From a virus: a stretch of 59,104 bases of DNA. The notes beneath the pieces were generated by a model. That model did no database searches. It worked only from the letters and a program-made list of their open reading frames with translations, and was not told the origin of the DNA. Both the position numbers and the translations under genes were made by a program. Shown here piece by piece: positions 1-59,104 of the stretch. Numbering within the stretch: position 1 is the first letter of the stretch; each line of letters begins with the position of its first letter. The stretch is taken from the IMG/VR virus record IMGVR_UViG_3300044995_000110, positions 1-59,104 of that record. One strand, 5' to 3'.

Positions 1-70
1 AAGCCGAGTTTGTCTGCCAGGCTTGCGGAACAACCCTCAACGCCGATCACAACGGCGCAATTATCATTGC
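1..70. repeat. Terminal direct repeat, copy 1 (identical to 59035..59104); end overlap of a circular or terminally redundant genome
   Basis: Bases 1-70 match 59035-59104 base for base. The repeat lies inside the tnpB reading frame, which continues in phase across the junction. Confidence 0.95.
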
Positions 71-176
71 CCAAAGAGGCTACAAAATTTTGTCTGCCGG
101 GAACCGACAGACTGCGCTCGTGGAGCGACCAAAGGTTGCTATGAAGCGAGAAGCTCCCTGCGTAAGCAGGGGGTAG
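1..176 (+). CDS. tnpB: TnpB, C-terminal end (continuation of 57921..59104; in-phase codons from base 3; TAG at 174-176)
   Basis: Translation is AEFVCQACGTTLNADHNGAIIIAQRGYKIL...CVSRG*. It contains the second CxxC of the zinc finger and the RuvC-III DxxxNxA motif (NADHNGAIII). The phase matches the ORF that runs off the window end. Confidence 0.85.
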   Translation, partial: AEFVCQACGTTLNADHNGAIIIAQRGYKILSAGNRQTALVERPKVAMKREAPCVSRG

Positions 177-236
177 TTCACCGCCAAGCACTGGTCTGGC
201 CCTTGCGGTTGCCCTAAAAGCGAGAAGGTGGGCCCC
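110..236 (+). ncRNA. Candidate omega-RNA (reRNA) scaffold overlapping the tnpB 3' end
   Basis: There are three stems: cgctc-gtg-gagcg at about 113-125; an 8-bp stem with a GTAA loop at 154-173 ending at the stop codon; and a bulged 7-bp stem at 181-188/202-208. A 10-nt direct repeat AAGCGAGAAG sits at 144-153 and 218-227. The position fits established TnpB biology. Confidence 0.3.
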
Positions 237-476
237 CCCACACAAAAGCCATTGGCCTTGATCAAGTGGTGCCTCGGCTTTGTCCAACAAGCCAAGTCTA
301 TCATTGATCCGTTTATGGGCACGGGGACCACCCTAGTTGCGTGCCAGTCAATGGGCCTTACCGGCACTGGGATTGAGCGCGATCCGGATTACTTTGACAT
401 GGCTTGCCGCCGCGTTGAGGAAGCATCTAGGCAATCCGAATTTTTGGACGTGCTAAGACAAAATCCTGACGCCTAG
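228..476 (+). pseudogene. C-terminal remnant of an N6/N4 DNA methyltransferase; the DPPY half is missing
   Basis: GPPTQKPLALIKWCL...IIDPFMGTGTTLVACQ...GIERDPDYFDMACRRVEEASRQSEF aligns with the C-terminal third of the intact paralogue at 26038..26682 (HPTQKPVKLYSWLL...LDTHLGSGS...EIDPDYFQAACERIARETSQSEF). No motif IV lies upstream. It starts only at a GTG directly after the tnpB element. Confidence 0.75.
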
Positions 477-673
477 TAGTCTCGGACCACCCCTGCAATC
501 GTCCGTTGGTTGGGGCCAATCACCACGCTAACAAGTTGGCTACACACAATTCCAAACAGAAGAAGTCCAATCCCCATTACGGCAAGAGCCAAGATGCGCC
601 CTGTGACTATGGCCAGCAGCCAAAAGGCAATGCGCAAAGTCCTCATGCCCAACACATTAACACCAAATATCAT
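473..673 (-). CDS. Small hydrophobic protein (hypothetical)
   Basis: This is a 66-aa ORF with a long hydrophobic stretch (IAFWLLAIVTGRILALAVMGIGLLLFGIV). There is no clear SD. Confidence 0.35.
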   Translation of the reverse strand: MIFGVNVLGMRTLRIAFWLLAIVTGRILALAVMGIGLLLFGIVCSQLVSVVIGPNQRTIAGVVRDY

Positions 674-700
674 CTTTGCAAAAGATTTTTTAAATTCGTG

Positions 701-729
701 TTGACATTTAATAACATTTCAACTATATT
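701..729 (+). promoter_or_regulatory. Sigma70-type promoter (TTGACA-17-TATATT) feeding a leaderless ATG at 738
   Basis: -35 is TTGACA at 701-706, the spacer is 17 nt, and -10 is TATATT at 724-729. The ATG lies 8 nt after the -10, with an A/T-rich tract upstream. Confidence 0.65.
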
Positions 730-737
730 GGTGCCCT

Positions 738-938
738 ATGAAAAACCCAAAACAAGACGACCCATTCGTCACCAGCACATTCTCCATTAGGGTAAGCCTA
801 CTGGAGGCACTCCAAGACGCATCTGAAGCTGAGGACATGCCAAGGAGCCAGCTAATCTGCCGAGCCATCAAAGAATGGCTGACTCGTCGCAACTTGGCAA
901 CAAGCAAAAAATCCAAGGCAAAAATTGCCGTTTCTTGA
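738..938 (+). CDS. Ribbon-helix-helix (CopG/Arc-like) DNA-binding protein
   Basis: TFSIRVSLLEALQDASEAEDMPRSQLICRAIKEWL fits the strand-helix-helix RHH pattern. It is the first gene behind a strong promoter. Confidence 0.7.
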   Translation: MKNPKQDDPFVTSTFSIRVSLLEALQDASEAEDMPRSQLICRAIKEWLTRRNLATSKKSKAKIAVS

Positions 939-942
939 TTAT

Positions 943-1143
943 ATGCCCAAGCAATCCAAACTTCGCATCAAAGCCGACCCAAGGTATGTAAGCCCAGCGG
1001 CCAGGGCGCACAAGCGCCTATTCAAAGGCATCGCTGGTGGCATGAATTGGGCCAAGCTCAATCAAGTCCAGGCCAAGCAGTTGGCCGAATTGGCCGAAGC
1101 CCGGATGAGGCCGGACGGCACCAAAAAGGAGCCTGGCTTATGA
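943..1143 (+). CDS. Hypothetical protein
   Basis: An ATG at 943 lies in frame within ORF 925..1143, just after the upstream stop at 936-938. Confidence 0.55.
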   Translation: MPKQSKLRIKADPRYVSPAARAHKRLFKGIAGGMNWAKLNQVQAKQLAELAEARMRPDGTKKEPGL

Positions 1144-1334
1144 AAATTCGCCCCGCCATCATCTGCCTTCAAGCAGACATTCTTCTGATGACTATTAAGC
1201 TTCTAGAGGCCGTCATTGGATTCCTCCAAGCCCTAGAGCGCAGTCTCAAGATAGCACTCATCGAAAAGCGCATGGACTACGCATCTGCATGCCATCGCGC
1301 ATTGATTTCTACGCCCAAAAACAAACGCAGTTAA
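1140..1334 (+). CDS. Hypothetical protein
   Basis: An ATGA start/stop overlap couples it to the upstream gene. An AGGAG SD lies upstream. Confidence 0.6.
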   Translation: MKIRPAIICLQADILLMTIKLLEAVIGFLQALERSLKIALIEKRMDYASACHRALISTPKNKRS

Positions 1335-1353
1335 CCATCAACCATAAACCCCA

Positions 1354-2433
1354 ATGAATACCGAAAAAACCATCAATACCGAAATTGTTGAACCCAGTGC
1401 CATTGAGGCCATTGAAAGGGCCAATACGGACATCCAGATCGCCACAGCAAAGAAGTATCCTCGTGTGCTTTCTAAAGTGAAAGCTGACATGCTCACGTTT
1501 GCTACACTTGACGAGGAGACAGCCGAATCCTGCTTCTACACGCTGCCGCGTGGGGGCAAGGAAATTCAAGGGCCGAGCGTTCGCTTGGCAGAAATTGCAG
1601 TTTGGGCTTACGGCAATCTCCGGGCCGGAGCGCGCCCAATCCACGTCCAGGCTCACGGCGACAACCCGCACGTGGTGGTGCAGGCAGTTGCCCATGACTT
1701 AGAGCGCAACACGCTTATCACCATCGAAAAACGCCGCCGTATCCTGAAAAAGCGTGGCCGTGATACAGTTGACGAGGACGACATCATGCTGGCCGTCAAT
1801 GCCTGTGCTTCCATCGCCTTCCGTGATGCTGTCTTTAAGGTGGTCCCATTAAGCCTTATCAAGCCTGTTTACGAGGCGGCACGCAAGGTTGCCATTGGGG
1901 ATGCCTCATCCTTGGCAAGCAAGCGCGCTAAAGTCATTGACCGCCTCAAAAAAATGGGGGCAACCGAAGATCGCATTCTTGCTGCAGTTGGCGCAAGAAC
2001 CATCGAAGATATTGATGGCGATAAGCTCGGCACGCTCATTGGCATAGGCACTGCACTGAAAGAGGGCGAGATTAAGCTAGAAGAAGCTTTCCCTGCGCCC
2101 GTTAAAATGGCTGAAGTTGCCACGGCCACACCGTTTAAGAAAAAGGACCAGCCAGCACCAGCGCAGCCCGAGCCGAATGCGCCAGAAGAAAAGGCAACTA
2201 GCAGTGCTAGCGGAGAGCCGCCGGCCAAAGATCAGGTGCTCATTTTTATGGCCGAAGCTGACATCAACCCAGTGGCATTTGAATCGTATCTGCGCAAGAA
2301 AGGCGTGCTCCCAAGCGTGGCTACGCTTACCAGCATGTCCACGAAAGTTGCTGAAGCCATCTTGAATGACTGGAAAAATTTGGTCAATGGCTTTTTGGCC
2401 TCACAGAATACGGGGGATAAAGCCAATGCCTGA
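1354..2433 (+). CDS. Hypothetical protein; candidate single-strand annealing/recombination protein, by position only
   Basis: This 359-aa ORF lies directly upstream of, and overlaps, the PD-(D/E)XK nuclease gene, with RusA following. I recognised no family signature with certainty. Confidence 0.5.
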   Translation: MNTEKTINTEIVEPSAIEAIERANTDIQIATAKKYPRVLSKVKADMLTFATLDEETAESCFYTLPRGGKEIQGPSVRLAEIAVWAYGNLRAGARPIHVQAHGDNPHVVVQAVAHDLERNTLITIEKRRRILKKRGRDTVDEDDIMLAVNACASIAFRDAVFKVVPLSLIKPVYEAARKVAIGDASSLASKRAKVIDRLKKMGATEDRILAAVGARTIEDIDGDKLGTLIGIGTALKEGEIKLEEAFPAPVKMAEVATATPFKKKDQPAPAQPEPNAPEEKATSSASGEPPAKDQVLIFMAEADINPVAFESYLRKKGVLPSVATLTSMSTKVAEAILNDWKNLVNGFLASQNTGDKANA

Positions 2434-3586
2434 CAACCAAAATTTGGATGAACGCCTGAATTTGCCAAGTGCCAGCGGCATAGAGCGCATAGCTTTGTGC
2501 CCTGGCTCATGGCATGCCGAAAAGAACCTGTCCCCCACAACAAGTGATGAGGCGGCTTCTGGCACACGGATTCATGCCGCTTACGAAGGTCAAGATGTTG
2601 GGCTTCGTGAAGGCGAGGATTGGGTGCTGGCCGAGCTTATTCAGCACACGGAGGAACTTTGCCAAAGGCTGGGCTTTGTTGGTGACGAGACTCGTGAAAT
2701 ACGCGAGTCTCGTCTTTGGTATGAAGCAACAGAGGGCAGGCCAATCCCAGAGCGCATCTTTTCTGGAAAGGCCGACCGAATCTATGTTTCCGGGCGCCGA
2801 GCCTTAATCATTGATGCCAAGACTGGCTACAGCGGGGCAGAGGAGGCGTCACGCAACTGGCAGTTGAGAGCACTGGCTGTTCTACTCAAGCAAAATGTGG
2901 ATGTGGACGAAGTGTATGTTGCCATCATCCAGCCAAGGGTAGAGCCTTCAGTGTCTGTTGCCTGCTATGACAGGGCTGCGCTGCAGCAGGCTGAAACCAG
3001 CATTTTGCAGGTCATTGAGAATGCCATGCGGCCAGATGCCCCGCGAATCCCAGGCTCGCCGCAGTGCGACTATTGCCGTGCTAACAGTGCTTGCCAAGCG
3101 CGTGTTTCTCATGCGCTGCTAGCAACCACCAGCTTGCCAGCTCATCCCAATGCTTTAACACCAGAGCAAATTGCACAGTGGCTTCCCAAGATTGCATTTG
3201 CCGAAAAGGTTTTTAGGGACATCAAAAAACTGGCCATTGATTCGATTGCTGTTGCGTCCGGCGTCCCCCAAAATGAGCGCGGCGAGTGGGACTGGACGGG
3301 CTTTGACTTTGATTCCCAGCCATCGGTGATTCCAGGCTACAGGCTGAAAAAGGGCGGCAAAATTAAGCATGTCGATGCCGGTATTGTATGGGCAAACATA
3401 GACCGCCTTGGCTTTCTTGAGCCAGAAGAGTTCGTGCGCTGTTGCGAAGTTTCGCAAGGGAAACTGAAGGAAATGCTCGCTCAGCGCCACGGTATTAAAG
3501 GAAAGGAACTGGCTCAAGCATTAGAAGATTGTTTGATTGGCGCCTTTACGGAAACCCAAAAGTCCCCAAGCCTGGAGGCCGAATGA
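2426..3586 (+). CDS. PD-(D/E)XK (Cas4/RecB-like, DUF2800-type) nuclease
   Basis: An N-terminal Cys context (LCPGSWH), D...IIDAKTGY (D-x-D-x-K type core) and a C-terminal Cys cluster (CDYCRANSACQ) give a Cas4-like 4-Cys arrangement. Confidence 0.7.
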   Translation: MPDNQNLDERLNLPSASGIERIALCPGSWHAEKNLSPTTSDEAASGTRIHAAYEGQDVGLREGEDWVLAELIQHTEELCQRLGFVGDETREIRESRLWYEATEGRPIPERIFSGKADRIYVSGRRALIIDAKTGYSGAEEASRNWQLRALAVLLKQNVDVDEVYVAIIQPRVEPSVSVACYDRAALQQAETSILQVIENAMRPDAPRIPGSPQCDYCRANSACQARVSHALLATTSLPAHPNALTPEQIAQWLPKIAFAEKVFRDIKKLAIDSIAVASGVPQNERGEWDWTGFDFDSQPSVIPGYRLKKGGKIKHVDAGIVWANIDRLGFLEPEEFVRCCEVSQGKLKEMLAQRHGIKGKELAQALEDCLIGAFTETQKSPSLEAE

Positions 3587-3984
3587 CACATCAATTTTGG
3601 GTAATGGCCGACCCTGTTCCGGCTCCTCGGCAAACAAGGCGAGACACCTGGAAGCCGCGCCCATGCGTTTTGCGTTACCGGACGTTCAAGGATGTCGTCC
3701 GCATGTCTTGCCCTAAGCCAATTAGCCAATGCCCCACCAGTCTTGAATGCATCTTTTTCATTCCAATGCCCAAAAGCTGGTCGGATAAGAAAAAAAAGAA
3801 AATGCTCAATACGCCCTGCCGAGTCCGCCCCGATGTTGACAACCTGCTAAAGGCAATTGCCGATGCGCTTTGGCCGGACGGAGATGGGATGATCCATGTC
3901 ATGATTGGCAAAAAGGTTTGGGCGGCCCCGGGGCAAGGCAAAGTGTATGTTTGTTTCCAAGAGGAGCCGCTTGAAGGCAAATGA
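3583..3984 (+). CDS. rusA: RusA-family Holliday junction resolvase
   Basis: The RPDVDNLLKAIADAL signature is present. The protein is about 133 aa. An ATGA overlap couples it to the upstream gene. Confidence 0.85.
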   Translation: MTHQFWVMADPVPAPRQTRRDTWKPRPCVLRYRTFKDVVRMSCPKPISQCPTSLECIFFIPMPKSWSDKKKKKMLNTPCRVRPDVDNLLKAIADALWPDGDGMIHVMIGKKVWAAPGQGKVYVCFQEEPLEGK

Positions 3985-4769
3985 AAAAGCAATACTTCGA
4001 CTTTTACCCCCAAGACTTCTTAGAGGGCACGGCGGCAATGTCAGATGAGGAGGTTGGCTGCTATATCCGACTGCTCTGCCACCAGTGGCTTTTAGGCAAG
4101 GACGGCTTGCCAGCAAGCCAAGATGAAATCATGGCCCTTATTAAGCGGCCAACCCCTATCCCTTCTGCCGTTATGGCCAAGTTTCAAAACATCAATGGCC
4201 TGCTTAAAAACCAACGAATGGAAATTGAGCGTGACAAGCAGTTGGCGTATCGCCTTTCGAGGAGAAAGGGCGCTGTGGCAAGGTGGGCCAAGAGAAATGC
4301 GCAGCAGAAAAACCAAGACAACAAGGAGGCAAAGTCCGAGCCTTTATCTCAGCCAGAGGATCACAAGCCCACCATTGAGCAATCATTATTTGACAATGGT
4401 GTTTTTGTTTTGACTTCTGAGGATGCGCCCAAGGCCAAGAGCAAGACAGCCAGGCTTAACGAGATTGCAAAAAGAATCTTGAATAAGATAAACTCATTGT
4501 GCGGCAAGTCATTCCGGCACGTCGAGTCTAATTACAAGATCATACGGAAAAGGCTGGAGGAGCCAGGAGTTACCGAGGAAAACGTGATGTGGATGCTCGA
4601 ACACAGATGGAGGTTGTGGCGCGGAACGGAAATGGAGCAGTATTTTTGCCCCCAAACGATCTTTCGTGAAAGCAAGTTTGACAATTACTTGGCCGCAGCC
4701 ATGTCGGAAGCGACTAAGCGGCCTCGAACGCAGGAAGAAGAAATTAAAATGTTGGAGTCGATGAAATGA
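3981..4769 (+). CDS. Replication protein with a DUF1376 (YdaU-like) N-domain and a conserved phage C-terminal domain
   Basis: YFDFYPQDFLEGTAAMSDEEVGCYIRLLCHQW is the DUF1376 pattern. The C-terminus reads FRHVESNYKIIRKRLEE...FCPQTIFRESKFDNYL. It sits directly upstream of dnaB. Confidence 0.75.
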   Translation: MKKQYFDFYPQDFLEGTAAMSDEEVGCYIRLLCHQWLLGKDGLPASQDEIMALIKRPTPIPSAVMAKFQNINGLLKNQRMEIERDKQLAYRLSRRKGAVARWAKRNAQQKNQDNKEAKSEPLSQPEDHKPTIEQSLFDNGVFVLTSEDAPKAKSKTARLNEIAKRILNKINSLCGKSFRHVESNYKIIRKRLEEPGVTEENVMWMLEHRWRLWRGTEMEQYFCPQTIFRESKFDNYLAAAMSEATKRPRTQEEEIKMLESMK

Positions 4770-6133
4770 CTAAGACAAGCAAGGGCACGTTTTCTCAAGT
4801 GGTCAAGCTTGACAATTTGCCTGCTGTCCACAGCGCAGAGTGCGAGCGCAATGTGCTTGCGGCAATGCTTTCCAACCCCGCAGATTGCATTGACGATGCT
4901 GCTGAAAAGCTCACCAGAGAAGATTTTTTTAACCCGTGCCACCAGGTTTTGTTTTCCGCACTTTTGGACATGCGAAACAGCGGGAAGCCCATCGACGCGA
5001 CTACTGTTTACCGCTACCTAGCAGATCGCCAACTTGCAGACGCAGCGGGTGGGGCGGCTTTCTTGGGCGAACTTTCTGCGAGCGTCATACCGACTATCAC
5101 GCTAGCAAGCCATATCGAGTCAGTCAGGAGCAAGGCCGTGCTGCGCCGCATGGTTCAGGCCTCGGCACAAAACATTGTCGATTGCTTGGAGCGGCAACAT
5201 GAGGCGGATTCCGTGGTTGTTGAGTGTGAGCAACGAATTTTGGCTGTTGGGAATCAAACCATTGGCTCCACGATTATCACGCCTGTGGAGGGGCTTAACC
5301 GCACGTTCAGGGCTATGGAAGAAGTTAACGCCGCCAATGGCAACGGACTAAGAGGCCCGTCCACGGGATTCCCTGAGATGGACAGAATGACCAAAGGATT
5401 CCGCCCCAAGGGGTATAGCGTTGTGGGGGCAAGGACCAATGTGGGCAAATCGGCAATTGGGCTTACGTTTGCTTACAATATGGTTACGGCAGGCGATCCG
5501 TGCGGGATTTTTTCCCTAGAAATGACTGTAGAGGCTATGTGGTCAAGGCTTTTGGCAATGGAAACTGATATTGATGTGGAAAAAATCGACAGCGTGAGAC
5601 TTTCTAACAGCGACTACGATAAGCTGGCTGTGGCGTCAGACAAGATGAAAGACTGGCCTTTGCCTATTGCGCAGCGCCGTGGGGCAACCTTGGCGCAGGT
5701 TACAGCTACGGCTAGGCGGATGGTGAAGCGTTTTGGGATCAAGGTGTTTATTGTTGACTACCTGCAAAAAATCCGAGTCCCCGGCGTCAAGGACAAAAGG
5801 TTGGAAGTTTCTGCCGCATCCGAAGGATTGGCCTGCTTGGCAGAGGAACTGAATATCCACGTTTTAGCCTTGGCTCAACTGAGCCGCGATGTTGAGAAAG
5901 AGGACCGCTATCCACGGCTTTCCGACCTCAAGGAATCAGGCGACATTGAGCAAGATGCCGACTTCGTAGCCTTGCTCCATCGCAAGATTCTTGATGACGA
6001 TAAGATGTCCTTATTTGGGAAGCTCAACATTGCCAAGCAGCGTAATGGGCCAACAGGAATCATTCCTGTGGTGTTCAATCACCGAACTACAAGGTTCACC
6101 CAAGACACACGCTCTGAAATACCCGACCTCTAA
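4766..6133 (+). CDS. dnaB: Replicative DNA helicase DnaB
   Basis: The N-terminus reads PAVHSAECERNVLAAMLSNP and Walker A is GARTNVGKSAIGL. VDYLQKI, LALAQLSR and NIAKQRNGPTG follow. The protein is 455 aa. Confidence 0.9.
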   Translation: MTKTSKGTFSQVVKLDNLPAVHSAECERNVLAAMLSNPADCIDDAAEKLTREDFFNPCHQVLFSALLDMRNSGKPIDATTVYRYLADRQLADAAGGAAFLGELSASVIPTITLASHIESVRSKAVLRRMVQASAQNIVDCLERQHEADSVVVECEQRILAVGNQTIGSTIITPVEGLNRTFRAMEEVNAANGNGLRGPSTGFPEMDRMTKGFRPKGYSVVGARTNVGKSAIGLTFAYNMVTAGDPCGIFSLEMTVEAMWSRLLAMETDIDVEKIDSVRLSNSDYDKLAVASDKMKDWPLPIAQRRGATLAQVTATARRMVKRFGIKVFIVDYLQKIRVPGVKDKRLEVSAASEGLACLAEELNIHVLALAQLSRDVEKEDRYPRLSDLKESGDIEQDADFVALLHRKILDDDKMSLFGKLNIAKQRNGPTGIIPVVFNHRTTRFTQDTRSEIPDL

Positions 6134-6139
6134 GAAAGT

Positions 6140-6167
6140 TTGACGCATAGCTCAATTTGTGGATACT
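6140..6167 (+). promoter_or_regulatory. Promoter (TTGACG-16-GATACT) feeding a leaderless ATG at 6175
   Basis: -35 is at 6140-6145 and -10 at 6162-6167. The ATG lies 7 nt downstream of the -10. Confidence 0.5.
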
Positions 6168-6174
6168 CTACGCT

Positions 6175-7494
6175 ATGCTTGTCAACCCCGGAAACTGCGC
6201 ACAAACGCCCTCCTGCCCTTCAAGCGGCGTAGGCCCGCCTGGGCAAACTGGCCCTCCTGGGCCGCCAGGAATCAATGGGACCAATGGGATAAATGCCGTC
6301 ACCAACACGACGGGCAACTTCAACCAGCCTTATCCTGATGTCACTATTTCTGGAACCAGAACTGCTGGCAGTGCCATCATTACTGGGCTTTCAAATACAT
6401 CTTCATTGACTGCTGGCATGGCCGTTTCTGGCCCCGGCATTCCCAACGGTGCTACTATCCTTACGATTAACTCGCCAACTCAAATAACGATGACTGTTAA
6501 TGCCACAAGCAGTGGCACAAGCCCATACCTTTTTACTAACCACATTACTGTTGCGGTCGCCTCTTCAGCTTGGGCAAGTGTGGGCATGAACGTCTTTATT
6601 GACGGCGGCGGATACTACAGGGTGGTTGCTGTTCCCAATGCCAACCAAATCATGGTCCGCAACTTGGCCGTCAGTGGGGTCAACGCGGGGATTGGCACTC
6701 TAATTTCCACTGGGCGCTTGGTCACCCCTACGGGTTATGAGGGGCCTGCGAGTGCCATAACGAGTGTTGGCTTGGCGGCTCCTTCGATATTCTCAGTGAC
6801 AGGAAGCCCCCTGACTACGGCTGGCACAATTACGATTGGCCTTGTTTCTCAGGCGCCATTGACGACCAGCGGACCTGGGATTGTGTTTGCAAGCCCCGCC
6901 ACGGGGACTGGTGGTGCGCCGACATTCCGCGCACTCGTGCCATCCGACATCCCCAATTTGGATGCTGGTAAAATAACCACAGGCATTCTCCCCATTGCCC
7001 GTGGGGGCACCAACGGGGCCACCCAACAGGCTGCTATTAACAACCTAGCTGGATTTTTGGCCAAGGGCGACCTCTTGGTAAGAGACGCCAACAATGCGGT
7101 GCGGTTCCCAGTGGGCACTAATGGCCAGGTGCTTGTTGCCAACTCCAATGCCACCGTGGGCATGAACTGGGCTGATGTGCCTTTCCGCTACAATAAGCCT
7201 AGACGCACCGTGACGGCCAGCCCGGACGTTCTTGATGATGTCGATTATTATGTTGGCGTTAATTTGACAACGGCAGGGCCAGTAACTTTGACACTCCCAG
7301 CCAATCCTGTGGATGGAATGCACATCATTATCAAGGATGAAAAACTGGACGCCGCCACTAACAACATTACCATTTTGGCAAACACGGGGCACACCCTAGA
7401 ATCTGGAGCTGGCATCAGCCCAATCAACGTCAACGGGGGGCGGCGTCACTTGGTATTCAACTCCGGCAACAACACTTGGTATAGGGTTGATTGA
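6175..7494 (+). CDS. Tail fibre protein with an N-terminal collagen-like Gly-X-Y tract
   Basis: GPPGQTGPPGPPGINGTNGINA is a collagen-like tract. ILPIARGGTNGATQQAAINNL is typical of phage fibres. ORF 6157..7494 has an in-frame ATG at 6175. Confidence 0.75.
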   Translation: MLVNPGNCAQTPSCPSSGVGPPGQTGPPGPPGINGTNGINAVTNTTGNFNQPYPDVTISGTRTAGSAIITGLSNTSSLTAGMAVSGPGIPNGATILTINSPTQITMTVNATSSGTSPYLFTNHITVAVASSAWASVGMNVFIDGGGYYRVVAVPNANQIMVRNLAVSGVNAGIGTLISTGRLVTPTGYEGPASAITSVGLAAPSIFSVTGSPLTTAGTITIGLVSQAPLTTSGPGIVFASPATGTGGAPTFRALVPSDIPNLDAGKITTGILPIARGGTNGATQQAAINNLAGFLAKGDLLVRDANNAVRFPVGTNGQVLVANSNATVGMNWADVPFRYNKPRRTVTASPDVLDDVDYYVGVNLTTAGPVTLTLPANPVDGMHIIIKDEKLDAATNNITILANTGHTLESGAGISPINVNGGRRHLVFNSGNNTWYRVD

Positions 7495-9185
7495 GTCTTA
7501 TGGCTGTTCCTGACGCCAATGAGAGGTGGGAAGAACATGGGCCGTCATTACGCGGTGTTCATTCCGGCGTGGACCTTTTAATGCTCCCCAAAAATTCCTT
7601 GGCATGGGGCGTCAACATTGACCTTACCGATGGGATGCCTGCCACACGCCCGGCCATTGTGCATCGGGCGTTTTTGCCTTCTGGCAAGCTTCAAGGGGCG
7701 TGTTACTACGAGAATGACGAAGGGGCCATGGTTTCTGTGGTGGACGGCATCCCTTATCTGCACAACATTGTCAACGATATAATTTACAGCCAGAGCATAA
7801 AGCCCCCTGGGCCAAGGAACAGCCGCATAGTTCCGTTTGCTTATTTTGCCCAAATTGCCCAACACCTCATCATCCAAGACGGAATTTCTAAGCCAATTAT
7901 CTTTGATGGCGGTGCAAGCCGGAGAGCAGTGGACGGGGAGGTGCCTGTGGGCACGTGGATGGCTGCTGGCAATGGCAGGCTTTGGGTGATGCGGAACAGA
8001 GAAGTTTTTGCTGGCGACCTTTATGGGGTCAGCGAAAACAGTCATTTGCTTTTTGACGAGAACGCCTACTTGGCAGAGGGAGGTTCGTTTCTGCTGCCTG
8101 GGCAAGGAACGGGGATGGCGTTCCTGCCGCGCCTAGACAATGCTACGGAATACGGAGACTTAATTTGCTTTACTGCAAACTCCATCACCACAATCAAAGC
8201 GCAGGTAACAGATCGCATGCAGTGGAAAAACATTGTCATGCAACGCCTGCTTTTCCCAAACATTGGCTGTGTTTCTGGGATTTCCATAACCCCAGTCAAC
8301 CAAGATTTGTATTTCCTTTCGAGCGATGGACTGCGGAGCCTGCGCAACACCATGGCCGACCTGCAAGATGCTGGTGTTACGCCAATTAGCAGAGAGGCCG
8401 CACGTCTTTTTGATTACGACAGTCCCAAGTGGTGGAAATACCAGCCAGGGGTATATTTTCGCAACCGCCTTTTGGTTGGCGTCAACCCCAGGCTAAATCG
8501 TCACGAAAGCGCAATTGATGGGGAGCCAGGCTACAACGTGGCTTGCGAAGCTATGGCCAGCTTAAATTTTGCGCCATCCGCAACAATGGCCGGCGATGGT
8601 GCCCCTGTATGGGAGGGGGAATGGACAGGCATACATCCTAAGTTTTTTGTCAAAGGGAACTTTGTTGGGAGGGATCGTTTGTTTATTTTTGGGAACACCT
8701 GCGATGGACAAAATGCTATATGGGAATTGGTGCCAGGACAGCGTTATGACCGCAATAGCACGGGAGAAGTCAGAATTACAAGCACCGTGGAGCTACCGAT
8801 GTTGGCATTTGGCGCGCCTCGCGCCTTAAAGACGTTGAAGCGCGGCGAGGTGTTTTTTAGCTCTGCCGAAGGGCAAGTGGATTGGAGTTTGTTATTCCGA
8901 GAGGATCGCTCCATGTGTTGGAAGCATTGGAAAAGCGGGAGTTTTTGCACAGCTTATGACCGCTCGGAAATTGATGCAGCAACTGGCCCCAAGGACTTGA
9001 GGAAGGGCTACGCCTATCGAATTGAGGCTGGCGAACCAGCTTCAGCCTGCAATGAATATAGTGGCCGCCAGGTTGGAACAGCTTATTTCTTCCAGCCTAA
9101 AATTCAATGGACGGGCCGCGCTAAATTAGACATGGCCTTTTTCCGGGCAATCCTCAAGGATCAAAGCACCCAAGCGGCATGTTAA
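7491..9185 (+). CDS. Virion/tail-associated protein (hypothetical)
   Basis: This 564-aa ORF is translationally coupled (ATGA-type overlap) to the fibre gene. No motif was recognised. Confidence 0.7.
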   Translation: MSLMAVPDANERWEEHGPSLRGVHSGVDLLMLPKNSLAWGVNIDLTDGMPATRPAIVHRAFLPSGKLQGACYYENDEGAMVSVVDGIPYLHNIVNDIIYSQSIKPPGPRNSRIVPFAYFAQIAQHLIIQDGISKPIIFDGGASRRAVDGEVPVGTWMAAGNGRLWVMRNREVFAGDLYGVSENSHLLFDENAYLAEGGSFLLPGQGTGMAFLPRLDNATEYGDLICFTANSITTIKAQVTDRMQWKNIVMQRLLFPNIGCVSGISITPVNQDLYFLSSDGLRSLRNTMADLQDAGVTPISREAARLFDYDSPKWWKYQPGVYFRNRLLVGVNPRLNRHESAIDGEPGYNVACEAMASLNFAPSATMAGDGAPVWEGEWTGIHPKFFVKGNFVGRDRLFIFGNTCDGQNAIWELVPGQRYDRNSTGEVRITSTVELPMLAFGAPRALKTLKRGEVFFSSAEGQVDWSLLFREDRSMCWKHWKSGSFCTAYDRSEIDAATGPKDLRKGYAYRIEAGEPASACNEYSGRQVGTAYFFQPKIQWTGRAKLDMAFFRAILKDQSTQAAC

Positions 9186-9197
9186 AATGGAAAGGCT

Positions 9198-10055
9198 ATG
9201 GCAAGGATTTGCAGCGAAGAGCTTGGGAATGTAATTCCTCCAAGCGATTCTTGCCCCGAATCTGGCGGGTGTGCTGAACAGCGGGCTTGCAACGATAGCT
9301 TGCCACAGGTTGCCCCGCCCGTGGGCTTATGCCCTGAGTCCGGTGGCTGTGCTGAAACACGCACTTGCAACGACACCTTGTTGCCACTTGTTCCTCATGG
9401 GGAGTCGTGTCCAGAAAATGTTGGGTGCGAGGAATTTCAGGGGGAAATATGGCCAGTTGAATTAATCATTGAATGCATTGGCCATGTCGATGACGACCTG
9501 AAGGTGACGAAGAATGGTGAAACATTGAAGCAGCCGGGACTTGAATACTGGGACCATGTTTTGAATAAGTGGACCAACCAATGGAGACGGTGGACGCCGC
9601 CCCCGGGCTTTGCCCCCCCCCATCCAAATACCCCTCAATTCTTCCCAATCACCGAATCTAACCGCAAATGGAATGTGTCGTGGTATGCGGGGGCTAATTT
9701 TGCGACGGAAAACTTTATCCGCATCCGCTATCGTGGTCCAATGCAGCGCTTGGACTTAATTGAGATGTTTGCCGTAGATAGCTTCCAGTTTAATTGGCGC
9801 ACCTCGCCTTGGAAAGCTAAGGTAACTTACAGCAACGGGGCCAAATGGGTGACAACTGGCGGGGAGATGCGCACTGGGGCCTCGCCCGACACTCCGAGCC
9901 CGCCCCTGATCAACCCAAACGGTCCACCACCCTATCAGAACATCAACCAGTATGCGGCAGCCAATGGGATGCCGAGCTATTTTTCCCAAGGCTATCCTGC
10001 CAGCGGGCCATACTTTGAACACATAGAGCCAATGGGCGGCTTTGTCATTCCTTGA
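9198..10055 (+). CDS. Hypothetical virion protein with three N-terminal Cys-rich repeats
   Basis: CPESGGCAEQRACNDSL, CPESGGCAETRTCNDTL and CPENVGCEEF repeat in the first about 80 aa. Confidence 0.7.
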   Translation: MARICSEELGNVIPPSDSCPESGGCAEQRACNDSLPQVAPPVGLCPESGGCAETRTCNDTLLPLVPHGESCPENVGCEEFQGEIWPVELIIECIGHVDDDLKVTKNGETLKQPGLEYWDHVLNKWTNQWRRWTPPPGFAPPHPNTPQFFPITESNRKWNVSWYAGANFATENFIRIRYRGPMQRLDLIEMFAVDSFQFNWRTSPWKAKVTYSNGAKWVTTGGEMRTGASPDTPSPPLINPNGPPPYQNINQYAAANGMPSYFSQGYPASGPYFEHIEPMGGFVIP

Positions 10056-10072
10056 CATCTAGCACAGAATTG

Positions 10073-10100
10073 TTGCAAATGCTTTGCATTTGCAACTTTC
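10073..10100 (+). terminator. Hairpin terminator candidate (10-bp perfect stem)
   Basis: ttgcaaatgc-ttt-gcatttgcaa at 10073-10095 is followed by CTTTCTT. It lies between the stop at 10055 and the next promoter. Confidence 0.5.
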
Positions 10101-10129
10101 TTGACACTGATTGATAGAGGCAGCACAAT
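10101..10129 (+). promoter_or_regulatory. Promoter (TTGACA-17-CACAAT) feeding a leaderless ATG at 10136
   Basis: -35 is at 10101-10106 and -10 at 10124-10129. The ATG lies 6 nt after the -10. Confidence 0.55.
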
Positions 10130-10135
10130 GCCGCT

Positions 10136-10828
10136 ATGTCAGAACTTGCCCTATCCGCTGCCGTCTTGCCAGCTGGGACGCCACCTTGGAAACAGGAACT
10201 TTTGGACTTGGTGGCATCCTACATTACTGTCCAGTTCACTGAAAAAGTCAAAATCCCCAACTACGGACATGACACCCCGCCCCCGGACCGCCAAGATCGT
10301 CCATGGATTCGCACCGACGCTCAAGGCAAGCCCATGGGCACATGGATATATCATAATGGTTCCTGGATTAGGGATTGGGGACTGCCCATAGGGATGATTG
10401 CAATTTGTGATGACTTAGTGCCTTTGGCCTTGGACCCTACGGGCAAGGCTACGGCCAGTGCGTGGATGGGATGGTTTTTGTGCAACGGGCAAAATGGGAC
10501 GCCAGACATGCGCGACCGCTTTGTTTTAGGTTACAAAGACAACAACACGGCGACCATGGGTTCTACGGGCGGGACAAAAGAAATTCAAGTGGCCAACACA
10601 ACCGAAGGGCTTTATGTTGACCTGCGCAAAGCGCAGACCTTTAGGGGAACTACGCCTGGCAACAACCCCCCTGATGTTTTTTACTTTGTCGAAGATGCTA
10701 GAAATCCCCAACGGGGCGGCGTGCGCAAGCCGCAAGTGCCCGTGGAAGGGGGCACGACTTCTCCGCCAATAAACGTGATGAACCCATATATTGTTCAGGC
10801 GTTTATCCAATACCGAGGATACTTCTAA
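10136..10828 (+). CDS. Tail fibre protein with a tail-collar-like motif
   Basis: WFLCNGQNGTPDMRDRFVLGY matches the phage tail-collar pattern W..C.G...TPD.R.RF..G. Confidence 0.7.
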   Translation: MSELALSAAVLPAGTPPWKQELLDLVASYITVQFTEKVKIPNYGHDTPPPDRQDRPWIRTDAQGKPMGTWIYHNGSWIRDWGLPIGMIAICDDLVPLALDPTGKATASAWMGWFLCNGQNGTPDMRDRFVLGYKDNNTATMGSTGGTKEIQVANTTEGLYVDLRKAQTFRGTTPGNNPPDVFYFVEDARNPQRGGVRKPQVPVEGGTTSPPINVMNPYIVQAFIQYRGYF

Positions 10829-10831
10829 GCC

Positions 10832-11842
10832 ATGCAGCGCCTCACTGTAGCACAAGCTCGCCATCTCATTGCCAAGGTTGTCCAAGGCGGGGAGTGCCCT
10901 TCTAGTCCTGCTGTGCTGGCGCGCATCAATGAGGCGCAACAACGCCTTCTCCCCAAGGGCTTATGGGTGAACACGGTAATGCGCTATGCTTTTTGCACTT
11001 ACGGCAACTGCATTAGTCTGCCGCGAGAGCTTTCCACCATTTTGGCAATTGGGATTGGAGACAAGCCGGAGCGAGTTAACAGCCCGTGGTATGAGTTCCT
11101 TGACAATGGCCCTGGGATTGCGAACAGCTGTGCCTCATGCGCAAGTGGCGGCCAGCTTCCGCAAGGAGTATTTTTGGCAGGCTCGGCCCCAACATTCAGG
11201 GATGTCTGCGGGGTTAAGAAGCTTAGGGTTTATACTGACTTGACTGAGGATAATGGGCTGAAGCTTTTTTATTCCGGCTATGACGCTAATGGTTACAAGA
11301 TTCGGACGCTTCACAATGGTTCGTGGGTTTACGGGGAATACATCAATTTGTTTGGCCCCATGCCCGTGACAGCCACCCAAGATATTGTTTCTGTGGACCG
11401 CGTGATTCTGCCGTCTGGCCTTAAAGGATATGTCAGGCTTTACGAATACGACCAGAACACAGGGACAGAACAGGCTTTGGCTTTTTATGCTCCCGATGAA
11501 ACATCCCCAATCTATCCTCGCTACCGAATCCCAAGCAGTGCATCCACTTGCGCTACATGCGGCAATGGGAAGCAGCAGGTTGTGACTGTCCTTGCCAAGC
11601 GGCGTTATATCCCCGCCGTCAATGAAACGGACGATCTGCTCATCACCAACATTGCTGCCCTTAAAAATATGGTGATGGCCATAGAGAAGGAAGAGGCAGG
11701 CAACATTCGCGACGCCGAGGCATTAGAGGCACGGGCATTGCGCTATTTGCAAGAGGAACTTAATGAGCACATAGGCGGCCAGCAGGGGGCTTTCAACATC
11801 CAGATGACTAATTGGGCTGACATTGCAACCAACTCTCGTTAA
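10832..11842 (+). CDS. Hypothetical virion protein
   Basis: A 336-aa ORF in the structural block, tightly packed with its neighbours. Confidence 0.7.
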   Translation: MQRLTVAQARHLIAKVVQGGECPSSPAVLARINEAQQRLLPKGLWVNTVMRYAFCTYGNCISLPRELSTILAIGIGDKPERVNSPWYEFLDNGPGIANSCASCASGGQLPQGVFLAGSAPTFRDVCGVKKLRVYTDLTEDNGLKLFYSGYDANGYKIRTLHNGSWVYGEYINLFGPMPVTATQDIVSVDRVILPSGLKGYVRLYEYDQNTGTEQALAFYAPDETSPIYPRYRIPSSASTCATCGNGKQQVVTVLAKRRYIPAVNETDDLLITNIAALKNMVMAIEKEEAGNIRDAEALEARALRYLQEELNEHIGGQQGAFNIQMTNWADIATNSR

Positions 11843-11856
11843 AAAGGAAACAATCT

Positions 11857-12729
11857 ATGTTTGGCTTTTTCAAGAAACCCAAAGCGGCCCCAAGGCTTGA
11901 GGAGTTAAAACTTCCTGAAGTTAATAAATACCTGGAAGAATATCTCAAGCAGGGCGAGCTTCAGCCGAAGCTTCAGGACTTTGCAAACAAGCTGAACACT
12001 GGCTATCGTGAAAGCCTAGATAGCGCAATTCCTGGACTTTTGGATCGTCTCAATCGGGCTGGGCAAACCACCGACTCCTATCTGCGAGGCGAGATTCCAA
12101 AAGATGTCCGTGATGCCATCATCCGTGGAAGCGTGGCGCGCTCAATCAGTGGTGGTTATGGTCCAGACAGCCTGATGGGGAGAAATTTAACCTCCCGTGA
12201 CCTTGGCTTAACAAGTATGGATTTGATGAGCCAGGGATTTGCGCGCCTTGGCAACGAGCTTAATTGGAGCCAGGCACTGACCCCCGCCATCGCGCAGAAC
12301 ATGATTTATGATCCTGGAACCATCATGCAGCGGCGTGACAATGAGGCCATGACCAACCTCAACATCCGCAACCAAAACAAGCAAATTGATTTTGCCAACA
12401 GCCAGCGGAAATCGGGTTTCAGCAGGCTGCTTGAAAGCACCATAGGCAACATAGTAAGCACGCCATTCAACTTTTTGAATAACTCTTTGGGGGTTGTGCA
12501 GCAGATACCGCAAATGGCTGCTGGTGCTGCCATGTCTTACTTGACGCCAACTCCTAGATTTTGGGGCAACAATGTGGGTGGGGTTGGCGGGATTGGGCTA
12601 GGCTCTTCTTATGGCTATTTTGGCCAGGCACCGAGCGCCTTTGGTGGCAGCCCGCTAGGACTTGGCTCTAACTTTTTGGGGAACATGTTTAACCCAACGG
12701 CACCTCGCGCCTTGCCCTACTATTACTAG
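11857..12729 (+). CDS. Hypothetical virion (internal?) protein with a Gly-rich C-terminus
   Basis: A 290-aa ORF with an AAAGGAAA SD region upstream. The tail is Gly-rich (GGVGGIGLGSSYGYFG...). Confidence 0.7.
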   Translation: MFGFFKKPKAAPRLEELKLPEVNKYLEEYLKQGELQPKLQDFANKLNTGYRESLDSAIPGLLDRLNRAGQTTDSYLRGEIPKDVRDAIIRGSVARSISGGYGPDSLMGRNLTSRDLGLTSMDLMSQGFARLGNELNWSQALTPAIAQNMIYDPGTIMQRRDNEAMTNLNIRNQNKQIDFANSQRKSGFSRLLESTIGNIVSTPFNFLNNSLGVVQQIPQMAAGAAMSYLTPTPRFWGNNVGGVGGIGLGSSYGYFGQAPSAFGGSPLGLGSNFLGNMFNPTAPRALPYYY

Positions 12730-12741
12730 GAGACAGAAAAC

Positions 12742-14289
12742 ATGTCGCTAGGCCAGCAACTCGTCAGCATGATTGGGAATGACAGGCAGTTTGATATGCC
12801 TGACCCAGCGCTTATAACAAGACAGGTTTTGGGATACAAGGGTGCTTTTGACGACAACCGCCGTCTTTCCATGCAAGAGCGTCAAATGATGCTTCAGATG
12901 GAAGAACAAAAGCGCCGCCAACAGCTAGAAGAGCTTATGCTGCCGCTGAGGATGGCAGAAATTGAGGCGGAAACAGAATACCGCCGCAGCCAAATTGAAT
13001 CTCAGAAATTGGCCGCTCAAAAGGTGGCTGAGGAGCTTAAGTATCAGCCAATTGTCAATGACTTTATCATTAGCGTTTCCAATGCGACGCTTAGTGACAT
13101 TGACTCTATCCAAGTCCCCTCAAATTTGCCACCCCATCTTACTCAGAAGTTGGCCGACATGAAAATATCGCGGAAACATGGCCTGCTCAACGAGGAGAGC
13201 CAAAGGCAGGCTCTTCGTTTGAGCAACCAGAAGGCCGAAGCCGGTATTGCTGCACGAGAGTATCTTTCCCAAAATGGGGTGAATGATGTTGACAAGCTAG
13301 ACGACACTACGGCCATCAGATACGCCCAAGAGTTAGAGAAGGAACAGCGGCAACGGCAAATGCTGATGGCGCAAAAGAAGGCCGATACACAGCTTGAGCA
13401 CTACAATCTCGAAGAAGATTTGAGGGCTACCAACGCCCAACTAAAAAAGTATTACCAACAGCGCGATGCGATTCAAAGGGAAATGCAGGAGAAAAATCCG
13501 AACATTGGCCCAGCGGCATCTTCACTGTTCAAGGATGAAAGAATCAATGCTATCAACAAAAACATCATGGAGCTTGAGGATAGGAGGATCAAGCTGCATT
13601 CAGACCTAAACAAGAGAAAGGAAATATTGGGCTATAATCGCATTGACGAACTTACCGGGCAACCAATTCCTACACAAAACAAAGCTGGTGCAGACTCTCA
13701 ACCAAGCGCATCCCCATCGGTGGAGGTGTCACAGACGGTAAACCAGCCGTTGCAGGACGAGCCTTTATCAGATGAGGAGGCCTCCAATGGCCAAGTTATT
13801 CGTGGGCTTAGCAGGCCAGCAGGACCAAAATTTATCCCTGAAGAAAGTCCAATGGCCACGGAAATCTCATCGGATTCCTTGGCCTCCAAATTCCAACAGG
13901 CAAGAGACTTGCTGGAGCGCGGGAAAAACAACCATGCCTTTTTTGTGGGAGGCAAGATTGCAGCAGCCTCCGCCTTGGCGGAAGCTATCCGTGCTAACAC
14001 TACACCAGAGCAATTCAGAGAGCTTCAAAAAATGCCAGCCCAAGAGCGCATCGAAGCGGCCAAGCGATTCATGAAGTCGGTTGCCCCGCCATTGTCCATG
14101 AGCAAGTCTTTGGACGAGAAGATGGCCGAATCCCAATTCGACGTTGCCCAAACCATCAAAAATGTCACAGGGCTTGGCGGCCTGGGCATGGCCAAGGGGC
14201 CGGCCATCAGGCCAGTGTCAAGATGGCCATTTGACGAAAATCAGATTGATTGGAACGAATTTAACGCCATTGTCAGTTCAATTCGATGA
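12742..14289 (+). CDS. Coiled-coil internal virion protein candidate
   Basis: This 515-aa ORF has AGGAG upstream and long charged Q/E/K/R heptad-like stretches. It overlaps the giant gene start. Confidence 0.7.
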   Translation: MSLGQQLVSMIGNDRQFDMPDPALITRQVLGYKGAFDDNRRLSMQERQMMLQMEEQKRRQQLEELMLPLRMAEIEAETEYRRSQIESQKLAAQKVAEELKYQPIVNDFIISVSNATLSDIDSIQVPSNLPPHLTQKLADMKISRKHGLLNEESQRQALRLSNQKAEAGIAAREYLSQNGVNDVDKLDDTTAIRYAQELEKEQRQRQMLMAQKKADTQLEHYNLEEDLRATNAQLKKYYQQRDAIQREMQEKNPNIGPAASSLFKDERINAINKNIMELEDRRIKLHSDLNKRKEILGYNRIDELTGQPIPTQNKAGADSQPSASPSVEVSQTVNQPLQDEPLSDEEASNGQVIRGLSRPAGPKFIPEESPMATEISSDSLASKFQQARDLLERGKNNHAFFVGGKIAAASALAEAIRANTTPEQFRELQKMPAQERIEAAKRFMKSVAPPLSMSKSLDEKMAESQFDVAQTIKNVTGLGGLGMAKGPAIRPVSRWPFDENQIDWNEFNAIVSSIR

Positions 14290-17200
14290 AACAACAAGAA
14301 ATTCCCAACAATTTTTTAGACAGCGAGGATAATGGCAGCAGCATGGCTACGCCTATGCCGGATTGGCTTAAGCCAACGGCCTTGTCCAACGGCCAGGGCG
14401 AGAGACTAAATAGCGCCGGAGGAGATTACCAACTTCGGCTGGGCGAATTTAGGGCGCGTTCTGCTGCCCTTGACCTTGTTAATTCAGCGGCAAGCGGGCA
14501 AGACCCCAAGGGCATGTTTGAGGCTTATAAGAATGGGATTCCCACAAGTGGCGGCAAACTGATTTACGACGCTGACAGTCTGTCGCCTGCTTATGCTGTG
14601 GCCTCTTCCATCTTTAATGGCAAGGAAAAGCTATTGTTCCAATATACGCCTCTTCCCCCAGGCGAAGAAAGCAAAGGGGGGAACAGTGTTGTCAAGCGCT
14701 TCCGTGTTATAGGAGACGATCCATTTAAGGCATTGGATCAGGCCCGGAGGGCTGGCGTCTTGCCAGACAGCGATTTCGCTTCGCTTTCCAAGTTTTACCA
14801 GGCCAATTACGAAAGCACCCAAAAGACACAACAAAACATCGACAAGACTTTTGGGGAAATGAAGTGGTATGATGCCTTTGGTGTTGGGTTAAGCCAAGGC
14901 TTGGGCACTTGGGGCGATCTGCCGCAGTTGTTGAATGGGCTTCAACAGCGTGCGTTCGGCAATGAAGAAGAAAAAAGGCGGCTTGCCGAACAAAAAATCC
15001 AGGAACTTCAAATCAACGCATTTGGCCGCCCGCAGCAGAGATTTGGGAAGGGCGCAGAGACATTATACTCACTTGGCAATGAGGCTGGCGTCATGACCCC
15101 CATGTTTGTTGGGTATGTTGTCCCGCCTGCCGCCATTGTCACTATGCCGTCTTACCTTACCGTGCAGGTAGCACGGAGCTACAACAGCGGATGGGATGAG
15201 GCGCTGCAGCGAAAATACCAGGATGGCGCCAATCTAAATGATGCCATTTCTTATGCCGATATAGCGGCAAAGGCTACGACCAGCATTGAGTTTGGATCGG
15301 AGTTGGCGGAGTCACTACTACCGTTTGCAAGGCTAGCCAAAGGCGTGCGCGGCGCGGTGCGTCCTTTTGCTGAGATTGGGGCGCAGGGCCTTGCGGGGGG
15401 CACTAGCGAAGCCATTTCGCAAATGGGGCAAAACCTTGTATTGGGCAAACCAATTGCCGATGATGTTGGCCAAAGCTTTGTGGTTGGTGGGGCACTTTCT
15501 GGATTGGCCTCTGGTCTTAATCAGATGCGGTCGGAGAGGGATTGGCGCAAGCAATACAAAGCATTAACCACTTCGGATGATAACGTAGCTGCTTACCTTT
15601 GGGCAAATGCAAACGCCGAAACCGTAGTGGCTGTCGATAAAAATGGCAATCCCGTCCAACTCAAAGACCTTCCAGCCGAGTTCCAATTTCAAATTTCAAA
15701 AGACATGGTGCGCCAGTCTAAGTTGGCGCAGTCGTCTGGCGTCACCGTCGAATCTCTTGAATCGCTTTCTCCGCTCAAGCGTGTCGCAGCATTAAGGGAA
15801 TTAAGTGTTGATGACTTGGCCCGGATCGCGGCAGCGCGTCAAATTGAGGTAAGCGCTAGCGGGAATTTCACTCAATCGGAACTAGACAAAAGCCTTGAAG
15901 AAGAACTGCGTCGCCGTTCAGAAGAAGAGGCGGGCTGGAGCGATCAAGAGTTTATCTTGAAGATGGGGACTGCTCGCTATGAAATTTTGTCCAACAACCC
16001 CGACTGGGCGGCGGCTGAGGAGAAGGCTTCAGCCAAGCGCCGTGCGGCCAGTGAGGCGGCCCAAGCTGCCTCAGCGGTAGGTCCGGCTACGCAAGCCGCC
16101 TTTCAGCAAAAGGCGGAAGAACAAGGTGCGCAGGCCAACCAACAAGAAGCCATCTCCCAGCCAATTCAGGCTAAAGATCAGAAGAAGCAAGAGATGGCAA
16201 CCAATGCCGACTTGGGCTTAGTTGCGCCTATTGCAGAAGAAGAGGCGGATGCCTCAGAAGCAGCGCAACCCGTTGTGCCACAAGAACCGTCGGCAACGCA
16301 AAGCCCTCAAGAAGCAAAAGAAGAAAAACAAAGCGCGGCGGCACGACCTGTTGCACCACCTCAACCTGTTGCACAAGAATCTTCCCCAGTTGCTAAACCA
16401 GCAGAAGAACAGGCCCCAGCACCTCAACCACGATCCGAGCAAAATGATGAGGGGATAGCTAGCACTGCTGCACCCGCTCCATTGGCCCCCCAATCTCATT
16501 CTCCGGCTCAACAACCACAAGCTCAAAAGCCCAAGCCACCCATGACTGGGTGGGTCACTACGAATGATTTGGATAAAATTTTGGGCACCTTAGCCGACGC
16601 CATAGCTTCTGAATATGCTCCTGATTTAAGAATGCGGATGTTTGGCGTGTATAACACAGATGAAGTTATGTCGGCTGTCCAAGACTTGCTTAAAAATGGA
16701 TGGGTGTATGACAAATCGAAGGGGCGGATGGCTAACCCCCAAAACTGGGGCGAAAAGCCTGTGGATGGCCTAAAGAGGATTCGTGGTGGGGATTGGTCCC
16801 CAGCCCCGGCAATACAAAAAATTTTCCGAGCCCCACAATCTCAGGCTGCCGCCGAAGCAGCAGCCTCAAATCAGCAGGAACCCCAGCAACCAGTTTCACA
16901 AGCAGAAAGAGTCGAGACCAATGAGCAAGCCGGAACGTCATCATTACCTCAACAAACTCAGAAACCTCAAGAATCTGACTCCAGAGGAGATCGAGGAGTT
17001 GCACGAAGAGGGGTGCCGGTGGCGAGTGACGCCAGCCAGGAAACGCAAGGGCAAGCACAACAAGCAACAGAAGAACGCCCCCAGCCAAGAACTGGATTAA
17101 GCGTAACCACGCCAGTCGCGGGACCGAAAGAGCAAGCTGTCGATAAGAAGAAACAGGCGCCCAAGCCACTGACACCCGAAATTGAGACCCCATCCCCAAG

Positions 17201-20200
17201 CAAGGCGAGGGGCGAGCGCAGCCCCAGGAAAACAAAGCAGGCCAACGAAAAGGCCGCAACATCCAAGATTGCCGACATTCTCGATGGGAAAATTAAACAA
17301 CATGGCAAAGGGCAGAGAACTATCAAGCTTGCCGAAGCGCAAAAGCAAGAGCTTGTGGCATTTCTCTTAAAAGCGCGTGAATTTGCCGACAGCATTGCAT
17401 CAAACCCCACTACGTTCACGTGGTTTGATGAGGCAACCAAGTTGCAGGCCATTGATGATGCAGCCTACCAGGCCGCGCGCCGAGCCTTGCTTTGGATCGA
17501 GCAATACGGCTCATTGGAAGCAAAGAACGAGCAGGGACGCGGATTTGCGTGGGTGAACTACATGAAGCCAACACTGCGCAAGTATGCTGCTAGTGAAGCC
17601 AATGCGCCCAAGATTAGCCTAGATGCCCAGCCTGTAGAAAAAGCATCCAATCAAAGCGATGGGGATACCAATGTTGAAGATGGCTTGGGCGTTGGTGAAG
17701 AAGAAGTTGGGACTGAAGGCGATGACATTAACGAGCCGCCCATTCAACAGTTCACAGAGGATGGCGAGCCAATAGAAAGTGGGGCCGAAACGCTGGACAA
17801 TTCCATTGCCACTCCCGAAAGCCCAGAAAGGGCAAAGATTCGTCAAGAGATTAATGACGAGCTAGAGAAGGTGGCAGCGCAGACTAAAGAGAAAATCAAT
17901 AATTCCTCTATTCCTGCAACAATCAAGAATGCGCTCATCAATTTAGTCAACGACGAGCTTCGCCAGTCTGACATGCAGGCGATTTGGGAGTTCATTGAGA
18001 CCAACAGGGAGCAGCAGCCTTTTGTTGCTGACATTCTTCAGGAATGGAAAGAAAGGCGTGATGAGCTTGCCCGCTTTGCCAGTAAAGGCAGGAGGAAGAT
18101 CGAAGGGTTGCAATGGAGCATGGCCAATGACACGCAACTCAAGGTGCGCAACGTCATCCAGCGCCTTGCCAGAGTTTTGCTGCCAGAAGGCATTGATATT
18201 GCCTGGCTTAACGATCCCACTGATCCTGCCGCCATGTTTGTCGAGGTTGGGGAGTCGAACGTCGTTTTTGCCAACCTGTTCCGCTTGGCTGAAACCTTTA
18301 ATGAACTTGGCAACATGGGGGCCAAGGAAAAAGAAAAAGCCTTCGAGGAATACGTTAGGGCCGTTCTTGCCGAAGAAATGCATCACCTTGCGCACGACCA
18401 GGTGATGATGAAGCTTTGGGAGGAGTCTGGCACTGAGATGTCTTATGAGGAGTTTGTGGCCGAACATGGTCGTAGGCTCATTGATGAAATGGGCATAACC
18501 AAGGCGGAGCAATTCGCCGCCAGATACCTTCAGGCATCCCGTGTTTTGACATTACGCAACTCGTCTGGCGAGATTATTGGCTTTGCCAATGCCGATAGCG
18601 GCAGCGTGGGTGACGTCCTTTGGATTGACAATTTCTTCCCTGAGTTTGCCGCCGAATGGAGCGCGCATTCTCGTGGCCAATTTTCTGCGCCAGAGGCTTT
18701 TGATCTGGCTGGAATGCCTACTCTGAAGCAGTTTTTCTATCGCTTGGCCAATCTCCTGAAAACTTGGATGGCCAAAATACGGGGCAACTTCCCTGAGCTA
18801 CGCGAACGTCTTGCCGCCATTGATGAGGCTTTGAAAGCCGTGGAGAACGCCCCTAAGTTGGCCGAGGAGATGTCTCGCCAATCGCTTCAGGAAAGAATGG
18901 CGCTGCCATCCGCTCAAAGACGGGCCTCTCGTGGTAGAGTTTCTGACAAAGAGCTGATGGACAAATTTGCCGATCTTGAGGCGGTTGGATACAAATTCAT
19001 TGCCAAGCTACAAGGCGACAATGGGGCCATTTTGGCGATAAATAAATATGGCACAAAAGTTGTCCTTAAACGCGGACGCGGCCTAGAACAACGGCTTGAA
19101 GAATTTTTTGCCCACAAAATTCATGCCTTGTGGCAAACACTTTTTAATGACGTGAAAGATATTGGGGTGCTTGCCCCATCAGTAAAACTTATTAGCAAAT
19201 ACGGCTCAAATATAAGCGGCGAATGGAACATTGTAAGGCCAATCAGTGATACGGAGTGGTTTGATAATGAGTTGGTGCGCGCAGAATGGATTGAGAAACA
19301 ATACATTGAAGGCCCAACATTAGGGGAATACATTAAATCCTTGGAGCAACTTCCAGAAAGCGAGGCAAAATTTAAGCTCGATTCCTTGAAAGCTGCGCTT
19401 CGCAGTGGGTATTGGGTGGACCTGCTTCTGCAGAACCTTGATGGTGGCGGGGATAATTTGAGCAACATCATTGTTGATGATTCATTCTCATACGTCCCTG
19501 TGCCTTATCGCGTTAGCATGAGTGGCGCGCTTGGGTATAAGTCTAATGGCGAACCTAAAAGCAAATCAGAACTTGCATGGTCGGACAAGGAAGTGTTTGC
19601 CTTGTTGCCGGATAACGTCAAAAAGATGTTTTTGCGCAAGGGCTTAGATATACCCAGCATACCGGGGCTGTCCGATCTTTATGGGGAGATGAGCATTGAG
19701 GAGCTAAATGATGGCCTTGCCAAAATCCTGTGGGAATTTCATGGCGCATTTAGAAAAGTAATGGAAAATAAAAGCCCTAGATTGCGTGCAATTCTGGGCG
19801 TGCTGAAGAATCGCATGGCCGTCATTCAGAACGCATTTGGCGATACTTCCTTGCGGATGAAGAACTCAAAGAATATGACGGCAAATGAGTTCGTGGATGC
19901 CGCATGGGATGCCCGCAAGCAGCTTTTAGAAGTCCCTCTTGTCCGTGATGAGGCGGGCCTTGTCGCACAAGATCATCCTGTTTTCCAAGGCAATACGACG
20001 GCATATTATACATGGGTAGCCAATGGACGCCTGCTTAATCCTTACGGTGGTCCAAGCTTGCTTACGGAATCTCAGTGGCGGGCTGTTCGCACCCCGAACT
20101 TTATGGAGTGGGCTGGCGGTGACTGGCGTATTGGTGAGGGGAATGTTATTCTTGACCAACTGACTGGCGAGCCAAAGGTTTTTTATCATTCAACCACGGT

Positions 20201-23200
20201 GCCAGAGCTAAAGTCTCTTGCGCCAGATAATAATGGCCTTTACTTCTTAGCTGAAGATGAGCGGCACGGGAGAGTCATCTCCAATCAAACGCAAAGTCAG
20301 CTCAATTCGCCAATCGTTTCCCTGCCATTGTTCATGCGCGCTAGGAAGTTTTTGGACGCCAAGAATTACAACGAGATTAAGGCGGTCATTGATTACGGAA
20401 GAAGTGGGGCCGCTGACAAATACAGCCAGACCACAAAGGATGAGTTTGAGAAAACTGCGGACCTGATTGAGTTGCAAGCTAAAATATTGTTACGCGCAGA
20501 ACAACAAAATAATCCAAACGCCACAATTGAAGATGCTTGGAGCAAGATTAAAAATGTTTGGGGCTTGGTCGAAAATCCTGGGTTTTCTACGATCCTCAGA
20601 GAAATGGGCTATGACGCCATTAAAATGAGCGAGGAAATATTCCCCAAATTTGGGGATGTGCCAACTTGGGGCGTTTTTTACTCCAACAATATTAAGCTGG
20701 CTGGAGATGAAGCAATTTTTGAGGGTGGGCAAAAAGGGCCGTTGCCAGGCGATCCAAATACTGGGATATTTTCGGAAAGCCCCAACATCCGCGCCTCGCG
20801 TGGGCGCAAAGGAAAAGCAAAAAATGAAAACAAAACTGCTGAAACTGAAGCAAGGACAGACATATCTGGAACACCCGGAACACCAGAGGCGGCAAGAGGA
20901 AGTGAAACGCCTTTTGCGAAGCTGTCCCGAGAACTCGCCAGAATTTCAAAAGAGCTTGGCGCTGATGAAGGCGACCATGAAGCGCAAATAATTTTGGGTG
21001 AATATGCCATTCGCCAGATGATGGAGGATGGGCGAATCAAGAAATTGCCTTGGCCCAAGAAGCCTTCGGGGAGTGGGTTTGAGCACGTTGTCCAGATTCG
21101 TGGGCGGGAAGTTTACAAGTTCACCAGCAATAGCCAAGGGGTGCCTTCAGGCTATCGGGCAGTCCCAGTAGCGACCATCAACGGCATCCCTAGGGTTGTT
21201 ACTGGGAATGCGACGCCTTCGGAATATCTGGAGCGGTGGGACACATTCAACCATGTCTTTGGCGGTGTTGCGCCGGAAGTCACGTTTGAGGGCGCTGCCG
21301 AGCGGCCAGACGGGACCATTGCCTTGGTGGTCAAGCAGGATTTTGTGCCTGGGGATGAGCCTACCATTCAGGAGATTTCTGATTGGCTAAAAAGCGAGGG
21401 CTTTGAGCCTGTGGGGACGGCAAGGGCGTGGTTTCGCCAATCTGATGGCGTTGCCTTGGCCGACGTAAAGCCAGACAACTTCAGGAAATACAAAGGGCAA
21501 ATCATTCCTCTGGACATCCCCATTACAATTCTACCGAGGCTTGACGCAGCAAGAAGGGCCACAAGAGGACGCACTAACCCCAAAGAATACGCCTTGGGCA
21601 AGATGCGGCGGCAGAAAACACACGTCGAAGAAGCCTTCGACAGCTTGCGCGCCAATATAGAGGCCATTAAAGATGCTGGCTGGAACCGCATCAAGTGGCT
21701 TGTGGTTCAGAAGGCATTTAACAAGCAGTATGCCCTGCACGAGATGGAAAAGACTTTCAACCAGATTGTGCGTGGGCGCGGACGCGAGCTTCTTTCTGGG
21801 AAAGAGAGTGCAGCCAAGTTTGCGCAAGTTGCCACTGATGCTTATTCCATGGCGCACGAAGCCTTGTGGCTTGGCATCCCCGTGATGAAGGACGGAGCTT
21901 TCCAGGTGGATAACCGGGTGCGTGGTGTTGCCATGATATTTAAGGACATCCGCGACAAATATGGTGAGGATGGGCTAAGAGACTTCATGGGATATATGGC
22001 CGGGCGGAGGGCCAGCGAACTCAAGGCCATTGCTGAAGCCGAGCTTAATTCACTTTTGGCATCTAGTTCTCGCGCAGCCAATATTTTCAATGACATGCAA
22101 AAGCTTCGTCGCGATCAGCACCTTGAGATTATTGGGCTGAAAGCAGAAGATGCCAAGCTGCATACCGATGCAGAGCTTGTTGCTTTGGCTGCCATGACGC
22201 GGCTTGAAATCCCGCGCCGCGAAACCCTTTTCAGCAAGGCTGAGATTGCGGCGCTTTTGGCCATGAAGCGTGAAGGCTTTGAGGAAGCATTTGCCGATTA
22301 CCAGGCCAACGTGCGTGGCGTCATGGATTTTGCGGTGGCCACGGGACTAGTTTCGCCGGAGCTGCGCGATCACCTTGAAAAGCTGCACACACAGTATGTT
22401 CCGTTCTATCGGGCAATTGATCCGATGGCAGGCGAGTTGTATGGGCCGCCGACATCCAAGAGAGGCTTTGCAGACCAGCGCAGCGGCATCCGTCGAATCC
22501 TTGGGGGCACAGAGCCGTTGAATGATCTATACGAAAACATCGAGCGCAACATGGTCCACATGATGGTGGCGGGCATTAAAAACATAGTCATGCTCCGCGC
22601 AGTGGCTATGAGTGACGCCATCAACGCCAAGCAGAGTGCGGAAGCTAAGGCGAAGAGGGATGCCGCAATTAAGGAGGCTGAGGCGGAATTTGCCAAGATT
22701 CAATCTGACCTCAAGAAGAGGCTGGCGAATGGCGAGATTAGTGAGCCAGACTATGAGCGGCAAAGGGTTCAGGCAGAGCAGGCTTTGGCAATCCGCAAGG
22801 ATGAAATCAATGAACAAATGGCGCCCGATGGTCCGCAGTTCATGGTCCCTGTTTCTCAAAAAGAAAAAGTGGCCATCTCCAACTGGGCCATCATGCGGGA
22901 GCTTGAGAAACAGGGAGTGCCGGAGGAGCTTTCGCAATATATTGACCCCTCTGTTTGGGTGAACATCTATGCTATTGGGCGTCCACAAAAGGGGAGCGAC
23001 ATTGTTTCCTTTATGAAGGACGGCAGGGTTCAGTATCGCCGCATTGTGGATGACCTGGTTTGGGATTCTTTTGAGGCTATGAGCCGAGGGGCCATAGGGG
23101 CTGGGAATCCTTTTATGACGCTGGCTCGCTTTGCGCGGAGACTTTTCCAGAGCAGCATTACGATTACTTTGGAGTTTGTGGGGGCAAACGCCATGCGCGA

Positions 23201-24752
23201 CACAATGGCATCGTGGCTACAAAACAAGGATATGGCTGTCCCTATTATAGAAACAATGCGTGGGGCTTTGGCGTGGGCCAGCAACCGCCAAGTGGTAAAA
23301 AAGCTTATGGGGCGGGATGGCGAAATTAGCGACCTAGACCGCATTTTCTTGGCAGGGGCCGGCGACCCTTCAACTTTCCGCCAAGAAGGCGTAACTAGGG
23401 AAAGCATTACTTCTGTCACGCGCCCAAGGATTTCTAGAATCATCAAGGCTGACAACCCGCAGGCACTTTGGCAGGCTCTTGAGGCCTTGCGGCGTGCTGG
23501 CAACGCTACGCTTCAAGCCGCCGAGACTTTTGGCCAAGCCACAGAAAGTGCCACCCGCACGCAGGTGGCCCTAAACACTCTCAAGAGGACAGGCGACTTA
23601 GTGGAGGCGGCGTGGGCTTACCGTGAGGCAACCACGGACTTCTCGCTTTCTGGTAGTAGCAAGATGATTCAGTTTTTGGCGCAGACTGCCCCATTCTTTA
23701 ATGCGGGGATGCAGGGCTTAATCCGCATGGGCCGCGCTATGAATACGAGAACATTTTGGACGCGCGGCTCCATGCTTTTTGCAATCTCCACATTGCTCGC
23801 ATTGCGGAACTGGGATGATGATGACTACGACAAGCTGCCTGACGACATTAAGGACCGCTATTGGGTTTATCTCACAGGCAATAAGGGAGACGCGGATCGA
23901 ACCATGATCCTCATTCCCAAGCCATTTGAGATTGGAACCATGTTGGGAACAGTGCCAGAGCGCCTGACGGTAGCCTTCATGAAGAAGGCAGAGGGTGAGT
24001 TTGGCAAGGCGGATATGAGGGAGTTAACCTACCGCTTAGGATACCTAGCAACCAACATGCTGCGCCTTAACCCAACACCACAGCTCGTCAAGCCGATCCT
24101 TGAATTGCATGCTGGCCCTGGCGGCTGGAAGTCTTACTTCGAGCGTGAAATTGAGCCGGCCAACGTGCGGGCCTTGCCACCGGAAGCAAGGTATTATCCA
24201 ACCACGCCCTTCACAGCAAGAGGCATTGGCGAGAAGCTTGGAGTTAGTCCGCTAAAAGTGCAGCATTTTGTCGAAGGGTATTTCGGGACAATGGGCACCT
24301 ACGCCATGATGGCTGCAGATGCTATCTACAAGAACTTTGCTGACGTGCCGCCGCCCCCTAAGCAGGAGTGGTGGGAAAATCGAGTTTTGGGTGTTGGCCG
24401 ATTCATCAAGAACCCACAAAATGTAAGAACTAAATACCCTGACTTATTCTACAAGATGGCCGATGAAACTCAGGCACTTGCCCGTCGCGTGCGCCAGGTT
24501 GCTGAGGCCATGGACTTAGAAGAAACCAATCGTCTCTTGAAAGCGGACCCTATGGTGCTTGAGCGCAGCAGGGTGCTTGGCAAATATGAGAGAGATCTGA
24601 CAAATATCAACAAGTTGATCAATCAGATTTGGGCAAGCCGCGAGATGACGCCCGAAGAGAAGCGCGACCAGTTGAATCGTTTGTATCAGCTAAAAACACA
24701 GCTTCAGCGAGAAGGTCTGTCAATAGGGAAAAAGCTGCAAGCGCAAGAATAA
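14286..24752 (+). CDS. Giant (3,488 aa) polyvalent / internal virion-type protein with kinase-like and ART-like modules
   Basis: This is a single uninterrupted ORF. A kinase-like module (nt about 21060-21540) has GSGFEHVV, VYKF, ADVKPDNF and IPLD. A second kinase-like region (nt about 18990-19520) has VVLKRG ... LLQNLDGGGDNLSNIIVDD. An ART-PolyVal-like module (nt about 20100-20800) has EPKVFYHSTT, GLYFLAED, GYDAIKM, VFYSNNIKLA and NTGIFSESPNIRAS. A P/Q/A/E low-complexity linker spans nt about 16000-17300. Confidence 0.9.
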   Translation: MKQQEIPNNFLDSEDNGSSMATPMPDWLKPTALSNGQGERLNSAGGDYQLRLGEFRARSAALDLVNSAASGQDPKGMFEAYKNGIPTSGGKLIYDADSLSPAYAVASSIFNGKEKLLFQYTPLPPGEESKGGNSVVKRFRVIGDDPFKALDQARRAGVLPDSDFASLSKFYQANYESTQKTQQNIDKTFGEMKWYDAFGVGLSQGLGTWGDLPQLLNGLQQRAFGNEEEKRRLAEQKIQELQINAFGRPQQRFGKGAETLYSLGNEAGVMTPMFVGYVVPPAAIVTMPSYLTVQVARSYNSGWDEALQRKYQDGANLNDAISYADIAAKATTSIEFGSELAESLLPFARLAKGVRGAVRPFAEIGAQGLAGGTSEAISQMGQNLVLGKPIADDVGQSFVVGGALSGLASGLNQMRSERDWRKQYKALTTSDDNVAAYLWANANAETVVAVDKNGNPVQLKDLPAEFQFQISKDMVRQSKLAQSSGVTVESLESLSPLKRVAALRELSVDDLARIAAARQIEVSASGNFTQSELDKSLEEELRRRSEEEAGWSDQEFILKMGTARYEILSNNPDWAAAEEKASAKRRAASEAAQAASAVGPATQAAFQQKAEEQGAQANQQEAISQPIQAKDQKKQEMATNADLGLVAPIAEEEADASEAAQPVVPQEPSATQSPQEAKEEKQSAAARPVAPPQPVAQESSPVAKPAEEQAPAPQPRSEQNDEGIASTAAPAPLAPQSHSPAQQPQAQKPKPPMTGWVTTNDLDKILGTLADAIASEYAPDLRMRMFGVYNTDEVMSAVQDLLKNGWVYDKSKGRMANPQNWGEKPVDGLKRIRGGDWSPAPAIQKIFRAPQSQAAAEAAASNQQEPQQPVSQAERVETNEQAGTSSLPQQTQKPQESDSRGDRGVARRGVPVASDASQETQGQAQQATEERPQPRTGLSVTTPVAGPKEQAVDKKKQAPKPLTPEIETPSPSKARGERSPRKTKQANEKAATSKIADILDGKIKQHGKGQRTIKLAEAQKQELVAFLLKAREFADSIASNPTTFTWFDEATKLQAIDDAAYQAARRALLWIEQYGSLEAKNEQGRGFAWVNYMKPTLRKYAASEANAPKISLDAQPVEKASNQSDGDTNVEDGLGVGEEEVGTEGDDINEPPIQQFTEDGEPIESGAETLDNSIATPESPERAKIRQEINDELEKVAAQTKEKINNSSIPATIKNALINLVNDELRQSDMQAIWEFIETNREQQPFVADILQEWKERRDELARFASKGRRKIEGLQWSMANDTQLKVRNVIQRLARVLLPEGIDIAWLNDPTDPAAMFVEVGESNVVFANLFRLAETFNELGNMGAKEKEKAFEEYVRAVLAEEMHHLAHDQVMMKLWEESGTEMSYEEFVAEHGRRLIDEMGITKAEQFAARYLQASRVLTLRNSSGEIIGFANADSGSVGDVLWIDNFFPEFAAEWSAHSRGQFSAPEAFDLAGMPTLKQFFYRLANLLKTWMAKIRGNFPELRERLAAIDEALKAVENAPKLAEEMSRQSLQERMALPSAQRRASRGRVSDKELMDKFADLEAVGYKFIAKLQGDNGAILAINKYGTKVVLKRGRGLEQRLEEFFAHKIHALWQTLFNDVKDIGVLAPSVKLISKYGSNISGEWNIVRPISDTEWFDNELVRAEWIEKQYIEGPTLGEYIKSLEQLPESEAKFKLDSLKAALRSGYWVDLLLQNLDGGGDNLSNIIVDDSFSYVPVPYRVSMSGALGYKSNGEPKSKSELAWSDKEVFALLPDNVKKMFLRKGLDIPSIPGLSDLYGEMSIEELNDGLAKILWEFHGAFRKVMENKSPRLRAILGVLKNRMAVIQNAFGDTSLRMKNSKNMTANEFVDAAWDARKQLLEVPLVRDEAGLVAQDHPVFQGNTTAYYTWVANGRLLNPYGGPSLLTESQWRAVRTPNFMEWAGGDWRIGEGNVILDQLTGEPKVFYHSTTVPELKSLAPDNNGLYFLAEDERHGRVISNQTQSQLNSPIVSLPLFMRARKFLDAKNYNEIKAVIDYGRSGAADKYSQTTKDEFEKTADLIELQAKILLRAEQQNNPNATIEDAWSKIKNVWGLVENPGFSTILREMGYDAIKMSEEIFPKFGDVPTWGVFYSNNIKLAGDEAIFEGGQKGPLPGDPNTGIFSESPNIRASRGRKGKAKNENKTAETEARTDISGTPGTPEAARGSETPFAKLSRELARISKELGADEGDHEAQIILGEYAIRQMMEDGRIKKLPWPKKPSGSGFEHVVQIRGREVYKFTSNSQGVPSGYRAVPVATINGIPRVVTGNATPSEYLERWDTFNHVFGGVAPEVTFEGAAERPDGTIALVVKQDFVPGDEPTIQEISDWLKSEGFEPVGTARAWFRQSDGVALADVKPDNFRKYKGQIIPLDIPITILPRLDAARRATRGRTNPKEYALGKMRRQKTHVEEAFDSLRANIEAIKDAGWNRIKWLVVQKAFNKQYALHEMEKTFNQIVRGRGRELLSGKESAAKFAQVATDAYSMAHEALWLGIPVMKDGAFQVDNRVRGVAMIFKDIRDKYGEDGLRDFMGYMAGRRASELKAIAEAELNSLLASSSRAANIFNDMQKLRRDQHLEIIGLKAEDAKLHTDAELVALAAMTRLEIPRRETLFSKAEIAALLAMKREGFEEAFADYQANVRGVMDFAVATGLVSPELRDHLEKLHTQYVPFYRAIDPMAGELYGPPTSKRGFADQRSGIRRILGGTEPLNDLYENIERNMVHMMVAGIKNIVMLRAVAMSDAINAKQSAEAKAKRDAAIKEAEAEFAKIQSDLKKRLANGEISEPDYERQRVQAEQALAIRKDEINEQMAPDGPQFMVPVSQKEKVAISNWAIMRELEKQGVPEELSQYIDPSVWVNIYAIGRPQKGSDIVSFMKDGRVQYRRIVDDLVWDSFEAMSRGAIGAGNPFMTLARFARRLFQSSITITLEFVGANAMRDTMASWLQNKDMAVPIIETMRGALAWASNRQVVKKLMGRDGEISDLDRIFLAGAGDPSTFRQEGVTRESITSVTRPRISRIIKADNPQALWQALEALRRAGNATLQAAETFGQATESATRTQVALNTLKRTGDLVEAAWAYREATTDFSLSGSSKMIQFLAQTAPFFNAGMQGLIRMGRAMNTRTFWTRGSMLFAISTLLALRNWDDDDYDKLPDDIKDRYWVYLTGNKGDADRTMILIPKPFEIGTMLGTVPERLTVAFMKKAEGEFGKADMRELTYRLGYLATNMLRLNPTPQLVKPILELHAGPGGWKSYFEREIEPANVRALPPEARYYPTTPFTARGIGEKLGVSPLKVQHFVEGYFGTMGTYAMMAADAIYKNFADVPPPPKQEWWENRVLGVGRFIKNPQNVRTKYPDLFYKMADETQALARRVRQVAEAMDLEETNRLLKADPMVLERSRVLGKYERDLTNINKLINQIWASREMTPEEKRDQLNRLYQLKTQLQREGLSIGKKLQAQE

Positions 24753-24864
24753 AGGCGATTAAGAACACCAGCAAAATGCCAACTGTGATAATAACCCAAT
24801 CAAGATCATAGTAAGCGGTTCCAATCAATGCGCCAAAGACAGCAGGCTCTAGGTATTTTTTCAT
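24619..24864 (-). CDS. Small membrane protein (hypothetical)
   Basis: A GAGGAG SD lies 7 nt upstream. There is an N-terminal TM stretch (WVIITVGILLVFLIAFILALAAF). The 3' 134 nt overlap the convergent giant gene. Confidence 0.5.
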   Translation of the reverse strand: MKKYLEPAVFGALIGTAYYDLDWVIITVGILLVFLIAFILALAAFSLLTDLLAEAVFLADTNDSTGRASLRASSRGLPKSD

Positions 24865-24875
24865 GACATGTCTCC

Positions 24876-25253
24876 TCAGATATGTTTGGAATCGGCATTG
24901 TCTTTGACAGCATAGCCGCTGTCTTGCCGCTGGTGGTTAACTTGGTTTTTCTTAACGTAGGCTTGATAAACGTCATCTGCTCCCATGCCCAAAACTTGGG
25001 CAATAGAGACGAGAAAGTGGAACAGGTCCACCACTTCCACACGGGCGTTTTGAACATCGAAGGTCTGGTATTTAGCCCACCATTTCCATGGCACAGAATC
25101 GACTAGTTCGGCAATCTCCTGGGACATGGCGCGGGTGTAGTTCAAGATCCACTGGACCCGCTCCTCATCGGTAAGGCCAGCCGCATTGATGCCAATGCGC
25201 CGGTTAAGTTGGTCTTGCAGTTGGAATATTTGTTCTAGTTTGTCTTGGTTCAT
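24876..25253 (-). CDS. All-alpha NTP pyrophosphohydrolase (dimeric dUTPase/MazG-like)
   Basis: EIAELVDSVPWKWWAK...VEVVDLFHFLVSIA matches the E..E...W..W / E..D..HF pattern of dUTPase_2/MazG-like enzymes. Confidence 0.65.
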   Translation of the reverse strand: MNQDKLEQIFQLQDQLNRRIGINAAGLTDEERVQWILNYTRAMSQEIAELVDSVPWKWWAKYQTFDVQNARVEVVDLFHFLVSIAQVLGMGADDVYQAYVKKNQVNHQRQDSGYAVKDNADSKHI

Positions 25254-25364
25254 ATTCTGCGTTTTGATTCTATTGGACTGGCTTAAATTTGATCGTCTGG
25301 CTTGTCAAACAAATACGCTTATTGATTTGCAGGGCTTTTTGTCATCTGGCGTATCGCTTATCTG

Positions 25365-25401
25365 CCGCAAAAGCAAAGGCCGCCCACTAATGGACGGCCT
25401 T
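25365..25401 (-). terminator. Rho-independent terminator candidate (minus strand)
   Basis: A 7-bp stem aaggccg/cggcctt (25376-25401) is followed on the minus strand by TGCTTTTGCGG. Confidence 0.45.
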
Positions 25402-25542
25402 GCGCCCCGTAGCCGAAGCCATAGGGGGGGGGTGATCTCATCATAGTGTGATGGCAAAGGAATGCAACCTGTATTTCGGCTATCATGCCTGGCACTCGGC
25501 GGCTTAAAAATGTGCGAAAATAGGACGCATTATCGCGATTGC

Positions 25543-25570
25543 TTGACTTTGGGAACGGGCTGGCTATTAA
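25543..25570 (+). promoter_or_regulatory. Promoter candidate (TTGACT-16-TATTAA) for a short plus-strand RNA
   Basis: -35 is at 25543-25548 and -10 at 25565-25570. A terminator lies about 40 nt downstream. Confidence 0.4.
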
Positions 25571-25576
25571 ACAAAT

Positions 25577-25640
25577 AAGCACATCCGCCACATGCGGAAG
25601 GTGCATTAGGGCACGGTTCGCCGCCGTGCCCCGTTTTTTT
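25577..25640 (+). ncRNA. Candidate about 60-nt sRNA (promoter to terminator)
   Basis: It is bounded by the promoter above and the terminator at 25609-25640. It has a 5' hairpin around ccgc-cacat-gcgg. It sits inside an otherwise minus-strand gene block. Confidence 0.3.
25609..25640 (+). terminator. Rho-independent terminator (plus strand)
   Basis: An 8-bp GC stem gggcacgg/ccgtgccc with a 7-nt loop is followed by a T7 run (25634-25640). Confidence 0.7.
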
Positions 25641-25726
25641 GAGGGCCAATTCCTTTGCGCTTACCGCATAGGATTGGTGATGAAAAATCTGCCGACAAAT
25701 CCAATGGGCGTCCGGTAATCGGACGC

Positions 25727-25975
25727 ATGAACCAAATCCAAAAGAAACAAAAACAAGTCCGCAACCTCCGCCGCCTAGTCCTGACGGCCGCCAACCGTCT
25801 CATTGAGGCAAACAAGGCCAAGATGGCCAGCCGCAGCGCCCTACTGCTGGGCGCGATCCGCCAGCGCGACTGGCCCCAGGCTAGCCAACATTGCGCCACG
25901 CTGGGGCGGCTGATTGAGAACCAGGTTGAGGCCGAACGGATACTCGCCAAGCATAGCCGGGGCGGCTTGGGTTGA
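25727..25975 (+). CDS. Small helical protein (hypothetical)
   Basis: The 82-aa protein MNQIQKKQKQVRNLRRLVLTAANRLIEANKAK... has protein-like composition. The overlapping minus ORF is R/S/W/C-rich. The SD is weak. Confidence 0.4.
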   Translation: MNQIQKKQKQVRNLRRLVLTAANRLIEANKAKMASRSALLLGAIRQRDWPQASQHCATLGRLIENQVEAERILAKHSRGGLG

Positions 25976-25991
25976 GTTCCTTTCTGTTGTG

Positions 25992-26041
25992 TCATGATAA
26001 ATGCGCGAGGAGACCCACGGCTAAAGCCGTGGGATACTTAG
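25992..26041. repeat. 50-bp intergenic module, copy 1 (hairpin 26014-26033 plus a minus-strand ATG)
   Basis: It matches 28089-28138 at 43/50. The stem is cccacggc-taaa-gccgtggg. The module includes the stop of the upstream minus gene and the ATG of the next. Confidence 0.85.
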
Positions 26042-26682
26042 AAGTTAAACTCTGACTGCGAGGTTTCTCTGGCGATCCTCTCGCAAGCGGCTTGGAAATA
26101 ATCAGGATCAATCTCGCAGGCCGTTAGGTGCAACTTGGCGTAGTGGCAAGCAATAGCAATGGAGCCACTGCCGAGGTGTGTGTCTAAGATTTTGTCTCCG
26201 GGCTTGGCGTAGTTGGATAGTAGCCAAGAGTAGAGCTTGACTGGTTTTTGCGTTGGGTGGATGCGCAATGACTGGTTGGGCGTAACCTTAAATATGCGCG
26301 CCGACATGTCCATTGATGTCCATGCCAGTTCCACCTCAGAGAAACTTCTGCCATACATAGATTCCCCCTTGTCCCATACAATCCACCCACGTGAACACGG
26401 GAGAGAAAAGTGGTTGGCGCCCCCAATTATTTGATGGCGTGAAACCCGCCGCAATTCGGCGAAGTATTCGGGCGGCGGGGGGGTGTCGTCCCAGCTTTTT
26501 TTGTCTGGTCTGACTGTCTTTCTCCCACCCATGTTCATTGCTGTTACACCAATCCCGTAGGGGGGATCAGTAATGGCCCAATCGAAATGCCCATCGGGAT
26601 ATTGCGCCATGAGTTCCATGCAGTCCATCAGGCGAAGGTCTAGGTATTCAGTAACGTAGCGGTTGGGGTTATTTTGGCTCAT
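26038..26682 (-). CDS. DNA N6-adenine (or N4-cytosine) methyltransferase, DPPY class
   Basis: WAITDPPYGIG is motif IV. IHPTQKP and LDTHLGSGS (motif I) follow. The start at ATG 26682 (MSQNNPN...) is preferred over the upstream alternative start of ORF 26038..26772. Confidence 0.9.
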   Translation of the reverse strand: MSQNNPNRYVTEYLDLRLMDCMELMAQYPDGHFDWAITDPPYGIGVTAMNMGGRKTVRPDKKSWDDTPPPPEYFAELRRVSRHQIIGGANHFSLPCSRGWIVWDKGESMYGRSFSEVELAWTSMDMSARIFKVTPNQSLRIHPTQKPVKLYSWLLSNYAKPGDKILDTHLGSGSIAIACHYAKLHLTACEIDPDYFQAACERIARETSQSEFNF

Positions 26683-27061
26683 TTTCTTGCACAAACAGAT
26701 GCGCTTCCTCATCCCACTTAGAGATGGCCAAGCGGCAGACCTCAAGCAATACCTGGGCCTCTCCATCCTCAATATGGTCTGGCCGCTCGTCCCACGGCGA
26801 CCAGACGCCAGACCAATCAGGGGCAGTTGGCCTAGTCACCACCCAGGTTGGCAAGGTTTCTCCGTTGGGGTGGGCGTATGTGCCACGCCCGACAACAAAG
26901 CCCCGCTGCTCCATCAAATTGATGAGCGCCTCGCAAGTGGCGAGGCGGATGATTTCATCAAGCTGGGATTCCATGAGGATCAACCCGTGCTCCTGGTGCA
27001 TGTGCTGCCACAGGGCTTCAGTGGTGCTTCGGCGTTGTTCGTTCATCGCTTGTTCTTCCAC
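26669..27061 (-). CDS. Hypothetical protein
   Basis: A 130-aa ORF with protein-like composition that overlaps the methyltransferase start by 14 nt. Confidence 0.65.
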   Translation of the reverse strand: MEEQAMNEQRRSTTEALWQHMHQEHGLILMESQLDEIIRLATCEALINLMEQRGFVVGRGTYAHPNGETLPTWVVTRPTAPDWSGVWSPWDERPDHIEDGEAQVLLEVCRLAISKWDEEAHLFVQENEPK

Positions 27062-27070
27062 ACAGCTTTC

Positions 27071-27268
27071 TCACTTTGGTTGGGGGTGTTCTGGGCACCC
27101 GTGCAAGACGTTGGTTAGACACATGTATCGCTCAGCGCTCTGGCGCACGCCCTTGGCCCCTTGCGTCGGGCAGTCATGCGGGTGGAAACACGCGAATGTG
27201 GGGCACGCCTTGTCCGCGACGATCACCCGGCGTTTTTTGCCGTGGACGAACACGGTAACAGTTGTCAT
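27071..27268 (-). CDS. Small Cys/His-rich protein (hypothetical)
   Basis: An ATGA overlap couples it to the upstream gene at 27265-27268. CPTFACFHPHDCP and HGCPEH suggest metal binding. Confidence 0.55.
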   Translation of the reverse strand: MTTVTVFVHGKKRRVIVADKACPTFACFHPHDCPTQGAKGVRQSAERYMCLTNVLHGCPEHPQPK

Positions 27269-27678
27269 GCTACCCCCTCCCACAAGCGACCGTAACATTC
27301 GGCTGGGGTTGGATATGCCTCAGGAAGCTTGCCGCAGTGCCAGCCGTCCTCTTCCCTGTGCAAAACCAGGTTGGCGTAGCGACAGCCAATACGATTTTCG
27401 TTGTAAACAAAAAAATCCTCGACGTCTCCGTATTTTTCGACGAGTTGTTTAAATTGCTCTGCAAATGATTTTTGTTGTGCGTTCATGGCGCTGTCCTCCG
27501 CCTGTCCAAGGAATCCCCGCAGCACGGCCAGTGCTTTTTTATGACGCGCAATAAATTCCCTGCGATTGCCAGAATACCAATACTTGTAACCGAGGTTTTC
27601 CAAAATTTTGTTGTGTTCGAGGTGCATTAAGGCGTGCCTCAAGCATTCTTTTTCTTCTTCTGAAAAGTTGTGTTTCAT
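27265..27678 (-). CDS. Hypothetical protein
   Basis: A 137-aa ORF on the minus strand with protein-like composition. No family motif was recognised. Confidence 0.65.
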   Translation of the reverse strand: MKHNFSEEEKECLRHALMHLEHNKILENLGYKYWYSGNRREFIARHKKALAVLRGFLGQAEDSAMNAQQKSFAEQFKQLVEKYGDVEDFFVYNENRIGCRYANLVLHREEDGWHCGKLPEAYPTPAECYGRLWEGVA

Positions 27679-27705
27679 GTTAGTTTTTCGGTGTTCAGGT
27701 CATAG

Positions 27706-28092
27706 TTAATACAATTCCAAATCGTGAGCTTTCTTGGAAACATCATCTAATGCGGAACGGCGTTTATCCGCGTTCCCTTGGCGCCATTGCTTTAACGCCT
27801 CATCAAAGCCCTCCCAGTCCTCGCCTTTGCCTGCTCCAAATAAGGCAGAAAAGTCGATGACGGGTTGCACGCCTTGGAGTCGGGCGTGTTCCTCGGCCAG
27901 AAGGCCACCTAGCTTAATTAGCTTTTTTATCCACTTAGACCGCGAAAGCGGCCCGCGCAGGCGGTCTATTTCCGCCCACGTCTCAGGTGGGAGATTGATG
28001 CTGCGGGTTACAACCTTTCGCCCCTTGCCGGACCCCTTTGGACGCCCGGCTCCTGGGCGGGGGCCGCCCCAGGTGTTTTTTTGAGCTTTCAT
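27706..28092 (-). CDS. GRPK-motif plus RHH-like DNA-binding protein (paralogue A)
   Basis: The N-terminus is MKAQKNTWGGPRPGAGRPKGSGKGRKVVTRSINLPPETWAEIDRL. It is paralogous to 28660..28854. Confidence 0.7.
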   Translation of the reverse strand: MKAQKNTWGGPRPGAGRPKGSGKGRKVVTRSINLPPETWAEIDRLRGPLSRSKWIKKLIKLGGLLAEEHARLQGVQPVIDFSALFGAGKGEDWEGFDEALKQWRQGNADKRRSALDDVSKKAHDLELY

Positions 28093-28138
28093 GATAAATG
28101 CGCGAGGGAATCCACGGCTTTAGTCGCGGGATACTTAG
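28089..28138. repeat. 50-bp intergenic module, copy 2
   Basis: It matches 25992-26041 at 43/50. The hairpin is kept through G-U-compatible substitutions. Confidence 0.85.
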
Positions 28139-28344
28139 TCGATTATCTCATTTCCGTTTTCGTCGCAGAGATACGACTGGGCTTCCGCATGCCAAATCCG
28201 AATCACGTGTTCCACCTGATGGCACAAGCGGTAAATCTCCGGCCAGCCACAAGTGAAATAACGATCCGATCGCTCATCATAATAAACAATTTTGCCGCCC
28301 ACTTCGCGGGCTTGGATTGCCTGGAGCAACTGATCAAGTGTCAT
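28135..28344 (-). CDS. Hypothetical protein
   Basis: A 69-aa ORF whose start overlaps the stop of the upstream gene (28341-28344). Confidence 0.55.
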   Translation of the reverse strand: MTLDQLLQAIQAREVGGKIVYYDERSDRYFTCGWPEIYRLCHQVEHVIRIWHAEAQSYLCDENGNEIID

Positions 28345-28613
28345 TCGTCCTCCTCATTGTTGTCTTTGCGCGCCTCCTGTTGACTCATGGAATTGGGAAT
28401 TGCCACGCTAGCCCATTTGATGGGCATAAACTCTGACAAGTATTCCTTGTCCTCTCTGTCTATGCGTGCGCCGCATTGTTTTGCTTCATACCGCTGCATG
28501 GCAATGCAATCTTTTGCAGAAGCCCGCATTGTGACAACTACATTCACGGGGGTTCCATCGGGATTGCAGCCGGGCAGAATCTCCACCCATTCAAGAATAG
28601 CGTCTGTGTTCAT
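28341..28613 (-). CDS. Hypothetical protein
   Basis: A 90-aa ORF with an acidic C-terminus. Confidence 0.55.
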   Translation of the reverse strand: MNTDAILEWVEILPGCNPDGTPVNVVVTMRASAKDCIAMQRYEAKQCGARIDREDKEYLSEFMPIKWASVAIPNSMSQQEARKDNNEEDE

Positions 28614-28659
28614 TTAATTACCTCATTACAAAAGCGCGTTTCCAAATATCGCGCCTTCA

Positions 28660-28854
28660 TTAAATCCAAGGCGCAATTTTACGCTCTTCTAATACCCATC
28701 GGAACCACCTAGACCGAGAAAGTGGCCCCCGAAAGACATCAATCTCCGCCCACATCTCAGGCGGGAGACTTATGCTTCGGGTTACAACTCGCCGCCCCTT
28801 CGGGCGTCCGGCTCCTGGGCGGGCACCGCCCCAGGTGTTTTTTTTAGTTTTCAT
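28660..28854 (-). CDS. GRPK-motif plus RHH-like DNA-binding protein (paralogue B)
   Basis: MKTKKNTWGGARPGAGRPKGRRVVTRSISLPPEMWAEIDVFRGPLSRSRW closely parallels the N-terminal half of 27706..28092. Confidence 0.65.
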   Translation of the reverse strand: MKTKKNTWGGARPGAGRPKGRRVVTRSISLPPEMWAEIDVFRGPLSRSRWFRWVLEERKIAPWI

Positions 28855-28891
28855 TCAAATGCCTCAAGTGTCATTAGTTTTGGTTTTTTGG

Positions 28892-28947
28892 CTATGTTAT
28901 GGCAACACAACCATAACAGAGTTATTTCTCGCCATATTTCTCGCCAT
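28892..28947. promoter_or_regulatory. Operator-like inverted repeat plus a tandem 12-bp direct repeat
   Basis: The IR is ctatgttatgg-N8-ccataacagag (28892-28921, 10/11 bp). Next to it ATTTCTCGCCAT occurs twice in tandem (28924-28947). Both lie upstream of the RHH paralogue B start. Confidence 0.5.
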
Positions 28948-29095
28948 AATTGCCTGCTCGAATTTCTTTTCCCCGCTGCCGATTTGCTCCCGGCTTGGCT
29001 GGTGCCGGGAGAACCAGATGGCTCTTTTCATTTTTTCTCCTTGGTTGAATTTTGCTCTATTGAGCTTGAGACCACACTACGTCTTTCCTGCTTTT

Positions 29096-29129
29096 GTCAA
29101 CTACTTTTTTCAAGTTTTTTGGTCACGGG
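29096..29129. repeat. 34-bp module carrying a minus-strand AAAAAGTAGTTGACA -35 box, copy A
   Basis: It matches 31019-31052 at 31/34. The minus strand reads CTTGAAAAAAGTAGTTGAC(A). Confidence 0.8.
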
Positions 29130-29695
29130 AAGGTTCCTCGGTAGAGTGCGGAGAGGGCCAAGGCGAGGCGGTAGTCATCCTCGGCAATTTCGGCCTCCGC
29201 AAGTGGATGGCAAGTGCCATCGGGGCTTAGCGCGAATCCAGGGACGAGTTGCAAATGAGAAGGAGTGGGCTGATCCCGTAAATTGATATACCCCGACATG
29301 AGACCACCGTCGTGGCAATTTGAGACATAGGTAATCATGGGGGCTGGGTATGCCCACATTTGATCTTGAGTGACGAAGATGGGGTCCTGGGCTTCATGCC
29401 GAGCAATCACAAACCAGTATTTCCGCTCCGGCATTTGGATGGCGAGAGCGGAATGGGATAAGGGGGCACGGGCTAGGTCGAGATCGGGCGGCAGACCTTC
29501 GAGGAGTGCCGCTTCCTGCTCGTCGGTGATGCGGGTGATGGGTTCGCCGCACTCGTGCCATTTCAATAAGGTGGCCCATGCGTCGAGATGCATTCGGGGG
29601 ACATTTCGGACCCATTCCTTGGCAGGCGGAGAGCCTGCGCCTTGGCGCAGACTCTCCTGGAGCAAATGGGCCAGACGGTAGAGATGTTTAGTCAT
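29123..29695 (-). CDS. Hypothetical protein
   Basis: The ATG at 29695 overlaps the upstream stop (TGATG). The 190-aa product starts MTKHLYRLAHLL... Confidence 0.65.
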   Translation of the reverse strand: MTKHLYRLAHLLQESLRQGAGSPPAKEWVRNVPRMHLDAWATLLKWHECGEPITRITDEQEAALLEGLPPDLDLARAPLSHSALAIQMPERKYWFVIARHEAQDPIFVTQDQMWAYPAPMITYVSNCHDGGLMSGYINLRDQPTPSHLQLVPGFALSPDGTCHPLAEAEIAEDDYRLALALSALYRGTFP

Positions 29696-30918
29696 CAACG
29701 CACCCCCAGGGCGGCCAGCTCGCAAGCCTTCTGAAGGAAGGGGTTGGTGGGGTCCATTTCCAGTAGGGCGTCGGCGCGGATTGCCCCGACTTTTTCGGGG
29801 TCGATGCCGTGCTTGCGGAGGAAGGCATCGGTCCCTTGGCGGCAATTGCCTGCGGCGTAGCTACTGGCCAAGCTGACCCACACCGTATGCGGGCGGGTGG
29901 CCAAGATCGCCTTGGCCTGATCGCGCCGCTCCTTGAGGGCGGCGAGTGCTGCCCGTTTGCCCCAAGCATCCTCCACGTCGCCAGCAATGGCGACCCATCC
30001 ATGCTCGATGACACGACGCCACTGTTCAGCGTCGAGGTGGTAGCGGTCATCCTCGACGTCCTCCCCGCCCTGGGGGATCAGGTAGGGGGCTTCGTCTTGG
30101 TCCTCTGGGACGTAGAGGTCGAAGACCGACGGCTCGCCATGCGCGCCGACCGCCATCTCCGCCAAGAGGCGGAGTTGGGCCACCTCGGCCTCGGACTCGT
30201 CCTCGAACACGCCACAGACATTCTCGCCGTCTTCCAGCGCCTCAATCATATCCTTCCAAGAGTCATATTGTTCGTCCCCCGACTTATCCGAATAATAGTG
30301 GGGGAACGGAGATTCTTCCGGAAAGTAGGTGATGTTGCCGTTTTCGTCGCGGAGAGCTTCTTTGGGATGTGAGAAGCGGTAGATCTCGACTTCTTCCAAC
30401 TCCCCGTCCTCGCTGAGGACGTAGACCGTCATGGTGGGTTTTTTGTCCCGAACGCATTCCGAGATATCCGGCTCGGCGGGTTGTCCTTTGGGCTTGATGT
30501 CGAACACATCCACCATTGCCTGAAGGCAGTAATTCCGCTCGGACCCTTCAGAATCCTCCTCAACCACCCAGTCATTCCAAGAGACCCCGTTCCAGCCGGG
30601 GTTGGAGCCGCCATACCAGGCGACCCAAAATTGGGTGTGACTGACACCGAACGCTTCAATGGTGTCATAACCCCACGTGGTGCCCCACTCCGTGGTGTAG
30701 TCGTCGTCGTAAGTATGGGAGTATTTGGGGCACTCATGACCAGCGTCCTTATACGCTACCCAAATGCCAAGCCAGCGGAAGCCATCTTCCTCGGCCAGGG
30801 TTGTTTCCTTTAGGAGATCAGGAAGGATGCCGATCTTGGCTGCGAACTCGAGATGACGGTTACCCAGCTCGGCTTCATTTGAGATTAAGGTTTCGAGGAT
30901 ATACTTTTTCAGGTTCAT
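29695..30918 (-). CDS. Hypothetical acidic protein
   Basis: The start is set at ATG 30918 (MNLKKYILETL...) because the 5' extension of ORF 29695..31023 is a repeated non-coding leader. The product is about 407 aa with a D/E-rich centre. Confidence 0.65.
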   Translation of the reverse strand: MNLKKYILETLISNEAELGNRHLEFAAKIGILPDLLKETTLAEEDGFRWLGIWVAYKDAGHECPKYSHTYDDDYTTEWGTTWGYDTIEAFGVSHTQFWVAWYGGSNPGWNGVSWNDWVVEEDSEGSERNYCLQAMVDVFDIKPKGQPAEPDISECVRDKKPTMTVYVLSEDGELEEVEIYRFSHPKEALRDENGNITYFPEESPFPHYYSDKSGDEQYDSWKDMIEALEDGENVCGVFEDESEAEVAQLRLLAEMAVGAHGEPSVFDLYVPEDQDEAPYLIPQGGEDVEDDRYHLDAEQWRRVIEHGWVAIAGDVEDAWGKRAALAALKERRDQAKAILATRPHTVWVSLASSYAAGNCRQGTDAFLRKHGIDPEKVGAIRADALLEMDPTNPFLQKACELAALGVR

Positions 30919-30925
30919 ATTTTTC

Positions 30926-30957
30926 TTCCCGACTTTAACGTCCTGGGGCTGGACGGT
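30926..30957 (-). promoter_or_regulatory. Conserved 5' leader hairpin, copy 1
   Basis: It is 30/32 identical to 31734-31765. The stem is cgtcc-N7-ggacg (30939-30955). The two differences are not at synonymous positions. It ends about 8 nt before the ATG. Confidence 0.55.
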
Positions 30958-30995
30958 TGGTTGTGGGGTTCGCACCATTCTTGGTGCTTGATGGA

Positions 30996-31023
30996 CTAAT
31001 ACGCTTTTTCTTGAAGATGTCAA
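30996..31023 (-). promoter_or_regulatory. Promoter candidate (minus strand, TTGACA-16-TATTAG)
   Basis: -35 lies at plus-strand coordinates 31018-31023 and -10 at 30996-31001. Confidence 0.45.
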
Positions 31024-31052
31024 CTACTTTTTTCAAGATTCTTGGCCACGGG
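31019..31052. repeat. 34-bp module, copy B
   Basis: It matches 29096-29129 at 31/34. Here it encodes the last 11 codons (LPVAKNLEKSS*) of 31020..31244. Confidence 0.8.
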
Positions 31053-31244
31053 CAGATCGTAATAGACCGCCTTCGCAAAGGCAGCTTGTGCAGCCTCCGA
31101 TGCTAGGAAGCGCGAGACGGCTTTATCCATCCGCCTCAATGCCTCCTGGAGGATGTCCCCCATCAGTTCGGGGGACATGTCCTCTTTCTTAATACCCCGC
31201 TCCAGGGCGATGGTGCGGGCGTAGTTGATAAGCTCTGGTGTCAT
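31020..31244 (-). CDS. Hypothetical protein
   Basis: The start is ATG 31244 (MTPELINYARTIALERG...). The upstream part of ORF 31020..31268 begins with GTG inside a repeated leader. Confidence 0.6.
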   Translation of the reverse strand: MTPELINYARTIALERGIKKEDMSPELMGDILQEALRRMDKAVSRFLASEAAQAAFAKAVYYDLPVAKNLEKSS

Positions 31245-31279
31245 GGTGTGTTTATGTTTCTCCACCACACCGCTGCTCT

Positions 31280-31726
31280 CTAATCATCCAGAACAACATC
31301 CATCAAATCCCGCAATTGTTGGCTTGAAAAATCCATCCAACTTCTGCTTTCTAAGCCCCTGAGCCTGCGACAGGCTGGGTTTTGCGCGTTGTCAATGTGG
31401 TTAAAGCGAAGGTCTATGCCTCGGCGATGCGCTTTCTTAACGAGTTCGCCTGCCCTGCCCTCAAGACAACTTGAATTGAGATGTAGGTTGAGGCGAATGC
31501 GCTTTAAGCCGAATTGTTTTTTCAATTGCTCGACAAGCCACACCGCCTTGCGCGCAGCGGCATATTCGCACTTGCCCTGATCATCGACCGTGAAGTAGGG
31601 CAAAAAAGGATCTCCGTTTAAGAAATGCTTTTGCCAAAAGAAATCGCCCTTGCCACAAATCGAAAACCTTCCCGTAAGGGAGTCAGCACTTGAGAATAGA
31701 ACAATCTGTAGATTATTGGTGGCCAT
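31280..31726 (-). CDS. Hypothetical protein
   Basis: The start is ATG 31726 (MATNNLQIVLF...), directly after leader-hairpin copy 2. The product is 148 aa. Confidence 0.6.
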   Translation of the reverse strand: MATNNLQIVLFSSADSLTGRFSICGKGDFFWQKHFLNGDPFLPYFTVDDQGKCEYAAARKAVWLVEQLKKQFGLKRIRLNLHLNSSCLEGRAGELVKKAHRRGIDLRFNHIDNAQNPACRRLRGLESRSWMDFSSQQLRDLMDVVLDD

Positions 31727-31733
31727 AGTTTCT

Positions 31734-31765
31734 TTCCCGTCTTTAACGTCCTGGGCCTGGACGGT
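31734..31765 (-). promoter_or_regulatory. Conserved 5' leader hairpin, copy 2
   Basis: It is 30/32 identical to 30926-30957 and sits at the same distance from its ATG. Confidence 0.55.
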
Positions 31766-31862
31766 GTTGTTTTTGGTTGTGTTGTTTTCGCACCTTTCTG
31801 GTATGGTGTGTTTCTGTTTCGCCTCCACACCACCGCCCTCGAAAGGAGTGGCGGGGGGCGTC

Positions 31863-32051
31863 TTATTTCCGCTGAGCGTCTATCTCATCCCACGGCACGG
31901 GCGTGCCGTGGGCATCGTAAATACGAGCATCCGAATAGCCGCCCTGGCGGCGGCACCCTTCCTGGTCCCTACGTAGGGACCGGACAGCCCCGGACAAAGT
32001 CCGGCGCTTACTTACAATGCCCCTGACAGAGCCTTTGACGATGAACTTCAT
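31863..32051 (-). CDS. Hypothetical basic protein
   Basis: A 62-aa ORF on the minus strand with a basic composition. Confidence 0.5.
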   Translation of the reverse strand: MKFIVKGSVRGIVSKRRTLSGAVRSLRRDQEGCRRQGGYSDARIYDAHGTPVPWDEIDAQRK

Positions 32052-32063
32052 TTGTGTCCTTGG

Positions 32064-32276
32064 TTATTGTTTTTTGCGCCATCCCTGGGTGGACAGGTGG
32101 AACATAAGGTCCATCAGTCGTCCAAAGGCCAAGCGGCCTTCTCCGTATATTGGCTCCATGTTGTGTTCTTCCATCCAGTGGTTAATGAACTTCATTCTCG
32201 CCTCTGCTTTCCCCGGCCCTATTAAGTTGGGTGGGAATGGAGGCAGTGCCGGGTGGTTTAACTGGTCTATGCTCAT
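32064..32276 (-). CDS. Hypothetical protein
   Basis: A 70-aa ORF on the minus strand. No family motif was recognised. Confidence 0.5.
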   Translation of the reverse strand: MSIDQLNHPALPPFPPNLIGPGKAEARMKFINHWMEEHNMEPIYGEGRLAFGRLMDLMFHLSTQGWRKKQ

Positions 32277-32344
32277 GGTTTATTTGGTGTTGGTTAAGTG
32301 CCTGCCTCAAGCAGCTGGCTAGGGCAGGCGCCGTGGTTGTTGAG

Positions 32345-33781
32345 TTAAGCGAGTTGGACTGGCATCAGTAATGAAGTCATGCCATTGGGCGATTCCGCAT
32401 GCAGCGGGTCTTTGTCACTTGCGAAGTCAATCTTGGTGTGGCCGACATCCAAGATGTCGATAAATAAGTCGCGGTTGAATGCAACCTTGAGGCATTCGCC
32501 TTTGACCGTGATGGCCAACGGGCCGACCACATTGACTTTGCCATCTTGGGTTTTGGATTCCAACAAAACGCCACTTCCTGGGTTAAGCCCAAGCACAAAG
32601 GTTTTGTTTTCTCCCGCCACTGGGAGGTTCTTGAGGCTAGACTTCAGGAGTTCTCTTGTAGTTTCATCCAAGAGAAGGCTGGCTTTACAGGGCCGCTTCT
32701 TCATGACTTCCTTGTAATTGGGATAGGAACCCTCCATTTCCCTTACGGAAAGGCTGGCGGATTGGCCGGCCTGGATGGTGATGAAAGTGTTGCCATCCCA
32801 TGCATGCCCGCCACTGTGCTTAGTTTTTTCCAAGATGATCGTCCACGGATTGTTTCGGAATATTGTCGAGTCAATCACCGCACGAGACGGCAGGATGAAC
32901 GACTGCCCGAAGTTGACATCGAACTTGGCACTGACGTGCATTTTCTTGGCGTCAGTGCTTGTAAAGACGACTTGGTCTCCAACTTGGTCGAAATAGATTG
33001 AGTTGAGAATATAGCGCTTGGGGTCCCTGCTGGCCGCATCGACAACCTGGTAAATGGTGTCGCGCATGTGGTTGGGAATTTCCACGGACTTGGGTTGTTC
33101 GATTGGCTCGTAGCCTGCAAGGTAGGGATAGTCAGCCACGTCGAAGGCGTCCACTATGCGCTGGGCTTTCACATCATTGGCTGTGTAAGCGGCCTTGCAC
33201 TGACTTTTGTCCAGCTTTTGGATTGTGATTGGGGTGTTTGCATTCGCTGCCTTAGCAATCTCCAGGAGTTGCTTATGGTCAATCGCTGCCGTTACCGTTG
33301 AGCTTCCGCCCGGAACTGTGATAGACAGTTTCATATGTGTGTTGCAGTGCGACAACTTGACCTGTCCTTCTTTTTGCTCAAGCAAGACAGCCCCTAAGAT
33401 AGGGATGCGCTTGGCTTCTTGGCGATAAATGATCTTGCCCAAGTCCTGCAATGCCTTGGTGAGTTGTCTTGAGGCGAGCAGGCCAATGGTGTTTTCGTCG
33501 GTAGTGATTTGCATAATGGATTGCTCCTGTTTTTGGGTTTTGCGTTTGGTGGGCTTGGATTCTTTTGGGCTTCCCTGGGTGTCGGCAATATTCCAATCAA
33601 TGATGTCCCATCCATCAAATGTCATGCCGCGCTTTTCCATTTCGGCGCGGACAGAAGCCTCATTCTTTACCACCTCAACAATCTGCATAAAGCTCAGTTT
33701 GGCGCGGCGCACAGGCAGCACGTTGCCCGCCGCCGTGCGGTATGTCGATGGCTCGAATTTTAGGGTGTCTAGCAGTGTCAT
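32345..33781 (-). CDS. dnaN: DNA polymerase III beta sliding-clamp homologue with an N-terminal extension of about 130 aa
   Basis: LNSIYFDQVGDQVVFTSTDAKKMHVS, EGSYPNYKEVM, VAFNRDLFIDILD and the C-terminal MTSLLMPVQLA are clamp-typical. The start is set at ATG 33781 (MTLLDTLKF...). Confidence 0.8.
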   Translation of the reverse strand: MTLLDTLKFEPSTYRTAAGNVLPVRRAKLSFMQIVEVVKNEASVRAEMEKRGMTFDGWDIIDWNIADTQGSPKESKPTKRKTQKQEQSIMQITTDENTIGLLASRQLTKALQDLGKIIYRQEAKRIPILGAVLLEQKEGQVKLSHCNTHMKLSITVPGGSSTVTAAIDHKQLLEIAKAANANTPITIQKLDKSQCKAAYTANDVKAQRIVDAFDVADYPYLAGYEPIEQPKSVEIPNHMRDTIYQVVDAASRDPKRYILNSIYFDQVGDQVVFTSTDAKKMHVSAKFDVNFGQSFILPSRAVIDSTIFRNNPWTIILEKTKHSGGHAWDGNTFITIQAGQSASLSVREMEGSYPNYKEVMKKRPCKASLLLDETTRELLKSSLKNLPVAGENKTFVLGLNPGSGVLLESKTQDGKVNVVGPLAITVKGECLKVAFNRDLFIDILDVGHTKIDFASDKDPLHAESPNGMTSLLMPVQLA

Positions 33782-33785
33782 GATT

Positions 33786-34016
33786 TTATGGCTCGATGGT
33801 TGTTTGGTTGTAGTAGTCAAGTATCTCCATGGAGTCTCTGATCTCCGGCCTGCGGAGTTGGTAAGCGAGAACGTCCTTGGCTTGTGGATGGTCAAGGGGC
33901 ATATACCACGGCAGGTTAGACGCAATAATGCCCTGGTGGACCACCCCTTCTGGGGTTCGGATTTTATACCAAACCCAGTTTTCGTATGGTTGTGGGGATG
34001 GATTTTCTTTGCTCAA
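33786..34016 (-). CDS. Hypothetical protein
   Basis: A 76-aa ORF between the RT and clamp genes. Confidence 0.55.
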   Translation of the reverse strand: MSKENPSPQPYENWVWYKIRTPEGVVHQGIIASNLPWYMPLDHPQAKDVLAYQLRRPEIRDSMEILDYYNQTTIEP

Positions 34017-34037
34017 GCAGTGGCCACCTCCTTTAAT

Positions 34038-34829
34038 TTAATCTAGTCCAAGGCGCTGGACCGCAATGCTGTGCGCGACGGTGACCTGTGCCTTAGTCCC
34101 ACTTGGGTTGCCGGAAGGCGCCTTGAGCTTCATCCACTCCTCTAGGCCGCGTGCTTGAGGTGCTCTCTTTTTGTGCTTGGCGGCGCGGAGTTTGCGCTTG
34201 ACGGCGCGGGTTGGGTGGATGCCATTGGCATCTACGGCAACGCCTGTAATGATGCGGCGGCCTGCCTTGCTGTGCTGCACGTGGGTTTTCTTGGGGTTGA
34301 CCTTGAACCCATGTGCCTCGACTATCTTGGGGACTTCTTGGAGGACGAACGGGATGTCCTCCTCGTTGTTCCCGGAGAACGTCAGGTCGTCGGCATATCT
34401 GGTGTAGCGGATGCCGCGCGGGGCAACCGCCTTTTGGATAGCCTCATCCATGGGGGCGGCGGCAATATTGGCCACAAGTGGGGATGTGGGGAGACCCTGT
34501 GCTGCTACCTTGCACTGAAACATGGAATAAAAGCACGCCGATGGGATGCGATTGCAGTGTGGGGCCACCTTGTCGTCAGTCACCGTGTCGAAGAAATCGG
34601 CCAAGTCGAAGCAGGCGGACCATTTGTAGCCGACGTGGGCCATGGCATTGGTCACAGGAGACTTGCCGATCATGAAGCCGTGGACAATTTCCTTGTCGCA
34701 GACTTCTGCAGCTAGGCTGTGGAGCTTGGGCAGTGCCATGCGAAGCTCTCTTTTGTAATCATAGCGTGGCACCGCAATGGTGCGGTGCCCGCCACTTTTC
34801 TTGGGGATTTTGATGATTTTGGCTTTCAT
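34038..34829 (-). CDS. Reverse transcriptase, retron-type, compact (263 aa)
   Basis: RT motifs occur in order: IPKKSGGHRTIAVP, FDLADFFDTV, QGLPTSPLVANI, YTRYADDLTFS (YADD) and GFKVNPKKT. The retron-typical NAxxH (TNAMAH) and xTG (RRIITGVAV) motifs are also present. Confidence 0.9.
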   Translation of the reverse strand: MKAKIIKIPKKSGGHRTIAVPRYDYKRELRMALPKLHSLAAEVCDKEIVHGFMIGKSPVTNAMAHVGYKWSACFDLADFFDTVTDDKVAPHCNRIPSACFYSMFQCKVAAQGLPTSPLVANIAAAPMDEAIQKAVAPRGIRYTRYADDLTFSGNNEEDIPFVLQEVPKIVEAHGFKVNPKKTHVQHSKAGRRIITGVAVDANGIHPTRAVKRKLRAAKHKKRAPQARGLEEWMKLKAPSGNPSGTKAQVTVAHSIAVQRLGLD

Positions 34830-35314
34830 GGTGTTGGGTTATGGTGGATGGGCAATCGAGTCATTTACCGGGAGGTTAATGACGTTGGTATTGGTTGCCC
34901 GTCATCGACTTAGAAGGCGAAGCGCACTTCGTCTCGGGGCAACAGGCATTGCCATCCTTGGGAAGTTGGGGGTGAGGGGCGTGATGACTTGGCGTGGGAT
35001 CGTGTCAATAATGTTGAAAAGCGAGCAAGCCGGAGTCCAAAGGAGGCGAGGAATTTGGACGGAGGCTTGCGAGCGAGGGCAACATTATTGCACCAAGACA
35101 ATGGATGCAACTCCTACGCGGCGTGCTTGGCATGCCTGTTGGCGCCCACGACCTTCCCTTGTGGCACCTAGTAGGTGTGCGCCCACAAAGGCTTGTCATG
35201 GACGGCAGGCATACGGCAAGCCGCGCGCTGTCGGGATACCCGGCGAAGCGCACGGACCCTGGCTGCACCGACGCATCTCACGCTTGGGGCATCACAGCCC
35301 CTCACTAAACTGTC
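34830..35314 (-). ncRNA. Candidate retron msr/msd non-coding RNA region
   Basis: This 485-nt gap has no credible ORF and lies directly upstream of the RT on the same strand. It holds an 85-nt three-tier hairpin at 35006-35090 and two long-range inverted-repeat pairs (35297-35305/34972-34980 and 35132-35141/34940-34949). The exact RNA ends are unknown. Confidence 0.45.
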
Positions 35315-36616
35315 TTAACGTATTCTTGTGCTGTCTCCGAATGGTGGGTTTATGGATGAAGTCAACACCCAAAGAATGGGGATGGGTGGTGGTTTACCAA
35401 ACTCGCCGCAGCCGTCGGTCAAGTAGATGATGCATTCCGGTGGCTCTGGCAATTCGCATGCTGCCTTGATGGCGGGGCGAAAGTCGGTTCCCCCGCCGCC
35501 AACGGCGCGGGGCGTGATTTGATCGCCAGGCTCGTATTCGTCGATGTGGTTGACCCTAGCATCGGCATACATGACGGTCAGCTTGACCGGCTTGCAGTCG
35601 TCCATGATTGCCTGAATCTCGCCAATGAACTGGGCCAACTCCTCATTGCTTATGGAGCCGGACGTGTCGATGACGGTGACGATGTGGCCAACACATTCAC
35701 TGTCCATGGATGGGAGGAAGTAGCCGTAGGGCATGTATCGTGGGTTGGGGCGACTCCACGAGTAGTCATCACGGATGCGGCAATTGACGAATTGCCGCAG
35801 GACTTCCTGCCAAGGGATTGCTGGCTTGAGCATTTCGCCCACTAGGCGCTCCATGAATCCTGGGAGTTTGCCTTGCGCCTTGGCCAAGGTAGCGGCGACG
35901 GATAGGGCGGATTGAAGCTCTGCCTTAGCTTCTTCCATCTCGGCCTTGTCGCCTGGGTAATCTTCCACCATGCCCTCTGATGGATGGTCTCGGCCACTTC
36001 CACCTTTCCCGCTTTCCTTGGCTTTCTGGCCTTGCCCTTGCCCCAGCCCTTGCCCTTGGCCTTGGCCTTGGCCTTGCCCTTTCCCCTTTCCCTGTTCCTG
36101 CCCTTGGGCCTGCCCTTGCCCTTGGCCTTGGCTTTGGCTCTCCCCTTCCTCGCCATCTTGGCTTTGGCCTTGTCCCTGCTCCTTGGGGCTTTGGGAATTG
36201 GTGGCAATCTTGGCGTAGATTTGCTCGGCAGACATGTCCTTGTATTTTTTATCCACAAGGCCACCTGACGGCAGGCTGATATGGGCTCCTGCGCGCCTGT
36301 AGGAGTATTCCATGAGGTGGTTGTTGATGGCGTAGTCCGCAGCCATATTCCATATCATGGGATCGCGTCCATCGCGGCGCAGGTGGTGACCAAGGGCCAC
36401 ATGCATGACCTCGTGCACGAGCACCCCGCGCAGCTCTGCATCATTGAGCCTTGCGGAAAATCCAGGATTGAATTTAATCCATTTGCCGTTGGTGCAGAAG
36501 GTGGGGATGCCGGCATCCTCCACCATGGAGAGGCGCATTAGAAGCGACCCGAAGAAAGGATCGCTTAGGATGATGTCCATCCTAGCTTTTTTAATTCTTT
36601 CGGTCTGACTATTCAT
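35315..36616 (-). CDS. Zn-metallopeptidase-like (DUF2201_N-type) plus VWA domain protein
   Basis: HEVMHVALGH is an HExxH motif, followed by WNMAADYAINNHL. The VWA MIDAS motif is VIDTSGS. A G/Q-rich linker joins the two domains. Confidence 0.8.
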   Translation of the reverse strand: MNSQTERIKKARMDIILSDPFFGSLLMRLSMVEDAGIPTFCTNGKWIKFNPGFSARLNDAELRGVLVHEVMHVALGHHLRRDGRDPMIWNMAADYAINNHLMEYSYRRAGAHISLPSGGLVDKKYKDMSAEQIYAKIATNSQSPKEQGQGQSQDGEEGESQSQGQGQGQAQGQEQGKGKGQGQGQGQGQGLGQGQGQKAKESGKGGSGRDHPSEGMVEDYPGDKAEMEEAKAELQSALSVAATLAKAQGKLPGFMERLVGEMLKPAIPWQEVLRQFVNCRIRDDYSWSRPNPRYMPYGYFLPSMDSECVGHIVTVIDTSGSISNEELAQFIGEIQAIMDDCKPVKLTVMYADARVNHIDEYEPGDQITPRAVGGGGTDFRPAIKAACELPEPPECIIYLTDGCGEFGKPPPIPILWVLTSSINPPFGDSTRIR

Positions 36617-36625
36617 GTCTTTCTC

Positions 36626-36880
36626 TTATTGAGTTGCTTCCGCCATTCGCCGAACGGCTTTGAAGTATTTTATTGCAGCTTCTTGGGCGGCACTTGCATC
36701 TTCCGAGGTAGCGAAACGCCAACTGCCATTTTTCCCGTGCCCAGAGGCGTATGCGGTGATGGAGAGCACATATGCATCCCCGTCCTGAAAGATGCTATAA
36801 CTGTCATGAACTATGCGACTTAATGGCTCCCATGGGGTGTACCATTTGCTTAGCTCTTCGATGAATGTTTCGGGGGTCAT
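36626..36880 (-). CDS. Small protein, tandem paralogue 1
   Basis: SWRFATSEDASAAQEAAIKYFKAVRRMAEATQ parallels the C-terminus of 36935..37195. The start is set at the ATG equivalent to the paralogue's coupled start. Confidence 0.6.
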   Translation of the reverse strand: MTPETFIEELSKWYTPWEPLSRIVHDSYSIFQDGDAYVLSITAYASGHGKNGSWRFATSEDASAAQEAAIKYFKAVRRMAEATQ

Positions 36881-36934
36881 GATTCTTTGTCGAGGCGTTC
36901 CAGGGTGGCGCACCACCCTAGAAGTAGCCTCATT

Positions 36935-37195
36935 TCATTGTGCAACGGCAAGGGCCATCCGTCGGAAGGCCTCGATGTATTCTTTGGCCAGCTTCCGCGC
37001 CGCGTCTGCCTCATCTATGCTGGAAAAGCTCCATGTCTTAGTGGGGCTTTTGCCGCAGAAACACACGGCAATTTCTAAGGCGTATCTGCATTCGCCAAGA
37101 CCATGGATTCTCAACACTACATGGAATGGGCGATGGTGTGGCCTCTGCGCAACGAACCAGTTGCTTAGAGAATTGAGGAATCCTTCTGATCTCAT
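36935..37195 (-). CDS. Small protein, tandem paralogue 2
   Basis: An ATGA overlap couples it to the AAA+ gene stop. The C-terminus is TWSFSSIDEADAARKLAKEYIEAFRRMALAVAQ. Confidence 0.6.
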   Translation of the reverse strand: MRSEGFLNSLSNWFVAQRPHHRPFHVVLRIHGLGECRYALEIAVCFCGKSPTKTWSFSSIDEADAARKLAKEYIEAFRRMALAVAQ

Positions 37196-38184
37196 GAGAG
37201 GACGTGGACGTTCTTGACCACCCACTTGCTATATGCCGGGGTTTTTATTAACTCCTTATTATACCTGCAGGCATCCCTGAAGCCACACACCTCGAACTCT
37301 TTGTCGAGGCGCTCTAGGTAGCACACCACCTTATCAAAATTATCGACAGTGGCGCGCTTGGCCAGCCCAGCAATCACAGCGTAGTTGCCGGCCGGCGTCT
37401 TGGGCAGCTTGGCCGTGTTTGGGTTGGCCAGGATTTCGTCAACTGCGGGGACGTCCTGGCACGTCTTGAGGAAGCCGAAAAACTCGGCCCCTGCGGCCTC
37501 GCCAATGAAGCCGCTGAACACGGCAAGGTCGATCACCTCAATCGTGCCATCCTCGCCCGTAATAAATCGGGAGAGAGCATCCCAAGAACGAGGGCACGCA
37601 TAGGGCGCGTTCTGTGCCCAGTTCTTGGGGTTGAAGTCATAGATCAAATCAGGCCGGACCCGCACGAATGCAATGATTTCTGGGGCTATGCCATTGCTTA
37701 TTGCCCATCCAACCCAATCCTCAGCACTTGCTTCGAGGTGGATGTGAAGGAAGCGGCTGACAAGTGGGGATGGCATGGGATTAGACACTGCGCGGTCGCC
37801 GGTGCCGTTCCCCGCCGCCACCACCGACCAGCCATCGGGAAGTTGGTATTCCCCGATGGCTCGGTCTAGGGTAAGCTGATATGCCGCCGCCTGCACCGAC
37901 TTTGGCGCAGCGGGCAACTCGTCCAGAAAGAGCACCCCGTTGCCGCCCTTGGGCAGGAATGAGGGTTTGAGCCAGACGGTCTCGCCGTCCAAGACCGAGG
38001 GAAGACCGCGAAGGTCCACCGGCTCAAAGTAGATTAAGCGCATGTCGCTCAATGCTACTTCGAGCTCTTTGGCCACCTGCTTCACGATGGCCGATTTACC
38101 AACCCCCGGCGGCCCCCAAAGCATCACCGGCTGACGCTTTGTGTAGGCTGCTTTGAGGGTTTTTGCTACTTGTGTTGCGTTCAC
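37192..38184 (-). CDS. MoxR-like AAA+ ATPase (AAA_5 type)
   Basis: Walker A is GPPGVGKS and Walker B is VLFLDELP. A sensor-like VVAAGN motif follows. The protein is 330 aa. Confidence 0.85.
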   Translation of the reverse strand: MNATQVAKTLKAAYTKRQPVMLWGPPGVGKSAIVKQVAKELEVALSDMRLIYFEPVDLRGLPSVLDGETVWLKPSFLPKGGNGVLFLDELPAAPKSVQAAAYQLTLDRAIGEYQLPDGWSVVAAGNGTGDRAVSNPMPSPLVSRFLHIHLEASAEDWVGWAISNGIAPEIIAFVRVRPDLIYDFNPKNWAQNAPYACPRSWDALSRFITGEDGTIEVIDLAVFSGFIGEAAGAEFFGFLKTCQDVPAVDEILANPNTAKLPKTPAGNYAVIAGLAKRATVDNFDKVVCYLERLDKEFEVCGFRDACRYNKELIKTPAYSKWVVKNVHVLS

Positions 38185-38218
38185 TGTCGATTTTCTCCTT
38201 TATGGTTAATGGTTAAGT

Positions 38219-38338
38219 TTAAGCCAAGAATGCCCCCATCTTGGCAATGATAGCATCAGCAGCTTCCGCCGCCTTCTTCCGCGTCTGGGGGTCGTTGCGT
38301 AGGTCGTCCGGCGTAATGCCCTTAAAGGCATCGAGCAC
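38219..38338 (-). CDS. Very small ORF (39 aa, GTG start), hypothetical
   Basis: A strong GGAAGGAGGAG SD lies 7 nt upstream of the GTG. The ORF is not in the supplied track because it is under 60 aa. Confidence 0.3.
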   Translation of the reverse strand: MLDAFKGITPDDLRNDPQTRKKAAEAADAIIAKMGAFLA

Positions 38339-38357
38339 CTGCTGTGCTCCTCCTTCC

Positions 38358-38504
38358 TTACAAAAGTTTTTGCTGCACCAAGGGCCGCTCATACCCAAGT
38401 ATGACGGCCAAACGTCGATAATCCCGCCCCAGCCTCAACGCCACCCTCGCTATTGTCAGCGGGTTGAGGCCAGCCACTATCTTGCGCCTTATTTCAATCT
38501 TCAT
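38358..38504 (-). CDS. Small HTH-like protein (48 aa), hypothetical
   Basis: The ATG follows GAGAGGAGCA. The product is MKIEIRRKIVAGLNPLTIARVALRLGRDYRRLAVILGYERPLVQQKLL. The ORF is not in the supplied track because it is under 60 aa. Confidence 0.4.
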   Translation of the reverse strand: MKIEIRRKIVAGLNPLTIARVALRLGRDYRRLAVILGYERPLVQQKLL

Positions 38505-38512
38505 TGCTCCTC

Positions 38513-38770
38513 TCACACCTTCACATTCACCCCCAGCTCCCCCCAGGTGTCAGCCCATTCGTATATTTCCCACTGCGTCGCCCTGCGCAGCACATCCCGA
38601 GGGACCACCCCACCCTCCAACAACGCCTGCACCACCAGATCCGTCCAGTCCCCACCTTCCCCACCATCCCCACCAGCAGGCCCCTGCCCCACAACCATCA
38701 CCCTCACCCTCCAGTCCACCCCAGCCCGACGTGCCCTGCGATTAAGCTTCCCCTTGCGTATGATTTTCAT
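38513..38770 (-). CDS. Hypothetical protein, first gene of the minus-strand block
   Basis: An 85-aa ORF with AGGAG upstream. The overlapping plus-strand ORFs are proline-rich shadows. Confidence 0.5.
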   Translation of the reverse strand: MKIIRKGKLNRRARRAGVDWRVRVMVVGQGPAGGDGGEGGDWTDLVVQALLEGGVVPRDVLRRATQWEIYEWADTWGELGVNVKV

Positions 38771-38877
38771 TTCCTAGTTCTCCTATCTCTTTTGTTTTCG
38801 CTTCCTAGCTAGGCCCCCATGCAAGAAGGCCAAAATCTTTCCTTCCCTCAAACCCAAAGACACGACATAATCCAATC

Positions 38878-39414
38878 ATGCCCCCAAAACCCCACGCAAA
38901 CCATTCTCGCAAACCAACCAGACTAGGCAAATTTTACCCACCTGAGATCAAGGCCTCGGTAAAAACTGCCTACCTGGCAGGTATGGGCAGCTTACTCGAA
39001 GTTGCCGAAGCCCACGGAGTCCACCCAGCGACCGCCAAGTGGTGGAAGTTCATCGAGAAGTGGCCCGATGGTCCTGCTCACGACCATCGTTCCCGGGTTG
39101 TGAAGCGCAGCCTGACCTACGCCAAGAGGAAGCAAGGAGTTAAGCTCCTAGATGTTCCTCTCCAGGAACTTCGTGAGAAGAAGAAACACGAGTTCCTGAG
39201 CCTGGCTGCTCACGGATTGGTCAGGGAACAGGCATTGCTTGAACTGGTGCCTGGGGAGGATTTAGACACCATAGCTGCTCGGACCAAGGTCAGAGAGGGT
39301 TTGGCTAAGGCTGCTGGGATTGTCCTTGGTATTGATGGGGAGAATCAGGGAGGTGGTTCACAGGTTGTGAACATAGCTATCCTTAAGTCTGTGCCTCCCG
39401 CTCCCCGGCAATGA
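38878..39414 (+). CDS. HTH-domain protein; possibly a small terminase subunit or a regulator
   Basis: The N-terminal HTH-like segment reads KTAYLAGMGSLLEVAEAHGVHPATAKWW. A -10-like CATAAT lies 6 nt before the ATG. The function is uncertain. Confidence 0.6.
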   Translation: MPPKPHANHSRKPTRLGKFYPPEIKASVKTAYLAGMGSLLEVAEAHGVHPATAKWWKFIEKWPDGPAHDHRSRVVKRSLTYAKRKQGVKLLDVPLQELREKKKHEFLSLAAHGLVREQALLELVPGEDLDTIAARTKVREGLAKAAGIVLGIDGENQGGGSQVVNIAILKSVPPAPRQ

Positions 39415-39442
39415 CAAAGCGTTGCCCGGCCTACGGCCGTGC

Positions 39443-39474
39443 GTCGGGCTAAAGCCCGACCAGTTGATTTTTTT
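39443..39474 (+). terminator. Rho-independent terminator candidate
   Basis: The stem is gtcgggc-taaa-gcccgac (39443-39460). A T7 run lies at 39468-39474. Confidence 0.55.
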
Positions 39475-39570
39475 CGCCTTTCGGCGACTTGCCCCCTTCG
39501 CCCCTGGCCCGCAATCCCCCATGTAAGCCAGGGGCGATATGAGGGGGATTATATAAGGGGGGCGAAAAAA
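39468..39570. other. About 100-nt structured element with interleaved (pseudoknot-like) inverted repeats
   Basis: The outer pair is tttttttcgcc (39468-78) with ggcgaaaaaa (39561-70). Pair A is tcgcccctggc (39498-508) with gccaggggcga (39527-37). Pair B is aatccccc (39513-20) with gggggatt (39543-50). The arms occur in the order A-B-A'-B'. Confidence 0.6.
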
Positions 39571-39591
39571 TTTTCAAGGAAAAAATGCATT

Positions 39592-39644
39592 TAGGGACAT
39601 TTGTCCCTATTTTTACCCCCTCAGAATAGGGACATTTGTCCCTA
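39592..39644. promoter_or_regulatory. Two copies of an 18-bp inverted repeat TAGGGACA-TT-TGTCCCTA
   Basis: The identical copies lie at 39592-39609 and 39627-39644. Confidence 0.8.
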
Positions 39645-39676
39645 TTGTGGCCGTTGTTGAGACTGGTTTGCGCTGG

Positions 39677-40032
39677 TGATGCATATGCATATTTGTTGAT
39701 GCATATGCATCATTTTCTGGCTAATTTCCGCGCAAGTGTTTCTGCTGCAAGGACTTGTGCAAAAGTTGGTCCTTTTTTGATGCATATGCATCATTGCTTA
39801 GCCAGCCTAACGGATTTTGACGCAAGTTGTTGGCATAAAGCGGCTTGCGCAAAAACTTGCGAAAATGTGTAGTGCCAACTGGCGCGCTGGTGATGCATAT
39901 GCATCGCCTAACCAAAGCCTAGCAAAAAACTGGGCTAAGTTGTTGACGCTTAGCCTCTTGCGTCGGCGAGATGGCAACTTTTCTTTAACGATAAAAATGC
40001 ATATGCATCGCTTTTTTGATGCATATGCATCA
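39677..40032. repeat. Array of six copies of the 16-bp palindrome TGATGCATATGCATCA
   Basis: The copies and their matches to the palindrome are: 39677-39692 (14/16), 39697-39712 (16/16), 39778-39793 (16/16), 39891-39906 (15/16), 39995-40010 (13/16) and 40017-40032 (16/16). The array lies in a 660-bp gene-free gap. Confidence 0.9.
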
Positions 40033-40077
40033 TGGCAACAAAACCTACCCAGTTTGCCAGACTGCGCTAACTTATCG

Positions 40078-40338
40078 CTACCCCATGACCATGGCGTAGC
40101 GCGCCGCTGGCCCAAGGCGGCGCACGGCAATTTGCTTCCCGTGCCGCCACCACTCTGCCCAGCCATCAGGATGGACGACAGCTGGCCCATCCTCCCGGTG
40201 GCGCCTCCCATTCAGCCACCACTCAAGTGTCCCGTCCCGCCGCTCCACTGCGGGTCCAGTGAAACGGTGGAGGATGCCATCCGTCCTCCACTCTACGCCA
40301 CCATTCCTGCGGATGATGGTCACGTTGTAGCTTTTCAT
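40078..40338 (-). CDS. Repeat protein (MORN-like / DG..EWW.NG..HR.DGPAV repeats), hypothetical
   Basis: NGGVEWRTDGILHRFTGPAVERRDGTLEWWLNGRRHREDGPAVVHPDGWAEWWRHGK shows three internal repeats. Confidence 0.55.
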   Translation of the reverse strand: MKSYNVTIIRRNGGVEWRTDGILHRFTGPAVERRDGTLEWWLNGRRHREDGPAVVHPDGWAEWWRHGKQIAVRRLGPAARYAMVMG

Positions 40339-40423
40339 ACTGCTCCTTAGTTGCGCACCCAGCCAGTCCTGCGCTGGCCGGGCGCTTGGTTACGCCGGAT
40401 TAACACGCTGGGGCCATCAATCA

Positions 40424-41071
40424 CTAGGCCGAAAGACATTGGAGACATTGGGGCCAGAAATTGGCTAGTTTGGTTGCGCGGTCCCATTCGCGGTCTGCGT
40501 CTTGGTTTACCCGGTCTTGGTCGTCACGCAAGCCGAGGAGCCTTTCTGCCGTTAGAGGGTCAACCTCAACGGCGGGGGTCATATCACGGTGCTGCCAGAT
40601 GTCCCCAGCCGAACGAAAAACGGACCACGCCAATTTAAGCAGATGGCGGGGAATGAGAATCTCTTTCCCCTCCGGTAGTCCTTGGGCCGTCGCAATTTTG
40701 TTCGCCCAAGCAGGCAGACGAACCCATCCTAGGCGGGCAAGGTCGAGGGCAAGGTCCGCAGGAACGGCGAAACAGATAGGCAGTCCTGCCTCCGCAATTT
40801 TGCGGAGCAGGCGATACCCACCCCGGATCGTCTCTGGGGCGAAGTGGGATGCGACGTAAATCTCCCCCACCCGGTAGAGGATGAGGAAATTTTGCCCGTC
40901 ACGAACGAAGTAAGCCCCACACTCCGCCCAGATATTCCCCAGAAATTCGGGGTCTGTGGCCTCGCGGCCACGTCTTATAATCGCCGCAGCATATTGCTGG
41001 GCGATACCGACCATGACCCTGCGGTCGGCATTTGCCGGGAACCGCTCAATGCTTATGGCTTTGTTTTCCAT
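40424..41071 (-). CDS. Hypothetical protein
   Basis: A 215-aa ORF with protein-like composition. Confidence 0.65.
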   Translation of the reverse strand: MENKAISIERFPANADRRVMVGIAQQYAAAIIRRGREATDPEFLGNIWAECGAYFVRDGQNFLILYRVGEIYVASHFAPETIRGGYRLLRKIAEAGLPICFAVPADLALDLARLGWVRLPAWANKIATAQGLPEGKEILIPRHLLKLAWSVFRSAGDIWQHRDMTPAVEVDPLTAERLLGLRDDQDRVNQDADREWDRATKLANFWPQCLQCLSA

Positions 41072-41083
41072 GGTGTATTTTGT

Positions 41084-41359
41084 TTACGGGATGAGCCCGA
41101 GGAGAAAATACTCCTCTCCCCGGAATCGGAACGCCGACCCCTCAGGATCGGCGCACATCCTTTCCTCGCCACGGGCGAGGAGAAAAGGACCAGCTGGCAG
41201 CTGGCCCTTTTCCGGGAACCAGTCCCGGATGGCGGCATGGACCATGCCCACGGTCCAGCCCAGTTCCTTGGCCACCTGTTCAAAGGTGGCCAAGCCGGCG
41301 TAATCCTCGCCGGCTGCTTCTATGCGCCTAATGGCGCGTGTGACGAATTTTTCTTTCAT
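41084..41359 (-). CDS. Hypothetical protein (possible HTH)
   Basis: This 91-aa ORF contains ATFEQVAKELGWTVGMVHAAIRDW. Confidence 0.55.
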   Translation of the reverse strand: MKEKFVTRAIRRIEAAGEDYAGLATFEQVAKELGWTVGMVHAAIRDWFPEKGQLPAGPFLLARGEERMCADPEGSAFRFRGEEYFLLGLIP

Positions 41360-41381
41360 GGCAATGGGCCTTTTTATCCCC

Positions 41382-41457
41382 CCAGCGCGCCGGAGTAACG
41401 CGCTGGGAGTGGTTGTGGGTTTTTGCCTCCACGCCGCCGCCCTTTCGAGGGCGGCGG
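41382..41457. promoter_or_regulatory. Two GC-rich intergenic hairpins; the second belongs to a repeated family
   Basis: The first is ccagcgcg-N9-cgcgctgg (41382-41406). The second is ccgccgccct-ttcg-agggcggcgg (41434-41457). The second, with its flanking cctccac, resembles 31822-31858. Confidence 0.55.
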
Positions 41458-41491
41458 GGGATGCCGTGTTTATTTACGTTGCTTCGTGGTT

Positions 41492-41809
41492 TCAGTTTGA
41501 GTTGTAGTCGTCATAGCTTCCCCGCAGCCAGTCGGACCCGACCGGGTTCCCAAGCCAGTAACGCTGGCTCACGGGGACCTTAATTGTGCGCGGGGCCGCT
41601 TCCCCGCAAAAGTGAGCCTCGGCCACGAGCGTGGCCTTATTAATAACGTAATTCGGCTCGGTGTGCGTCGCACCGACACTTAACAATCCAACGAGTCTTG
41701 GCGATTCGATGGATTTAATCCTTTTAGTGTCGTCGAACAGCTCGACGATAAATCCGTCGAGCTTCTTGATCTTGCAATAACCTTCATCGCTGAATTGATA
41801 TGTTTTCAT
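41492..41809 (-). CDS. Hypothetical protein
   Basis: The ATG at 41809 follows an AAGGAGCAG SD. The product is 105 aa. Confidence 0.65.
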   Translation of the reverse strand: MKTYQFSDEGYCKIKKLDGFIVELFDDTKRIKSIESPRLVGLLSVGATHTEPNYVINKATLVAEAHFCGEAAPRTIKVPVSQRYWLGNPVGSDWLRGSYDDYNSN

Positions 41810-41845
41810 CTGCTCCTTGGCTATGCCGTGCAGCACAATAGCCAC

Positions 41846-42308
41846 CCAGCCATTGCGCTGCCTGGCGTTTTTTACAGTTAGGGGAAAGGGGCTGGGCGGC
41901 TACTTGGCTTAACGCGGCCAGACGCGGGCCGCCCAGGATCTCTCATCCTATCGGTCGGGCGCTACTCCGCCTACGCGAATGAGATTGCCATGGTCCACTT
42001 GCCAGGCCAGACCATGGCGTTCCGACCTCCGCTTGTCGCATGACGAGGCCAGGCCGGTTAGGGCTTTACGCAGAGGCCCCAGGTGATGGGCTTACTCCAC
42101 ATCCACCAGGCTTGCTGCCCTAACGGGCACCGGGCTAAGGGCTCGGACCTTTCCCGGCCGCCCCCTATACGAAATCCATGGCCCCCCTTCTTCTATATAA
42201 TGGATACCTTACTGGCCAAAGAGGCCCATGGGGGGAGGGTAGTGGGGCACACCCCCCCCCTGTGCGTCTGCTTATTTTACACACCCCCTCAAAAAATTTC
42301 TTTATTGT
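41846..42308. other. 463-bp GC-rich non-coding region downstream of terL (an ncRNA or a packaging/recombination site)
   Basis: Neither strand has an ORF over 25 aa with protein-like composition. Stems include ctgggcggc/gccgcccag (41891-99/41929-37) and ccatggtc/gaccatgg (41989-96/42010-17). A C9 tract lies at 42252-42260. Confidence 0.5.
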
Positions 42309-44099
42309 TTAGGCCTCGAATGGGTCTGAGAAGGCTGTTGGGTCGAGTTGTTGTGCTGTGGAGAGGAAGTCGTTGTGGGATTGGTTATTGAAGGTGGTGT
42401 ATTGGAAGCCGTGGATGGAGTGGGATGGGAGGAAGTTAGCGCGTTCGATGGCGAGTTGGAGGAGTCCGAGCATGGAGTCGGCTTCGTCTGGGGAGTGGCC
42501 GATGCGTGATTTCATATCTTTTTTTGATTCGACTTGGACGAGGCCGCCTGGGAGGTGGGAGAATTTGCGGGATTGGAGTTGTTGGGCGCATTTGGGTGGG
42601 ATGCCTCGGATCATGGAGGCTTTGATGAAGTCGATTGCGGTGAACCAGATTTCGGTGACTTTGTATTTGTATTTATCTTTAGCTCGGATGGATGGGTTGG
42701 TGATGGAGGCGGGTTTATCGGAGGCGTTGCCTGAGAAGTCGAGGCGGAAAATGCCGCGTCCCCAGGTTTGTTCGATGATGTCTGCGAGGATGTAGCCGCC
42801 GGCGGTGGTATCGAGGCCGAAGAAGTAGGGGGTGACGAAGCGGGATTGGCAGGCGTGGCGGACGGCGTTAGCGATGGCGAAGTTTTCTGGTTCGGAGGAG
42901 GAAGCGGGTGGGGAGAGGGTGATTTGTTCGGAGATATGGAGGGCGCGGATGTGTTGGCCTGTGTTTGGGTCTTTATCGGCGAGGGTGCCGATTTGGCCGA
43001 AGGTGAGGCAGTAGGAATCGCCGCCGGATTTGTAGGCGGGGTCGAGGAAAGCGAGGTTGATGAAGTTGGTGTGTAGCCATTGGGGTTTATTGAGGGCGCC
43101 GAACTTCATGAGGAAGGATTCGGTGTAGATGGCGTCGCTGGTGCCGTCTGGGGGCCAGAATCCTCGGACCATGCGCCAGTAGCCTTTGGTGTTGGTATTG
43201 CCTTGGTCTTTTTCGATTTGGTCATCTATCATTTCCTGGTTGATGATGCCTGTGTATTTTTTGTTGTCGGTGATGGATGGGGAGGACAGGCCGTCGAAGT
43301 GGATGCAGATGCCGCGTTTAGTTTTCCAGTGGGTATCGTTGACGGAGATGGAGTCCCAGCCTTGGATGGGTTCGCAGAGGAGGCCGTGGGAGTCGAAGTG
43401 GGACTGTGGGTTGCCTAGGCCGATGAATTGATACATGGGGTTTTTGGAGAGGTTATCCATGGCGTCGATGACGGCTTGGCCGACGGTATTTAGCTCGTCG
43501 CAGATGATAAAGACTCTTGGGTTTTTGAGGCCGACGAGTTTGGCGCTGGTTTGGGCTTCTTTGCCTTTTTCGGTGGGGAGGACGGAGATGGAGGAGGTTT
43601 TTCCGGCGGTTGGGTCTTCGGGGAGGTAGATGATGGGGGTGGGGGTTTCGATGAGTTTGCCTGGGAATTTTATGGGGTTGCCGTCGGCATCGACGGCGCC
43701 TCGGTAGAATTTGGTGACATCTTTCCAGATGCGGCGGCGGGAGAGCTCGACCGTGGTGGAAAGGCAAATGACCATGGTATTGTGTGGGGAGCAGAGCCAA
43801 TTGACGACGGCCCATTGGGCGGCGGAGAATGTTTTGGAGGAGGAGCCTGGGCCTGCGATGGTGATGTATTTATGGCCTTCGCAAGCGGTTCGGGCGAATG
43901 TTTCCCACCAGGCGTGTTGTTCTACCCATGGCCAGAGGGCGGAGGTGATGCGGCGGTAGTGCTCGAATTTACCTAGGCCGCCTTGCTCGGGGCCGTAGCC
44001 TTCGCGGAACATGATGAGTTCTATATCGAGTTCGGTGGCACCTAGGGGCCATTCTCTGCCGTAGCGGGTGATGATTCTTCCGGTGGGGCGGGTGCTCAT
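42309..44099 (-). CDS. terL: Terminase large subunit
   Basis: Walker A-like AGPGSSSKT and Walker B VFIICDE are present. The nuclease motifs are FLDPAYKSGGD, GLDTTAGG and SPDEADS. The protein is 596 aa. Confidence 0.9.
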   Translation of the reverse strand: MSTRPTGRIITRYGREWPLGATELDIELIMFREGYGPEQGGLGKFEHYRRITSALWPWVEQHAWWETFARTACEGHKYITIAGPGSSSKTFSAAQWAVVNWLCSPHNTMVICLSTTVELSRRRIWKDVTKFYRGAVDADGNPIKFPGKLIETPTPIIYLPEDPTAGKTSSISVLPTEKGKEAQTSAKLVGLKNPRVFIICDELNTVGQAVIDAMDNLSKNPMYQFIGLGNPQSHFDSHGLLCEPIQGWDSISVNDTHWKTKRGICIHFDGLSSPSITDNKKYTGIINQEMIDDQIEKDQGNTNTKGYWRMVRGFWPPDGTSDAIYTESFLMKFGALNKPQWLHTNFINLAFLDPAYKSGGDSYCLTFGQIGTLADKDPNTGQHIRALHISEQITLSPPASSSEPENFAIANAVRHACQSRFVTPYFFGLDTTAGGYILADIIEQTWGRGIFRLDFSGNASDKPASITNPSIRAKDKYKYKVTEIWFTAIDFIKASMIRGIPPKCAQQLQSRKFSHLPGGLVQVESKKDMKSRIGHSPDEADSMLGLLQLAIERANFLPSHSIHGFQYTTFNNQSHNDFLSTAQQLDPTAFSDPFEA

Positions 44100-44136
44100 A
44101 GGGGGCTGGCGTTAATATGTTAAGATAAAACAGTTG

Positions 44137-44165
44137 TTGACATTTATGGGTTATTCTACTAAAAA
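44137..44165 (+). promoter_or_regulatory. Promoter (TTGACA-17-TAAAAA) feeding the ATG at 44174 (or 44165)
   Basis: -35 is at 44137-44142 and -10 at 44160-44165. An in-frame ATG at 44174 lies 8 nt after the -10. Confidence 0.55.
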
Positions 44166-44479
44166 TGTTATCTATGCGACAAGAAAGTATGCTGCTGGAG
44201 GAGAAGTTAGCCGAGGATAATGGGGCAGGGGAATTGGATGTAGAAGAACGCAGTCGTGTGAAAAACGATTGTTTCCGGGAGTTTTGGGAGGAGAAGCTAG
44301 GGACGAGTGAATTTTCTGATTACTCTGCCTATCTTTGGACTCGTTCTCTGCACGTTGAAGCACTTAGGGTGGCCAATTATAAGATGTTGCCGATTGATCC
44401 CAATGTTTGGGTGGCTGTTTTGAAGCTGGCTGGGAAAAGGGTCCCATTCAACCGCAACAATCCCGCTGCTGTGTATTAG
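44165..44479 (+). CDS. Hypothetical protein; the true start may be the leaderless ATG at 44174
   Basis: A 104-aa ORF, the first gene of the late plus-strand block. Confidence 0.6.
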   Translation: MLSMRQESMLLEEKLAEDNGAGELDVEERSRVKNDCFREFWEEKLGTSEFSDYSAYLWTRSLHVEALRVANYKMLPIDPNVWVAVLKLAGKRVPFNRNNPAAVY

Positions 44480-44488
44480 GCTATTAAC

Positions 44489-45133
44489 ATGGGCATGAGA
44501 GTCCTCAAAGACCAATCAACCACCCCGCCGGGCGGGTTTGTGCATACGGAGTCAGGGAAGCATGCTTTAGGCCCTGGGACTGGGGAAGCCTGGTCGGAGG
44601 CGACTTTTGACATTTTGGTGAATCGGGTATTGGACTGGCTCAAGTCCAACAAGCATCCAGTCCCACATGACTTGGAGCGTCGGCTAATGGAAGAGCAGTG
44701 TGACCATCACCCAGCCCTTTGCCGGGATGAGTTTAACGATACTCTTGGACCTAAGAAAAAATACGCTGGGTTTTCGTGGCAGGAGGTTTTGGGGGCGGGG
44801 CAAGTGTTTGGCCATGCCATTAAGGCGTTGGCGGCAGGAGAAAGCCCGTTTGTTTCATTGAGTGAGGCGGAGCGGCGTTCGTCTATTTGCGCAACTTGCA
44901 GTCACAACGTGGAGCCGGATGGGTGTGCGCCTTGCGGGCTTGCGGGGGCATTAAGTTCCACTATGTCATGGCTTTCCAATCGTTCCACTTCCCATGATTC
45001 TAGCCTAAGAGCTTGCGTTTCTTGCGGATGTATGCTTAAAGGCAAGGTGCATCTGAAGAAAAAAATACTGCATGCTCACACTCATCTTCGTTCCCCTTAC
45101 CATCCAAGTTGCTGGATGCTAGAAAAAGAATAA
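44489..45133 (+). CDS. Cys-rich hypothetical protein
   Basis: This 214-aa ORF has CATCSH..., CAPCG and CVSCGC clusters. Confidence 0.65.
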   Translation: MGMRVLKDQSTTPPGGFVHTESGKHALGPGTGEAWSEATFDILVNRVLDWLKSNKHPVPHDLERRLMEEQCDHHPALCRDEFNDTLGPKKKYAGFSWQEVLGAGQVFGHAIKALAAGESPFVSLSEAERRSSICATCSHNVEPDGCAPCGLAGALSSTMSWLSNRSTSHDSSLRACVSCGCMLKGKVHLKKKILHAHTHLRSPYHPSCWMLEKE

Positions 45134-45150
45134 CACAACCATGTATTGCT

Positions 45151-45708
45151 ATGACCACTCAAATCAATTGGCCTGAACTTTTGGCGTTCATCCGCGACCG
45201 TGCGCGTGTCTTTTCGGGTGAGCCAGACATCCTTGTGATGGGCATTGCGGCTTATGACAGTCTCGCCGCTTGGGTGCGGAACAACTTGCAATTTGATGAT
45301 TTCCCCAATACTATTGCCGAACACGGCAATACGCCCTTGCGGATCGTTCTAGACCCCATGCTTAACCCCAACCAGGCTTACGCTAGCCATAGTGCCCGCA
45401 AAGTCCGCGAAGCCCTGCTCAATGGCTATACAATTGAGCCAATTACGGTTTTGCAGCCTCCCCCAAGCGCCATACCCGCCGATGGTGCCACGACGCAGGC
45501 TCCTCCTCCACCTGCCAGCACTACGGATAACATGCCGACGGCTGCAGCCTTGGATCAGGCTAACGATCCCACCAGCTCCGCCGCTCCTTCGGAGCTGGTG
45601 CCCCCAACTTCCCCCACCCAAGAAGTGCCATTTGTGCGGAAGCGACGCGGACGCCGACGGCTAGGCTTTGTGCCGCCTACTGAACAACCAACTGAGGTAA
45701 TGGCATGA
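45151..45708 (+). CDS. Hypothetical protein with a Pro/Ala/Thr-rich C-terminus
   Basis: The ATG at 45151 lies in frame within ORF 45109..45708. An ATGA overlap couples it to the portal gene. Confidence 0.6.
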   Translation: MTTQINWPELLAFIRDRARVFSGEPDILVMGIAAYDSLAAWVRNNLQFDDFPNTIAEHGNTPLRIVLDPMLNPNQAYASHSARKVREALLNGYTIEPITVLQPPPSAIPADGATTQAPPPPASTTDNMPTAAALDQANDPTSSAAPSELVPPTSPTQEVPFVRKRRGRRRLGFVPPTEQPTEVMA

Positions 45709-47954
45709 CGGATTCCTTTGCTAAGACTGAACTGGCCAACATTTCCGAGGATGGGGCAGTCCCCAAGCGCCGCATCCCTAATAGCAATGTTGCTTATTCC
45801 ATCTGGAAGAATTTTAAGGATGCTGACGACCGCACCGGGGCTGTGGACCGCGCTGCCGTGGAACGCATGTATAATGGCGCGCGCCCATTCGACCACGAAG
45901 AACTCAAAAGAACCGGACAGGCCCACCGAGCCAACTTCAACGATGGCACTGCCGCAGCCATCTTGCAGCAATCCGAAAGCGCTTACATCGACCTAATTTC
46001 TTCGGTAAATGATGTCTGTCACATCACCGTGGACCTCCCTGACGCTGCTTTGGCGCAGGACTGTGGCAGGATCATGACTGAAGAATACACCAAACTTTGT
46101 AATGACCAAGATGACTATGCCTACGCCGTGCAGTTGTTGGCACGTGAGTTTATCAAGCATGGCTTAGTGGTTGCGCTTTTCCCGGACGAATTTTCTCTTT
46201 CCTTTGACGTTAAGCGTCGCGGACAATTCCGCTGTTCCTTGGACGTTAAAGCCAATGAGCGCTTCATTGACGTCTGCTTCACCGATGTCGAAATGAAGCC
46301 ACATGAGCTTTATGAATACATCCGCAACCCCCAGCGCGCCAAGAATGGCGGATGGAATCGCGAGGCCGTCTTAAAATCCATTGCCAAGGCGTGCTCTGCC
46401 AAAAGTGGCGATGAGAGTATCGAAGAACTAGAATTTCGCTTGAAGAATAACGACCTAGGCGAAAGCTTGGGTAGGACTGTAACGGTTCATCTAACTCATT
46501 GTCTCGTCAAAGAGTTTTCCGGCAGGGTAAGCCACTACCTTATAAATACGGAGTTCCCTGATGCCGGCTTTTTGTTTGAGCGCCCGGAGCGATTTGACGC
46601 CATCAACCAGTGCATGGTGATTTTTACGTTTGGGGTAGGCAACGGGACAATTGGCAGTATTCGCGGCCAAGGACATGCCATTCTCAATGCCATCCAATAC
46701 TTGACGGCGTCGCGTATGCAAATGTTGGACATGAGCCGCATGTCGAGTTCTTTGCCTGTGCGTTGGAATAGCCCAACGGGCATGCAACAAGCCCCAATTT
46801 TCTACCAAGGCCCAATTTCCCATATCCCGCCAGGCGTTGACTTTATTTCAGTCAACTTTCCCAACTTAGGCCAAAACGTCATTCCAGTGATCGCGGAATT
46901 GCAAAGGATCATTCAGAATAACACAGGGGCTTATCACGTTCGCCAAATCACTCCAGACGGGCGCGAGCGAACCGCCACCGAAGTGGAAGCGCAAATCCGA
47001 CAGCATGCCATCCTTTCAACAGCTTCCATGGAATTGTTCTACCTCCCTTGGAGGCGCCTGCACAAAGAACGTGTCCGCCGCCTTACCAGCCCGCTTGTCC
47101 GTCAAAGTGATAAAGGCGCAGCGGAAATTTTTGCGTGGCGGAAGAGGTGCATGGAACGTGGCGTGCCATCGTATGCTTTTGAGCGAGTGGTCAATGTCGA
47201 GCCTGAACGGGCAGTGGGCCACGGCAGTAGCGGCATGCGAATGTTGGCCTTCCGCGAGCTTGTGGGCATGATGTCTATGTTTGATGAAGTGGGGCAACGC
47301 GAAGTCCTCCGCGCATTTGTTGCCTCCCACGTTGGGCCAAGACAGGCCGAACGCATTGTTCCGCGCTCTGCCGAGCCACGCCCAACGGTGGACAGCGCCA
47401 TTGTGCAGCTCGAAAACAATGACTTGTCCGAAGGCAAACAGGTGATCCCAACGTCCAACCAGTCGCACATGGTCCATATCCCCGCCCACCTGCAAGCCAT
47501 GGCCGCTGCCTTGCAAGGTGTTGCTCAGGGCCAAGCCCAACCAGAGGCAGTCATGGCATTTCTTATGGCCGGTCTCCCCCACGTTCAGGCACACCTTCAG
47601 TTTGTCTTGCGCGATCCAATCCACGCCAATCAGGTTGGGCAATTTACCAAACAGTATCAAGAAATCGAAGCCCAAGCGCAAAGTCTTTTGAGCCAACTCC
47701 AAGCCGAGGCCGCCAAGCAACAACAGGCCCAAATGCAGCAAGAAGCCGCTCTGGCAGGGCAACCTTTGAACCAAGAAGAGCAGCTCAAGCTGCAAGACAT
47801 GGCCATGAAATTGCAGTTGCAGAAGGCCGAACTCGAAAAAATCAAAACCCAGCAACAAATTGCCATCGAGCGCCATCAGGCATCCATGGCCGAAAAAGCG
47901 CAGAAAGCTGCGCAGCGTGATGTTCTTACCTCCCTCAAGGTAGCCGAGAAATAA
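45705..47954 (+). CDS. Portal protein (by size and position)
   Basis: This 749-aa ORF lies upstream of the scaffold-like and capsid-like genes and has a Q-rich C-terminus. The family was not verified. Confidence 0.65.
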   Translation: MTDSFAKTELANISEDGAVPKRRIPNSNVAYSIWKNFKDADDRTGAVDRAAVERMYNGARPFDHEELKRTGQAHRANFNDGTAAAILQQSESAYIDLISSVNDVCHITVDLPDAALAQDCGRIMTEEYTKLCNDQDDYAYAVQLLAREFIKHGLVVALFPDEFSLSFDVKRRGQFRCSLDVKANERFIDVCFTDVEMKPHELYEYIRNPQRAKNGGWNREAVLKSIAKACSAKSGDESIEELEFRLKNNDLGESLGRTVTVHLTHCLVKEFSGRVSHYLINTEFPDAGFLFERPERFDAINQCMVIFTFGVGNGTIGSIRGQGHAILNAIQYLTASRMQMLDMSRMSSSLPVRWNSPTGMQQAPIFYQGPISHIPPGVDFISVNFPNLGQNVIPVIAELQRIIQNNTGAYHVRQITPDGRERTATEVEAQIRQHAILSTASMELFYLPWRRLHKERVRRLTSPLVRQSDKGAAEIFAWRKRCMERGVPSYAFERVVNVEPERAVGHGSSGMRMLAFRELVGMMSMFDEVGQREVLRAFVASHVGPRQAERIVPRSAEPRPTVDSAIVQLENNDLSEGKQVIPTSNQSHMVHIPAHLQAMAAALQGVAQGQAQPEAVMAFLMAGLPHVQAHLQFVLRDPIHANQVGQFTKQYQEIEAQAQSLLSQLQAEAAKQQQAQMQQEAALAGQPLNQEEQLKLQDMAMKLQLQKAELEKIKTQQQIAIERHQASMAEKAQKAAQRDVLTSLKVAEK

Positions 47955-47987
47955 GACCCAATTAGCCAAGAAATAAGACGTCTATTT

Positions 47988-48275
47988 ATGGACACACTCG
48001 AACAATGGCACCGCAGCCCCGACAAATTGGCCTTTATTGAGGCCATGAACAGTCCAGCCGTCAAAAGAGCATTTGCGCTGGTGGCGCAAATTGGCCTAAG
48101 CCCAGACCTGCAGGCCAAAACCGATGAGGAGCATCGAAACGCCCACATTGCGCAACGCGGATTCTTTAATTGCCTTCAAGTTTTCAACCACTTGGCGGGG
48201 CCACCTCCAGAGCCTCAACTCCAATCCCCCGCACCATTTGACTTTAAGGAACCAGAGCCAACGCCCGATAACTAA
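47988..48275 (+). CDS. Hypothetical protein
   Basis: A 95-aa ORF between the portal and scaffold genes. Confidence 0.55.
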   Translation: MDTLEQWHRSPDKLAFIEAMNSPAVKRAFALVAQIGLSPDLQAKTDEEHRNAHIAQRGFFNCLQVFNHLAGPPPEPQLQSPAPFDFKEPEPTPDN

Positions 48276-48325
48276 TATCCCCCGCCTTTTCTTAGATAAA
48301 ATCAAAGCCAAAACACGAAAATCCT

Positions 48326-49597
48326 ATGCCTGACCCTAAACTTGTATCCGAAATGACCACCATACTGTTCAACTCTCCTGCTGAAAATGGGGATGCCGAA
48401 ACCAATGAGCCTCAAGCCGCAGTAGAGCCAGCCGAACCAGCGGAGACCCCCGCTCCCACCAACGCAACTTCGGAAGCCCCATCCGAATTAGGGCAGACCA
48501 AGCCAGACAAGGCACCGCAAGAAGCCCCCAAGGATGTCCTCGAAAAAATCATCCCCAAAGACAAGCAGCAAACCCCACCCGCCAAAACAGAACTCCCCGA
48601 AGAACAGCCCAAAGGCAAAGATGCCGGCAGCCTTTGGAAAAGCCTCCGATCTACGCTCAAATCTAAAGAACAAGAACTTGAGTCGATCAAGCCGCAATTG
48701 CAGGCCAAAGAAAAAGAATTGGCCGAACTTCGCGCCGCCTTGGAACAGGCGCAAAAAGCCAACACGTCAGGCGAGCTTGAGCTTCTTAAAGACCAAATCA
48801 AATCCCTAAAAGAGCAATTGGCAGAACGCGATAGGGTCATCTCTGCCGTCAAGGTGGAGCACTCGCCCAAGTTCAAGGAAGCTGTTGCTGCTCCTCTGCA
48901 GGCAGCAGAAAAGCGGATTGCCGAGCTTGCCAAGCGATATGGCGTCAAACCATCGCTTCTTCTGGAAATTGCCGATGAGCCTGACCAGGAAAAGCGCATT
49001 GCTCTTGCGCGAGAGGCTGGAGAAACCTGGCACCCCACAGACCTGCTTCGCCTGGAAAACGAGCTAGACAATGTAAGCTCATTGAGGGCCAAGCGGGACG
49101 AGCTGCTCAAATCAGCGCCCGATGTTGTTTCTGCTTGGGAAAAAGAAATGCAGGAAGCCACAGAGAAGCAAAGGCGGCAATTCATGGAAGAAAGTAAGGT
49201 GGCCTTCCAAAAGAAATGGGCCGACTTCCAAAAACAGGTGCCACTCTTTACCGAAAGCCAAGATGACTCCGATGCAGGAAGGGCTTGGAATAAGATGCTG
49301 GCCCAATTGCAGGCCGACGCCATTGAAATCGACAGTAAGCCGCTTTCCCATGAGGAACGGGCTGAACTCACCTACAAGGCGCTAGCCTTTGACCCGTTCT
49401 TTAAGATCGTCCAGAAAACCTTTGCCGCCATGTCCGAAGAAATCAACCAGCTTCGGAAACGAGATGCGGCCACCCGTGAAGGGCAGATTGATCTTGGAAG
49501 TGGTAGCACTGGGACTTCGGAAAATGCCAATGAGCCACTCCCCGCAACCGCCAGTGAGTTTGCCGGCCAGATTGCCAGCCGAATTGGGCTTCGATAA
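48326..49597 (+). CDS. Scaffolding protein candidate
   Basis: This 423-aa ORF is acidic, predicted to be highly helical/coiled-coil (E/K/L/A/Q rich), and lies between the portal and capsid genes. Confidence 0.55.
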   Translation: MPDPKLVSEMTTILFNSPAENGDAETNEPQAAVEPAEPAETPAPTNATSEAPSELGQTKPDKAPQEAPKDVLEKIIPKDKQQTPPAKTELPEEQPKGKDAGSLWKSLRSTLKSKEQELESIKPQLQAKEKELAELRAALEQAQKANTSGELELLKDQIKSLKEQLAERDRVISAVKVEHSPKFKEAVAAPLQAAEKRIAELAKRYGVKPSLLLEIADEPDQEKRIALAREAGETWHPTDLLRLENELDNVSSLRAKRDELLKSAPDVVSAWEKEMQEATEKQRRQFMEESKVAFQKKWADFQKQVPLFTESQDDSDAGRAWNKMLAQLQADAIEIDSKPLSHEERAELTYKALAFDPFFKIVQKTFAAMSEEINQLRKRDAATREGQIDLGSGSTGTSENANEPLPATASEFAGQIASRIGLR

Positions 49598-49630
49598 TCC
49601 ATCCAACACGACAACAACGAAAGAATTGCC

Positions 49631-50008
49631 ATGTCCGAAAATTCATTGATCCGGGGCACCATCGACCTGCTGCGCATGGCCGGGGTGAAGCTTATCGAAA
49701 AAGACACCCGCCGCTTTCTCGAAATTACCAACAGCCGCTTGTTTAAGGGGAGCAAGGGACTTTACCTCAACTTTGTGCTCAAGCCAACCCCTAATGGCCC
49801 ATACGGGGATTACATGATTGTCGAATCCCTCAGCAAAAAAGAACGCGAGGCCAATAAGAAAGCGGAAATCATTGGCAACGGCGTGTTCCTTCATTCCAAC
49901 AAGGGCAATGGGCGGGACAGTAGCAGCAAAATCCCAGCCCCCCAAGGCAAGGTTGAAGCCAATGAGCAGGGATGCCACATCATTAAGAATGACGAAATTC
50001 CGTTCTGA
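49631..50008 (+). CDS. Small protein ending in an SSB-type C-terminal tip (NDEIPF)
   Basis: The C-terminus ...IIKNDEIPF* resembles the bacterial SSB tail DDDIPF. I did not recognise the body as a canonical OB-fold. Confidence 0.6.
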   Translation: MSENSLIRGTIDLLRMAGVKLIEKDTRRFLEITNSRLFKGSKGLYLNFVLKPTPNGPYGDYMIVESLSKKEREANKKAEIIGNGVFLHSNKGNGRDSSSKIPAPQGKVEANEQGCHIIKNDEIPF

Positions 50009-50010
50009 CG

Positions 50011-50256
50011 ATGGGCCAATTGGGCGAGCCTGTGCAAGTTACACTAGAAACGCTTGATGCGGTTTTGCGAGGGGCTTTGCGATTGGGCCACATAGACAGC
50101 CTCATGGAGGCGGAATGGGTGATGGATGCTGGGCCAGATTTTCCCGAGTGGCTTGACCAAATAAATGCCCTCATGCTAAAGCACGGATGCTGTTTGTATG
50201 TGAGTCGCGCGGGGGATAAGACCAAGCTTATCCTTAGCTATGACTCACCGTTTTAA
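50011..50256 (+). CDS. Hypothetical protein
   Basis: An 81-aa ORF directly downstream of 49631..50008. Confidence 0.55.
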   Translation: MGQLGEPVQVTLETLDAVLRGALRLGHIDSLMEAEWVMDAGPDFPEWLDQINALMLKHGCCLYVSRAGDKTKLILSYDSPF

Positions 50257-50272
50257 TCAGCAAAAAAAATTG

Positions 50273-50301
50273 TTGACACAGCATCAACGTAAAATTAGTT
50301 T
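50273..50301 (+). promoter_or_regulatory. Promoter candidate (A-tract, TTGACA-17-TAGTTT) upstream of the capsid gene leader
   Basis: -35 is at 50273-50278. The -10 at 50296-50301 is weak. An A8 tract lies just upstream. Confidence 0.4.
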
Positions 50302-50546
50302 GGGCTAAAAGAAGGGTGCTGCAAATGGTCGCTGAACTTGGGCGTGCGACTGCCCGACAGCATCTACCGAGTTTCGTGGTCTTCGCTTGAGCAAGCGATA
50401 AACCATAGCTCATAGCGGCAATGCCGCAATGAGCGTGGCTTTCCGGGACCGGGAAAGGAAAAGCAAGCTGCCTGTTTGTGATTCATGCGAGTGCATGAGG
50501 AACGAGCAGACAAATGGCTAACCCAACCCGAAAGGAACCCTAAGCC

Positions 50547-51992
50547 ATGTCCACAGTGATTGACCAGCTGTTCCGCGAAACCGGACGAACTGCCGAAATC
50601 ATTGCCCGTTCGGTTTATCAGCACAGCCCTTACATTGACTTGATCCCCCGCGGCGCCTACCCCGCCGGCCTGGGCAATTCGATTGTGTATCAACAGTTTG
50701 AGAACAATCGAATCCAACGTGAACTCATTAACTTCCAGAACGTGACTGGGACGACCTACGGCTCGACTTCCAGCCAATGCACGTTCTCTGGACCTGAAGT
50801 TGGCAACGGGATGACCCAAAAATCCCTGCAGCTTGTCAACTTCTTTATGACCTCTAAGTGGTTCTGCGCCAAAGACTTTACCACGGCCTTTGAGTTTGAG
50901 AACCAGTGGGGCAACATCATCGACAACTTTGCGGAAAACACCCGTTGGGTTCTTGAAACCCATGGCCGCAACGAAGCCGCGCGCATTGCTGGCGAAAAGA
51001 TTGTTCTGACCTCCAACATCAATCGGAACCAGAACGACACTTCCTCGCCCCATGCGTTTCCCACTAGCGGGGGCAACCCAATTGTCCCGACCAGCCAGCT
51101 CACTCAGGATCACCTCTCCAAGTTCTACATGGAGATTCAGTCCCGTGGGGCCGGTGTCCAGTCTGCTTACGGCATGGAGTCGGGGCGCCCGGTTTATGCC
51201 TTGATTGCTGGTGCGGAAACCAGCGACCGCATCCTGCGCAACATCAATGCCCAGCGCCTTGACCTCAACTACGGCAAGCCCGATGAGCTGCTTCGCCCCC
51301 TGGGCGTGGACCGCACCTTCCGTGGTTTCGCCCATATCCACGACCTGTATCCCAGCCGCTACTACATTGGCCAGGCGCCGGTGAACGTGACCTCCATCAC
51401 CCGCACCGGCACCACTGCCACTGTCACCACCGCCACCAACCACGGCTATGCGACTGGTGACTACGTGCACATTGCGGGGGCCGACAGCACCACCGACCCG
51501 CAAATGCGAGCCTACAATGGGGCCAAGGTGATCACCGTCACTTCGCCCACTACGTTCACCTACACCGTGGCCAACGGGCCTAGCTCGCCGGCCACCGGCA
51601 CGATCACGGCTCGCCGCCTTGGCTCCACCACGGGCGCCAACCATGCCTACATCGAAGTCAGTCCCTTCGATGTCACCAGTGCTACCCTGGGTGAAAAAAC
51701 CGTGTTCTCGCCCATCTATGATGCCGCTCCCTTTGAGCGCAGCCTCATTTGGGTGAAGGATGCCTGTAAGTTCCTCATCCCGCCTCTGCCACCGCGCAAG
51801 GGATTCAAGCATAACCTCAATAGTTATGTGGGGGACTTCACCCTTGTGCCGGATAAGAGTAACAATGACCCGTATGGGCTTCGTTTCCGCTATGTCTCCC
51901 TGTTTGAGATGGCGACGATGATCCTGCGGAACGAGCGCGTTTATTCGATCCTGCACCTGCGTTGCCAGCCCACTGCCGTGGCCTGCACCTAA
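50547..51992 (+). CDS. Major capsid protein candidate
   Basis: This 481-aa ORF follows the scaffold-like gene and has a GGAAC/AAGG SD region. A T/G/A-rich insertion (TRTGTTATVTTATNHGYATGDYVHIAGA) is present. The family was not verified. Confidence 0.6.
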   Translation: MSTVIDQLFRETGRTAEIIARSVYQHSPYIDLIPRGAYPAGLGNSIVYQQFENNRIQRELINFQNVTGTTYGSTSSQCTFSGPEVGNGMTQKSLQLVNFFMTSKWFCAKDFTTAFEFENQWGNIIDNFAENTRWVLETHGRNEAARIAGEKIVLTSNINRNQNDTSSPHAFPTSGGNPIVPTSQLTQDHLSKFYMEIQSRGAGVQSAYGMESGRPVYALIAGAETSDRILRNINAQRLDLNYGKPDELLRPLGVDRTFRGFAHIHDLYPSRYYIGQAPVNVTSITRTGTTATVTTATNHGYATGDYVHIAGADSTTDPQMRAYNGAKVITVTSPTTFTYTVANGPSSPATGTITARRLGSTTGANHAYIEVSPFDVTSATLGEKTVFSPIYDAAPFERSLIWVKDACKFLIPPLPPRKGFKHNLNSYVGDFTLVPDKSNNDPYGLRFRYVSLFEMATMILRNERVYSILHLRCQPTAVACT

Positions 51993-52104
51993 TCCATAGT
52001 ATCCTCCTGAAAGCCTGGGCCGCCCTAAGAAGGCGGTCCAGGCTAAGGGCGGGATGAAGTAAAAAAAGAATCTCTCAACGAAAGCCCCCATCCCCACCAC
52101 CACC

Positions 52105-52401
52105 ATGAAATCAGAAAAATCAAAAAACGCCTACCCGGAGTTTTCCGTTGACGGATTCCAGATTCCCGAAGGCGTTAAACCTGGCGAAGATTTTGAAATT
52201 GTGGCCACCCTTCGTGCCAGCGAGTCTGGCACACTGATGCTAATTGCCGTTGAAGGCATGCCGGTGACTCAAGTAGAACCAGATTCTGAGAAAGAAAAAG
52301 CCTTGGAGTCGCGCGACCCGAAATCCGAAATGTTTGAAAAAATGCGCGGATTTTACGAAAAGACCAAAGGCCAAATGCCCAAAGAAGAAGAAGAGGAGTA
52401 G
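52105..52401 (+). CDS. Hypothetical protein (head-associated?) with an acidic tail
   Basis: A 98-aa ORF that ends in EEEEE. Confidence 0.6.
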   Translation: MKSEKSKNAYPEFSVDGFQIPEGVKPGEDFEIVATLRASESGTLMLIAVEGMPVTQVEPDSEKEKALESRDPKSEMFEKMRGFYEKTKGQMPKEEEEE

Positions 52402-52407
52402 CCCGCC

Positions 52408-54027
52408 ATGAGCGCAAGCCCTGATTTTATTCGGAAGATTCAACGCATCTACAACCGCCTCAATGGCGCCCCCTATGACGGCACCGTTAACGAAAGCGTC
52501 GATGTGCTTGCGGAAAAACTTGCCGATTTGACAGAGGAATCGGTTGGCCCTGATGGGAAAATCTTGCACAGCAAGCTTGCCAACTCGTTTGAGCCAAAAA
52601 CTAGTTCATTCACCGCTCAGAATGGCGGTCATTACCGCACCACCGGAACGATCACTGTTACTGATGCCCCCTCACCTGTTGCTGGGCATTATTATGTTGT
52701 GCTGGTTCAGTCAGGAACAGCAACGATTGGCGGAACAGGTTTTGGTCCTTCCCGAGTTCCTGTTTACCGTTACTATAACGGCACCAGTTGGGTCACATTG
52801 GGGCCAGAAGGCGAAGTTGTCGGAACGACCGCAACGCAGACTTTAACGAACAAAACGATTGAGAACCCCACCATTATTAGCGGGAATTTTATTCGTAACT
52901 CTAGTAACCTTAGTCTTTGGTCGGCAAACATTTACACGCCCACCATTTACGAACCGAGCATTAGGTTTAGTCAACGAACATCCTCATTTACCGCAGAAGC
53001 CTATAAGTATTACGCTACAGCCGGCACGGTTACTGTTACCGATCCAGCTTCGGCAAGCGCAGAAGATTACTATTTTGTCCTCGTCCAATCTGGCACAGCC
53101 ACGATTGGTGGGGTTGCTTTTGGGCCTTCTCGCTTCCCCATTTACCGTTACTACAACGGAACCAGTTGGGTGACGCTGCCTGTGTCGTTGGCCACGGACG
53201 CCACCCTAAACGGGCCGAACAACACGGCCCCCAACCAAACGGCGGCTTCGGCTTCGTCCCTCATGACGAGGGCGTTGTGTGATGATCGCTATGCGCCTAA
53301 ATCCCTGCAAAACAATTCCCCAGCTTTAGACGCCATGCTTTTAGCCTGTCGCCCTGCTTTGCGATTTGGGACGACGTGGCAACTAGCCAATGGAGGAACA
53401 TGGTCCAATTGGACGCCCACTAATGACAACTCTTGGGCTCAATTACGATTGCAAGTAGCAGCTTCAACCGCCCCCAGTTGGTCTCGCGCGAGTATTTACA
53501 ACTTTAATTTGTTAACTGGAGAAGCAAGCAATACTTACGCTAATCGTGGCTTTATTTTCTCGGCTTGGCTAAATACGCCCGGCGATTCTGCGGCCATTGG
53601 GATGCGGACCACGTTTTACTTTGGCGGAACGGGGAGCGAGACGGGGGGAGCGTTGTCAGACCGTGGGCTTCGGGTTGCGTTTGTTGGCAACAGCCCCAAC
53701 TCAGATTATTTGGTTGAAGCGGCCATTCACAACGGCACTAGCGAGACTTTACAATCTGCAAATGTTGCCACAGCCAATTTCCGTAACGGCATCATGATTC
53801 GTTGGCTTCCCGTGGGGGGACCGCCGACATCAGGCTCACAGCTTCAAGTATGGGGGCTGGGCGCTGACAAAGTGTTGCGCTTGCTAACGACTGCAACTCT
53901 TTCAAGCGCCTTCTCTAACAACAATTTTGCTGGCTCTCGATTTGTGGTTGTGGCCAGTTCTGTTGGGACTACGCCTGGCTATACCGCCAACTGGGAAATT
54001 GGAGGCATGACAGTATTCATTGACTAA
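52408..54027 (+). CDS. Fibre/spike-like protein with an internal tandem domain duplication
   Basis: Two segments of about 75 aa are highly similar (TSSFTA...YY.VLVQSGTATIGG..FGPSR.P.YRYYNGTSWVTL). Confidence 0.7.
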   Translation: MSASPDFIRKIQRIYNRLNGAPYDGTVNESVDVLAEKLADLTEESVGPDGKILHSKLANSFEPKTSSFTAQNGGHYRTTGTITVTDAPSPVAGHYYVVLVQSGTATIGGTGFGPSRVPVYRYYNGTSWVTLGPEGEVVGTTATQTLTNKTIENPTIISGNFIRNSSNLSLWSANIYTPTIYEPSIRFSQRTSSFTAEAYKYYATAGTVTVTDPASASAEDYYFVLVQSGTATIGGVAFGPSRFPIYRYYNGTSWVTLPVSLATDATLNGPNNTAPNQTAASASSLMTRALCDDRYAPKSLQNNSPALDAMLLACRPALRFGTTWQLANGGTWSNWTPTNDNSWAQLRLQVAASTAPSWSRASIYNFNLLTGEASNTYANRGFIFSAWLNTPGDSAAIGMRTTFYFGGTGSETGGALSDRGLRVAFVGNSPNSDYLVEAAIHNGTSETLQSANVATANFRNGIMIRWLPVGGPPTSGSQLQVWGLGADKVLRLLTTATLSSAFSNNNFAGSRFVVVASSVGTTPGYTANWEIGGMTVFID

Positions 54028-54439
54028 TATGAAAACCATTAAATCCATCCACGTCGCAGAATCCGAATCCGTCATTTACTACCAAGATGGCGAGTATCGG
54101 GCAAACCTCGCAATCCCCATTTCCGACCTTTCCATAGAGCAGAACGCCATACGGCAAGCAGCGTTGGACTGGTTTGTTGGGCAGCTTGCCCAAGGTGAGA
54201 CATTGGCGGGGAACATCATTCTCGACATTCGGCGAAATGCCATTTTGGTTGATGCCGGAGATAACGAAGCCGATCCGCCCGTGCTTCCGACGTATCGGCA
54301 CGAAGTCATTGGCGTGGCAACGGTGCAAAGTCCGCTGGGGCAACGCACAATTTCCCGCTCGTCCGAGACTATGCCCACCGAACTCCGTGAGGGCTTCCTT
54401 GCACTTCTGGCAGGGATTGAAGCAAAGATCAATGAATGA
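54020..54439 (+). CDS. Hypothetical protein
   Basis: A 139-aa ORF that overlaps its upstream neighbour by 8 nt. Confidence 0.6.
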   Translation: MTNMKTIKSIHVAESESVIYYQDGEYRANLAIPISDLSIEQNAIRQAALDWFVGQLAQGETLAGNIILDIRRNAILVDAGDNEADPPVLPTYRHEVIGVATVQSPLGQRTISRSSETMPTELREGFLALLAGIEAKINE

Positions 54440-54728
54440 GTCCGTGCGCCCACAACGAGAAAATGAAGAAGTCGCGTCCAAGCTGCGAGAGCTTGAGATC
54501 AGGCTCATTGGCATCGACGGGAACAACGGACTCACCAAGCGGGTGCATGACTTGGAGCAAAATATGAATGAGGGGCTTGAAAAGCTGATGGCGCGTCTCG
54601 ACCGCATTGCGGCGGAACGAGACCAGCGACTGCACGAGCTTGAAAAGCGTGTTTATCTCGTTTGCGGAGTCCCAGCCATTGTTGCGGCAACTGCTGCCGC
54701 ATTGAAGTTTTTGCACCTCGTCAACTAA
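54432..54728 (+). CDS. Coiled-coil protein with a C-terminal TM anchor (lysis-associated?)
   Basis: The ATG at 54432 lies in frame within ORF 54174..54728. The sequence runs MNESVRPQRENEE... to VCGVPAIVAATAAALKFLHLVN. Confidence 0.5.
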   Translation: MNESVRPQRENEEVASKLRELEIRLIGIDGNNGLTKRVHDLEQNMNEGLEKLMARLDRIAAERDQRLHELEKRVYLVCGVPAIVAATAAALKFLHLVN

Positions 54729-54744
54729 CAAAAAGGAAACAAAA

Positions 54745-54948
54745 ATGAGCCTCATCATCCAACGCATCATCCGCCAGGGCCTAACCGCCGCCGCTGGCTA
54801 CCTCGTCGCCAAGGGCGTGATCAACGCTGACGCCGCCGGTTCGTGGACCAGTGCAGGGGTTGAGTTTTTCTCTGCCCTTGTCTTGTTTGCGGTTTCGTGG
54901 GTTTGGTCCACGATGAACGCCCACTTGCTGTCCCGCAAAAAATCCTGA
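54745..54948 (+). CDS. Holin candidate
   Basis: This 67-aa protein has two hydrophobic segments and a basic C-terminus (LLSRKKS). It lies upstream of the endolysin. Confidence 0.5.
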   Translation: MSLIIQRIIRQGLTAAAGYLVAKGVINADAAGSWTSAGVEFFSALVLFAVSWVWSTMNAHLLSRKKS

Positions 54949-54951
54949 CCC

Positions 54952-55134
54952 ATGGAAGCACTCGCCTTATGGCTTGGCACCTTGCTAGGTGCCGCGCTCA
55001 AGGAGTGCGCTCCTGTGCTGCGCGACATCTTGCGTGACGCCATCCGTGAGGCCATCACACCGACGGTTGAGGACGGCAAGCGCGATCCTGACTTGCGCCA
55101 GCGGCTTGTCAACAAAATCAAGGAGGTGCAATGA
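54952..55134 (+). CDS. Small N-terminally anchored protein (i-spanin-like?)
   Basis: This 60-aa protein has a hydrophobic N-terminus followed by a charged helix. Confidence 0.4.
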   Translation: MEALALWLGTLLGAALKECAPVLRDILRDAIREAITPTVEDGKRDPDLRQRLVNKIKEVQ

Positions 55135-55376
55135 CGATTGCCAACGTCATCAAAATCTGGACTGCGCTTGCTCTAGCGAGCATCTGTGCTGGCTTTGCCC
55201 TCGCTGGCTGCGCAACGCGGACGATTTACGTGCCACCCGGCGAGCCTGTCCGTTTGGCTGCGCCAATTAAAAATGCGCCCGTGTGGGTGCGTGATGCTCA
55301 AGGCAAATGGGTGCGTGGCCGTGTCACGTTGCAGGAGGGCTGGTATGCCTTGCCAGACCCCGGACCGGAGAAATAA
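55131..55376 (+). CDS. Lipoprotein (o-spanin-like?)
   Basis: The signal peptide carries the lipobox LAGC (ALASICAGFALAGCAT). The protein is 81 aa. Confidence 0.55.
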   Translation: MTIANVIKIWTALALASICAGFALAGCATRTIYVPPGEPVRLAAPIKNAPVWVRDAQGKWVRGRVTLQEGWYALPDPGPEK

Positions 55377-55379
55377 AAG

Positions 55380-55982
55380 ATGAATCGCTGGCCGGGACGC
55401 AATGAGCGCAAAAAAATCCTCCGCAAAATCATATCCGGCGAGCGACCTTTGCCGATTGTTAGCAAGCCGCCCGAAGTTGCCGCCAAGCCACCACTTAACA
55501 AAGCGAGCCAAGCGGCTCCTCCAAGCATGGTTTTTGACGCGCGATCCGAGCGAAATCTGAAAACCTTGCAGCCGCACGCCGAAGCGCGCTTTCGCGAGTG
55601 GCTTCAAGCTGTGCGCAACGCGGGCATCCCAGCCGTTATTATCTGCGGCACAAGGACATTTGCAGAGCAAGCCGAAATCTACGCCCAAGGTAGGACTAAG
55701 CCCGGGCCAATCGTCACCAAGGCAGCGCCAGGTGACTCAATGCACAACTACGGAGTGGCGATTGATTTTGTGGTGTTTGACGGTGTTGACGAAAAAGGTG
55801 GCGTGGGTCAGCCCAGGTGGGATAGTCCATTGATGGCCAAGGCAGGACAGATCGCGCTTGAGATGGGTCTGGATTGGGGCGGCGCCTGGAAAACATTTAA
55901 AGACACTCCACACATCCAACTGCCCGGAATGAGGATTGCCGAGCTGAGACAGGTTTTGCCGCACGGCTGGATTCCTGCCTAA
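55380..55982 (+). CDS. Endolysin, peptidase M15 (VanY / L-Ala-D-Glu peptidase-like)
   Basis: SMHNYGVAIDF matches the H..G.A.D pattern, and DTPHIQL follows. The protein is 200 aa. Confidence 0.8.
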   Translation: MNRWPGRNERKKILRKIISGERPLPIVSKPPEVAAKPPLNKASQAAPPSMVFDARSERNLKTLQPHAEARFREWLQAVRNAGIPAVIICGTRTFAEQAEIYAQGRTKPGPIVTKAAPGDSMHNYGVAIDFVVFDGVDEKGGVGQPRWDSPLMAKAGQIALEMGLDWGGAWKTFKDTPHIQLPGMRIAELRQVLPHGWIPA

Positions 55983-55991
55983 CGGTCTTGC

Positions 55992-56855
55992 ATGAAAAAC
56001 AAAAAATGGACCATCACCAAACTAGGCCCCAACGTCCATGCGCTAGACCTTCACATGGAGCACGCCGGCGAGGAGCAAGAGGTTCTTTTCCAGGCCGATG
56101 AGCACTGGGATAACGCCCACTGTCGCTTGGACCTGCTCAAACGCCACCACGAAGAAGCCAAGGCTCTAGGCGCGCCAATCCTGAAGTTTGGCGATGTCTT
56201 TTGCGCTATGCAGGGAAAGTGGGACAAACGAGCGTCGCAGGATCAATTGAGGGCCGAGCATAGAGGATGCAACTACCTGGATCGCTTGGTCTCGACTGCG
56301 GCGGAATGGTATCGACCCTACAAAGACAACATAGCTCTGATTTGCCCCGGCAATCACGAAACATCCATTCTCAAAAGGCACGAAACGAACCTAACAGAAA
56401 GGCTTTGCGACCGCTTGGGCGTGGAGATGGGGAGCTATTGGGGCTATGTAGTGGTCAGACTTGCTAGGCACTGGAAGGGGATTCAGAAGAACGAATATCA
56501 TGTCCACATCCACTACCACCACGGCTACGGCGGAGGCGGGGAGGTGACTCGCGGGCTGATCGACCACAGCCGGACACGTGGCCAATACCTGGCCGACATC
56601 TACTTTTCGGGCCATATCCATCGGCGGAATATGGATGAGAACCAGATCGTCTATTGCGACCGCTTGGGCAACATCCGGGTGCGTGAGCAACTTTTCCTGC
56701 GCCTTGGGACCTACAAAGACGAACACGACTGCCACGGCTTTCATATCGAAAAGGGCAGGGCGGCACGGCCATTGGGCGGCTGGTGGGTGCGCTTCCGCTA
56801 CGAACGGCACAAAAACAACCACATCCTAACATTTGAGGAGCGTCGAGCCAAATGA
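55992..56855 (+). CDS. Calcineurin-like metallophosphoesterase
   Basis: The motifs ADEHWDN, FGDVF, PGNHE and SGHIH occur in the canonical order. Confidence 0.75.
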   Translation: MKNKKWTITKLGPNVHALDLHMEHAGEEQEVLFQADEHWDNAHCRLDLLKRHHEEAKALGAPILKFGDVFCAMQGKWDKRASQDQLRAEHRGCNYLDRLVSTAAEWYRPYKDNIALICPGNHETSILKRHETNLTERLCDRLGVEMGSYWGYVVVRLARHWKGIQKNEYHVHIHYHHGYGGGGEVTRGLIDHSRTRGQYLADIYFSGHIHRRNMDENQIVYCDRLGNIRVREQLFLRLGTYKDEHDCHGFHIEKGRAARPLGGWWVRFRYERHKNNHILTFEERRAK

Positions 56856-57100
56856 GCAAGTGCCCCCTTGAGTCTTTGGCACTGCGCTATCTTAAAGTAT
56901 TGGCCGAGCACGCCGACACGGTTGTGATTTTGGCGTCTGTCCCTGGGAGGCGGCCCGGGCAAAAGACTAAGCTGATCAGCCTGTGGACAGGCAATCAGTT
57001 TGCCGCTGAATACATGGCAAGCAACTTCAGTGTCTCAGGGGATGAGGAAGATGATGAGGATGAAGAGCCGTCCGAAGGCGACCCGCGCATCCGACATTGA
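56852..57100 (+). CDS. Hypothetical acidic protein
   Basis: An 82-aa ORF containing the acidic run DEEDDEDEE. Confidence 0.55.
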   Translation: MSKCPLESLALRYLKVLAEHADTVVILASVPGRRPGQKTKLISLWTGNQFAAEYMASNFSVSGDEEDDEDEEPSEGDPRIRH

Positions 57101-57112
57101 TACAAAAAGTAG

Positions 57113-57140
57113 TTGACTAGCGGCTGCTGACGTCTATGCG
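57113..57140 (+). promoter_or_regulatory. Promoter (AAAAAGTAGTTGACT-16-TATGCG) feeding a leaderless ATG at 57149
   Basis: -35 is at 57113-57118 and -10 at 57135-57140. The ATG lies 8 nt after the -10. The extended -35 box is shared with 29096-29100 and 31018-31023 (minus strand). Confidence 0.45.
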
Positions 57141-57148
57141 GTGGATTC

Positions 57149-57283
57149 ATGGACGAAATTCTTGACTACATCTTACTTGCTTTGGGCCTTGCGGTTGTCT
57201 TGGGGGGATTGACCGGATTGGTTGGTGCGCTGTGGGCGCTGGCCGAGGCATATTTTGGTGGCGACGAAGATCATGACTCCTGA
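57149..57283 (+). CDS. Small membrane protein (44 aa), hypothetical
   Basis: The product is MDEILDYILLALGLAVVLGGLTGLVGALWALAEAYFGGDEDHDS. The ORF is not in the supplied track because it is under 60 aa. Confidence 0.45.
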   Translation: MDEILDYILLALGLAVVLGGLTGLVGALWALAEAYFGGDEDHDS

Positions 57284-57716
57284 CTTAAACCTTCGCATCA
57301 ACAAGAACGGGAAAATTCTGCAAAGGCCAGTTGTGGCTTTTGCCGAGCCACCTTTTGCCCTTGCTCGCCGCATTGCCAGGGCGGCGCAGGGGAAGCGGCA
57401 TTTGGCGTCATGGCTGGCGTCTGTTGTTGTTTGGGATGCTTACGTCAACACTATCATCCCCAAGGAAGAACAAGGCAGTCACCGCGTGTTGCGGCTCATG
57501 CGGGGCTACAGACACAAGCAATGCCTAAGCCGAGACGACGAGCTGTGCCAGGCCATGATTCGCTTTGGCTACGAGGAAAAGTATTCAAAATTCCGCTCGC
57601 GTCCTGAGAATTATGGACATCAGCCAGCCTATCGTCGCGGCCCGCAGTTCCGTTTTAAGTTGTTGAAAGATTTTGAAATAACAAAAAAGCCCCATGCTAT
57701 TAGAGGTGCCGAATGA
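57273..57716 (+). CDS. Hypothetical basic protein
   Basis: The ATG at 57273 lies in frame within ORF 57222..57716. The product is 147 aa. Confidence 0.6.
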   Translation: MTPDLNLRINKNGKILQRPVVAFAEPPFALARRIARAAQGKRHLASWLASVVVWDAYVNTIIPKEEQGSHRVLRLMRGYRHKQCLSRDDELCQAMIRFGYEEKYSKFRSRPENYGHQPAYRRGPQFRFKLLKDFEITKKPHAIRGAE

Positions 57717-57889
57717 AAAAACTGAGCATCACTATCGCAATTTTGGAGGATCAAGCGCCACCCATCTCCGTGACAGCAACTAAAGTTGTCACTGCTAAAG
57801 AATTGCAGGCTTGCCTGCTTGAGCTTTCGCAAAAACTTTTAAATGACCTTGCCGCATTGATAGCCAAGCAATGCAAAACAAAATTTTGA
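57713..57889 (+). CDS. Hypothetical protein (58 aa)
   Basis: An ATGA overlap couples it to the upstream gene. The product starts MKKLSITIAILEDQAPP... The ORF is not in the supplied track because it is under 60 aa. Confidence 0.45.
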   Translation: MKKLSITIAILEDQAPPISVTATKVVTAKELQACLLELSQKLLNDLAALIAKQCKTKF

Positions 57890-57920
57890 AATATCTAGAA
57901 CTATACGCAAAATTGAGCTT

Positions 57921-59104
57921 ATGCAAGTGGGAAGAAGGTTTCGCCTGTATCCCAATGCCGAGCAAGAAAGCGTCTTGCGGCGGTGGATTGGCGCACAACG
58001 CTTTGTCTATAACGCGAAGATTGACGAATATCGCTATGAGGCATGGCTGCGCAACCGTGCTATTCTTTCTCCCTCTTGGACCGACCCCGATCCAAAAAAC
58101 ATCAGCCTCTTCAATCAGGCGTATTCCCATTTCCGTAAGAACAATCCCTGGATGAAGGAAGTCCCTTCGCAGATTTTTCGCAACGGATGCTATCGTTACG
58201 CCAAAGCCGTTCTGGCTGCGTCCCAAGGGGGTGGCGCACCAGTTATAAAAAACAGAGGTGGGAGGCAAAGCCTCGTGCTCACCCAAGAGCTTTTTACGAT
58301 CCAAGACGGATGCCTGCGCATTGGTTCAAGAAAGCAGGATTTAGGTTTTGTGCGCTGGAAAGCTCATCGGGAATTTGAGACTCCCAACATGCTTGTCGTC
58401 AGCGTGGAAGCTGATGGAAGATGGTTCGCTGGGTTTAGTTACGACGACGGAATTGAGGCTCCCAAACTTCCCGCGCACATCGAAAACGAGGGACATGTTT
58501 TGGGCGTGGACTTGGGTGTTGCTCGCAGTGTCACAACTTCTGAGGGAGTTGTCATCCATCCAACGCCAGAAGCCACGCGCTCCTACTTCCAATGCGAGAA
58601 AAAGGCAAGGCGATTGCAGCGCAAAATGGCGCGGCAGCGTAAGCGTTCCCACCGCAGAGAAAAGACCCGAAAGCGTATTGCCCGCCTCAAAGCCAAGCAA
58701 AGACGCATCCGGCGAGACTTTGCCCACAAGGCTTCCCATGCGTTGTGCCATACCCCGCACAAAGCCATCGCCTTTGAGAATTTGCGCCTAAGCGACATGA
58801 CCGCTGCCCCTGAACCCCGCCCAAAAGAAGACGGCAAGGGTTACGAACGCAATGGCGCAGCGGCAAAGGCCGGACTCAATGCTTCCTTGCTGCGTTGGGG
58901 CCTGGGGCTTATTCGCCAGTATGCGGCCTACAAAGCCCCACGTCGCGGCAAGTATTTTGTGCTCGTATCCGCCGCTTATTCCAGCCAGGAGTGCTCGCAT
59001 TGCCACCACGTTAACCCTCTAAATAGACGGTCCCAAGCCGAGTTTGTCTGCCAGGCTTGCGGAACAACCCTCAACGCCGATCACAACGGCGCAATTATCA
59101 TTGC
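57921..59104 (+). CDS. tnpB: TnpB (IS605 OrfB family) RuvC-type RNA-guided endonuclease; the ORF runs off the window end and finishes at 176
   Basis: The N-terminus is MQVGRRFRLYPNAEQESVLRRWIGAQRFVYNA. RuvC-I is GVDLGV, RuvC-II is AIAFENL, the zinc finger is CSHCHH...CQACG, and RuvC-III is NADHNGAIII. The reconstructed length is 429 aa. The ORF is absent from the supplied track because it has no stop inside the window. Confidence 0.9.
   Translation, partial: MQVGRRFRLYPNAEQESVLRRWIGAQRFVYNAKIDEYRYEAWLRNRAILSPSWTDPDPKNISLFNQAYSHFRKNNPWMKEVPSQIFRNGCYRYAKAVLAASQGGGAPVIKNRGGRQSLVLTQELFTIQDGCLRIGSRKQDLGFVRWKAHREFETPNMLVVSVEADGRWFAGFSYDDGIEAPKLPAHIENEGHVLGVDLGVARSVTTSEGVVIHPTPEATRSYFQCEKKARRLQRKMARQRKRSHRREKTRKRIARLKAKQRRIRRDFAHKASHALCHTPHKAIAFENLRLSDMTAAPEPRPKEDGKGYERNGAAAKAGLNASLLRWGLGLIRQYAAYKAPRRGKYFVLVSAAYSSQECSHCHHVNPLNRRSQAEFVCQACGTTLNADHNGAIII
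59035..59104. repeat. Terminal direct repeat, copy 2
   Basis: This stretch is identical to bases 1-70. Confidence 0.95.

Follow-up and report, generated by a model that had tools for sequence, protein, structure and literature searches.

A cysteine-free phage polyvalent protein of 3,488 residues that joins kinase and predicted ADP-ribosyltransferase modules to a conserved C-terminal chassis

What kind of protein is encoded by a single gene that fills 17.7% of a stretch of phage DNA, and what might it do during infection? The window analysed here, the whole 59,104-nt stretch of viral DNA, raises this question through a giant ORF that, in the ORF listing of the whole window, extends from 14286 to 24752 on the plus strand (10,467 nt), starts with ATG and encodes 3,488 amino acids. 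Its translation contains no internal stop, ORFs in the other frames across the gene do not exceed 189 aa, and the ATG overlaps the stop codon of the upstream ORF (ATGA). The sequence-only reading of this locus, which had described one 10.4-kb ORF of 3,488 aa making up about 18% of the genome, is thus correct, and all the motifs that it quoted are found in the translation where it had placed them. The protein lacks cysteine altogether (0 of 3,488 residues versus a background of 1.44%), as do its relatives. Two Pfam families, LPD38 and Kinase-PolyVal, are matched above their cut-offs and bear out the proposal of a polyvalent protein; the giant protein represents a new domain combination within a known class, the phage-type polyvalent proteins. 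About 40% of its length has no match to any described domain. No match was obtained with the gene against phages by megablast, with the protein against NCBIfam, or in word-indexed homologue searches with aa 1301-2440 and aa 1552-1860. PDB sequence searches with all three thirds of the protein gave nothing significant, and no terminator or promoter consensus was found 3′ of the gene.

The sole part conserved across relatives is the C-terminal one. Homology to the giant proteins of other phages delimits a segment of about 1,000 residues (aa ~2452-3476; 21639..24713, plus strand), which by sequence comparison is a widespread conserved chassis, present in at least 553 IMG/VR loci and common to four cultured phages that each combine it with different cargo. 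Within it lies LPD38 (PF18857; aa 3178-3362; 23817..24371, plus strand), matched with 105-108 bits against a Pfam cut-off of 27; the match at 105.3 bits has an E-value of 5.6e-30 and covers positions 1-183 of the 189 in the profile. Among the best 80 IMG/VR chassis proteins, none carries the kinase or the second kinase-like candidate described below (module b), and 10 carry an ART. [quoted passage not shown] A PDB search with a profile of the chassis gave nothing significant, and in sequence the chassis is unlike any solved ejection protein. The first and the last parts of the protein had both been left without a call; this stands for aa 1-570, for which no homologues were found, and no longer applies to the last 1,000 or so residues.

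The four cultured phages are Escherichia phage PTXU04 (gp25), Vibrio phage 1.232.O (gp28), Aeromonas phage phiARM81mr (p69) and Achromobacter phage CF418P1, whose genomes measure 56-62 kb. In all of them a giant single ORF (2,197-3,292 aa) closes a late or tail gene block, as it seems to do here, and encodes a protein that is likewise free of cysteine and whose C-terminal ~850-1,000 aa, LPD38 included, are 25-30% identical to the present protein. Their flanking genes have almost no similarity to those of this phage. The cargo differs as well: ExoX-C, helicase, methylase and GNAT domains in 1.232.O, a methylase and ddrB-ParB in phiARM81mr and nothing recognised in PTXU04 gp25, unlike the kinase and ART found here. 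PTXU04 is a podovirus, and knock-down has established that its gp25 is required for plaque formation. Mass fingerprinting of PTXU04 virions identified only gp7, gp10, gp11 and gp12, so that gp25 was neither found nor excluded.

In the window itself, tail-fibre-like PHROG matches lie upstream of the giant gene on the same strand, and the position of the gene matches that in PTXU04 and 1.232.O. Since the presumed head genes, scanned with Pfam and PHROG, yielded no recognisable portal, capsid or terminase, the structural context is set by these tail-fibre-like matches alone. Directly upstream, two ORFs of 290 and 515 aa (11857..14289, plus strand) also lack cysteine, and the second overlaps the start of the giant gene. 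Neither matches a family; they are candidate partner ejection proteins.

Ahead of the chassis, the best defined enzyme is a Kinase-PolyVal module (aa 2200-2423; 20883..21554, plus strand), in which the kinase core, devoid of C-lobe, follows a helical lead-in. The Pfam family PF18762 is matched at aa 2310-2410 with 33.6 bits in the whole protein and 38.7 bits in the isolated segment, above the cut-off of 27, over profile positions 56-153 of 160. The motifs that had suggested a kinase-like core, GSGFEHVV (aa 2262, nt 21069), VYKF (aa 2276), ADVKPDNF (aa 2392) and IPLD (aa 2407), proved to be the catalytic ones in an alignment with 12 homologues. In this alignment the residues for ATP binding and phosphotransfer are intact (E2266, K2278, Q2351, D2393-x-K2395-x-x-N2398 and D2410), with no catalytic residue missing. 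[quoted passage not shown] The residues and the missing C-lobe of this family have been described by Iyer et al. 2017 (J Bacteriol 199:e00245-17), who found it chiefly in phages and prophages of Verrucomicrobia-Chlamydia and Bacteroidetes. Stand-alone kinase homologues of 200-260 aa exist. When metagenomes were scanned with the module as query, no closer relative of the phage turned up.

The module that precedes the kinase (aa 1905-2168; 19998..20789, plus strand) is, judging from homology to ART-PolyVal proteins, alignment, an AF2 model and Foldseek, which all agree with the earlier ART-like call, a predicted ART-PolyVal domain. It comprises an N-terminal adaptor (aa 1913-1960) and a core (aa 1960-2141) split by some 100 aa of inserted helical sequence (aa ~2000-2100), an insertion common to a subgroup of homologues. 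The direct match to ART-PolyVal (PF18760) spans profile positions 3-135 of 140 and reaches 13.4 bits (E 0.14), below the Pfam cut-off of 31.2. An exhaustive search with the module returned 440 matches (best E 1e-30), and all ten of the partners tested pass the Pfam ART-PolyVal cut-off. According to Iyer et al. 2017, the ART triad consists of H in strand 1, Y in strand 2 and D in strand 5. End-to-end alignment of the module keeps this triad as H1968, which is invariant, Y1986, which lies within GLYF, and D2110, whose column is at least 90% conserved; the near-invariant Gln of NQIK is replaced by Asn. Three of the motifs picked out beforehand, EPKVFYHSTT (aa 1962), GLYFLAED (aa 1984) and GYDAIKM (aa 2108), correspond to the H, Y and D of the triad; VFYSNNIKLA follows at aa 2130 and the tail of the module, NTGIFSESPNIRAS, starts at aa 2158. 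The AF2 model (pLDDT 82.3, pTM 0.79) has 37 matches at E<=1e-3 in the BFVD viral structure library, many of them named ART-PolyVal. In the PDB it gives weak matches (E 0.09 to 4.4) to structures with an ART fold, namely MbcT, ParT, NatT, RES, PltA and tankyrase, and a sequence search of the PDB with the ART profile returned nothing significant. The best PDB match of the model is a pre-ejectosome protein of cyanopodophage A-4(L) (PDB 9k3a chain B, 1,071 aa; E 6.6e-3, probability 0.96), with a TM-score of only 0.33 and no sequence similarity. This chain is a large multidomain ejection protein with enzyme domains, located inside the podovirus capsid; its assigned enzymes comprise a lytic transglycosylase as well as an M23 peptidase, and the paper describing it gives no assignment for the alpha+beta domain that matches the ART model.

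The second kinase or PI3-4K-like stretch of the sequence-only reading, module b (aa 1552-1900; 18939..19985, plus strand), fared less well. It and its homologue P0151 have no Pfam or PHROG match, and its profile retrieves only two PDB entries, both at the hinges of Ser/Thr kinases and both weak (E 0.53). The order of its motifs fits a kinase, with QGDNGA, K1595, E1605/E1606, D1719 and N1727 collinear; Q1716, N1717 and S1744 complete the key residues, and YIEGPTLGEY (aa 1673-1682) is a hinge candidate. The quoted LLQNLDGGGDNLSNIIVDD lies at aa 1714 (nt 19425). The spacing between Asp and Asn is atypical for a kinase, and the DFG-like Asp has become Ser, as RIDLGG of P0151 reads RVSMSG here (S1744). 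Only one homologue family exists, which includes a stand-alone protein of 297 aa; no further homologues were found in IMG/VR, JGI metagenomes or GTDB genomes. AF2 with a three-sequence alignment reached a pLDDT of 39, because of which the Foldseek list, with all E-values above 0.4, is noise and not interpretable. The collinear motifs and the two weak PDB matches leave module b as a possible atypical kinase-like candidate. A paralogous relationship to the Kinase-PolyVal module was rejected (hhalign probability 0.4%).

The borders of these modules are marked by a short recurrent motif, R-A-S/T-R-G-R, which occurs on the plus strand as RASRGR at aa 1546-1551 (18921..18938) and aa 2169-2174 (20790..20807) and as RATRGR at aa 2424-2429 (21555..21572), where the kinase module ends. 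The sequence RRAS/RRAT resembles a basophilic-kinase site. Before the first border lies module D (aa 1176-1545; 17811..18920, plus strand), which has no Pfam match and whose only match, a weak one, is to P0045 aa 858-962. Its motif EEMHHLAHD was considered as that of a zincin metallopeptidase (HExxH and a downstream Glu) and rejected, being non-canonical, devoid of Pfam match and read as EEFIHN in the sole weak homologue. No peptidase domain able to process the giant protein was found.

The protein shares with the polyvalent proteins of Iyer et al. 2017 the union of disparate domains in one polypeptide, an H-Y-D ART, a kinase without C-lobe and an LPD, as well as a possible phage late-gene context, judged here from the tail-fibre-like neighbours. 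A zincin peptidase is the usual processing domain in that class, whereas none is detectable here. The logic proposed for the giant protein, that of enzymes acting on the host right at the start of infection, is also that of P1 DarB and T4 Alt, both virion-packaged and injected enzymes that modify host or DNA, and of the T7 kinase gp0.7; the T7 kinase is reported to disarm defences broadly through phosphorylation (PMC13645617). DarB is a methylase-helicase, and neither a DarB-like N6-adenine methylase nor an SF2 helicase was found in the giant protein by Pfam or NCBIfam, whereas the 1.232.O relative has both. Alt is an injected ART of the R-S-E type, in contrast to the H-Y-D triad observed here, and gp0.7, an unpackaged protein made after entry, represents a kinase family other than Kinase-PolyVal. 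An N4-like virion RNA polymerase (T7-like module) was likewise discarded, since Pfam and PDB sequence searches along the whole protein gave no match to one.

The analysis shows which domains and catalytic residues the protein has, how its chassis is conserved, what it is composed of and where its gene lies; the explanation that we consider probable for these observations is that of a chassis-anchored polyvalent protein whose enzyme cargo would be delivered together with the DNA, perhaps in an injected counter-defence role. The LPD38-containing chassis would most likely be essential in the virion or for ejection and anchor the protein in the particle, and the variable N-terminal two thirds would carry enzymes into the cell with the DNA, ahead of phage gene expression. 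This cargo would consist of the Ser/Thr/Tyr Kinase-PolyVal without C-lobe, the H-Y-D ART-PolyVal, the possible atypical kinase-like module and the modules without relatives. Once in the cytoplasm, the two enzymes may modify proteins of the host, the kinase by phosphorylation and the ART by ADP-ribosylation, with either defence or the expression machinery as the target. The lack of cysteine, like the long spacers rich in P/Q/A/E that are described below, would fit a protein that is threaded unfolded through tail and periplasm, and R-A-S/T-R-G-R may mark processing or phosphorylation sites. A bolder version, unlikely when its four parts are taken jointly, postulates an undescribed, built-in code for delivery and release. 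In it, processing at the border motif, or phosphorylation of the motif by the kinase module of the same protein, would release or activate cargo after ejection, strict cysteine avoidance together with P/Q/A/E spacers would be a signature of unfolded threading through podovirus tails, module b would found an atypical kinase-like or pseudokinase family, and the essential LPD38 chassis would be a new ejection-complex protein.

Given that PTXU04 cannot do without its homologue, the core role may lie in structure and not in counter-defence. The protein might then be mainly an ejection or internal-core protein, a podovirus counterpart of T7 gp16 or of the A4 pre-ejectosome proteins, with the enzyme modules as minor, redundant or inactive passengers. 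We regard this as unlikely, even though gp25 has no recognisable enzyme domain and its knock-down abolishes plaques, conservation across relatives is confined to the chassis, the absence of cysteine is compatible with it and the match to the cyanophage pre-ejectosome chain implies that folds like that of the ART model occur in ejection complexes. All catalytic residues are retained in the kinase and the ART, which points to selection for activity, and the chassis resembles no solved ejection protein in sequence; moreover, a structural role overlaps the preferred explanation and does not exclude it.

It is quite improbable that the protein stays out of the virion, is expressed late and works in the cytoplasm as a multi-enzyme, either modifying proteins of host or phage during assembly or shutting out competitor phages. 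In favour of such a role, the fingerprinting of PTXU04 virions did not bring up gp25, and the stand-alone homologues of the kinase and of module b suggest that both can work as free proteins. However, the gene closes a tail-fibre block and is coupled to the cysteine-free upstream ORFs, a cytoplasmic enzyme would hardly be expected to lack cysteine entirely throughout the clade, and the restriction of LPD38 to proteins predicted to be packaged also speaks against it. That the long ORF is an artefact of chimeric assembly, or several genes joined by sequencing errors, is hardly credible. The idea is prompted solely by the size of the gene and its many segments without relatives, and no supporting evidence was found; relatives with the same chassis are regularly giant single ORFs (2,200-4,200 aa), the reading frame is uninterrupted, and the border motif recurs in one frame, conserved in protein and not in DNA.

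The wider interest lies in phages of this type exchanging very different enzyme cargo on a conserved chassis that is essential in one characterised relative, the cargo here being a kinase and a predicted ART instead of the usual methylase-helicase. If packaging were confirmed, the protein would offer a tractable case of protein-modifying enzymes delivered before phage gene expression, and its domains without relatives would be available for anti-defence screening. Cysteine absence and the border motif are simple features that could help to spot ejected proteins and processing sites elsewhere.

The N-terminal third of the protein has a character of its own. The first 570 residues (14286..15995, plus strand) are rich in Gly and Ala, show a single hydrophobic segment in the hydropathy profile (aa 267-296) and have no homologues in Pfam, PHROGs, the PDB, phage tblastn or the chassis relatives. 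The disordered P/Q/A/E linker of about 430 aa that had been described downstream holds in composition and not in continuity. It is P/Q/A/E-rich at aa 571-750 (15996..16535, plus strand; A 26%, Q 15%, P 13%, E 11%) and at aa 851-1000 (16836..17285, plus strand), and is split by a conserved 100-aa island of ordinary composition (aa 751-850; 16536..16835, plus strand). This island is a small folded domain, homologous to one that is present twice in the polyvalent protein P0131 (phmmer E 4.9e-9). Tandem DNA repeats were considered as the origin of the linker and do not explain it. A further acidic stretch occupies aa 1101-1175.

The polyvalent-protein candidate is encoded by a real and correctly located open reading frame (ORF), and the interpretation that the sequence-only reading had given of it is mostly correct. 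The gene extends from 14286 to 24752 on the + strand, starts with ATG and encodes 3,488 aa with no internal stop; its share of the 59,104 bases, previously put at 18%, comes to 17.7%, and the motifs that had been quoted are all found in the protein where they had been placed. Its start codon shares bases (ATGA) with the stop codon of the 515-aa ORF before it, and the gene closes a + strand block that also contains PD-(D/E)XK nuclease, DnaB helicase and tail-fibre-like genes. The genes located 3′ of it have the opposite orientation, the first of them encoding a MazG-like NTP pyrophosphohydrolase just downstream (24876-25253, - strand); the podovirus PTXU04 likewise encodes an NTP pyrophosphohydrolase on the strand opposite to its giant gene, a few genes 3′ of it. 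At 2366-6133, on the same strand as the tail-fibre-like genes and directly 5′ of them, the PD-(D/E)XK/DUF2800 nuclease, a Phg_2220_C protein and the DnaB helicase are encoded, and this placement of replication/recombination genes is an unusual order.

The giant protein belongs to a known class, the polyvalent proteins, and its combination of domains is not met among the relatives that share its chassis, the conserved C-terminal part of about 1,000 aa. Around 40% of its length is without assignment. When the whole protein is compared with Pfam, LPD38 (aa 3178-3362, E 5.6e-30) and Kinase-PolyVal (aa 2310-2410, 33.6 bits vs a cut-off of 27) are the only families above threshold, and the Kinase-PolyVal score increases to 38.7 bits when the protein is scanned in segments. 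One unnamed PHROGs family covers aa 2903-3470, and the NCBIfam scan of the protein gave no match.

An exhaustive phmmer search with aa 1301-2440 retrieved 440 proteins at E<=1e-3. One group of these matches covers aa 2165-2420 and comprises stand-alone proteins of 200-264 aa as well as domains within other giants; two of the stand-alone homologues, P0001 (67% identity) and P0002 (39% identity), are themselves Kinase-PolyVal in Pfam. Alignment with 12 homologues revealed conservation of GxGxEH (E2266), the beta-3 Lys (K2278), ATPxEYLxR, the Gln of the last N-lobe strand (Q2351), DxKPxNF (D2393, K2395, N2398) and the metal-binding Asp D2410. The module stops 13 residues past D2410, and the same features, including the loss of the C-lobe, mark the polyvalent kinase clade (Iyer et al. 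2017). The protein-kinase-like core originally recognised from the sequence alone is therefore correctly called.

A second group of phmmer matches covers aa 1898-2148 and supports the ART-like module, although here the Pfam cut-off is not reached: ART-PolyVal scores 13.4 bits vs 31.2 in the segment scan (aa 1960-2141), spanning profile positions 3-135 of 140. An inserted helical segment of some 100 aa, common to a subgroup, accounts for the low score. Pfam ART-PolyVal is above the cut-off in all ten partners tested, and the MAFFT alignment with homologues runs from end to end. In it, the family lead-in LLAPNGKPSNLTxEQYKLVRTPxFKxWFGDW corresponds to LLNPYGGPSLLTESQWRAVRTPNFMEWAGGDW, the first strand vvYHGT to VFYHST with an invariant H1968, GxYF to GLYF with Y1986, YDG to YDA with D2110, and the tail NQIKLADGTNTTFDxxNPDIRF to NNIKLAGDEAIFEGG...SPNIRAS; the near-invariant Gln of NQIK is replaced by Asn, as in one other family member. 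The giant protein keeps all three residues by which Iyer et al. define the family, namely H, Y and D on strands 1, 2 and 5, respectively. The AlphaFold2 model built on this alignment (pLDDT 82.3, pTM 0.79) has 37 Foldseek matches at E<=1e-3 among predicted viral structures, many of them named ART-PolyVal. Matches in the PDB are weak and, below the top one, largely of ART fold (MbcT, ParT, NatT, Xre-RES, the typhoid toxin A subunit and tankyrase). The top match, obtained with aa 1905-2165, is chain B of 9k3a (E 6.6e-3, probability 0.96), a large ejection protein of 1,071 aa with enzyme domains in the cyanophage A-4(L) pre-ejectosome. In the paper on that structure one alpha+beta domain of the ejection protein gp28 is given no assignment, and this domain may be ART-like. 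The module of the giant protein is classed as a divergent ART-PolyVal member.

The other stretch described as kinase/PI3-4K-like, aa 1552-1900 (module b), retains only part of that description, as its motif order is kinase-like but it has no match in Pfam, PHROG or the PDB and its AlphaFold2 model is of low confidence (pLDDT 39). Among the matches listed in the exhaustive search there was a single homologue, the 81-aa fragment P0038, and a profile search added the stand-alone protein P0151 (297 aa, 38% identity); no more were found in IMG/VR, JGI metagenomes or GTDB genomes. Duplication of the first kinase was considered as its origin and rejected, since hhalign against the Kinase-PolyVal alignment gives a probability of 0.4%. 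In the three-sequence alignment, a Gly-rich loop (GGSTGA in P0151, QGDNGA in the giant protein) is followed by VVLKRG (K1595), EEF (E1605/1606), YIEGPTLGEY and QNxD...N (D1719, N1727), and RIDLGGAL of P0151 becomes RVSMSGAL (S1744), so that module b, if kinase-like, lacks the usual metal-binding Asp in the giant protein. At E<=10 the profile of these sequences retrieves no more than two sequences from the PDB; each belongs to a bacterial Ser/Thr kinase, with the hinge (EYIEGPTLSEYI) as the aligned part, but the match is weak (E 0.53). The first 70 residues of the model follow the strand-strand-strand-helix order of a kinase N-lobe; the Foldseek list obtained with it was not interpretable. On balance, a kinase-like fold is slightly favoured for this candidate module.

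Towards the N-terminus, the sequence sets searched contain no relatives of aa 1-570, 1001-1100 or 1176-1545. A zincin motif reading of EEMHHLAHD (aa 1362-1370) was rejected, its one weak homologue having EEFIHN. The supposed disordered linker of about 430 aa proved to be two low-complexity stretches (aa 571-750 and 851-1000), free of tandem DNA repeats and interrupted by a 100-aa ordered island (aa 751-850; 16536-16835). This small domain occurs twice in the kinase-bearing polyvalent protein P0131 (E 4.9e-9) and resembles Pfam TGL weakly, below threshold (E 0.1, 12.3 bits vs 23.7).

The last 1,000 aa, initially left without a call, turned out to be the conserved chassis bearing LPD38, a domain reported from phage-type polyvalent proteins only. 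By tblastn, aa 2441-3488 match 35 phage records, and the chassis is present in at least 553 IMG/VR loci, mostly contigs of 50-65 kb, with identity of 32% or less in all. Four cultured phages have the match at the C-terminus of a giant ORF that ends their late block: Vibrio phage 1.232.O (3,292 aa), Escherichia phage PTXU04 (2,197 aa), Aeromonas phage phiARM81mr (3,190 aa) and Achromobacter phage CF418P1 (2,684 aa). The common part is aa ~2452-3476 (BLASTP, 25-30% identity). The cargo N-terminal to the chassis varies between phages. That of 1.232.O consists of ExoX-C, helicase, methylase and GNAT and that of phiARM81mr of methylase and ddrB-ParB; PTXU04 has no recognisable cargo. Among the best 80 IMG/VR chassis proteins, none carries the kinase or module b and ten carry ART. 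PTXU04 gp25 was fitness-essential in a dCas13d knock-down screen, and complementation was not possible because of toxicity or interference; since no enzyme can be recognised in gp25, an essential role of the chassis itself is probable. No solved structure is similar to the chassis by sequence. A SHOCT-like motif lies within it (aa 2808-2827; 22707-22766), below threshold at 19.8 bits vs 27.

Two features go beyond the sequence-only reading, a lack of Cys and a border motif. The giant protein contains no Cys, whereas this residue makes up 1.44% of 40 other window ORFs (probability by chance about 1e-22). Cys is also absent from the four cultured relatives (L001, L002, L004, L005; 2,197-3,292 aa), from both ORFs directly 5′ of the giant gene (11857-12729 and 12742-14289) and from 57 of the 80 best IMG/VR chassis proteins (L006-L085; 0.014% overall). 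Polyvalent proteins are generally Cys-poor (0.25%), and the 2017 paper of Iyer et al. does not mention Cys absence. The motif R-A-[ST]-R-G-R occurs three times in the protein, with differing codons, at aa 1546, 2169 and 2424 (18921-18938, 20790-20807, 21555-21572), each copy lying where a module ends on its C-terminal side. Six-frame translation of the window shows no other copy, and the frequency is far above that expected by chance, as only 10 of 20,000 shuffles contain one or more. The second copy takes the place of the NPDIRF linker of other ART members, and RRASR is found once each in three IMG/VR relatives. RRAS/RRAT is similar to a basophilic-kinase site, and the motif may be a processing or a phosphorylation site.

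What the border motif does is a matter of inference, and so are packaging, ejection and targets. In the proposed scheme, the chassis would put the giant protein into the particle as a component of the ejected core, the Cys-free, spacer-rich chain would then be threaded out upon infection, and kinase and ART would next modify host proteins, ahead of phage gene expression. T4 Alt and the P1 Dar proteins are precedents for packaging, and the T7 kinase (PMC13645617) for broad anti-defence phosphorylation.

Judged by sequence, the phage stands far apart from those described, with no megablast match and almost no protein similarity to the neighbours of chassis relatives. The region 45705-54027 contains large ORFs of 749, 423, 481/580 and 539 aa, presumably head and packaging genes, with no family-level Pfam or PHROG match. 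Two of them, 50364-52106 (-, 580 aa) and 50547-51992 (+, 481 aa), overlap almost completely on opposite strands, neither having a family match that would point to the coding strand. The 423-aa ORF (48326-49597) lacks Cys, has weak Pfam matches of coiled-coil type only and may encode a scaffolding protein. Finally, an endolysin-like ORF at 55380-55982 (+) matches the CF418P1 peptidoglycan hydrolase.

Follow-up and report, generated by a model that had tools for sequence, protein, structure and literature searches.

Retrons are understood as bacterial abortive-infection systems in which one reverse transcriptase (RT) serves one template RNA and is coupled to an effector. The 59,104-nt stretch of viral DNA analysed here (IMG/VR record IMGVR_UViG_3300044995_000110, hereafter the window) raises the question of whether a phage-like genome can carry a retron of its own, and what such an element might do there. 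A first-pass annotation of the window had proposed that a 263-aa open reading frame (ORF) encodes a retron-type RT, that the 485-nt spacer directly upstream holds one msr/msd RNA, and that both lie among phage replication genes with no canonical effector nearby. We examined the protein, the RNA, their relatives and their neighbours in turn.

The class of the RT was determined in silico by profiles, by the sequences of solved structures and by the predicted fold. Pfam RVT_1 covers residues 8-186 (E = 1.8e-25), and the motifs named in the first-pass annotation were all located (Table 1), the last of them as ITGVAV at residues 194-199. In an alignment of 28 family members, N61, A62, H65, Y145-D148 and G196 are invariant, and both of the motifs that define retron RTs, NAxxH and the G of VTG (PMC7736814), are present. 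With PADLOC, the best 25 matches were all retron RT models, RT_XIII being first at 6e-46. The comparison of retron, DRT and group II profiles in NCBIfam likewise placed a retron first, with 2.9e-41 for retron St85 versus 3e-18 for group II and 4.8e-9, 1e-4 and 7.5e-4 for Drt2, Drt3a and Drt4, respectively. A sequence search against the PDB returned the Ec86, Ec78, Ec83, Kva2 and Ec67 RTs at 1e-18 to 1e-13, compared with 8e-10 for group II RTs. When the AF2 model of the RT (pLDDT 92.9) was compared with the PDB using Foldseek, the best 17 matches were all retron RTs (TM 0.61-0.78), and the Ec86 structures 7v9u/7v9x were the top PDB match both by sequence and by fold. The 263-aa ORF is a retron-type RT by all three approaches. 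It reaches the curated cutoff of no named family: the best, retron_St85_RT in NCBIfam, scored 141.7 bits against a cutoff of 235, and the Ec67 and TIR families were even further under theirs.

Other kinds of RT were considered and rejected. A group II intron RT does not fit a protein that stops at residue 263 with RVT_1 as its sole domain and, as had been noted, with no maturase or endonuclease domain; no intron RNA family was found in the Rfam search, either. For a diversity-generating retroelement, the single direct repeat in 34700-35450 is a 12-nt stem-loop motif, and RTs of that type ranked far under retron RTs in the Foldseek comparison. The DRT/UG defence RTs were rejected on their profile matches, which are weaker than that of the retron profile.

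The spacer upstream of the RT is a non-coding structured RNA. Its fold has an energy of -207.1 kcal/mol compared with -157.6 +/- 5.4 kcal/mol for shuffled sequences (z = -9.1), which bears out the earlier impression of dense structure. The expected retron template RNA is there, but not as a single msr/msd: the spacer consists of two abutting retron-like units, A and B, each closed by an a1/a2 helix, with an unpaired G as the first base beyond a1, and containing a conserved msr stem-loop as well as an msd hairpin (Table 1).

Unit A matches in sequence the A-type units of two relatives, L001 and L003, with RTs 62% identical to the present one. Its a1 and a2 arms form a collinear duplex (nucleotides 10-40 with 315-343 of the intergenic region) of -38.4 kcal/mol, an energy that no shuffle out of 1000 and no other 45-nt stretch of the window (3938 compared) attained, although the a1 core contains an A-C mismatch. 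The pairing of 35297-35305 with 34972-34980, which the first-pass annotation had offered as an a1/a2-like pair, is real but represents only the outer part of this longer helix. Its alternative, 35132-35141 with 34940-34949, had to be abandoned because the 3' arm lies in unit B and the 5' arm in the long msr hairpin of unit A. Two local hairpins listed with it, 35286-35301 and 34879-34905, show no conservation, and their pairing competes with that of conserved helices. The 85-nt three-tier hairpin, previously described as msd-like, is indeed the msd of unit A, and the base of its stem resembles the A1/A2 msd stems of L001 in sequence. The conserved msr stem-loop shares 90% identity over 29 nt with repeated elements of L001/L003, and its motif was found again in relatives. 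The long imperfect hairpin within the msr is an expansion of the short hairpin that relatives have at the same place. By analogy with canonical retrons, G35274 occupies the position expected of the branching G. When the conserved stem-loop was enforced, a canonical retron fold with this G unpaired was obtained within 2.3 kcal/mol of the minimum free energy (MFE), whereas the unconstrained MFE structure disrupts the stem-loop.

Unit B was recognised by a covariance model, R1, made from the L001/L003 units only. R1 matches 34848-34956 on the minus strand over its full length with 54.6 bits (E = 5.9e-9), and unit B differs from the model by compensatory changes in a1/a2, P1 and the msd stem.

Table 1. 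Features of the RT cassette and the two genes upstream (positions in the window; all on the minus strand).
Feature	Position	Strand	Description
Retron-type reverse transcriptase, 263 aa	34038..34829	(-)	NAMAH 61-65, YADD 145-148, ITG 194-196
ncRNA unit B, whole	34846..34957	(-)	covariance model R1 match
Unit B a2	34846-34856	(-)	AUUGCCCAUCC
Unit B msd hairpin, 24 nt	34860-34883	(-)	
Unit B P1	34938-34943 with 34894-34899	(-)	
Unit B conserved stem-loop	34913-34930	(-)	
Unit B candidate branching G	34947	(-)	directly after a1
Unit B a1	34948-34957	(-)	GGAUGGCAAU
ncRNA unit A, whole	34963..35314	(-)	a1, G, msr (P1, conserved stem-loop, long hairpin), msd hairpin, a2
Unit A a2 arm	34972..35000	(-)	AUCCCACGC-CAAGU-CAUCAC-GCCCCUCAC
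Unit A msd hairpin, 85 nt, three tiers	35006..35090	(-)	recovered in every fold
Unit A msr helix P1, 3' arm	35104..35111	(-)	GUUGCAUC
Unit A long imperfect hairpin inside msr	35117..35227	(-)	relatives have a short hairpin there
Unit A conserved msr stem-loop	35240..35255	(-)	CCG-U-GCG[CUU]CGC-CGG
Unit A msr helix P1, 5' arm	35262..35269	(-)	GGUGCAGC, pairs with 35104-35111
Unit A candidate branching (priming) G	35274	(-)	unpaired, first base after a1, conserved AU-G-C context
Unit A a1 arm	35275..35305	(-)	GUGAGGGGC-U-GUGAUG-CCCCAA-GCGUGAGAU
DUF2201 protein	35315..36616	(-)	directly upstream; N-terminal HExxH metallopeptidase (HEVMH at 68) and VWA-like domain (DTSGS at 317)
MoxR-like AAA+ ATPase	37192..38184	(-)	paired with the VWA protein

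The conservation and covariation of this RNA architecture were followed in silico through the relatives, which came from an alignment-based scan of viral contigs; a single-protein scan of viral contigs gave no close relative. The RT family was found on viral or mobile-element contigs and includes short RTs of ~255-280 aa as well as long RTs with an extra C-terminal domain. This domain has no separate homologue in the window, and Foldseek with a long-form model gave matches to the RT domain only. The stem-loop motif adjoins related RTs on either side of the gene, and the cassette is maintained among RTs just 37-50% identical. Relatives have 2 to ~9 units per array, upstream or downstream of the RT, and within arrays the msr is 95-98% identical while the msd is 35-60% identical. 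Blind detection of a1/a2 by RNAduplex with long flanks produced spurious whole-length duplexes and no signal, so a rule-based table of 14 units was used in its place. In this table the a1/a2 arms covary between units (GCUUGAU/AUCAGGC, UUUAGAU/AUCUAAA and GGCAAU/AUUGCC, each followed by G), and the G after a1 is found in all units in the context AU-G-C/G. When 13 units were aligned, pairing was seen in 91.6% of cells, compared with 68% for shuffled and at most 46% for slid controls, and both sides changed in 25 of the 31 pairs. This alignment was fitted to the model, which biases the count towards the structure, and its lowest-scoring rows have a1/a2 poorly aligned.

Two scans of viral contigs with the stem-loop as a DNA pattern returned 107 and 60 stretches, none also encoding the RT; one of them, L135, is the L003 phage, a 55.6-kb IMG/VR contig, and the other matches look like chance. 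In a scan of the genome collection, the matches listed were all ordinary bacterial retron RTs with 30-38% identity. The spacer has no match in cultured phages and none in Rfam even at E up to 10, the relatives have nothing in Rfam at the gathering score, and R1 does not detect the Ec86 ncRNA. The ncRNA is therefore assigned by its architecture and not by homology to a validated msr/msd. Taking the retron-first ranking of the protein by profiles, PDB sequences and fold together with the conserved RNA architecture and its compensatory changes, we consider the locus very probably a genuine retron, as the first-pass annotation had supposed.

The genomic setting agrees with that annotation only in part. 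A sliding clamp gene does adjoin the RT, but on the other side the RT directly follows a MoxR ATPase/VWA-metallopeptidase pair, and the helicase and nuclease genes of the window are far away. Pfam and PHROG scans of the RT neighbours identified the MoxR ATPase, DUF2201 and the beta clamp only. As stated before, no canonical effector is present: the effectors that define retron types I-XIII (listed in PMC7736814), namely OLD/Toprim, NDT, PRTase, 2TM, cold-shock, HTH, DUF3800, HEPN, protease, TIR, SWIM/ARM and others, were not found among the scanned neighbours. Nor was a conserved small gene found adjoining the RT; a 76-aa ORF just 3' of it was rejected as a conserved partner since it is not conserved outside a 98%-identical relative. 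The reported lack of an integrase also holds, with no integrase or recombinase domain in any scanned ORF of the 59-kb window, which contains no tRNA.

The MoxR/VWA pair adjoins the short RTs in ~12 of 14 loci with enough flank and the long RTs in 1 of 17, counts that are not corrected for shared ancestry. Beside short RTs the gene order varies and two different VWA subfamilies occur; in L085 the VWA gene overlaps the RT gene by 4 nt. Several facts speak against a link with the RT: two short RTs (L271 and L418) are without the pair, the pair is present without this RT in 565 cultured phage records, including N4-like and many other phages, and Iyer et al. 2021 (PMC7824862) proposed that it acts as a virion-assembly chaperone. 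A third retron component, formed by the MoxR and VWA neighbours of short RTs or by the extra C-terminal domain of long RTs, is suggested at most. At the present locus, the DUF2201/VWA protein and the MoxR-like ATPase are possible functional partners of the RT cassette.

On balance, we favour the view that the phage-like genome carries a retron cassette made up of a compact RT and two upstream msr-msd templates on the same strand. The units would be transcribed together with the RT, probably by read-through from the MoxR ATPase and VWA-metallopeptidase genes upstream, because the scan for consensus promoters and terminators gave no minus-strand match between those genes and the units. On folding, the a1 and a2 ends of each unit would pair, and the RT would bind the conserved msr stem-loop through its stem, bulged U and GCG-YUU-CGC top. 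Synthesis would be primed from the 2'-OH of the unpaired G after a1 in each unit, and the msd would be copied. The predicted products are two different msDNAs, one of ~100 nt containing the 85-nt hairpin and the other of ~35-40 nt, and production of msDNA by the locus seems likely. We infer that the cassette is an accessory module used in conflicts rather than part of the core replication machinery, a view in favour of which stand the variable number of units, the divergence of the msd within arrays and the frequent MoxR/VWA neighbours of short RTs. As the likeliest form of this role, put forward tentatively, RT-msDNA complexes may act with the neighbouring MoxR ATPase/VWA pair, in the way that the RT-ncRNA cassette of known retrons is attached to an effector that is otherwise independent. 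A wider reading, in which a compact-RT retron clade on phages and other mobile elements, with arrays of 2 to ~9 units that have a common scaffold but different msd payloads, engages in conflict with hosts or rivals through a MoxR/VWA effector or decoy msDNAs, is conceivable but doubtful.

Several of these features could also be explained if the msDNAs or RT-msDNA complexes served as anti-defence decoys for host factors such as nucleases, ssDNA-sensing defence proteins or retron effectors, which they would titrate. Several targets could be covered by an array in which the msd varies, an effector would be unneeded and the MoxR/VWA neighbours would be coincidental. The absence of a known retron effector and of a conserved small neighbour gene is in line with this idea, and the constant msr, variable msd and fast-changing unit number resemble an arms race. 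Among the further products of the genome are a 3488-aa polyvalent protein and a DNA methylase, typical counter-defence equipment, and ArdC-like and Fic genes are found near one long-form relative. However, the literature search gave no precedent for msDNA decoys, no link was found between the msd sequences and any host retron, and decoys leave unexplained why short RTs have a MoxR/VWA neighbour and long RTs an extra domain. We regard a decoy function as unlikely.

A housekeeping function in phage DNA metabolism or assembly, with the msDNA as a replication primer, an origin-associated structure or a scaffold, appears improbable. The beta-clamp gene adjoining the cassette in the window, the genes for DnaB, primase and DNA polymerase A beside it in L085 and L086, and the persistence of the cassette among such divergent RTs would suit this function. 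However, complementarity between the ncRNA and the remaining window extends to 14 nt at most (E = 0.09), the RT is absent from cultured phages with the same ATPase/VWA module, and copy number and msd sequence are too variable for an essential primer. Highly improbable, too, is a real RT that uses a different substrate and has only attenuators, processing sites, iterons or other regulatory repeats upstream. In favour of this are the lack of an Rfam match, an unconstrained MFE structure that differs in detail from the homology model, and the departure of Type VI retrons from the usual high-level msDNA production that is reported in preprint 10.1101/2025.10.22.683967. Against it, the four elements of a retron ncRNA (a1/a2 helix, G following a1, msr stem-loop, msd hairpin) stand in the right order in each unit, covary, and accompany the RT whether upstream or downstream of it.

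Returning to the favoured retron cassette, what is new is a mobile-element-borne retron clade with natural multi-template arrays. If confirmed, it would mean that a retron clade is stably maintained by phage-like genomes themselves, that one RT naturally serves tandem templates with constant msr and varied msd, a layout so far only engineered, and that nothing recognisable, or possibly the MoxR/VWA pair, takes the place of the usual effectors. Such a partnership, if true, would add a fourteenth kind of effector module to those known for retrons. The locus would also offer a testable case of msDNA on the virus side of the conflict, and its very small RTs and naturally multiplexed templates would be relevant to retron-based genome editing. 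We found no report of natural retron arrays in the literature searched.

Retrons on temperate phages and satellites are familiar from the Ec67 and Ec73 elements. Retrons are also carried at the P2/P4 hotspots of temperate phages and satellites (PMC9122126); those retrons are defence cargo of prophages and have known effectors, in contrast to the present locus with no integrase in 59 kb, although one relative, L420, does carry an integrase. The first-pass annotation had seen no precedent for a retron-like element in a lytic-looking phage. As far as retron-type RTs in phage records are concerned, this goes too far, since annotated ones are present in GenBank for phages that infect Yersinia, Pseudomonas (Pf) and Klebsiella; their identity to the present RT does not exceed 34%. 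The stand-alone (msr-msd)-RT cassettes of RT clades 2 and 11 similarly lack a recognised effector (Mestre et al. 2020, PMC7736814). Judged by their descriptions, those clades, mostly from chromosomes of Gammaproteobacteria and Actinobacteria, are set apart from the present family by its viral or mobile contigs, ncRNA arrays and recurrent MoxR/VWA genes.

In architecture, the gene pair upstream of the cassette agrees with the phage MoxR AAA+/vWA-metallopeptidase pair of Iyer et al. (PMC7824862), which, unlike here, has no RT associated in the described cases. Type I-A retrons (Ec78/Eco7) provide a parallel for a retron cassette placed on an independently existing ATPase module, Septu PtuAB (PMC12640716), and the proposed partnership is modelled on them. 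There the partner is an SMC/ABC-type ATPase with an HNH nuclease, whereas here it would be a MoxR AAA+ ATPase with a VWA protein, with or without the HExxH peptidase. Retron-Eco1 (Ec86, type II-A) shares with the present locus the RT fold, NAxxH and VTG, and the order a1, G, msr stem-loop(s), msd hairpin and a2 upstream of the RT. Its msr hairpin GGAUGUUGUUUCGGCAUCC, which is found at 100% identity in 48 E. coli genomes beside a "retron St85 family" effector and RT, ends in G-UUU-CG like that of this locus. Compared with Ec86, this RT is only ~25% identical and ~40 residues shorter at the N terminus, there is no NDT-type effector, two tandem ncRNAs replace one, and the host genome is phage-like. 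A parallel to the tandem layout is provided by engineered multitrons (bioRxiv 10.1101/2023.07.17.549397), in which tandem msr-msd units, each with its own msd payload, are served by one RT. Multitrons are synthetic, whereas the arrays described here are natural.

The reverse transcriptase (RT) of the window is of the retron type: retron RTs ranked first in all four comparisons (PADLOC, NCBIfam, PDB sequences and fold). The best 25 PADLOC matches were retron RT models throughout, with RT_XIII at 6e-46, III-A at 7e-43 and II-A at 6e-41. Among the NCBIfam models, retron St85 (2.9e-41), retron-TIR (4.5e-33) and Ec67 (2.9e-31) preceded the non-retron group II (3e-18) and Drt2 (5e-9) models, the top score of 141.7 bits lying far under the curated cutoff of 235. 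The PDB sequences matched were the Ec86, Ec78, Ec83, Kva2 and Ec67 RTs (1e-18 to 1e-13), with group II RTs behind. The AlphaFold model is confident (pLDDT 92.9, pTM 0.85), and its best 17 fold matches in the PDB were retron RTs (TM 0.61-0.78), followed by a group II RT as the first non-retron match (1e-11). Residues 8-186 correspond to Pfam RVT_1 (E = 1.8e-25), and the Pfam search found no further domain in the ORF. The first-pass annotation of a retron-type RT with NAxxH, xTG and YADD, lacking maturase and endonuclease domains, is thus borne out by the motif positions, the Pfam domain content and the profile, PDB and fold rankings.

Two abutting ncRNA units, A and B, lie in minus-strand sense within the 485-nt spacer (34830-35314) between the RT ORF and the upstream DUF2201 gene. 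The spacer folds at -207.1 kcal/mol versus -157.6 +/- 5.4 for dinucleotide shuffles (z = -9.1), and the previously noted 85-nt three-tier hairpin (35006-35090) appeared in all folds made, indicating that these features are real and well beyond chance. Enforcing the conserved stem-loop alone yielded the unit A architecture, 2.3 kcal/mol above the unconstrained minimum free energy. The duplex of the closing helix arms a1 and a2 of unit A amounts to -38.4 kcal/mol, which was reached by 0 of 1000 shuffles and 0 of 3938 other window stretches. The 9-bp a1/a2 pair proposed earlier is real but just the outer portion of this longer helix, and the second proposed pair, for which we found no homology support, would join the long msr hairpin of unit A to the 5' end of unit B. 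Unit B was matched over its full length (54.6 bits, E = 5.9e-9) by R1, a covariance model built from six B-units of the related loci L001 and L003 only, with the structure drawn by hand; compensatory substitutions relative to R1 occur in a1/a2, P1 and the msd stem. Our results confirm the initial observation of an RT with a candidate msr/msd RNA upstream and support the retron interpretation, with the single unit now replaced by two in tandem and the a1/a2 helix corrected.

Features of the cassette, the window and related loci
Feature	Position	Strand	Details
Retron-type RT ORF, 263 aa	34038-34829	-	ORF call
RT motifs	residues 61-65; 145-148; 194-199		NAMAH; YADD; ITGVAV (sequence positions)
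Unit A	35314 to ~34963	-	fold with conserved stem-loop enforced
Unit A closing helix		-	GUGAGGGGC-U-GUGAUG-CCCCAA-GCGUGAGAU collinear with AUCCCACGC-CAAGU-CAUCAC-GCCCCUCAC; long, interrupted
Unit A candidate priming G	35274	-	first base after a1; unpaired
Unit A helix P1		-	GGUGCAGC/GUUGCAUC; encloses conserved stem-loop and a hairpin of ~110 nt
Unit A conserved stem-loop	35240-35255	-	CCG-U-GCG[CUU]CGC-CGG
Unit A 3' part		-	85-nt msd hairpin, then ACACG, then a2
Unit B	34957-34846	-	covariance model R1 and coordinate check
Unit B a1		-	GGAUGGCAAU, then G34947 (candidate priming G)
Unit B helices		-	P1 GUUGCC/GGCAAC; P2 GAC/GUC
Unit B stem-loop		-	GAAG-U-GCG[CUU]CGC-CUUC
Unit B msd hairpin		-	GUCAUU.../...AAUGAC
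Unit B a2		-	AUUGCCCAUCC
Polyvalent protein, single 3488-aa ORF	14286-24752	+	LPD38 and Kinase-PolyVal domains
Tandem arrays of related loci	L001 8560-9990; L003 2490-3890; L085 3549-5342; L418 5561-7001		~5-9 retron-like units per RT

L001 and L003 are the closest informative relatives (RTs 62% identical) and are AT-rich, the window having 53% GC; L003 belongs to an IMG/VR viral contig of 55.6 kb. All three have the ATPase gene, DUF2201, the gap and the RT in this order. In the 1.4-kb gap of L001 and L003 the motif RUGCGYUUCGCC is repeated eight to nine times, in two types of unit that match units A and B. Folded singly, the A-type units mostly gave an a1/a2 helix, msr hairpins and an msd hairpin, and the B-type units an a1/a2 helix. 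In a 13-unit alignment, which favours the structure because it was fitted to the model and whose weakest rows are unreliable in a1/a2, 91.6% of cells pair, versus 68.2% after shuffling and no more than 45.8% with the partner slid, and two-sided changes were found in 25 of 31 pairs. According to a rule-based table of 14 units, a1 and a2 covary (GCUUGAU/AUCAGGC, UUUAGAU/AUCUAAA and GGCAAU/AUUGCC), and a1 always ends in AU followed by G. The B-units within one array are 95-98% identical in msr, mostly 83-100% in a2 and 35-60% in msd; one orthologous msd falls to 68% identity between L001 and L003, with the stem changes compensated. The stem-loop is also located upstream of the RT in L255, L260, L261, L006, L007, L418 (five copies) and L419 (three copies), and downstream in L085 (about seven to eight copies over 1.8 kb), L086, L087 and L273; in L086, the msr core that R1 recognises comes just after the RT. 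A 108-aa called gene inside the L085 array (3931-4257) looks spurious. A cluster of two to three tRNA genes follows the RT at a distance of ~1 kb in L001 (11892-12149) and L003 (5910-6083), and the window has no tRNA.

The RT family comprises 776 proteins at E <= 1e-10, in which NAxxH, YADD, the G of VTG and a C-terminal PTR...RLRAA.H...GL.EW motif are invariant. Short forms of ~255-300 aa include the window RT, and the long forms (~415-530 aa at the loci examined) bear an additional C-terminal domain without any Pfam match. This domain (e.g. residues ~255-430 of the long-form protein P0011) is conserved, ~170 aa long and confidently predicted in fold, with invariant D286, G292, S294, W300, C303, R348 and Y365; the window has no separate gene for it. 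The genes immediately upstream of the cassette encode a MoxR-like AAA+ ATPase and the DUF2201 protein (35315-36616, minus strand), whose HExxH peptidase and VWA domains are separated by a long low-complexity G/Q/S/K-rich insert at residues ~145-200 (GQGQSQ...GKGKGQGQ). We found no consensus promoter or terminator between these genes and the cassette. Among family loci with enough flanking DNA (raw counts, ignoring shared descent), ~12 of 14 short RTs lie within ~3 kb (5 kb in L087) of a same-strand MoxR and VWA pair (L001, L003, L010, L019, L085-L087, L255, L261, L275, L419 and L420; not L271 and L418), upstream or downstream in variable order. The pair is of either the DUF2201 type or a type with bpMoxR and a VWA protein of ~490 aa having a DESGS MIDAS and no HExxH. 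Only 1 of 17 long RTs has the pair (L021; not L006-L009, L011-L018, L020, L022, L259 and L335). The distribution is complementary, the pair standing beside short RTs and the C-terminal domain occurring in long ones. Cooperation of the cassette with the MoxR/VWA pair is the role that we tentatively prefer. However, the pair is present in 565 cultured phage records without a window-type RT, including N4-like Salmonella phages, and the virion-assembly role proposed for it (PMC7824862) also counts against a link with the RT.

The window resembles the genome of a tailed phage. Genes were recognised for a PD-(D/E)XK exonuclease, RusA, a replication protein, DnaB helicase, the polyvalent protein, dUTPase, a DNA methylase, a beta clamp and an M15 endolysin, and a terminase was matched weakly; cultured phages gave no nucleotide match. 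Polyvalent proteins of this kind are believed to enter the host together with the DNA and to counter its defences; the first 1300 aa of the one encoded here have no PHROG match. The sliding-clamp ORF (32345-33925, minus strand) is listed with a TTG start far upstream, but its clamp domains begin only at about residue 153, so that the true start is probably later; a 76-aa ORF (33786-34016) overlapping this N-terminal extension is conserved in a 98%-identical relative only. Domain scans revealed no integrase or recombinase in the window ORFs covered; the first-pass annotation had likewise seen no integrase. The relative L420 (13419-14354) carries a short RT of 279 aa, the DUF2201 gene and, in addition, a tyrosine integrase, RecT and a PD-(D/E)XK nuclease, and this integrase suggests that some members of the phage group are probably temperate. 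Long-form relatives also occur in mobile-element-like regions. In L335 (Pelotomaculum thermopropionicum SI), nearby P22-type antirepressor, ArdC-N, RadC and Fic genes give the region the look of a prophage or integrative element; the long-form RT there directly follows a group II intron RT/maturase (6604-7875 and 8001-9293).

The retron RT class and two RNAs of retron architecture, together with their conservation and covariation, are established in silico. By analogy with established retron biochemistry (summarised in PMC7736814), the RT would bind the conserved msr stem-loop, prime at the 2'-OH of the G that follows a1 and copy msd in the direction of msr, so that a branched RNA-DNA molecule would result. 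Two msDNAs would be expected, one roughly 100 nt and the other roughly 35-40 nt long. The variable number of units, the constant scaffold with variable payload and the carriage on mobile elements point to a conflict function. A role of the cassette as a decoy seems less likely than cooperation with the MoxR/VWA pair, a housekeeping role is less probable still, and we regard it as the most improbable alternative that the upstream RNA is not a retron template.

By sequence, the cassette has every retron hallmark that could be tested, and it would work as retrons do. It is outside the curated retron families and types I-XIII, because the RT scores under every cutoff, domain scans of the RT neighbours found no type-defining effector (consistent with the earlier failure to recognise a canonical one), the spacer ncRNA has no Rfam family, and R1 did not recognise the Ec86 ncRNA. 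The Ec86 msr hairpin nevertheless has the same G-UUU-CG top, and stand-alone retron cassettes have been noted earlier (PMC7736814). Our literature search found nothing on natural arrays, the clade of the window RT or a link between retrons and the MoxR/VWA pair. The sole arrays known in the literature are engineered ones, whereas those of the window and its relatives would be natural, the relatives having candidate tandem arrays in which one RT would serve ~5-9 retron-like units.

Follow-up and report, generated by a model that had tools for sequence, protein, structure and literature searches.

A retron-type reverse transcriptase, a structured RNA and a MoxR–VWA metallopeptidase pair in phages: a candidate retron-like system

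Introduction

A 59,104-nucleotide stretch of viral DNA (IMG/VR record IMGVR_UViG_3300044995_000110; hereafter the window) carries on its minus strand, in this order, the genes for a MoxR-like AAA+ ATPase, two small paralogues (2, then 1) and a Zn-peptidase/VWA protein, followed by a 485-nt gap and a reverse transcriptase (RT). Do the RT and its neighbours form one system, or do they merely share a site? A sequence-only reading of the window had described this cluster and raised the idea of a composite module. We located all of the described genes on the minus strand, with the content, order and orientation that it had given (Table 1), and compared the locus with related RT loci and with known systems.

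Results

Organization of the locus

Table 1. Features of the RT locus, in coordinates of the window.
Feature	Position	Strand	Details
MoxR-like AAA+ ATPase	37192..38184	(-)	330 aa; Walker A GPPGVGKS, Walker B VLFLDE (VLFLDELP)
Small paralogue 2	36935..37195	(-)	86 aa counted from the ATG at 37195; sequence read
Small paralogue 1	36626..36880	(-)	84 aa
Zn-metallopeptidase (HEVMH) and VWA (DTSGS MIDAS) fusion	35315..36616	(-)	G/Q-rich linker
Structured non-coding region, candidate retron-like ncRNA (msr/msd-like)	34830..35314	(-)	485 nt, ORF-poor
a1-like arm of long-range closing stem	35290..35305	(-)	GUGAGGGGCUGUGAUG; pairs with 34962-34976 in MFE and centroid folds
Conserved hairpin A	35218..35278	(-)	Core UGCGCUUCGC at 35243-35252; outer stem CCG/CGG; covariance model R1, 56.6 bits
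Two long imperfect hairpins (msd-like), inside closing stem	34990..35227	(-)	MFE and centroid folds; inverted repeats I1, I2
a2-like arm	34962..34976	(-)	CAUCACGCCCCUCAC; pairs with 35290-35305 in MFE and centroid folds
Conserved hairpin B	34892..34951	(-)	Core 34917-34926; covariance model R1, 59.6 bits
Retron-type RT, short form	34038..34829	(-)	263 aa; YADD, NAMAH, ITG
76-aa ORF	33786-34016		After the RT, followed by a DnaN-like clamp

A consensus scan of the minus strand from the VWA gene to the RT, which is a weak test, detected no terminator-like site. Replication genes (clamp, DnaB-like helicase, PolA) are neighbours in the window and in several other loci. The window also contains a 3488-aa ORF, which we considered and rejected as an N4-like virion RNA polymerase; it encodes a polyvalent protein with LPD38 and Kinase-PolyVal domains instead.

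The reverse transcriptase groups with retron RTs

The RT matched RVT_1 (E=2e-25), and all of its top PADLOC matches were retron RT models. The top NCBIfam match was retron_St85_RT, with 141.7 bits, a score below the cut-off of 235. A profile of the RT family had the retron Ec86 RT as its top PDB match (E=1.4e-38), and retron RTs also headed the structural matches when the AlphaFold model of a family member with 54% identity was compared. N61, A62, H65, Y145-D148 and G196 are invariant in the family, as are the motifs NAxxH and (V/I)TG. The short-form RT of the window lacks about 45 N-terminal residues of Ec86-type RTs, and domain searches found no integrase, endonuclease or maturase domain in it. 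It carries QGLPTSP in place of the motif typical of diversity-generating retroelements (DGRs), and its matches to retron RTs are far better than those to DGR RTs. Taken together, these sequence comparisons place the RT in the retron clade.

The ATPase and the peptidase/VWA protein resemble known MoxR–VWA pairs

The AAA+ ATPase matched Pfam AAA_5 with 30.3 bits (cut-off 22), bpMoxR with 25.8 bits, slightly below the cut-off of 27, and phrog_1297 (E=1e-98); its top PDB matches by sequence were Midasin AAA domains and NorQ. The peptidase/VWA protein matched DUF2201_N (199 bits, E=1e-58) and DUF2201 (77 bits, E=2e-21). Among its homologues HEVMH and DTSGS are invariant (H68, E69, H72, H77, D317, S319, S321). 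PDB profile matches of the N-terminal part were minigluzincin/M48 peptidases, and those of the C-terminal part were Mg-chelatase or integrin VWA domains.

The start codon of paralogue 2 overlaps the AAA stop codon (ATGA). The two small proteins are 33% identical to each other (E=2e-14). Paralogue 2 had no match in Pfam, PHROG or PADLOC and is present only in the close relatives L331-L333, in which paralogue 1 keeps its position between the AAA and DUF2201 genes. Paralogue 1 matched only two clusters in a collection of 5.8 billion proteins, its own and one 76% identical. Judged by these matches, the two small genes are lineage-specific, being confined to very close relatives, and lie outside the conserved module.

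The gap contains a candidate retron-like RNA

The 485-nt gap folds with a minimum free energy of -207 kcal/mol, compared with -157.6 +/- 5.4 for shuffled sequences (z=-9.1). Searches of the gap against Rfam gave no match, including to group II introns or other mobile RNAs, and the window holds no second copy of it. Between the window and its close relative L332 the gap is 97.7% identical, compared with 92.5% for DUF2201 and 89.4% for paralogue 1. Its predicted architecture, with an a1/a2-like closing stem and long hairpins, recurs in L090, L091, L003, L013 and L094. Closing stems of 13-19 bp likewise bound units in L090, L013, L094 and L091, the last of which has two clear tandem units. Among the best-defined units, GC(U/A) directly follows a1; unlike these, the window's own unit has no GCU after a1.

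The conserved hairpin has a GYG-NNN-CGC top, a short stem and a 3-nt loop, and occurs only beside these RTs, in 1–9 copies. Its helix is 89% paired, with compensatory changes at three pairs. Hairpin B, about 60 nt upstream of the RT start, has an outer GAAG/CUUC stem and a lower GUUGCCC/GGGCAAC stem; the lower stem covaries, reading GUUAUUC/GAAUAAC in L003 and GUCGGCC/GGCCGAC in L007. The hairpin pattern is far denser beside the RT (0.26 per kb) than in DUF2201 loci without an RT (0.034 per kb) or in the remainder of the RT-bearing loci (0.041 per kb), with p about 1e-21 or less. The covariance model found no hairpin in the RT-less control loci. Only two occurrences lie in the window, both adjoining the RT, and the hairpin also accompanies the RT in a bacterial prophage-like region (L090), where a group II intron ORF lies between ncRNA and RT. 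The suspicion that a structured RNA lies beside the RT was thus borne out by the fold, the a1/a2-like closing stem and the compensatory changes. The gap is a candidate for a retron-like ncRNA cognate to the adjoining RT.

Close relatives of the RT are linked to MoxR–VWA pairs

Linkage was scored as a same-strand MoxR–VWA pair at most 7 kb from the RT, in 24 non-redundant close relatives with enough flanking DNA; close homologues are 37-62% identical to the window's RT. Such a pair stood beside 13 of these 24, compared with 2 of 80 more distant retron-type RT loci (p=1.7e-8) and 2 of 57 loci in another distant retron-type set (p=5e-7). The neighbourhood check that the sequence-only reading had proposed for its composite RT–ncRNA and MoxR/VWA-peptidase module was therefore positive: the module is supported, and the notion that RT homologues never neighbour such genes is contradicted by the 13 loci.

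Three distinct MoxR-VWA families are linked in this way. Same-strand AAA+/DUF2201 pairs accompany the close RTs of L003, L335, L005, L008, L091, L013, L014, L015, L097 and L111 and the more distant RTs of L026, L031, L061, L062, L149, L162, L286 and L291. The close RTs of L007, L016 and L024 have a different pair, bpMoxR with a weak-VWA protein, and the more distant RTs of L028 and L029 are partnered by a CbbQ/CobT-type pair. Both VWA-then-RT and RT-then-AAA-then-VWA orders were seen. Stop and start codons frequently overlap (e.g., GTGA in L005), and the genes form tight chains in L008, L061 and L024. Spacing from the RT to the VWA gene ranges from 0 to 4.5 kb, several loci having 1.5-4.5 kb with intervening ORFs. 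In the 21 loci with an RT and a MoxR-VWA pair, the only clusters common to more than 7 were AAA (21), RT (21) and DUF2201 (17), and no replication gene was common to more than a few. Judged from these neighbourhoods, the RT-RNA cassette is kept on the same strand beside MoxR AAA+ and VWA genes across many otherwise unrelated phage contigs, and the VWA partner is in most cases a fusion with a Zn-metallopeptidase.

In a neighbour-joining tree drawn without support values, RT-linked DUF2201 proteins were interspersed with RT-less ones, branching at six or more positions. RT and DUF2201 distance matrices correlated with r=0.71, a value reached by none of 2000 permutations, and with r=0.29 once shallow pairs were left out. 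Long-form RTs, which carry a fused C-terminal domain, have no MoxR-VWA pair, a complementarity of the kind typical for retron effector modules. About 11 of the 24 close relatives have no such pair, and some of them adjoin a classical AAA ATPase instead.

The link is one-sided in that the RT occurs with the pair, and the pair mostly without the RT. In 80 sampled DUF2201 loci, no RT lay within 10 kb. DUF2201 occurs in 565 of 50,697 cultured-phage records (about 1%), and none of these 565 contains a close homologue of the window's RT. MoxR-DUF2201 pairs mostly lack an RT, and the pair therefore has a job independent of it.

Discussion

Our preferred interpretation, to which we give about an even chance, is that the locus represents a new, phage-borne, retron-like variant in which the MoxR–VWA metallopeptidase serves as partner or effector. 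Like retrons, it combines a retron-clade RT with NAxxH and (V/I)TG motifs, an adjoining ncRNA with an a1/a2-type closing stem and long hairpins, and a modular design in which one RT-ncRNA cassette has alternative partners, separate or fused to the RT. Type I-A retrons (Ec78/Eco7, Ec83) join RT-msDNA to the Septu proteins PtuA, an ATPase, and PtuB, an HNH nuclease; there, too, the partner consists of an NTPase and a hydrolytic enzyme, which also occur together on their own. In type XI retrons, which are RT-protease fusions, the hydrolase is likewise a peptidase. In contrast to known retrons, the partner here is a MoxR AAA+ ATPase with a VWA/Zn-metallopeptidase, and the carriers are non-temperate-looking phage contigs rather than bacterial defence islands. 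At 255-280 aa the RT is shorter, and its score falls short of the curated retron cut-off; the ncRNA has a family-specific hairpin and can form arrays of up to nine units, and msDNA production and a defence role are both putative. In agreement with the earlier remark that MoxR/VWA is not a known retron partner, none of the 13 retron types of Mestre et al. (2020; PMC7736814) includes the pair.

Other systems share parts of the arrangement. MoxR-vWA conflict systems (Kaur, Burroughs, Iyer and Aravind, 2020; PMC7159879) likewise combine a MoxR AAA+ protein, an intact-MIDAS VWA and a peptidase, and some cyanobacterial examples also carry an RT, which is a DGR RT diversifying FGS-domain effectors (PMC7159879). 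The RT described here is retron-type and lacks a variable target, we saw no VMAP, iSTAND or effector-array components, and the context is a phage rather than a multicellular bacterium. In the N4-like Schitoviridae, Thermus phage phiFa, Bacillus phage G and PA5oct, a gene for a COG0714 MoxR-like ATPase likewise precedes one for a DUF2201_N/DUF2201 protein (33-38% identical to the window's), but RT and hairpin RNA are absent from all of these phages. Iyer et al. (2021; PMC7824862) noted such pairs in jumbo phages and proposed a virion-assembly chaperone role without reverse transcription. DRT2, DRT9 and DRT10 also pair an RT with a neighbouring structured ncRNA template, but lack the a1/a2 layout and a MoxR-VWA partner, and our RT matches Drt2 (E=5e-9) and AbiK-type RTs (E=3e-7) far less well than retron RTs (E=1e-38).

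Adjacency could also lack mechanistic meaning, if the cassette lodges in an early/replication block that also houses MoxR-VWA genes and the RT-ncRNA is a self-contained accessory (e.g., acting through decoy DNA or a host-factor partner). The frequency of the pair without an RT, the 11 close RTs without a pair, the replication-gene neighbours and the variable RT–VWA spacing favour this explanation. We nevertheless consider it rather unlikely, since DUF2201 occurs in only about 1% of cultured-phage records, yet MoxR-VWA genes lie near more than half of the close RTs. The use of three unrelated MoxR-VWA families, the trio common to the 21 loci when replication genes are not, the overlapping start and stop codons and the apparent polyphyly of RT-linked DUF2201 proteins also argue against it. 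Scatter of this kind, together with the variation from 1 to 9 ncRNA units, would suit a mobile retroelement inserting preferentially beside MoxR-VWA genes, and the region between ncRNA and RT evidently accepts insertions because it holds the group II intron ORF in L090. This is very improbable: the RT carries none of the domains of a mobile element that we searched for, Rfam gave no mobile RNA, insertion positions and orders differ, and three target families would be needed. Mobility is not a known property of retron-clade RTs.

A reversed dependence, with MoxR-VWA acting as an RT-RNP assembly or maturation chaperone or RT-processing protease and RT-DNA as the active product, is doubtful. The best-known role of MoxR-VWA pairs is that of a maturation chaperone (RavA-ViaA, CoxD-CoxE, NorQ-NorD, archaeal virus tail assembly; PMC7159879), and the virion-assembly role proposed for the phage peptidase-VWA pair (PMC7824862) points the same way. 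The truncated N-terminus of the short-form RT and the one-sided association are further points in its favour. Against it, long-form and classical-AAA-linked RTs evidently manage without MoxR-VWA, and no sequence feature separates this explanation from the effector model. No retron RT is known to require a MoxR-VWA-like chaperone. Phage RTs are often DGR RTs, and the short stem and 3-nt loop of the hairpins recall DNA-level signals such as N4-type virion RNA polymerase promoters; we regard either identity as hardly credible. A DGR RT is contradicted by the QGLPTSP motif, the far better match to retron RTs and the lack of a template/variable repeat pair in the window. N4-type promoter hairpins are discounted by the mere two copies in the window, both beside the RT, and the 3488-aa ORF is no such polymerase; moreover, the hairpin follows the RT into the bacterial prophage-like region.

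If the locus is indeed a retron-like system with the pair as partner or effector, the a1/a2-closed RNA would serve the RT as primer and template and yield a small msDNA-like RT-DNA. RT, RNA and DNA would together form a particle that acts jointly with the MoxR-VWA/peptidase machine, in which the MoxR ATPase may supply ATP-driven remodelling while the VWA MIDAS site holds a protein ligand for cleavage by the HExxH domain. The most likely relation between the parts would be that of the retron-Septu (type I-A) model, with a free-standing ATPase-effector pair controlled by an RT-msDNA sensor. Carriage by a phage would make virus-virus competition or action on host defence proteins the likely use, rather than classical host abortive infection. 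The linkage in many unrelated phages points to a previously undescribed retron-like system.

Gene content of the minus-strand cluster

Sequence and domain searches recovered the minus-strand gene cluster that the sequence-only reading had described at 34038-38184, in which a MoxR-like AAA+ ATPase, two small proteins and a metallopeptidase/VWA fusion are followed, beyond a gap, by a reverse transcriptase (RT). That reading saw no terminator between the VWA gene and the RT, and our scan of the minus strand, which covered consensus matches only, returned none either. As far as sequence can tell, RT, ATPase, peptidase and MIDAS site all have intact catalytic motifs.

Against Pfam, the ATPase scored 30.3 bits with AAA_5 (cut-off 22) and 25.8 bits, just under the cut-off of 27, with bpMoxR. 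It belongs to the phage family phrog_1297 (E=1e-98), and a homologue in FSL SP-058 is annotated as COG0714. The closest solved structures by sequence in the PDB are Midasin AAA domains and NorQ, both of the MoxR class. The protein has the AAA_5 P-loop and both Walker motifs of a MoxR-type ATPase, and a VWA partner is encoded alongside. An 86-aa ORF follows, whose ATG shares an ATGA overlap with the ATPase stop codon. This ORF and the following 84-aa ORF are paralogues (33% identity, E=2e-14) whose homologues were found only in very close relatives of the window and gave no functional lead; they are probably lineage-specific accessories.

The DUF2201 protein combines an N-terminal HExxH motif with a C-terminal VWA domain carrying a DxSxS MIDAS site, and these residues, together with one further His, are invariant among homologues. 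A Pfam match to TrAA12 was discarded as spurious, being caused by the low-complexity linker. DUF2201 proteins tend to be longer where they are RT-linked than where an RT is lacking. None of the PADLOC retron-effector models matched the ATPase, the DUF2201 protein or the small proteins.

Linkage of the RT to MoxR-VWA genes

Adjacency and shared orientation had led the sequence-only reading to propose a composite module of RT, RNA and MoxR-VWA pair, with gene-neighbourhood statistics as a check. We ran this check on 24 non-redundant loci whose RT scores at least 130 bits against that of the window and which have enough flanking sequence. The result supported the proposal: a same-strand MoxR-VWA pair lay within 7 kb of the RT in 13 of the 24, compared with 2 of 80 bacterial retron-type RT loci (p=1.7e-8) and 2 of 57 distant viral RT loci (p=5e-7). 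Some AAA matches near RTs proved to be RuvB or a classical AAA ATPase instead of MoxR and were left out of the counts. Since a single-protein scan of viral contigs gave no match, 239 further RT loci were collected by alignment-based scans of viral, metagenome and genome collections; neighbours were sorted by iterative profile searches, and alternative partners were typed with Pfam. The VWA gene precedes the RT in most loci, and the RT precedes AAA and VWA in L016, L061, L111, L149, L286 and L291. These locus comparisons show the linkage to be non-random and same-strand, often with predicted translational coupling.

Other arrangements were seen in more distant or differently partnered loci. A classical AAA ATPase (505-545 aa; PF00004, AAA_lid_3 and an N-terminal half of no known family) recurs upstream of related RTs in L093, L094, L025, L017, L019, L020 and L023, and in L093 and L094 the RNA hairpins described below and the RT come immediately after it. 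A 200-aa protein with a weak EACC1 match is encoded between this ATPase and the RT in L025. Two contigs of about 42 kb binned into Verrucomicrobiota MAGs (L286, L291), which may be prophages or mis-binned phage DNA, each encode a more distant retron-type RT (34% identity) with AAA and DUF2201 genes after it, and L286 has a second, weaker AAA/DUF2201-like pair downstream.

Features of the window and of related loci. L numbers denote phage, metagenome or bacterial contigs compared with the window, and P numbers single RT homologues.
Locus	Feature	Positions	Strand	Remarks
Window	MoxR-like AAA+ ATPase	37192-38184	-	Walker A and Walker B intact
Window	DUF2201_N metallopeptidase + DUF2201 VWA fusion, 433 aa	35315-36616	-	both Pfam domains far above cut-offs
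Window	linker in DUF2201 gene	36008-36181	-	G/Q/S-rich, low complexity (QGQGQSQ... repeats, aa 146-203), between peptidase and VWA domains
Window	retron-type RT, 263 aa	34038-34829	-	RVT_1, YADD; intact ORF
Window	hairpin cores, two copies	35243-35252; 34917-34926		
Window	closing stem (predicted)	35290-35305 with 34962-34976		
Window	DnaN-like clamp ORF	32345-33925	-	about 150 residues ahead of clamp domains
Window	two small paralogues	27706-28092; 28660-28854	-	N-terminal KNTWGGxRPGAGRPKG...VVTRSIxLPPExWAEID
Window	polyvalent protein, single 3488-aa ORF	14286-24752	+	LPD38 and Kinase-PolyVal domains
L003 (P0002), L335 (P0003)	gene order			AAA, DUF2201, long gap, RT
L005 (P0028)	gene order			AAA, DUF2201, RT; GTGA overlap
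L008 (P0075)	gene order			AAA, DUF2201, 82-aa ORF, RT; all overlapping
L007 (P0083)	gene order			bpMoxR, 489-aa protein, two small ORFs, RT
L286	RT, AAA, DUF2201	8001-12763		
L291	RT, AAA, DUF2201	8001-12058		
L093	classical AAA ATPase locus	about 1-2980		
L025	classical AAA ATPase locus	7421-10963		
L003	multi-copy RNA	8560-9980		
L335	multi-copy RNA	2475-3897		
L091	multi-copy RNA	7100-7811		
L003	tRNA Leu/Arg/Met cluster	11892-12149		1 kb downstream of RT
L013	predicted tRNA-Tyr	7736-7806		unusual ATA anticodon; between DUF2201 and hairpin units
L090	long-form RT locus, RT 430 aa	5420-9293		Pelotomaculum thermopropionicum SI, AP009389.1; prophage-like region
L090	group II intron RT/maturase ORF	6604-7875		inserted between retron-like ncRNA and RT

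Retron affinity of the RT

We assign the window RT to the retron clade, where it forms a retron-like clade of its own outside every named type, because of its motifs, its PADLOC, PDB and structure matches and its NCBIfam score below cut-off. All of its top PADLOC matches are retron RT models, with no one type prominent. The best NCBIfam model, retron_St85_RT, reached 141.7 bits, under the curated cut-off of 235, and the retron TIR and Ec67 models also stayed under theirs. In the PDB, a profile of 45 family members matched the retron Ec86 RT at E=1.4e-38, compared with 3e-19 for group II intron RTs, 8e-9 for Drt2 and 3e-7 for AbiK. For a family member at 54% identity, modelled by AlphaFold with a pLDDT of 92, the best structural matches are likewise retron RTs; the fold search gave E values of about 1e-15 for retron RTs versus about 1e-8 for a DGR RT. 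Retron-specific RT motifs are NAxxH in region X and the VTG triplet in region Y (Mestre et al., 2020; PMC7736814). The window RT has NAMAH in region X and ITG, with V replaced by I, in region Y; N61, A62, H65 and G196 are invariant and T195 nearly invariant in the family.

The family has two size classes, short RTs of about 255-330 aa, such as that of the window, and long RTs of about 420-470 aa with a conserved C-terminal domain that is never a separate gene and has no free-standing homologue in the short-RT loci. A fold search on a full-length long-form model was dominated by the RT domain. The short RTs occur with a MoxR-VWA pair or another AAA ATPase, and the long RTs lack such a neighbour; one of them (P0011) lies in a prophage-like region of Pelotomaculum with no MoxR-VWA pair nearby. 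This complementarity matches the modular, swap-the-effector behaviour of retrons (PMC7736814). The fused C-terminal domain of the L090 RT measures about 170 aa.

A structured RNA between the VWA gene and the RT

The 485-nt gap between the VWA gene and the RT had been marked as a structured RNA, and it does fold far better than shuffled controls (z=-9.1). Comparison with the gap upstream of a 62%-identical RT in L003 revealed two short motifs in common, both of which are variants of one hairpin consisting of an outer stem, sometimes a bulged U, and then GYG-NNN-CGC. L003 has nine copies in 1450 nt, and L007 has a single one directly after the RT stop codon. The lower hairpin stem covaries among the window, L003 and L007, and the outer stems vary by compensatory changes (CCG/CGG, GAAG/CUUC, CCCG/CGGG, GUUG/CAAC, UAUA/UAUA, CUCG/CGAG).

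A covariance model, R1, built from the first copies retrieved further ones only beside RTs, in L091, L101, L097, L096, L093 and L090, and found no hairpin in 35 RT-less control loci or elsewhere in the window. Drawn from the window and L003-type copies, R1 was too narrow for all hairpin variants, and a pattern scan was run alongside. On the RT strand within 2 kb of the RT, pattern density was 0.26 per kb; it was 0.041 per kb in the remainder of these loci and 0.034 per kb across 80 DUF2201 loci that have no RT (Poisson p at or below about 1e-21).

In the predicted folds the hairpin belongs to a unit whose two arms, a1 and a2, close it by long-range pairing over 13-19 bp, and one or two long imperfect hairpins come after it in that unit. 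The predictions give this closing stem and long hairpins for the window, L090, L091, L003, L013 and L094, and L091 has two clear tandem units of this layout. In five well-defined units, GC(U/A) directly follows the 5' arm (a1), 20-26 nt before the hairpin, which is the expected place of the retron priming G; it is absent from the window's unit. The close relative L332 shares 93% DNA identity with the window overall, with 98% in gap and RT, 92.5% in DUF2201 and 89% in paralogue 1. The predicted anatomy is that of a retron msr-msd, to which this RT family adds a hairpin of its own; the multi-unit layout at other loci is unusual.

The RT-associated RNA is multi-copy in the relatives L003, L335 and L091. 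The L003 array comprises three kinds of repeat unit of about 105-125 nt each, and in L091 inverted repeats delimit as many as four stretches in a row, of which two are the clear a1/a2-closed units with hairpin. Arrays of retron-like ncRNA units for one RT appear unusual. Predicted tRNA genes lie near the module in L003 and L013. Some retron effectors cut tRNA-Tyr, and these genes may be of interest in that light.

Shared ancestry or function

Four results argue against shared ancestry alone as the source of the linkage, none of them conclusively. Three unrelated MoxR-VWA families partner these RTs: besides AAA-DUF2201, the partner is a bpMoxR ATPase with a protein of roughly 455 aa and a weak VWA match in L016, L024 and L007, and a CbbQ/NorQ-type ATPase with a CobT-like VWA protein in L028 and L029. 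In a neighbour-joining tree of 93 DUF2201 proteins, calculated without support values, the RT-linked ones fall at six or more places among RT-less ones, and several RT-less proteins (37-41% identity) are nearer to that of the window than the RT-linked ones of L005 and L008 (26%). Across 21 non-redundant loci that combine an RT with MoxR, each taken with 8-10 kb of flank, the only protein clusters common to more than 7 loci are AAA (21), RT (21) and DUF2201 (17), the next being antisense shadow ORFs of the RT gene. Correlation between RT and partner distances is a signal used to argue for retron-effector co-evolution; here the matrices for RT and DUF2201 give r=0.71, a value reached by none of 2000 permutations, and r=0.29 once shallow pairs are removed.

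The reverse sample showed the link to be one-sided. In 80 viral contigs with the closest DUF2201 proteins, AAA adjoins in 77, and an RT within 10 kb was found in none. Among cultured phages, 565 records contain DUF2201, those of N4-like phages, phiFa, phage G and PA5oct among them; the best match to the RT in cultured phages has only 34% identity and is in phages of other kinds. The absence of an RT near the sampled DUF2201 genes points to an RT-independent role for the MoxR-VWA/peptidase pair, and the RT-ncRNA cassette looks like an add-on that prefers MoxR-VWA company. Type I-A retrons and the free-standing Septu system (PtuAB) are related in the same way as the RT-linked and RT-less pairs here.

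The phage and other window genes

The window is phage DNA and encodes, besides the clamp, a DnaB-like helicase and a large terminase. It stands far from cultured phages: megablast of the 7-kb region against them gave no match, and hardly any relatives of the large terminase occur in cultured phages. The 3488-aa ORF was considered as an N4-type virion RNA polymerase and, with the N4-like distribution of DUF2201, as a sign of an N4-like phage; its domains are those of a polyvalent protein instead, and this and the isolated terminase led us to reject the N4-like assignment. Giant multi-domain proteins of this sort are regarded as cargo that phages and plasmids deliver against host defences. The N-terminal sequence shared by two further small paralogues (27706-28092, 28660-28854) looks like a DNA-binding motif. 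The clamp ORF is listed from TTG 33925, but its start is more likely ATG 33781, just past the stop of a 76-aa ORF.

Alternative readings and proposed role

An RT beside a structured gap could also belong to a diversity-generating retroelement (DGR) or a group II intron. No part of the gap has a second copy in the window, which therefore excludes a template/variable pair, and the RT fits retron RTs better than those of DGRs. Against an intron, the gap has no Rfam match at the gathering or the permissive threshold, a GIIM domain is absent, and the RT scores 66 bits with TIGR04416 (cut-off 300). Nor do the hairpins behave like N4-type hairpin promoters or general phage signals, as they are confined to RT surroundings, are missing where there is no RT, and accompany the RT into a prophage-like region of a bacterium.

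With the retron-like reading, the RT would make an msDNA-like product from the a1/a2-closed RNA. Our best guess is that the resulting RT-RNA-DNA particle gates the MoxR-VWA/peptidase machine; alternatively, the machine may mature the particle. The outcome would be proteolytic cleavage of a target that the VWA domain holds, for use in inter-virus or phage-host conflict. In its most far-reaching form, we put forward as a tentative and rather doubtful proposal that virulent-type phages carry a new retron class in which arrays of one to nine msr/msd-like RNAs program the RT and its RT-DNA particle gates an ATP-driven MoxR-VWA metalloprotease that cuts proteins of competing viruses or host defences, the widespread phage MoxR/peptidase-VWA pair being a conflict effector open to nucleic-acid control.

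Retrons are known as bacterial defences against phages, and their effectors fall into a defined list of types. As the sequence-only reading noted, retron effector sets are not known to include a MoxR/VWA-peptidase pair, in agreement with the classification into types I-XIII, which makes no mention of a MoxR or vWA partner (Mestre et al., 2020; PMC7736814); the putative effector of the window lies outside these types. MoxR-vWA systems have been tied to RTs only through DGRs (Kaur et al., 2020; PMC7159879), and a phage MoxR and peptidase-vWA pair, with no RT, has been proposed to act in virion assembly (Iyer et al., 2021; PMC7824862). Our search for a phage RT-MoxR/VWA link found only DGR-linked MoxR systems and a jumbo-phage note. 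Within the literature searched, we rate the combination as undescribed: a putative retron-like, phage-borne system in which both the partner class and the ncRNA motif are new.

The short RTs (about 260 aa) and the compact, recognisable RNA hairpin make the system experimentally tractable. To our knowledge, the MoxR/peptidase-VWA pair, conserved in N4-like and many other phages, is without a tested function, and the proposal, if true, would give the first functional handle on it. It would also add to the retron effectors a class that combines an AAA+ chaperone and a metalloprotease anchored by a VWA domain, and the multi-unit ncRNA arrays, possibly giving several RT-DNAs per RT, would be relevant to retron-based genome-editing tools. 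Phages of non-temperate appearance would then regularly carry retron-like elements.

Follow-up and report, generated by a model that had tools for sequence, protein, structure and literature searches.

Is a tnpB gene that lies in a phage genome without a transposase a domesticated phage gene, the dead remnant of an insertion sequence (IS), or part of an RNA-guided nuclease cassette that could still act on other genomes? The presence of TnpB in phages is common in itself, a homologue being found in 538 of 50,697 GenBank phage records. The window analysed here is a stretch of 59,104 nucleotides of viral DNA. Its bases 1-70 are identical to bases 59035-59104, which implies a circular or terminally redundant genome of 59034 unique bp. 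The gene set (DnaB-like helicase, large terminase, endolysin, exonucleases, RusA and dUTPase) is that of a tailed phage. Pfam and PHROGs scans of ~50 of its ORFs revealed no transposase, integrase or recombinase domains, and the cognate Y1 TnpA of close relatives of the element gave no tblastn match in the window (best E ~1), in line with an earlier note on this DNA that had reported the genome to lack a Y1 or serine transposase. A DGR check of the surroundings of the reverse transcriptase gene showed no template/variable repeat pair. The features of the tnpB locus are listed in Table 1.

Table 1. Features of the tnpB locus and its flanks in the window (L001 and L107, contigs of the sibling phage lineage; L005, L012 and L106, tnpA-bearing relatives of the element)
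Feature	Position	Strand	Basis or remark
Empty insertion site A: TGAA (57674-57677), then ATAACAAAAAAGCCCC...	57674..57705	+	Right ends of the L001 and L107 copies abut here; predicted target of the sibling guide
5' remnant of a phage N6/N4 DNA methyltransferase, codons 1-7 (MQNKILK)	57871..57891	+	Homology to the L001 flank stops at 57891
Deletion junction, phage TTGAAA versus full-element TTGACA (5/6 match)	57886..57891	+	Junctions compared in the window, L001, L005, L012 and L106
Retained tnpA-tnpB intergenic sequence, 29 nt, TATCTAGAACTATACGCAAAATTGAGCTT	57892..57920	+	Homology to L005, L012 and L106 starts 5-6 nt from the tnpA start codon
tnpB, codons 1-395	57921..59104	+	59035-59104 duplicates 1-70
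tnpB, 3' part, stop codon TAG at 174-176	1..176	+	1-70 duplicates the window end
3' part, predicted omega-RNA scaffold and IS right end, closing ...GTAGTTCAC	92..181	+	Invariant right end, folds and covariation
Predicted omega-RNA guide, CGCCAAGCACTGGTCTGG	182..199	+	First bases of the 3' flank
3' remnant of the same methyltransferase, ...AKHWSG to stop	182..476	+	Pfam N6_N4_Mtase; collinear with the intact L001 gene

The tnpB frame opens with the ATG at 57921, runs to 59104 and resumes at 71..176, encoding 429 aa free of stops and frameshifts. Three Pfam domains, all above their curated cut-offs, were detected in the product: HTH_OrfB_IS605 (E 5e-11), OrfB_IS605 (E 3e-16) and Cas12f1-like_TNB (E 2e-18). 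A sequence search against solved TnpB structures covered residues 7-404 and placed D197, E286 and D387 on the catalytic residues D191, E278 and D361. The corresponding motifs are GVDLGV (195-200), AFENL (284-288) and NADHNGA (385-391), and both CxxC pairs are kept (CSHC 358-361 and CQAC 377-380). The protein shares little identity with ISDra2 TnpB (E 7e-17). The HTH/WED-REC, RuvC (D-E-D) and zinc-finger/TNB domains of an OMEGA nuclease are thus intact, and Pfam, structure alignment and motif positions agree with the earlier reading of the gene as a 429-aa TnpB with a complete RuvC triad and two CxxC pairs. Neither hallmark of TldR proteins, loss of RuvC residues or C-terminal truncation, is seen in this full-length protein. 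As judged from its residues, the nuclease appears catalytically intact and is probably active.

The tnpB gene is joined across the ends of the contig, and it could be asked whether the circular join was made within a repeated IS, combining tnpB halves from different copies. The contig does end inside the element, the overlap measures only 70 bp, and several copies with 94-97% identity occur in sister samples. However, the two flanks derive from a single methylase gene and have matching orientations, and an independent 36-kb JGI contig encodes the identical 429-aa protein without interruption, which argues against an artefactual join inside tnpB. An assembly artefact of this kind is extremely unlikely.

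Close homologues of the window TnpB share 94, 86, 74, 71 and 55% identity with it; a scan of the genome collection returned only matches with 30-42% identity, from Streptomyces and Chloroflexi. The closest copies of the element (L106, 96.8% nucleotide identity; L012, 94% amino acid identity; L005, 86% amino acid identity) bear a Y1 transposase gene. A divergent Y1 (HUH) tnpA lies directly upstream of tnpB wherever upstream sequence exists (L005, L006-8, L012, L013 and L106), and L009 retains a remnant of tnpA. The copy in L106 is complete (~1771 bp) and encodes an intact 133-aa TnpA; its left end starts with CGAATGAGCGGCGCATTCCACTTGCGTAAGCTGGGGG after TCTTGAA. The left ends of L005 and L009 are the same and are preceded by GTGTGAA and ATTGAA, respectively. 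All three contain the left-end hairpin CCCCTTGCGTAAGCTGGGGG, which mirrors the right-end hairpin CTCCCTGCGTAAGCAGGGGG. Every copy closes with the same right end, ...GTAGTTCAC, and a 24-nt pattern taken from it was found in 75 metagenome contigs. Because this invariant right end meets ~45 distinct 3' flanks, the family can be assigned to mobile IS200/IS605 elements of the IS605 type. Insertion 3' of TGAA without target duplication, as is characteristic of IS200/IS605 elements, was seen in five independent cases: the sequence ahead of the left end shows it in L005, L009 and L106, and the two sites described below, each occupied in one phage and empty in the other, add two more. TGAA is accordingly taken from these five sites as the candidate TAM; that of ISDra2 is TTGAT.

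Comparison with related phages, which the earlier note had recommended for defining the insertion boundaries and TAM, delimited the window copy to 57892..181 and yielded this candidate motif. The element spans 57892..59034 and 1..181, is 1324 bp long and is truncated at its 5' side. On the right, the homology of every relative stops exactly after position 181. At the other side, the tnpA-bearing copies are homologous from 57892 onward, or from 57886 when the TTGA microhomology is counted (blastn with L005 and L106). The left junction also reads TGAA plus A, the element's own target motif. The subterminal hairpin of the right end is present at 154-173, and a hairpin search of the entire window yielded this one only, the left-end hairpin being absent. 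The window copy is thus a derivative of an IS605-type IS200/IS605 element and not a complete member. As previously noted, only 31 nt separate the stop codon of the upstream 58-aa ORF (57889) from the tnpB ATG, and the copy, which has neither tnpA nor a left end, was rightly taken as immobilised. The hairpin is indeed missing, but these nucleotides do not constitute a minimal left end. Since homology to the full copies starts 5-6 nt from the tnpA start codon, the 29 nt before the ATG represent the internal tnpA-tnpB spacer, a remnant of a deletion of ~791 bp.

A different origin of the short left side is suggested by a tnpB-only subfamily of ~1318 bp that has a common right end and occurs in many contexts. 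With its 1324 bp, the window copy could be an IS1341-like, non-autonomous element with a very short left end that is mobilised by a host TnpA in trans. Nevertheless, members of the subfamily possess a left end of their own, ~70 nt long and with a hairpin, that is missing from the window, and in full copies the 29 nt of the window correspond to the spacer between tnpA and tnpB. Moreover, the two flanks are not contiguous in the empty allele, 344 bp being missing between them. This reading is very improbable. The ~1.32-kb subfamily was also considered as proof that a short left end can be functional and was rejected as such, as its copies own a hairpin left end.

The identity of the interrupted gene emerged from the viral contig L001, which is 97% identical to the window across 5.4 kb of the downstream flank and carries at the same place an intact methylase (MQNKILKEERIGG...DPPY...FMGTGTT). 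The middle 344 bp of this gene are absent from the window, and the tnpB segment occupies their place. Of the 221 positions of the Pfam N6_N4_Mtase profile, what remains on the 3' side covers only 160-219, and the tnpB frame runs on past its stop codon directly into this fragment. On the other side, the 5' remnant and the end of the preceding 58-aa ORF overlap. A second methyltransferase gene, located on the minus strand at 26038..26772, is intact and holds the only DPPY motif of the genome.

L001 harbors a copy of the element as well, with 95% identity, situated 558 bp upstream of the window's insertion site. Its right end abuts the sequence ATAACAAAAAAGCCCC..., which begins at 57678 in the window, and L107, from another sample, shows the same right-end junction. 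In the window, this site is uninterrupted, with TTTTGAA ahead of it. Comparison of the two phage genomes (the window and L001/L107) hence shows two insertion sites, separated by 558 bp, and each phage has the element at one of them and an empty site at the other. No match to the 3.6-kb junction was found by DNA search among GenBank phages, and scans of viral contigs for the methylase and for the 147-aa protein encoded upstream revealed no additional close siblings. The window copy is 96.8% identical to L106, 95.9% to L012 and 95.0% to the copy of the sibling, and the phage backbones share 97% identity, a pattern that is compatible with either separate acquisitions or a local hop.

Comparison with the sibling phage and with the full-length copies suggests a two-step history for the window copy. 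A full element would have inserted in the methylase gene 3' of ...ATATGAA without target duplication; in the intact allele, the right flank CGCCAAGC... follows ATATGAA. A single deletion of ~791 bp (~447 bp of the IS and 344 bp of the methylase) at the TTGAAA/TTGACA microhomology would then have joined codon 7 of the methylase to the tnpA-tnpB intergenic region, with loss of the left end and tnpA. A transposase-related aberrant event may have taken place at the left junction. Because the deletion removed both the left end and tnpA, excision or transposition of the window copy is no longer expected, even with TnpA provided in trans.

In studied systems, the guide of TnpB corresponds to the 16-20 nt that follow the right end (PMC8612924, PMC10278001). 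Positions 1-18 of the guide predicted on this basis for the window are identical to the intact methylase allele of L001, where TGAA stands directly 5', and the predicted target of the window TnpB is TGAA+CGCCAAGCACTGGTCT. The window's own guide-matching copy is preceded by GTTCAC and lacks the TAM. Conversely, positions 1-28 of the L001 guide are identical to window positions 57678-57705, with TGAA at 57674-57677. No TAM-flanked self-target was found in either phage. The second methyltransferase gene, which holds the only other near-match to the window guide, was examined as a possible self-target and rejected, with three mismatches, including the seed, and no TGAA. Each target is thus present in the related genome that lacks the insert and absent from the phage's own genome, as homing would demand. 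The biology of IS605 elements is enough to produce this reciprocal match between guides and targets. An active nuclease in either phage would nonetheless be programmed against the other phage.

These comparisons also bear on domestication, which the earlier note had proposed alongside immobilisation. Phages encode TldRs, nuclease-dead TnpB derivatives that have lost RuvC catalytic residues and act as RNA-guided repressors, and the absence of tnpA and of the left end from the window would suit a TnpB retained as a repressor of this kind or as a nuclease against host DNA or unrelated competitors. However, the protein retains its full length and RuvC triad, unlike TldR, and the guide is the flank created by the insertion, matching the phage's own methylase gene and not a host-like target. 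Moreover, the element is polymorphic between the siblings and the relatives carry the divergent Y1 tnpA and intact IS ends, a combination that the earlier note had itself named as speaking against its proposal, and the existence of near-identical autonomous copies together with a different site in the sibling points to recent mobility and not to long-term fixation. Domestication is therefore very unlikely, and the comparisons identify the segment as a copy of a mobile IS that lost its 5' side recently.

The 3' end of the element may encode more than the C-terminus of TnpB. Independent folds of ~50 distinct right ends share an architecture of three hairpin units: a 5' hairpin (92-112), an outer stem (117-120 with 147-150) around a hairpin of variable sequence (125-139), and a terminal hairpin (154-173) that is invariant across copies. 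In an in-register alignment, the outer stem and the terminal hairpin were 100% paired, with three compensatory pairs; pairs were counted on the in-register subset after per-sequence folds. None of 500 shuffles reached the covariation score, and slid registers were ~50% paired. MAFFT and RNAalifold applied to the diverse right ends recovered the terminal hairpin only, since the variable inner hairpins misalign. The terminal hairpin doubles as the DNA hairpin of TnpA, and the outer stem and inner hairpin hence provide the more specific evidence for an omega-RNA. Searches of Rfam at gathering and permissive thresholds identified no omega-RNA family, the sole match being a chance snoRNA. Just 5 nt separate the tnpB stop codon from the end of the element, so that the scaffold consists almost wholly of coding sequence. 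The last 132 nt of tnpB are more conserved than the rest (98.5 vs 94.5% in L001 and 85.6 vs 69.1% in L009), which is the pattern to be expected of a region that doubles as RNA-coding sequence and transposon end. The locus thus combines the parts of an OMEGA system: a structured, predicted omega-RNA at the 3' end of tnpB and right end of the element, and a guide provided by the flank.

Taken together, the locus is probably an immobile but functional TnpB-omega-RNA cassette, with TnpA-independent homing or cleavage of competitors as the role deduced for it; this agrees with the homing and anti-competitor function that the earlier note had considered, as the predicted guide matches the uninterrupted allele of the sibling. 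According to this model, tnpB would be expressed together with the late genes of the plus strand or would use a promoter at the junction, and TnpB would process the 3' end of its own transcript into the omega-RNA, the first 16-20 nt of the flank serving as the guide. The complex would cut TGAA followed by the guide sequence, that is, the uninterrupted methylase allele as in L001, and its own copy would be spared, the right end standing where the TAM was. In a mixed infection, the competitor genome would be destroyed or converted by recombinational repair, and the cassette would spread together with the linked methylase deletion in a TnpA-independent, 'non-restorative' form of homing that needs no transposase. 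The guide of the sibling matches the empty site of the window, which would make the targeting reciprocal. It is conceivable, as a tentative extension, that the two phages are engaged in a reciprocal RNA-guided gene-drive or exclusion conflict in which the window cassette spreads only through TnpB breaks and recombination, with the methylase deletion linked to it.

The main rival to an active cassette is a young, inert remnant: a truncated IS that is neutral or slightly harmful and whose TnpB is either not made or not active during infection. The 96.8% identity to a full-length element leaves little time for decay, and the intact tnpB ORF may perhaps only be too young to show it. Such decay is seen in the relative L005, in which tnpB is split into 294 and 137 aa and tnpA is truncated. 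Moreover, the insertion destroyed a phage gene, and TnpB genes are common passengers of phages. Evidence for a promoter is weak, and a consensus scan did not call the one that had been proposed at 57113-57140. In addition, an ORF that opens with the former start codon of the methylase (57871) crosses the tnpB start out of frame and could hinder its translation. On the other hand, the ORF, the catalytic residues, the omega-RNA hairpins and the exact right end are all intact, only the parts for transposition are gone, and tnpB is co-oriented with the upstream genes with no gap between them. Comparison of tnpB with close copies gives a dN/dS of 0.21-0.32, and with more distant copies one of ~0.09, values in which selection after the truncation is not separable. 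An inert remnant is a possible, though less probable, explanation than the active cassette.

The locus offers a clean reciprocal pair of alleles, occupied and empty at two sites, for which the candidate TAM (TGAA) and both guides are specified, and this makes RNA-guided homing from phage to phage directly testable. It includes a built-in control, as the window copy cannot transpose and any spread would have to come from nuclease-driven homing. Confirmation would place RNA-guided nucleases beside the protein homing endonucleases that cause marker exclusion in phages; with an inactive nuclease, the locus would illustrate, at good resolution, how an IS decays within a phage.

Among known systems, the locus most directly recalls the IS605/ISDra2 type (Karvelis 2021, PMC8612924), with which it shares a three-domain TnpB with the D-E-D RuvC triad and zinc finger, a subterminal hairpin at the right end, an omega-RNA at the 3' end of tnpB and a flank-derived guide (both predicted here), insertion 3' of a short motif without duplication, and relatives that carry a Y1 tnpA. 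It differs in that the window copy lacks tnpA and the whole left end, and in its putative TAM, TGAA. With TldR it has in common a phage-borne protein of the TnpB family without a transposase; however, the window TnpB keeps all three RuvC residues, and its predicted guide comes from the sequence beside its own insertion. In TnpB homing, the guide records the insertion site and the ribonucleoprotein cuts IS-free copies, so that IS-bearing copies are favoured (Meers et al. PMC10055086), and TnpB can drive IS605 through plasmid populations, for which TnpB is needed and TnpA is not (Mears et al. PMC11870625). The same logic is predicted for the window cassette, but here from sequence, on a phage replicon, for a cassette that does not transpose, and with a sibling allele aimed back at it. 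Homing into co-infecting phages has so far been called no more than a theoretical possibility (PMC13565253). Marker exclusion is known from the free-standing homing endonucleases of T-even phages, among them SegF and SegB of T4 (reviewed in PMC13565253). Like the genes of such enzymes, the window tnpB is a nuclease gene between conserved phage genes, with predicted cutting in co-infecting relatives and predicted preferential inheritance together with flanking markers. Unlike them, recognition in the window would be guided by RNA and would distinguish the presence from the absence of the insert, and not sequence polymorphisms read by a protein.

The deletion junction upstream of tnpB falls within a sigma-70-like site (TTGAAA-16-CAAAAT), to which phage sequence contributes the -35 and the IS spacer the -10. 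The full copies, which retain a left-end hairpin, a divergent Y1 tnpA, tnpB and a right end, carry TTGACA in the position matching this -35. The number of sigma-70-like sites of this kind was not above shuffle expectation. The left deletion junction lies directly 3' of TGAA(A), the target motif of the element. This placement may be accidental, may have followed from the TTGAAA/TTGACA microhomology, or may be what an aberrant TnpA event left behind. The start codon of the old methylase (the phage N6/N4 DNA methyltransferase gene interrupted by the element) now opens a 94-aa ORF that crosses the tnpB start (57921) out of frame; this ORF could disturb the translation of tnpB or be coupled to it.

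Among the metagenome loci is a separate, tnpB-only subfamily, about 1.32 kb in length, which has the same 24-nt right end as the element and a left end of its own (CTAYCTCTGCGGGG...CTCCCTCCGCAAGGGGGGAG). Members of this subfamily were found in many contexts, with no tnpA adjacent. A 91%-identical copy in L005, a locus with a tnpA-bearing relative, is in decay, its tnpA being cut to 100 aa and its tnpB broken into parts of 294 and 137 aa. An AcrVA2-like gene is located approximately 1 kb from this copy. An N6_N4 methyltransferase gene also adjoins the full-length master copy in locus L106.

The phage genome, 59 kb in length, also encodes a reverse transcriptase and has a single ORF that takes up 10.5 kb. 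When positions 24000-40000 of the window were searched for repeats, the template/variable pair expected of a diversity-generating retroelement was not evident. A periodic 12/18-nt repeat is present inside the gene for the DUF2201 metallopeptidase/VWA-like protein, which adjoins a MoxR-like AAA ATPase gene. Several pairs of direct repeats (families D2-D7; 40-96 nt, 76-88% identity) are positioned at or near gene starts, and these may have arisen by duplication of regulatory or leader sequences belonging to small paralogous genes.

Coordinates of the features in the window and in related metagenome loci
Feature	Location	Strand	Detail
ORF opened by old methylase start codon	window 57871-58155	+	94 aa
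Junction sigma-70-like site	window 57886-57913	+	
Left deletion junction	window 57887-57891		
Promoter-like site	window 701-729		
CopG-like (ribbon-helix-helix) gene	window 738-938	+	
Single ORF	window 14286-24752	+	3488 aa
Direct repeats D2-D7	window 25981-31843		
Reverse transcriptase	window 34038-34829	-	263 aa; Pfam RVT_1, E 2e-25
DUF2201 protein and MoxR-like ATPase	window 35315-38184	-	
Periodic repeat	window 36008-36177		
tnpB-only subfamily	L015, L016, L022, L026, L039, L040, L060, L088		metagenome loci
Decaying copy and AcrVA2-like gene	L005 104-712	-	
Decaying copy and AcrVA2-like gene	L005 1494-3118		
N6_N4 methyltransferase	L106 3938-4408	-	

A gene encoding a ribbon-helix-helix (CopG-like) protein lies 560 bp downstream of the element and is preceded by the best sigma-70-like site in the region, a promoter-like sequence with 11/12 matches (TTGACA-17-TATATT). 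Its position outside the IS boundaries makes a relationship between the CopG-like gene and the Arc proteins of IS605 elements unlikely.
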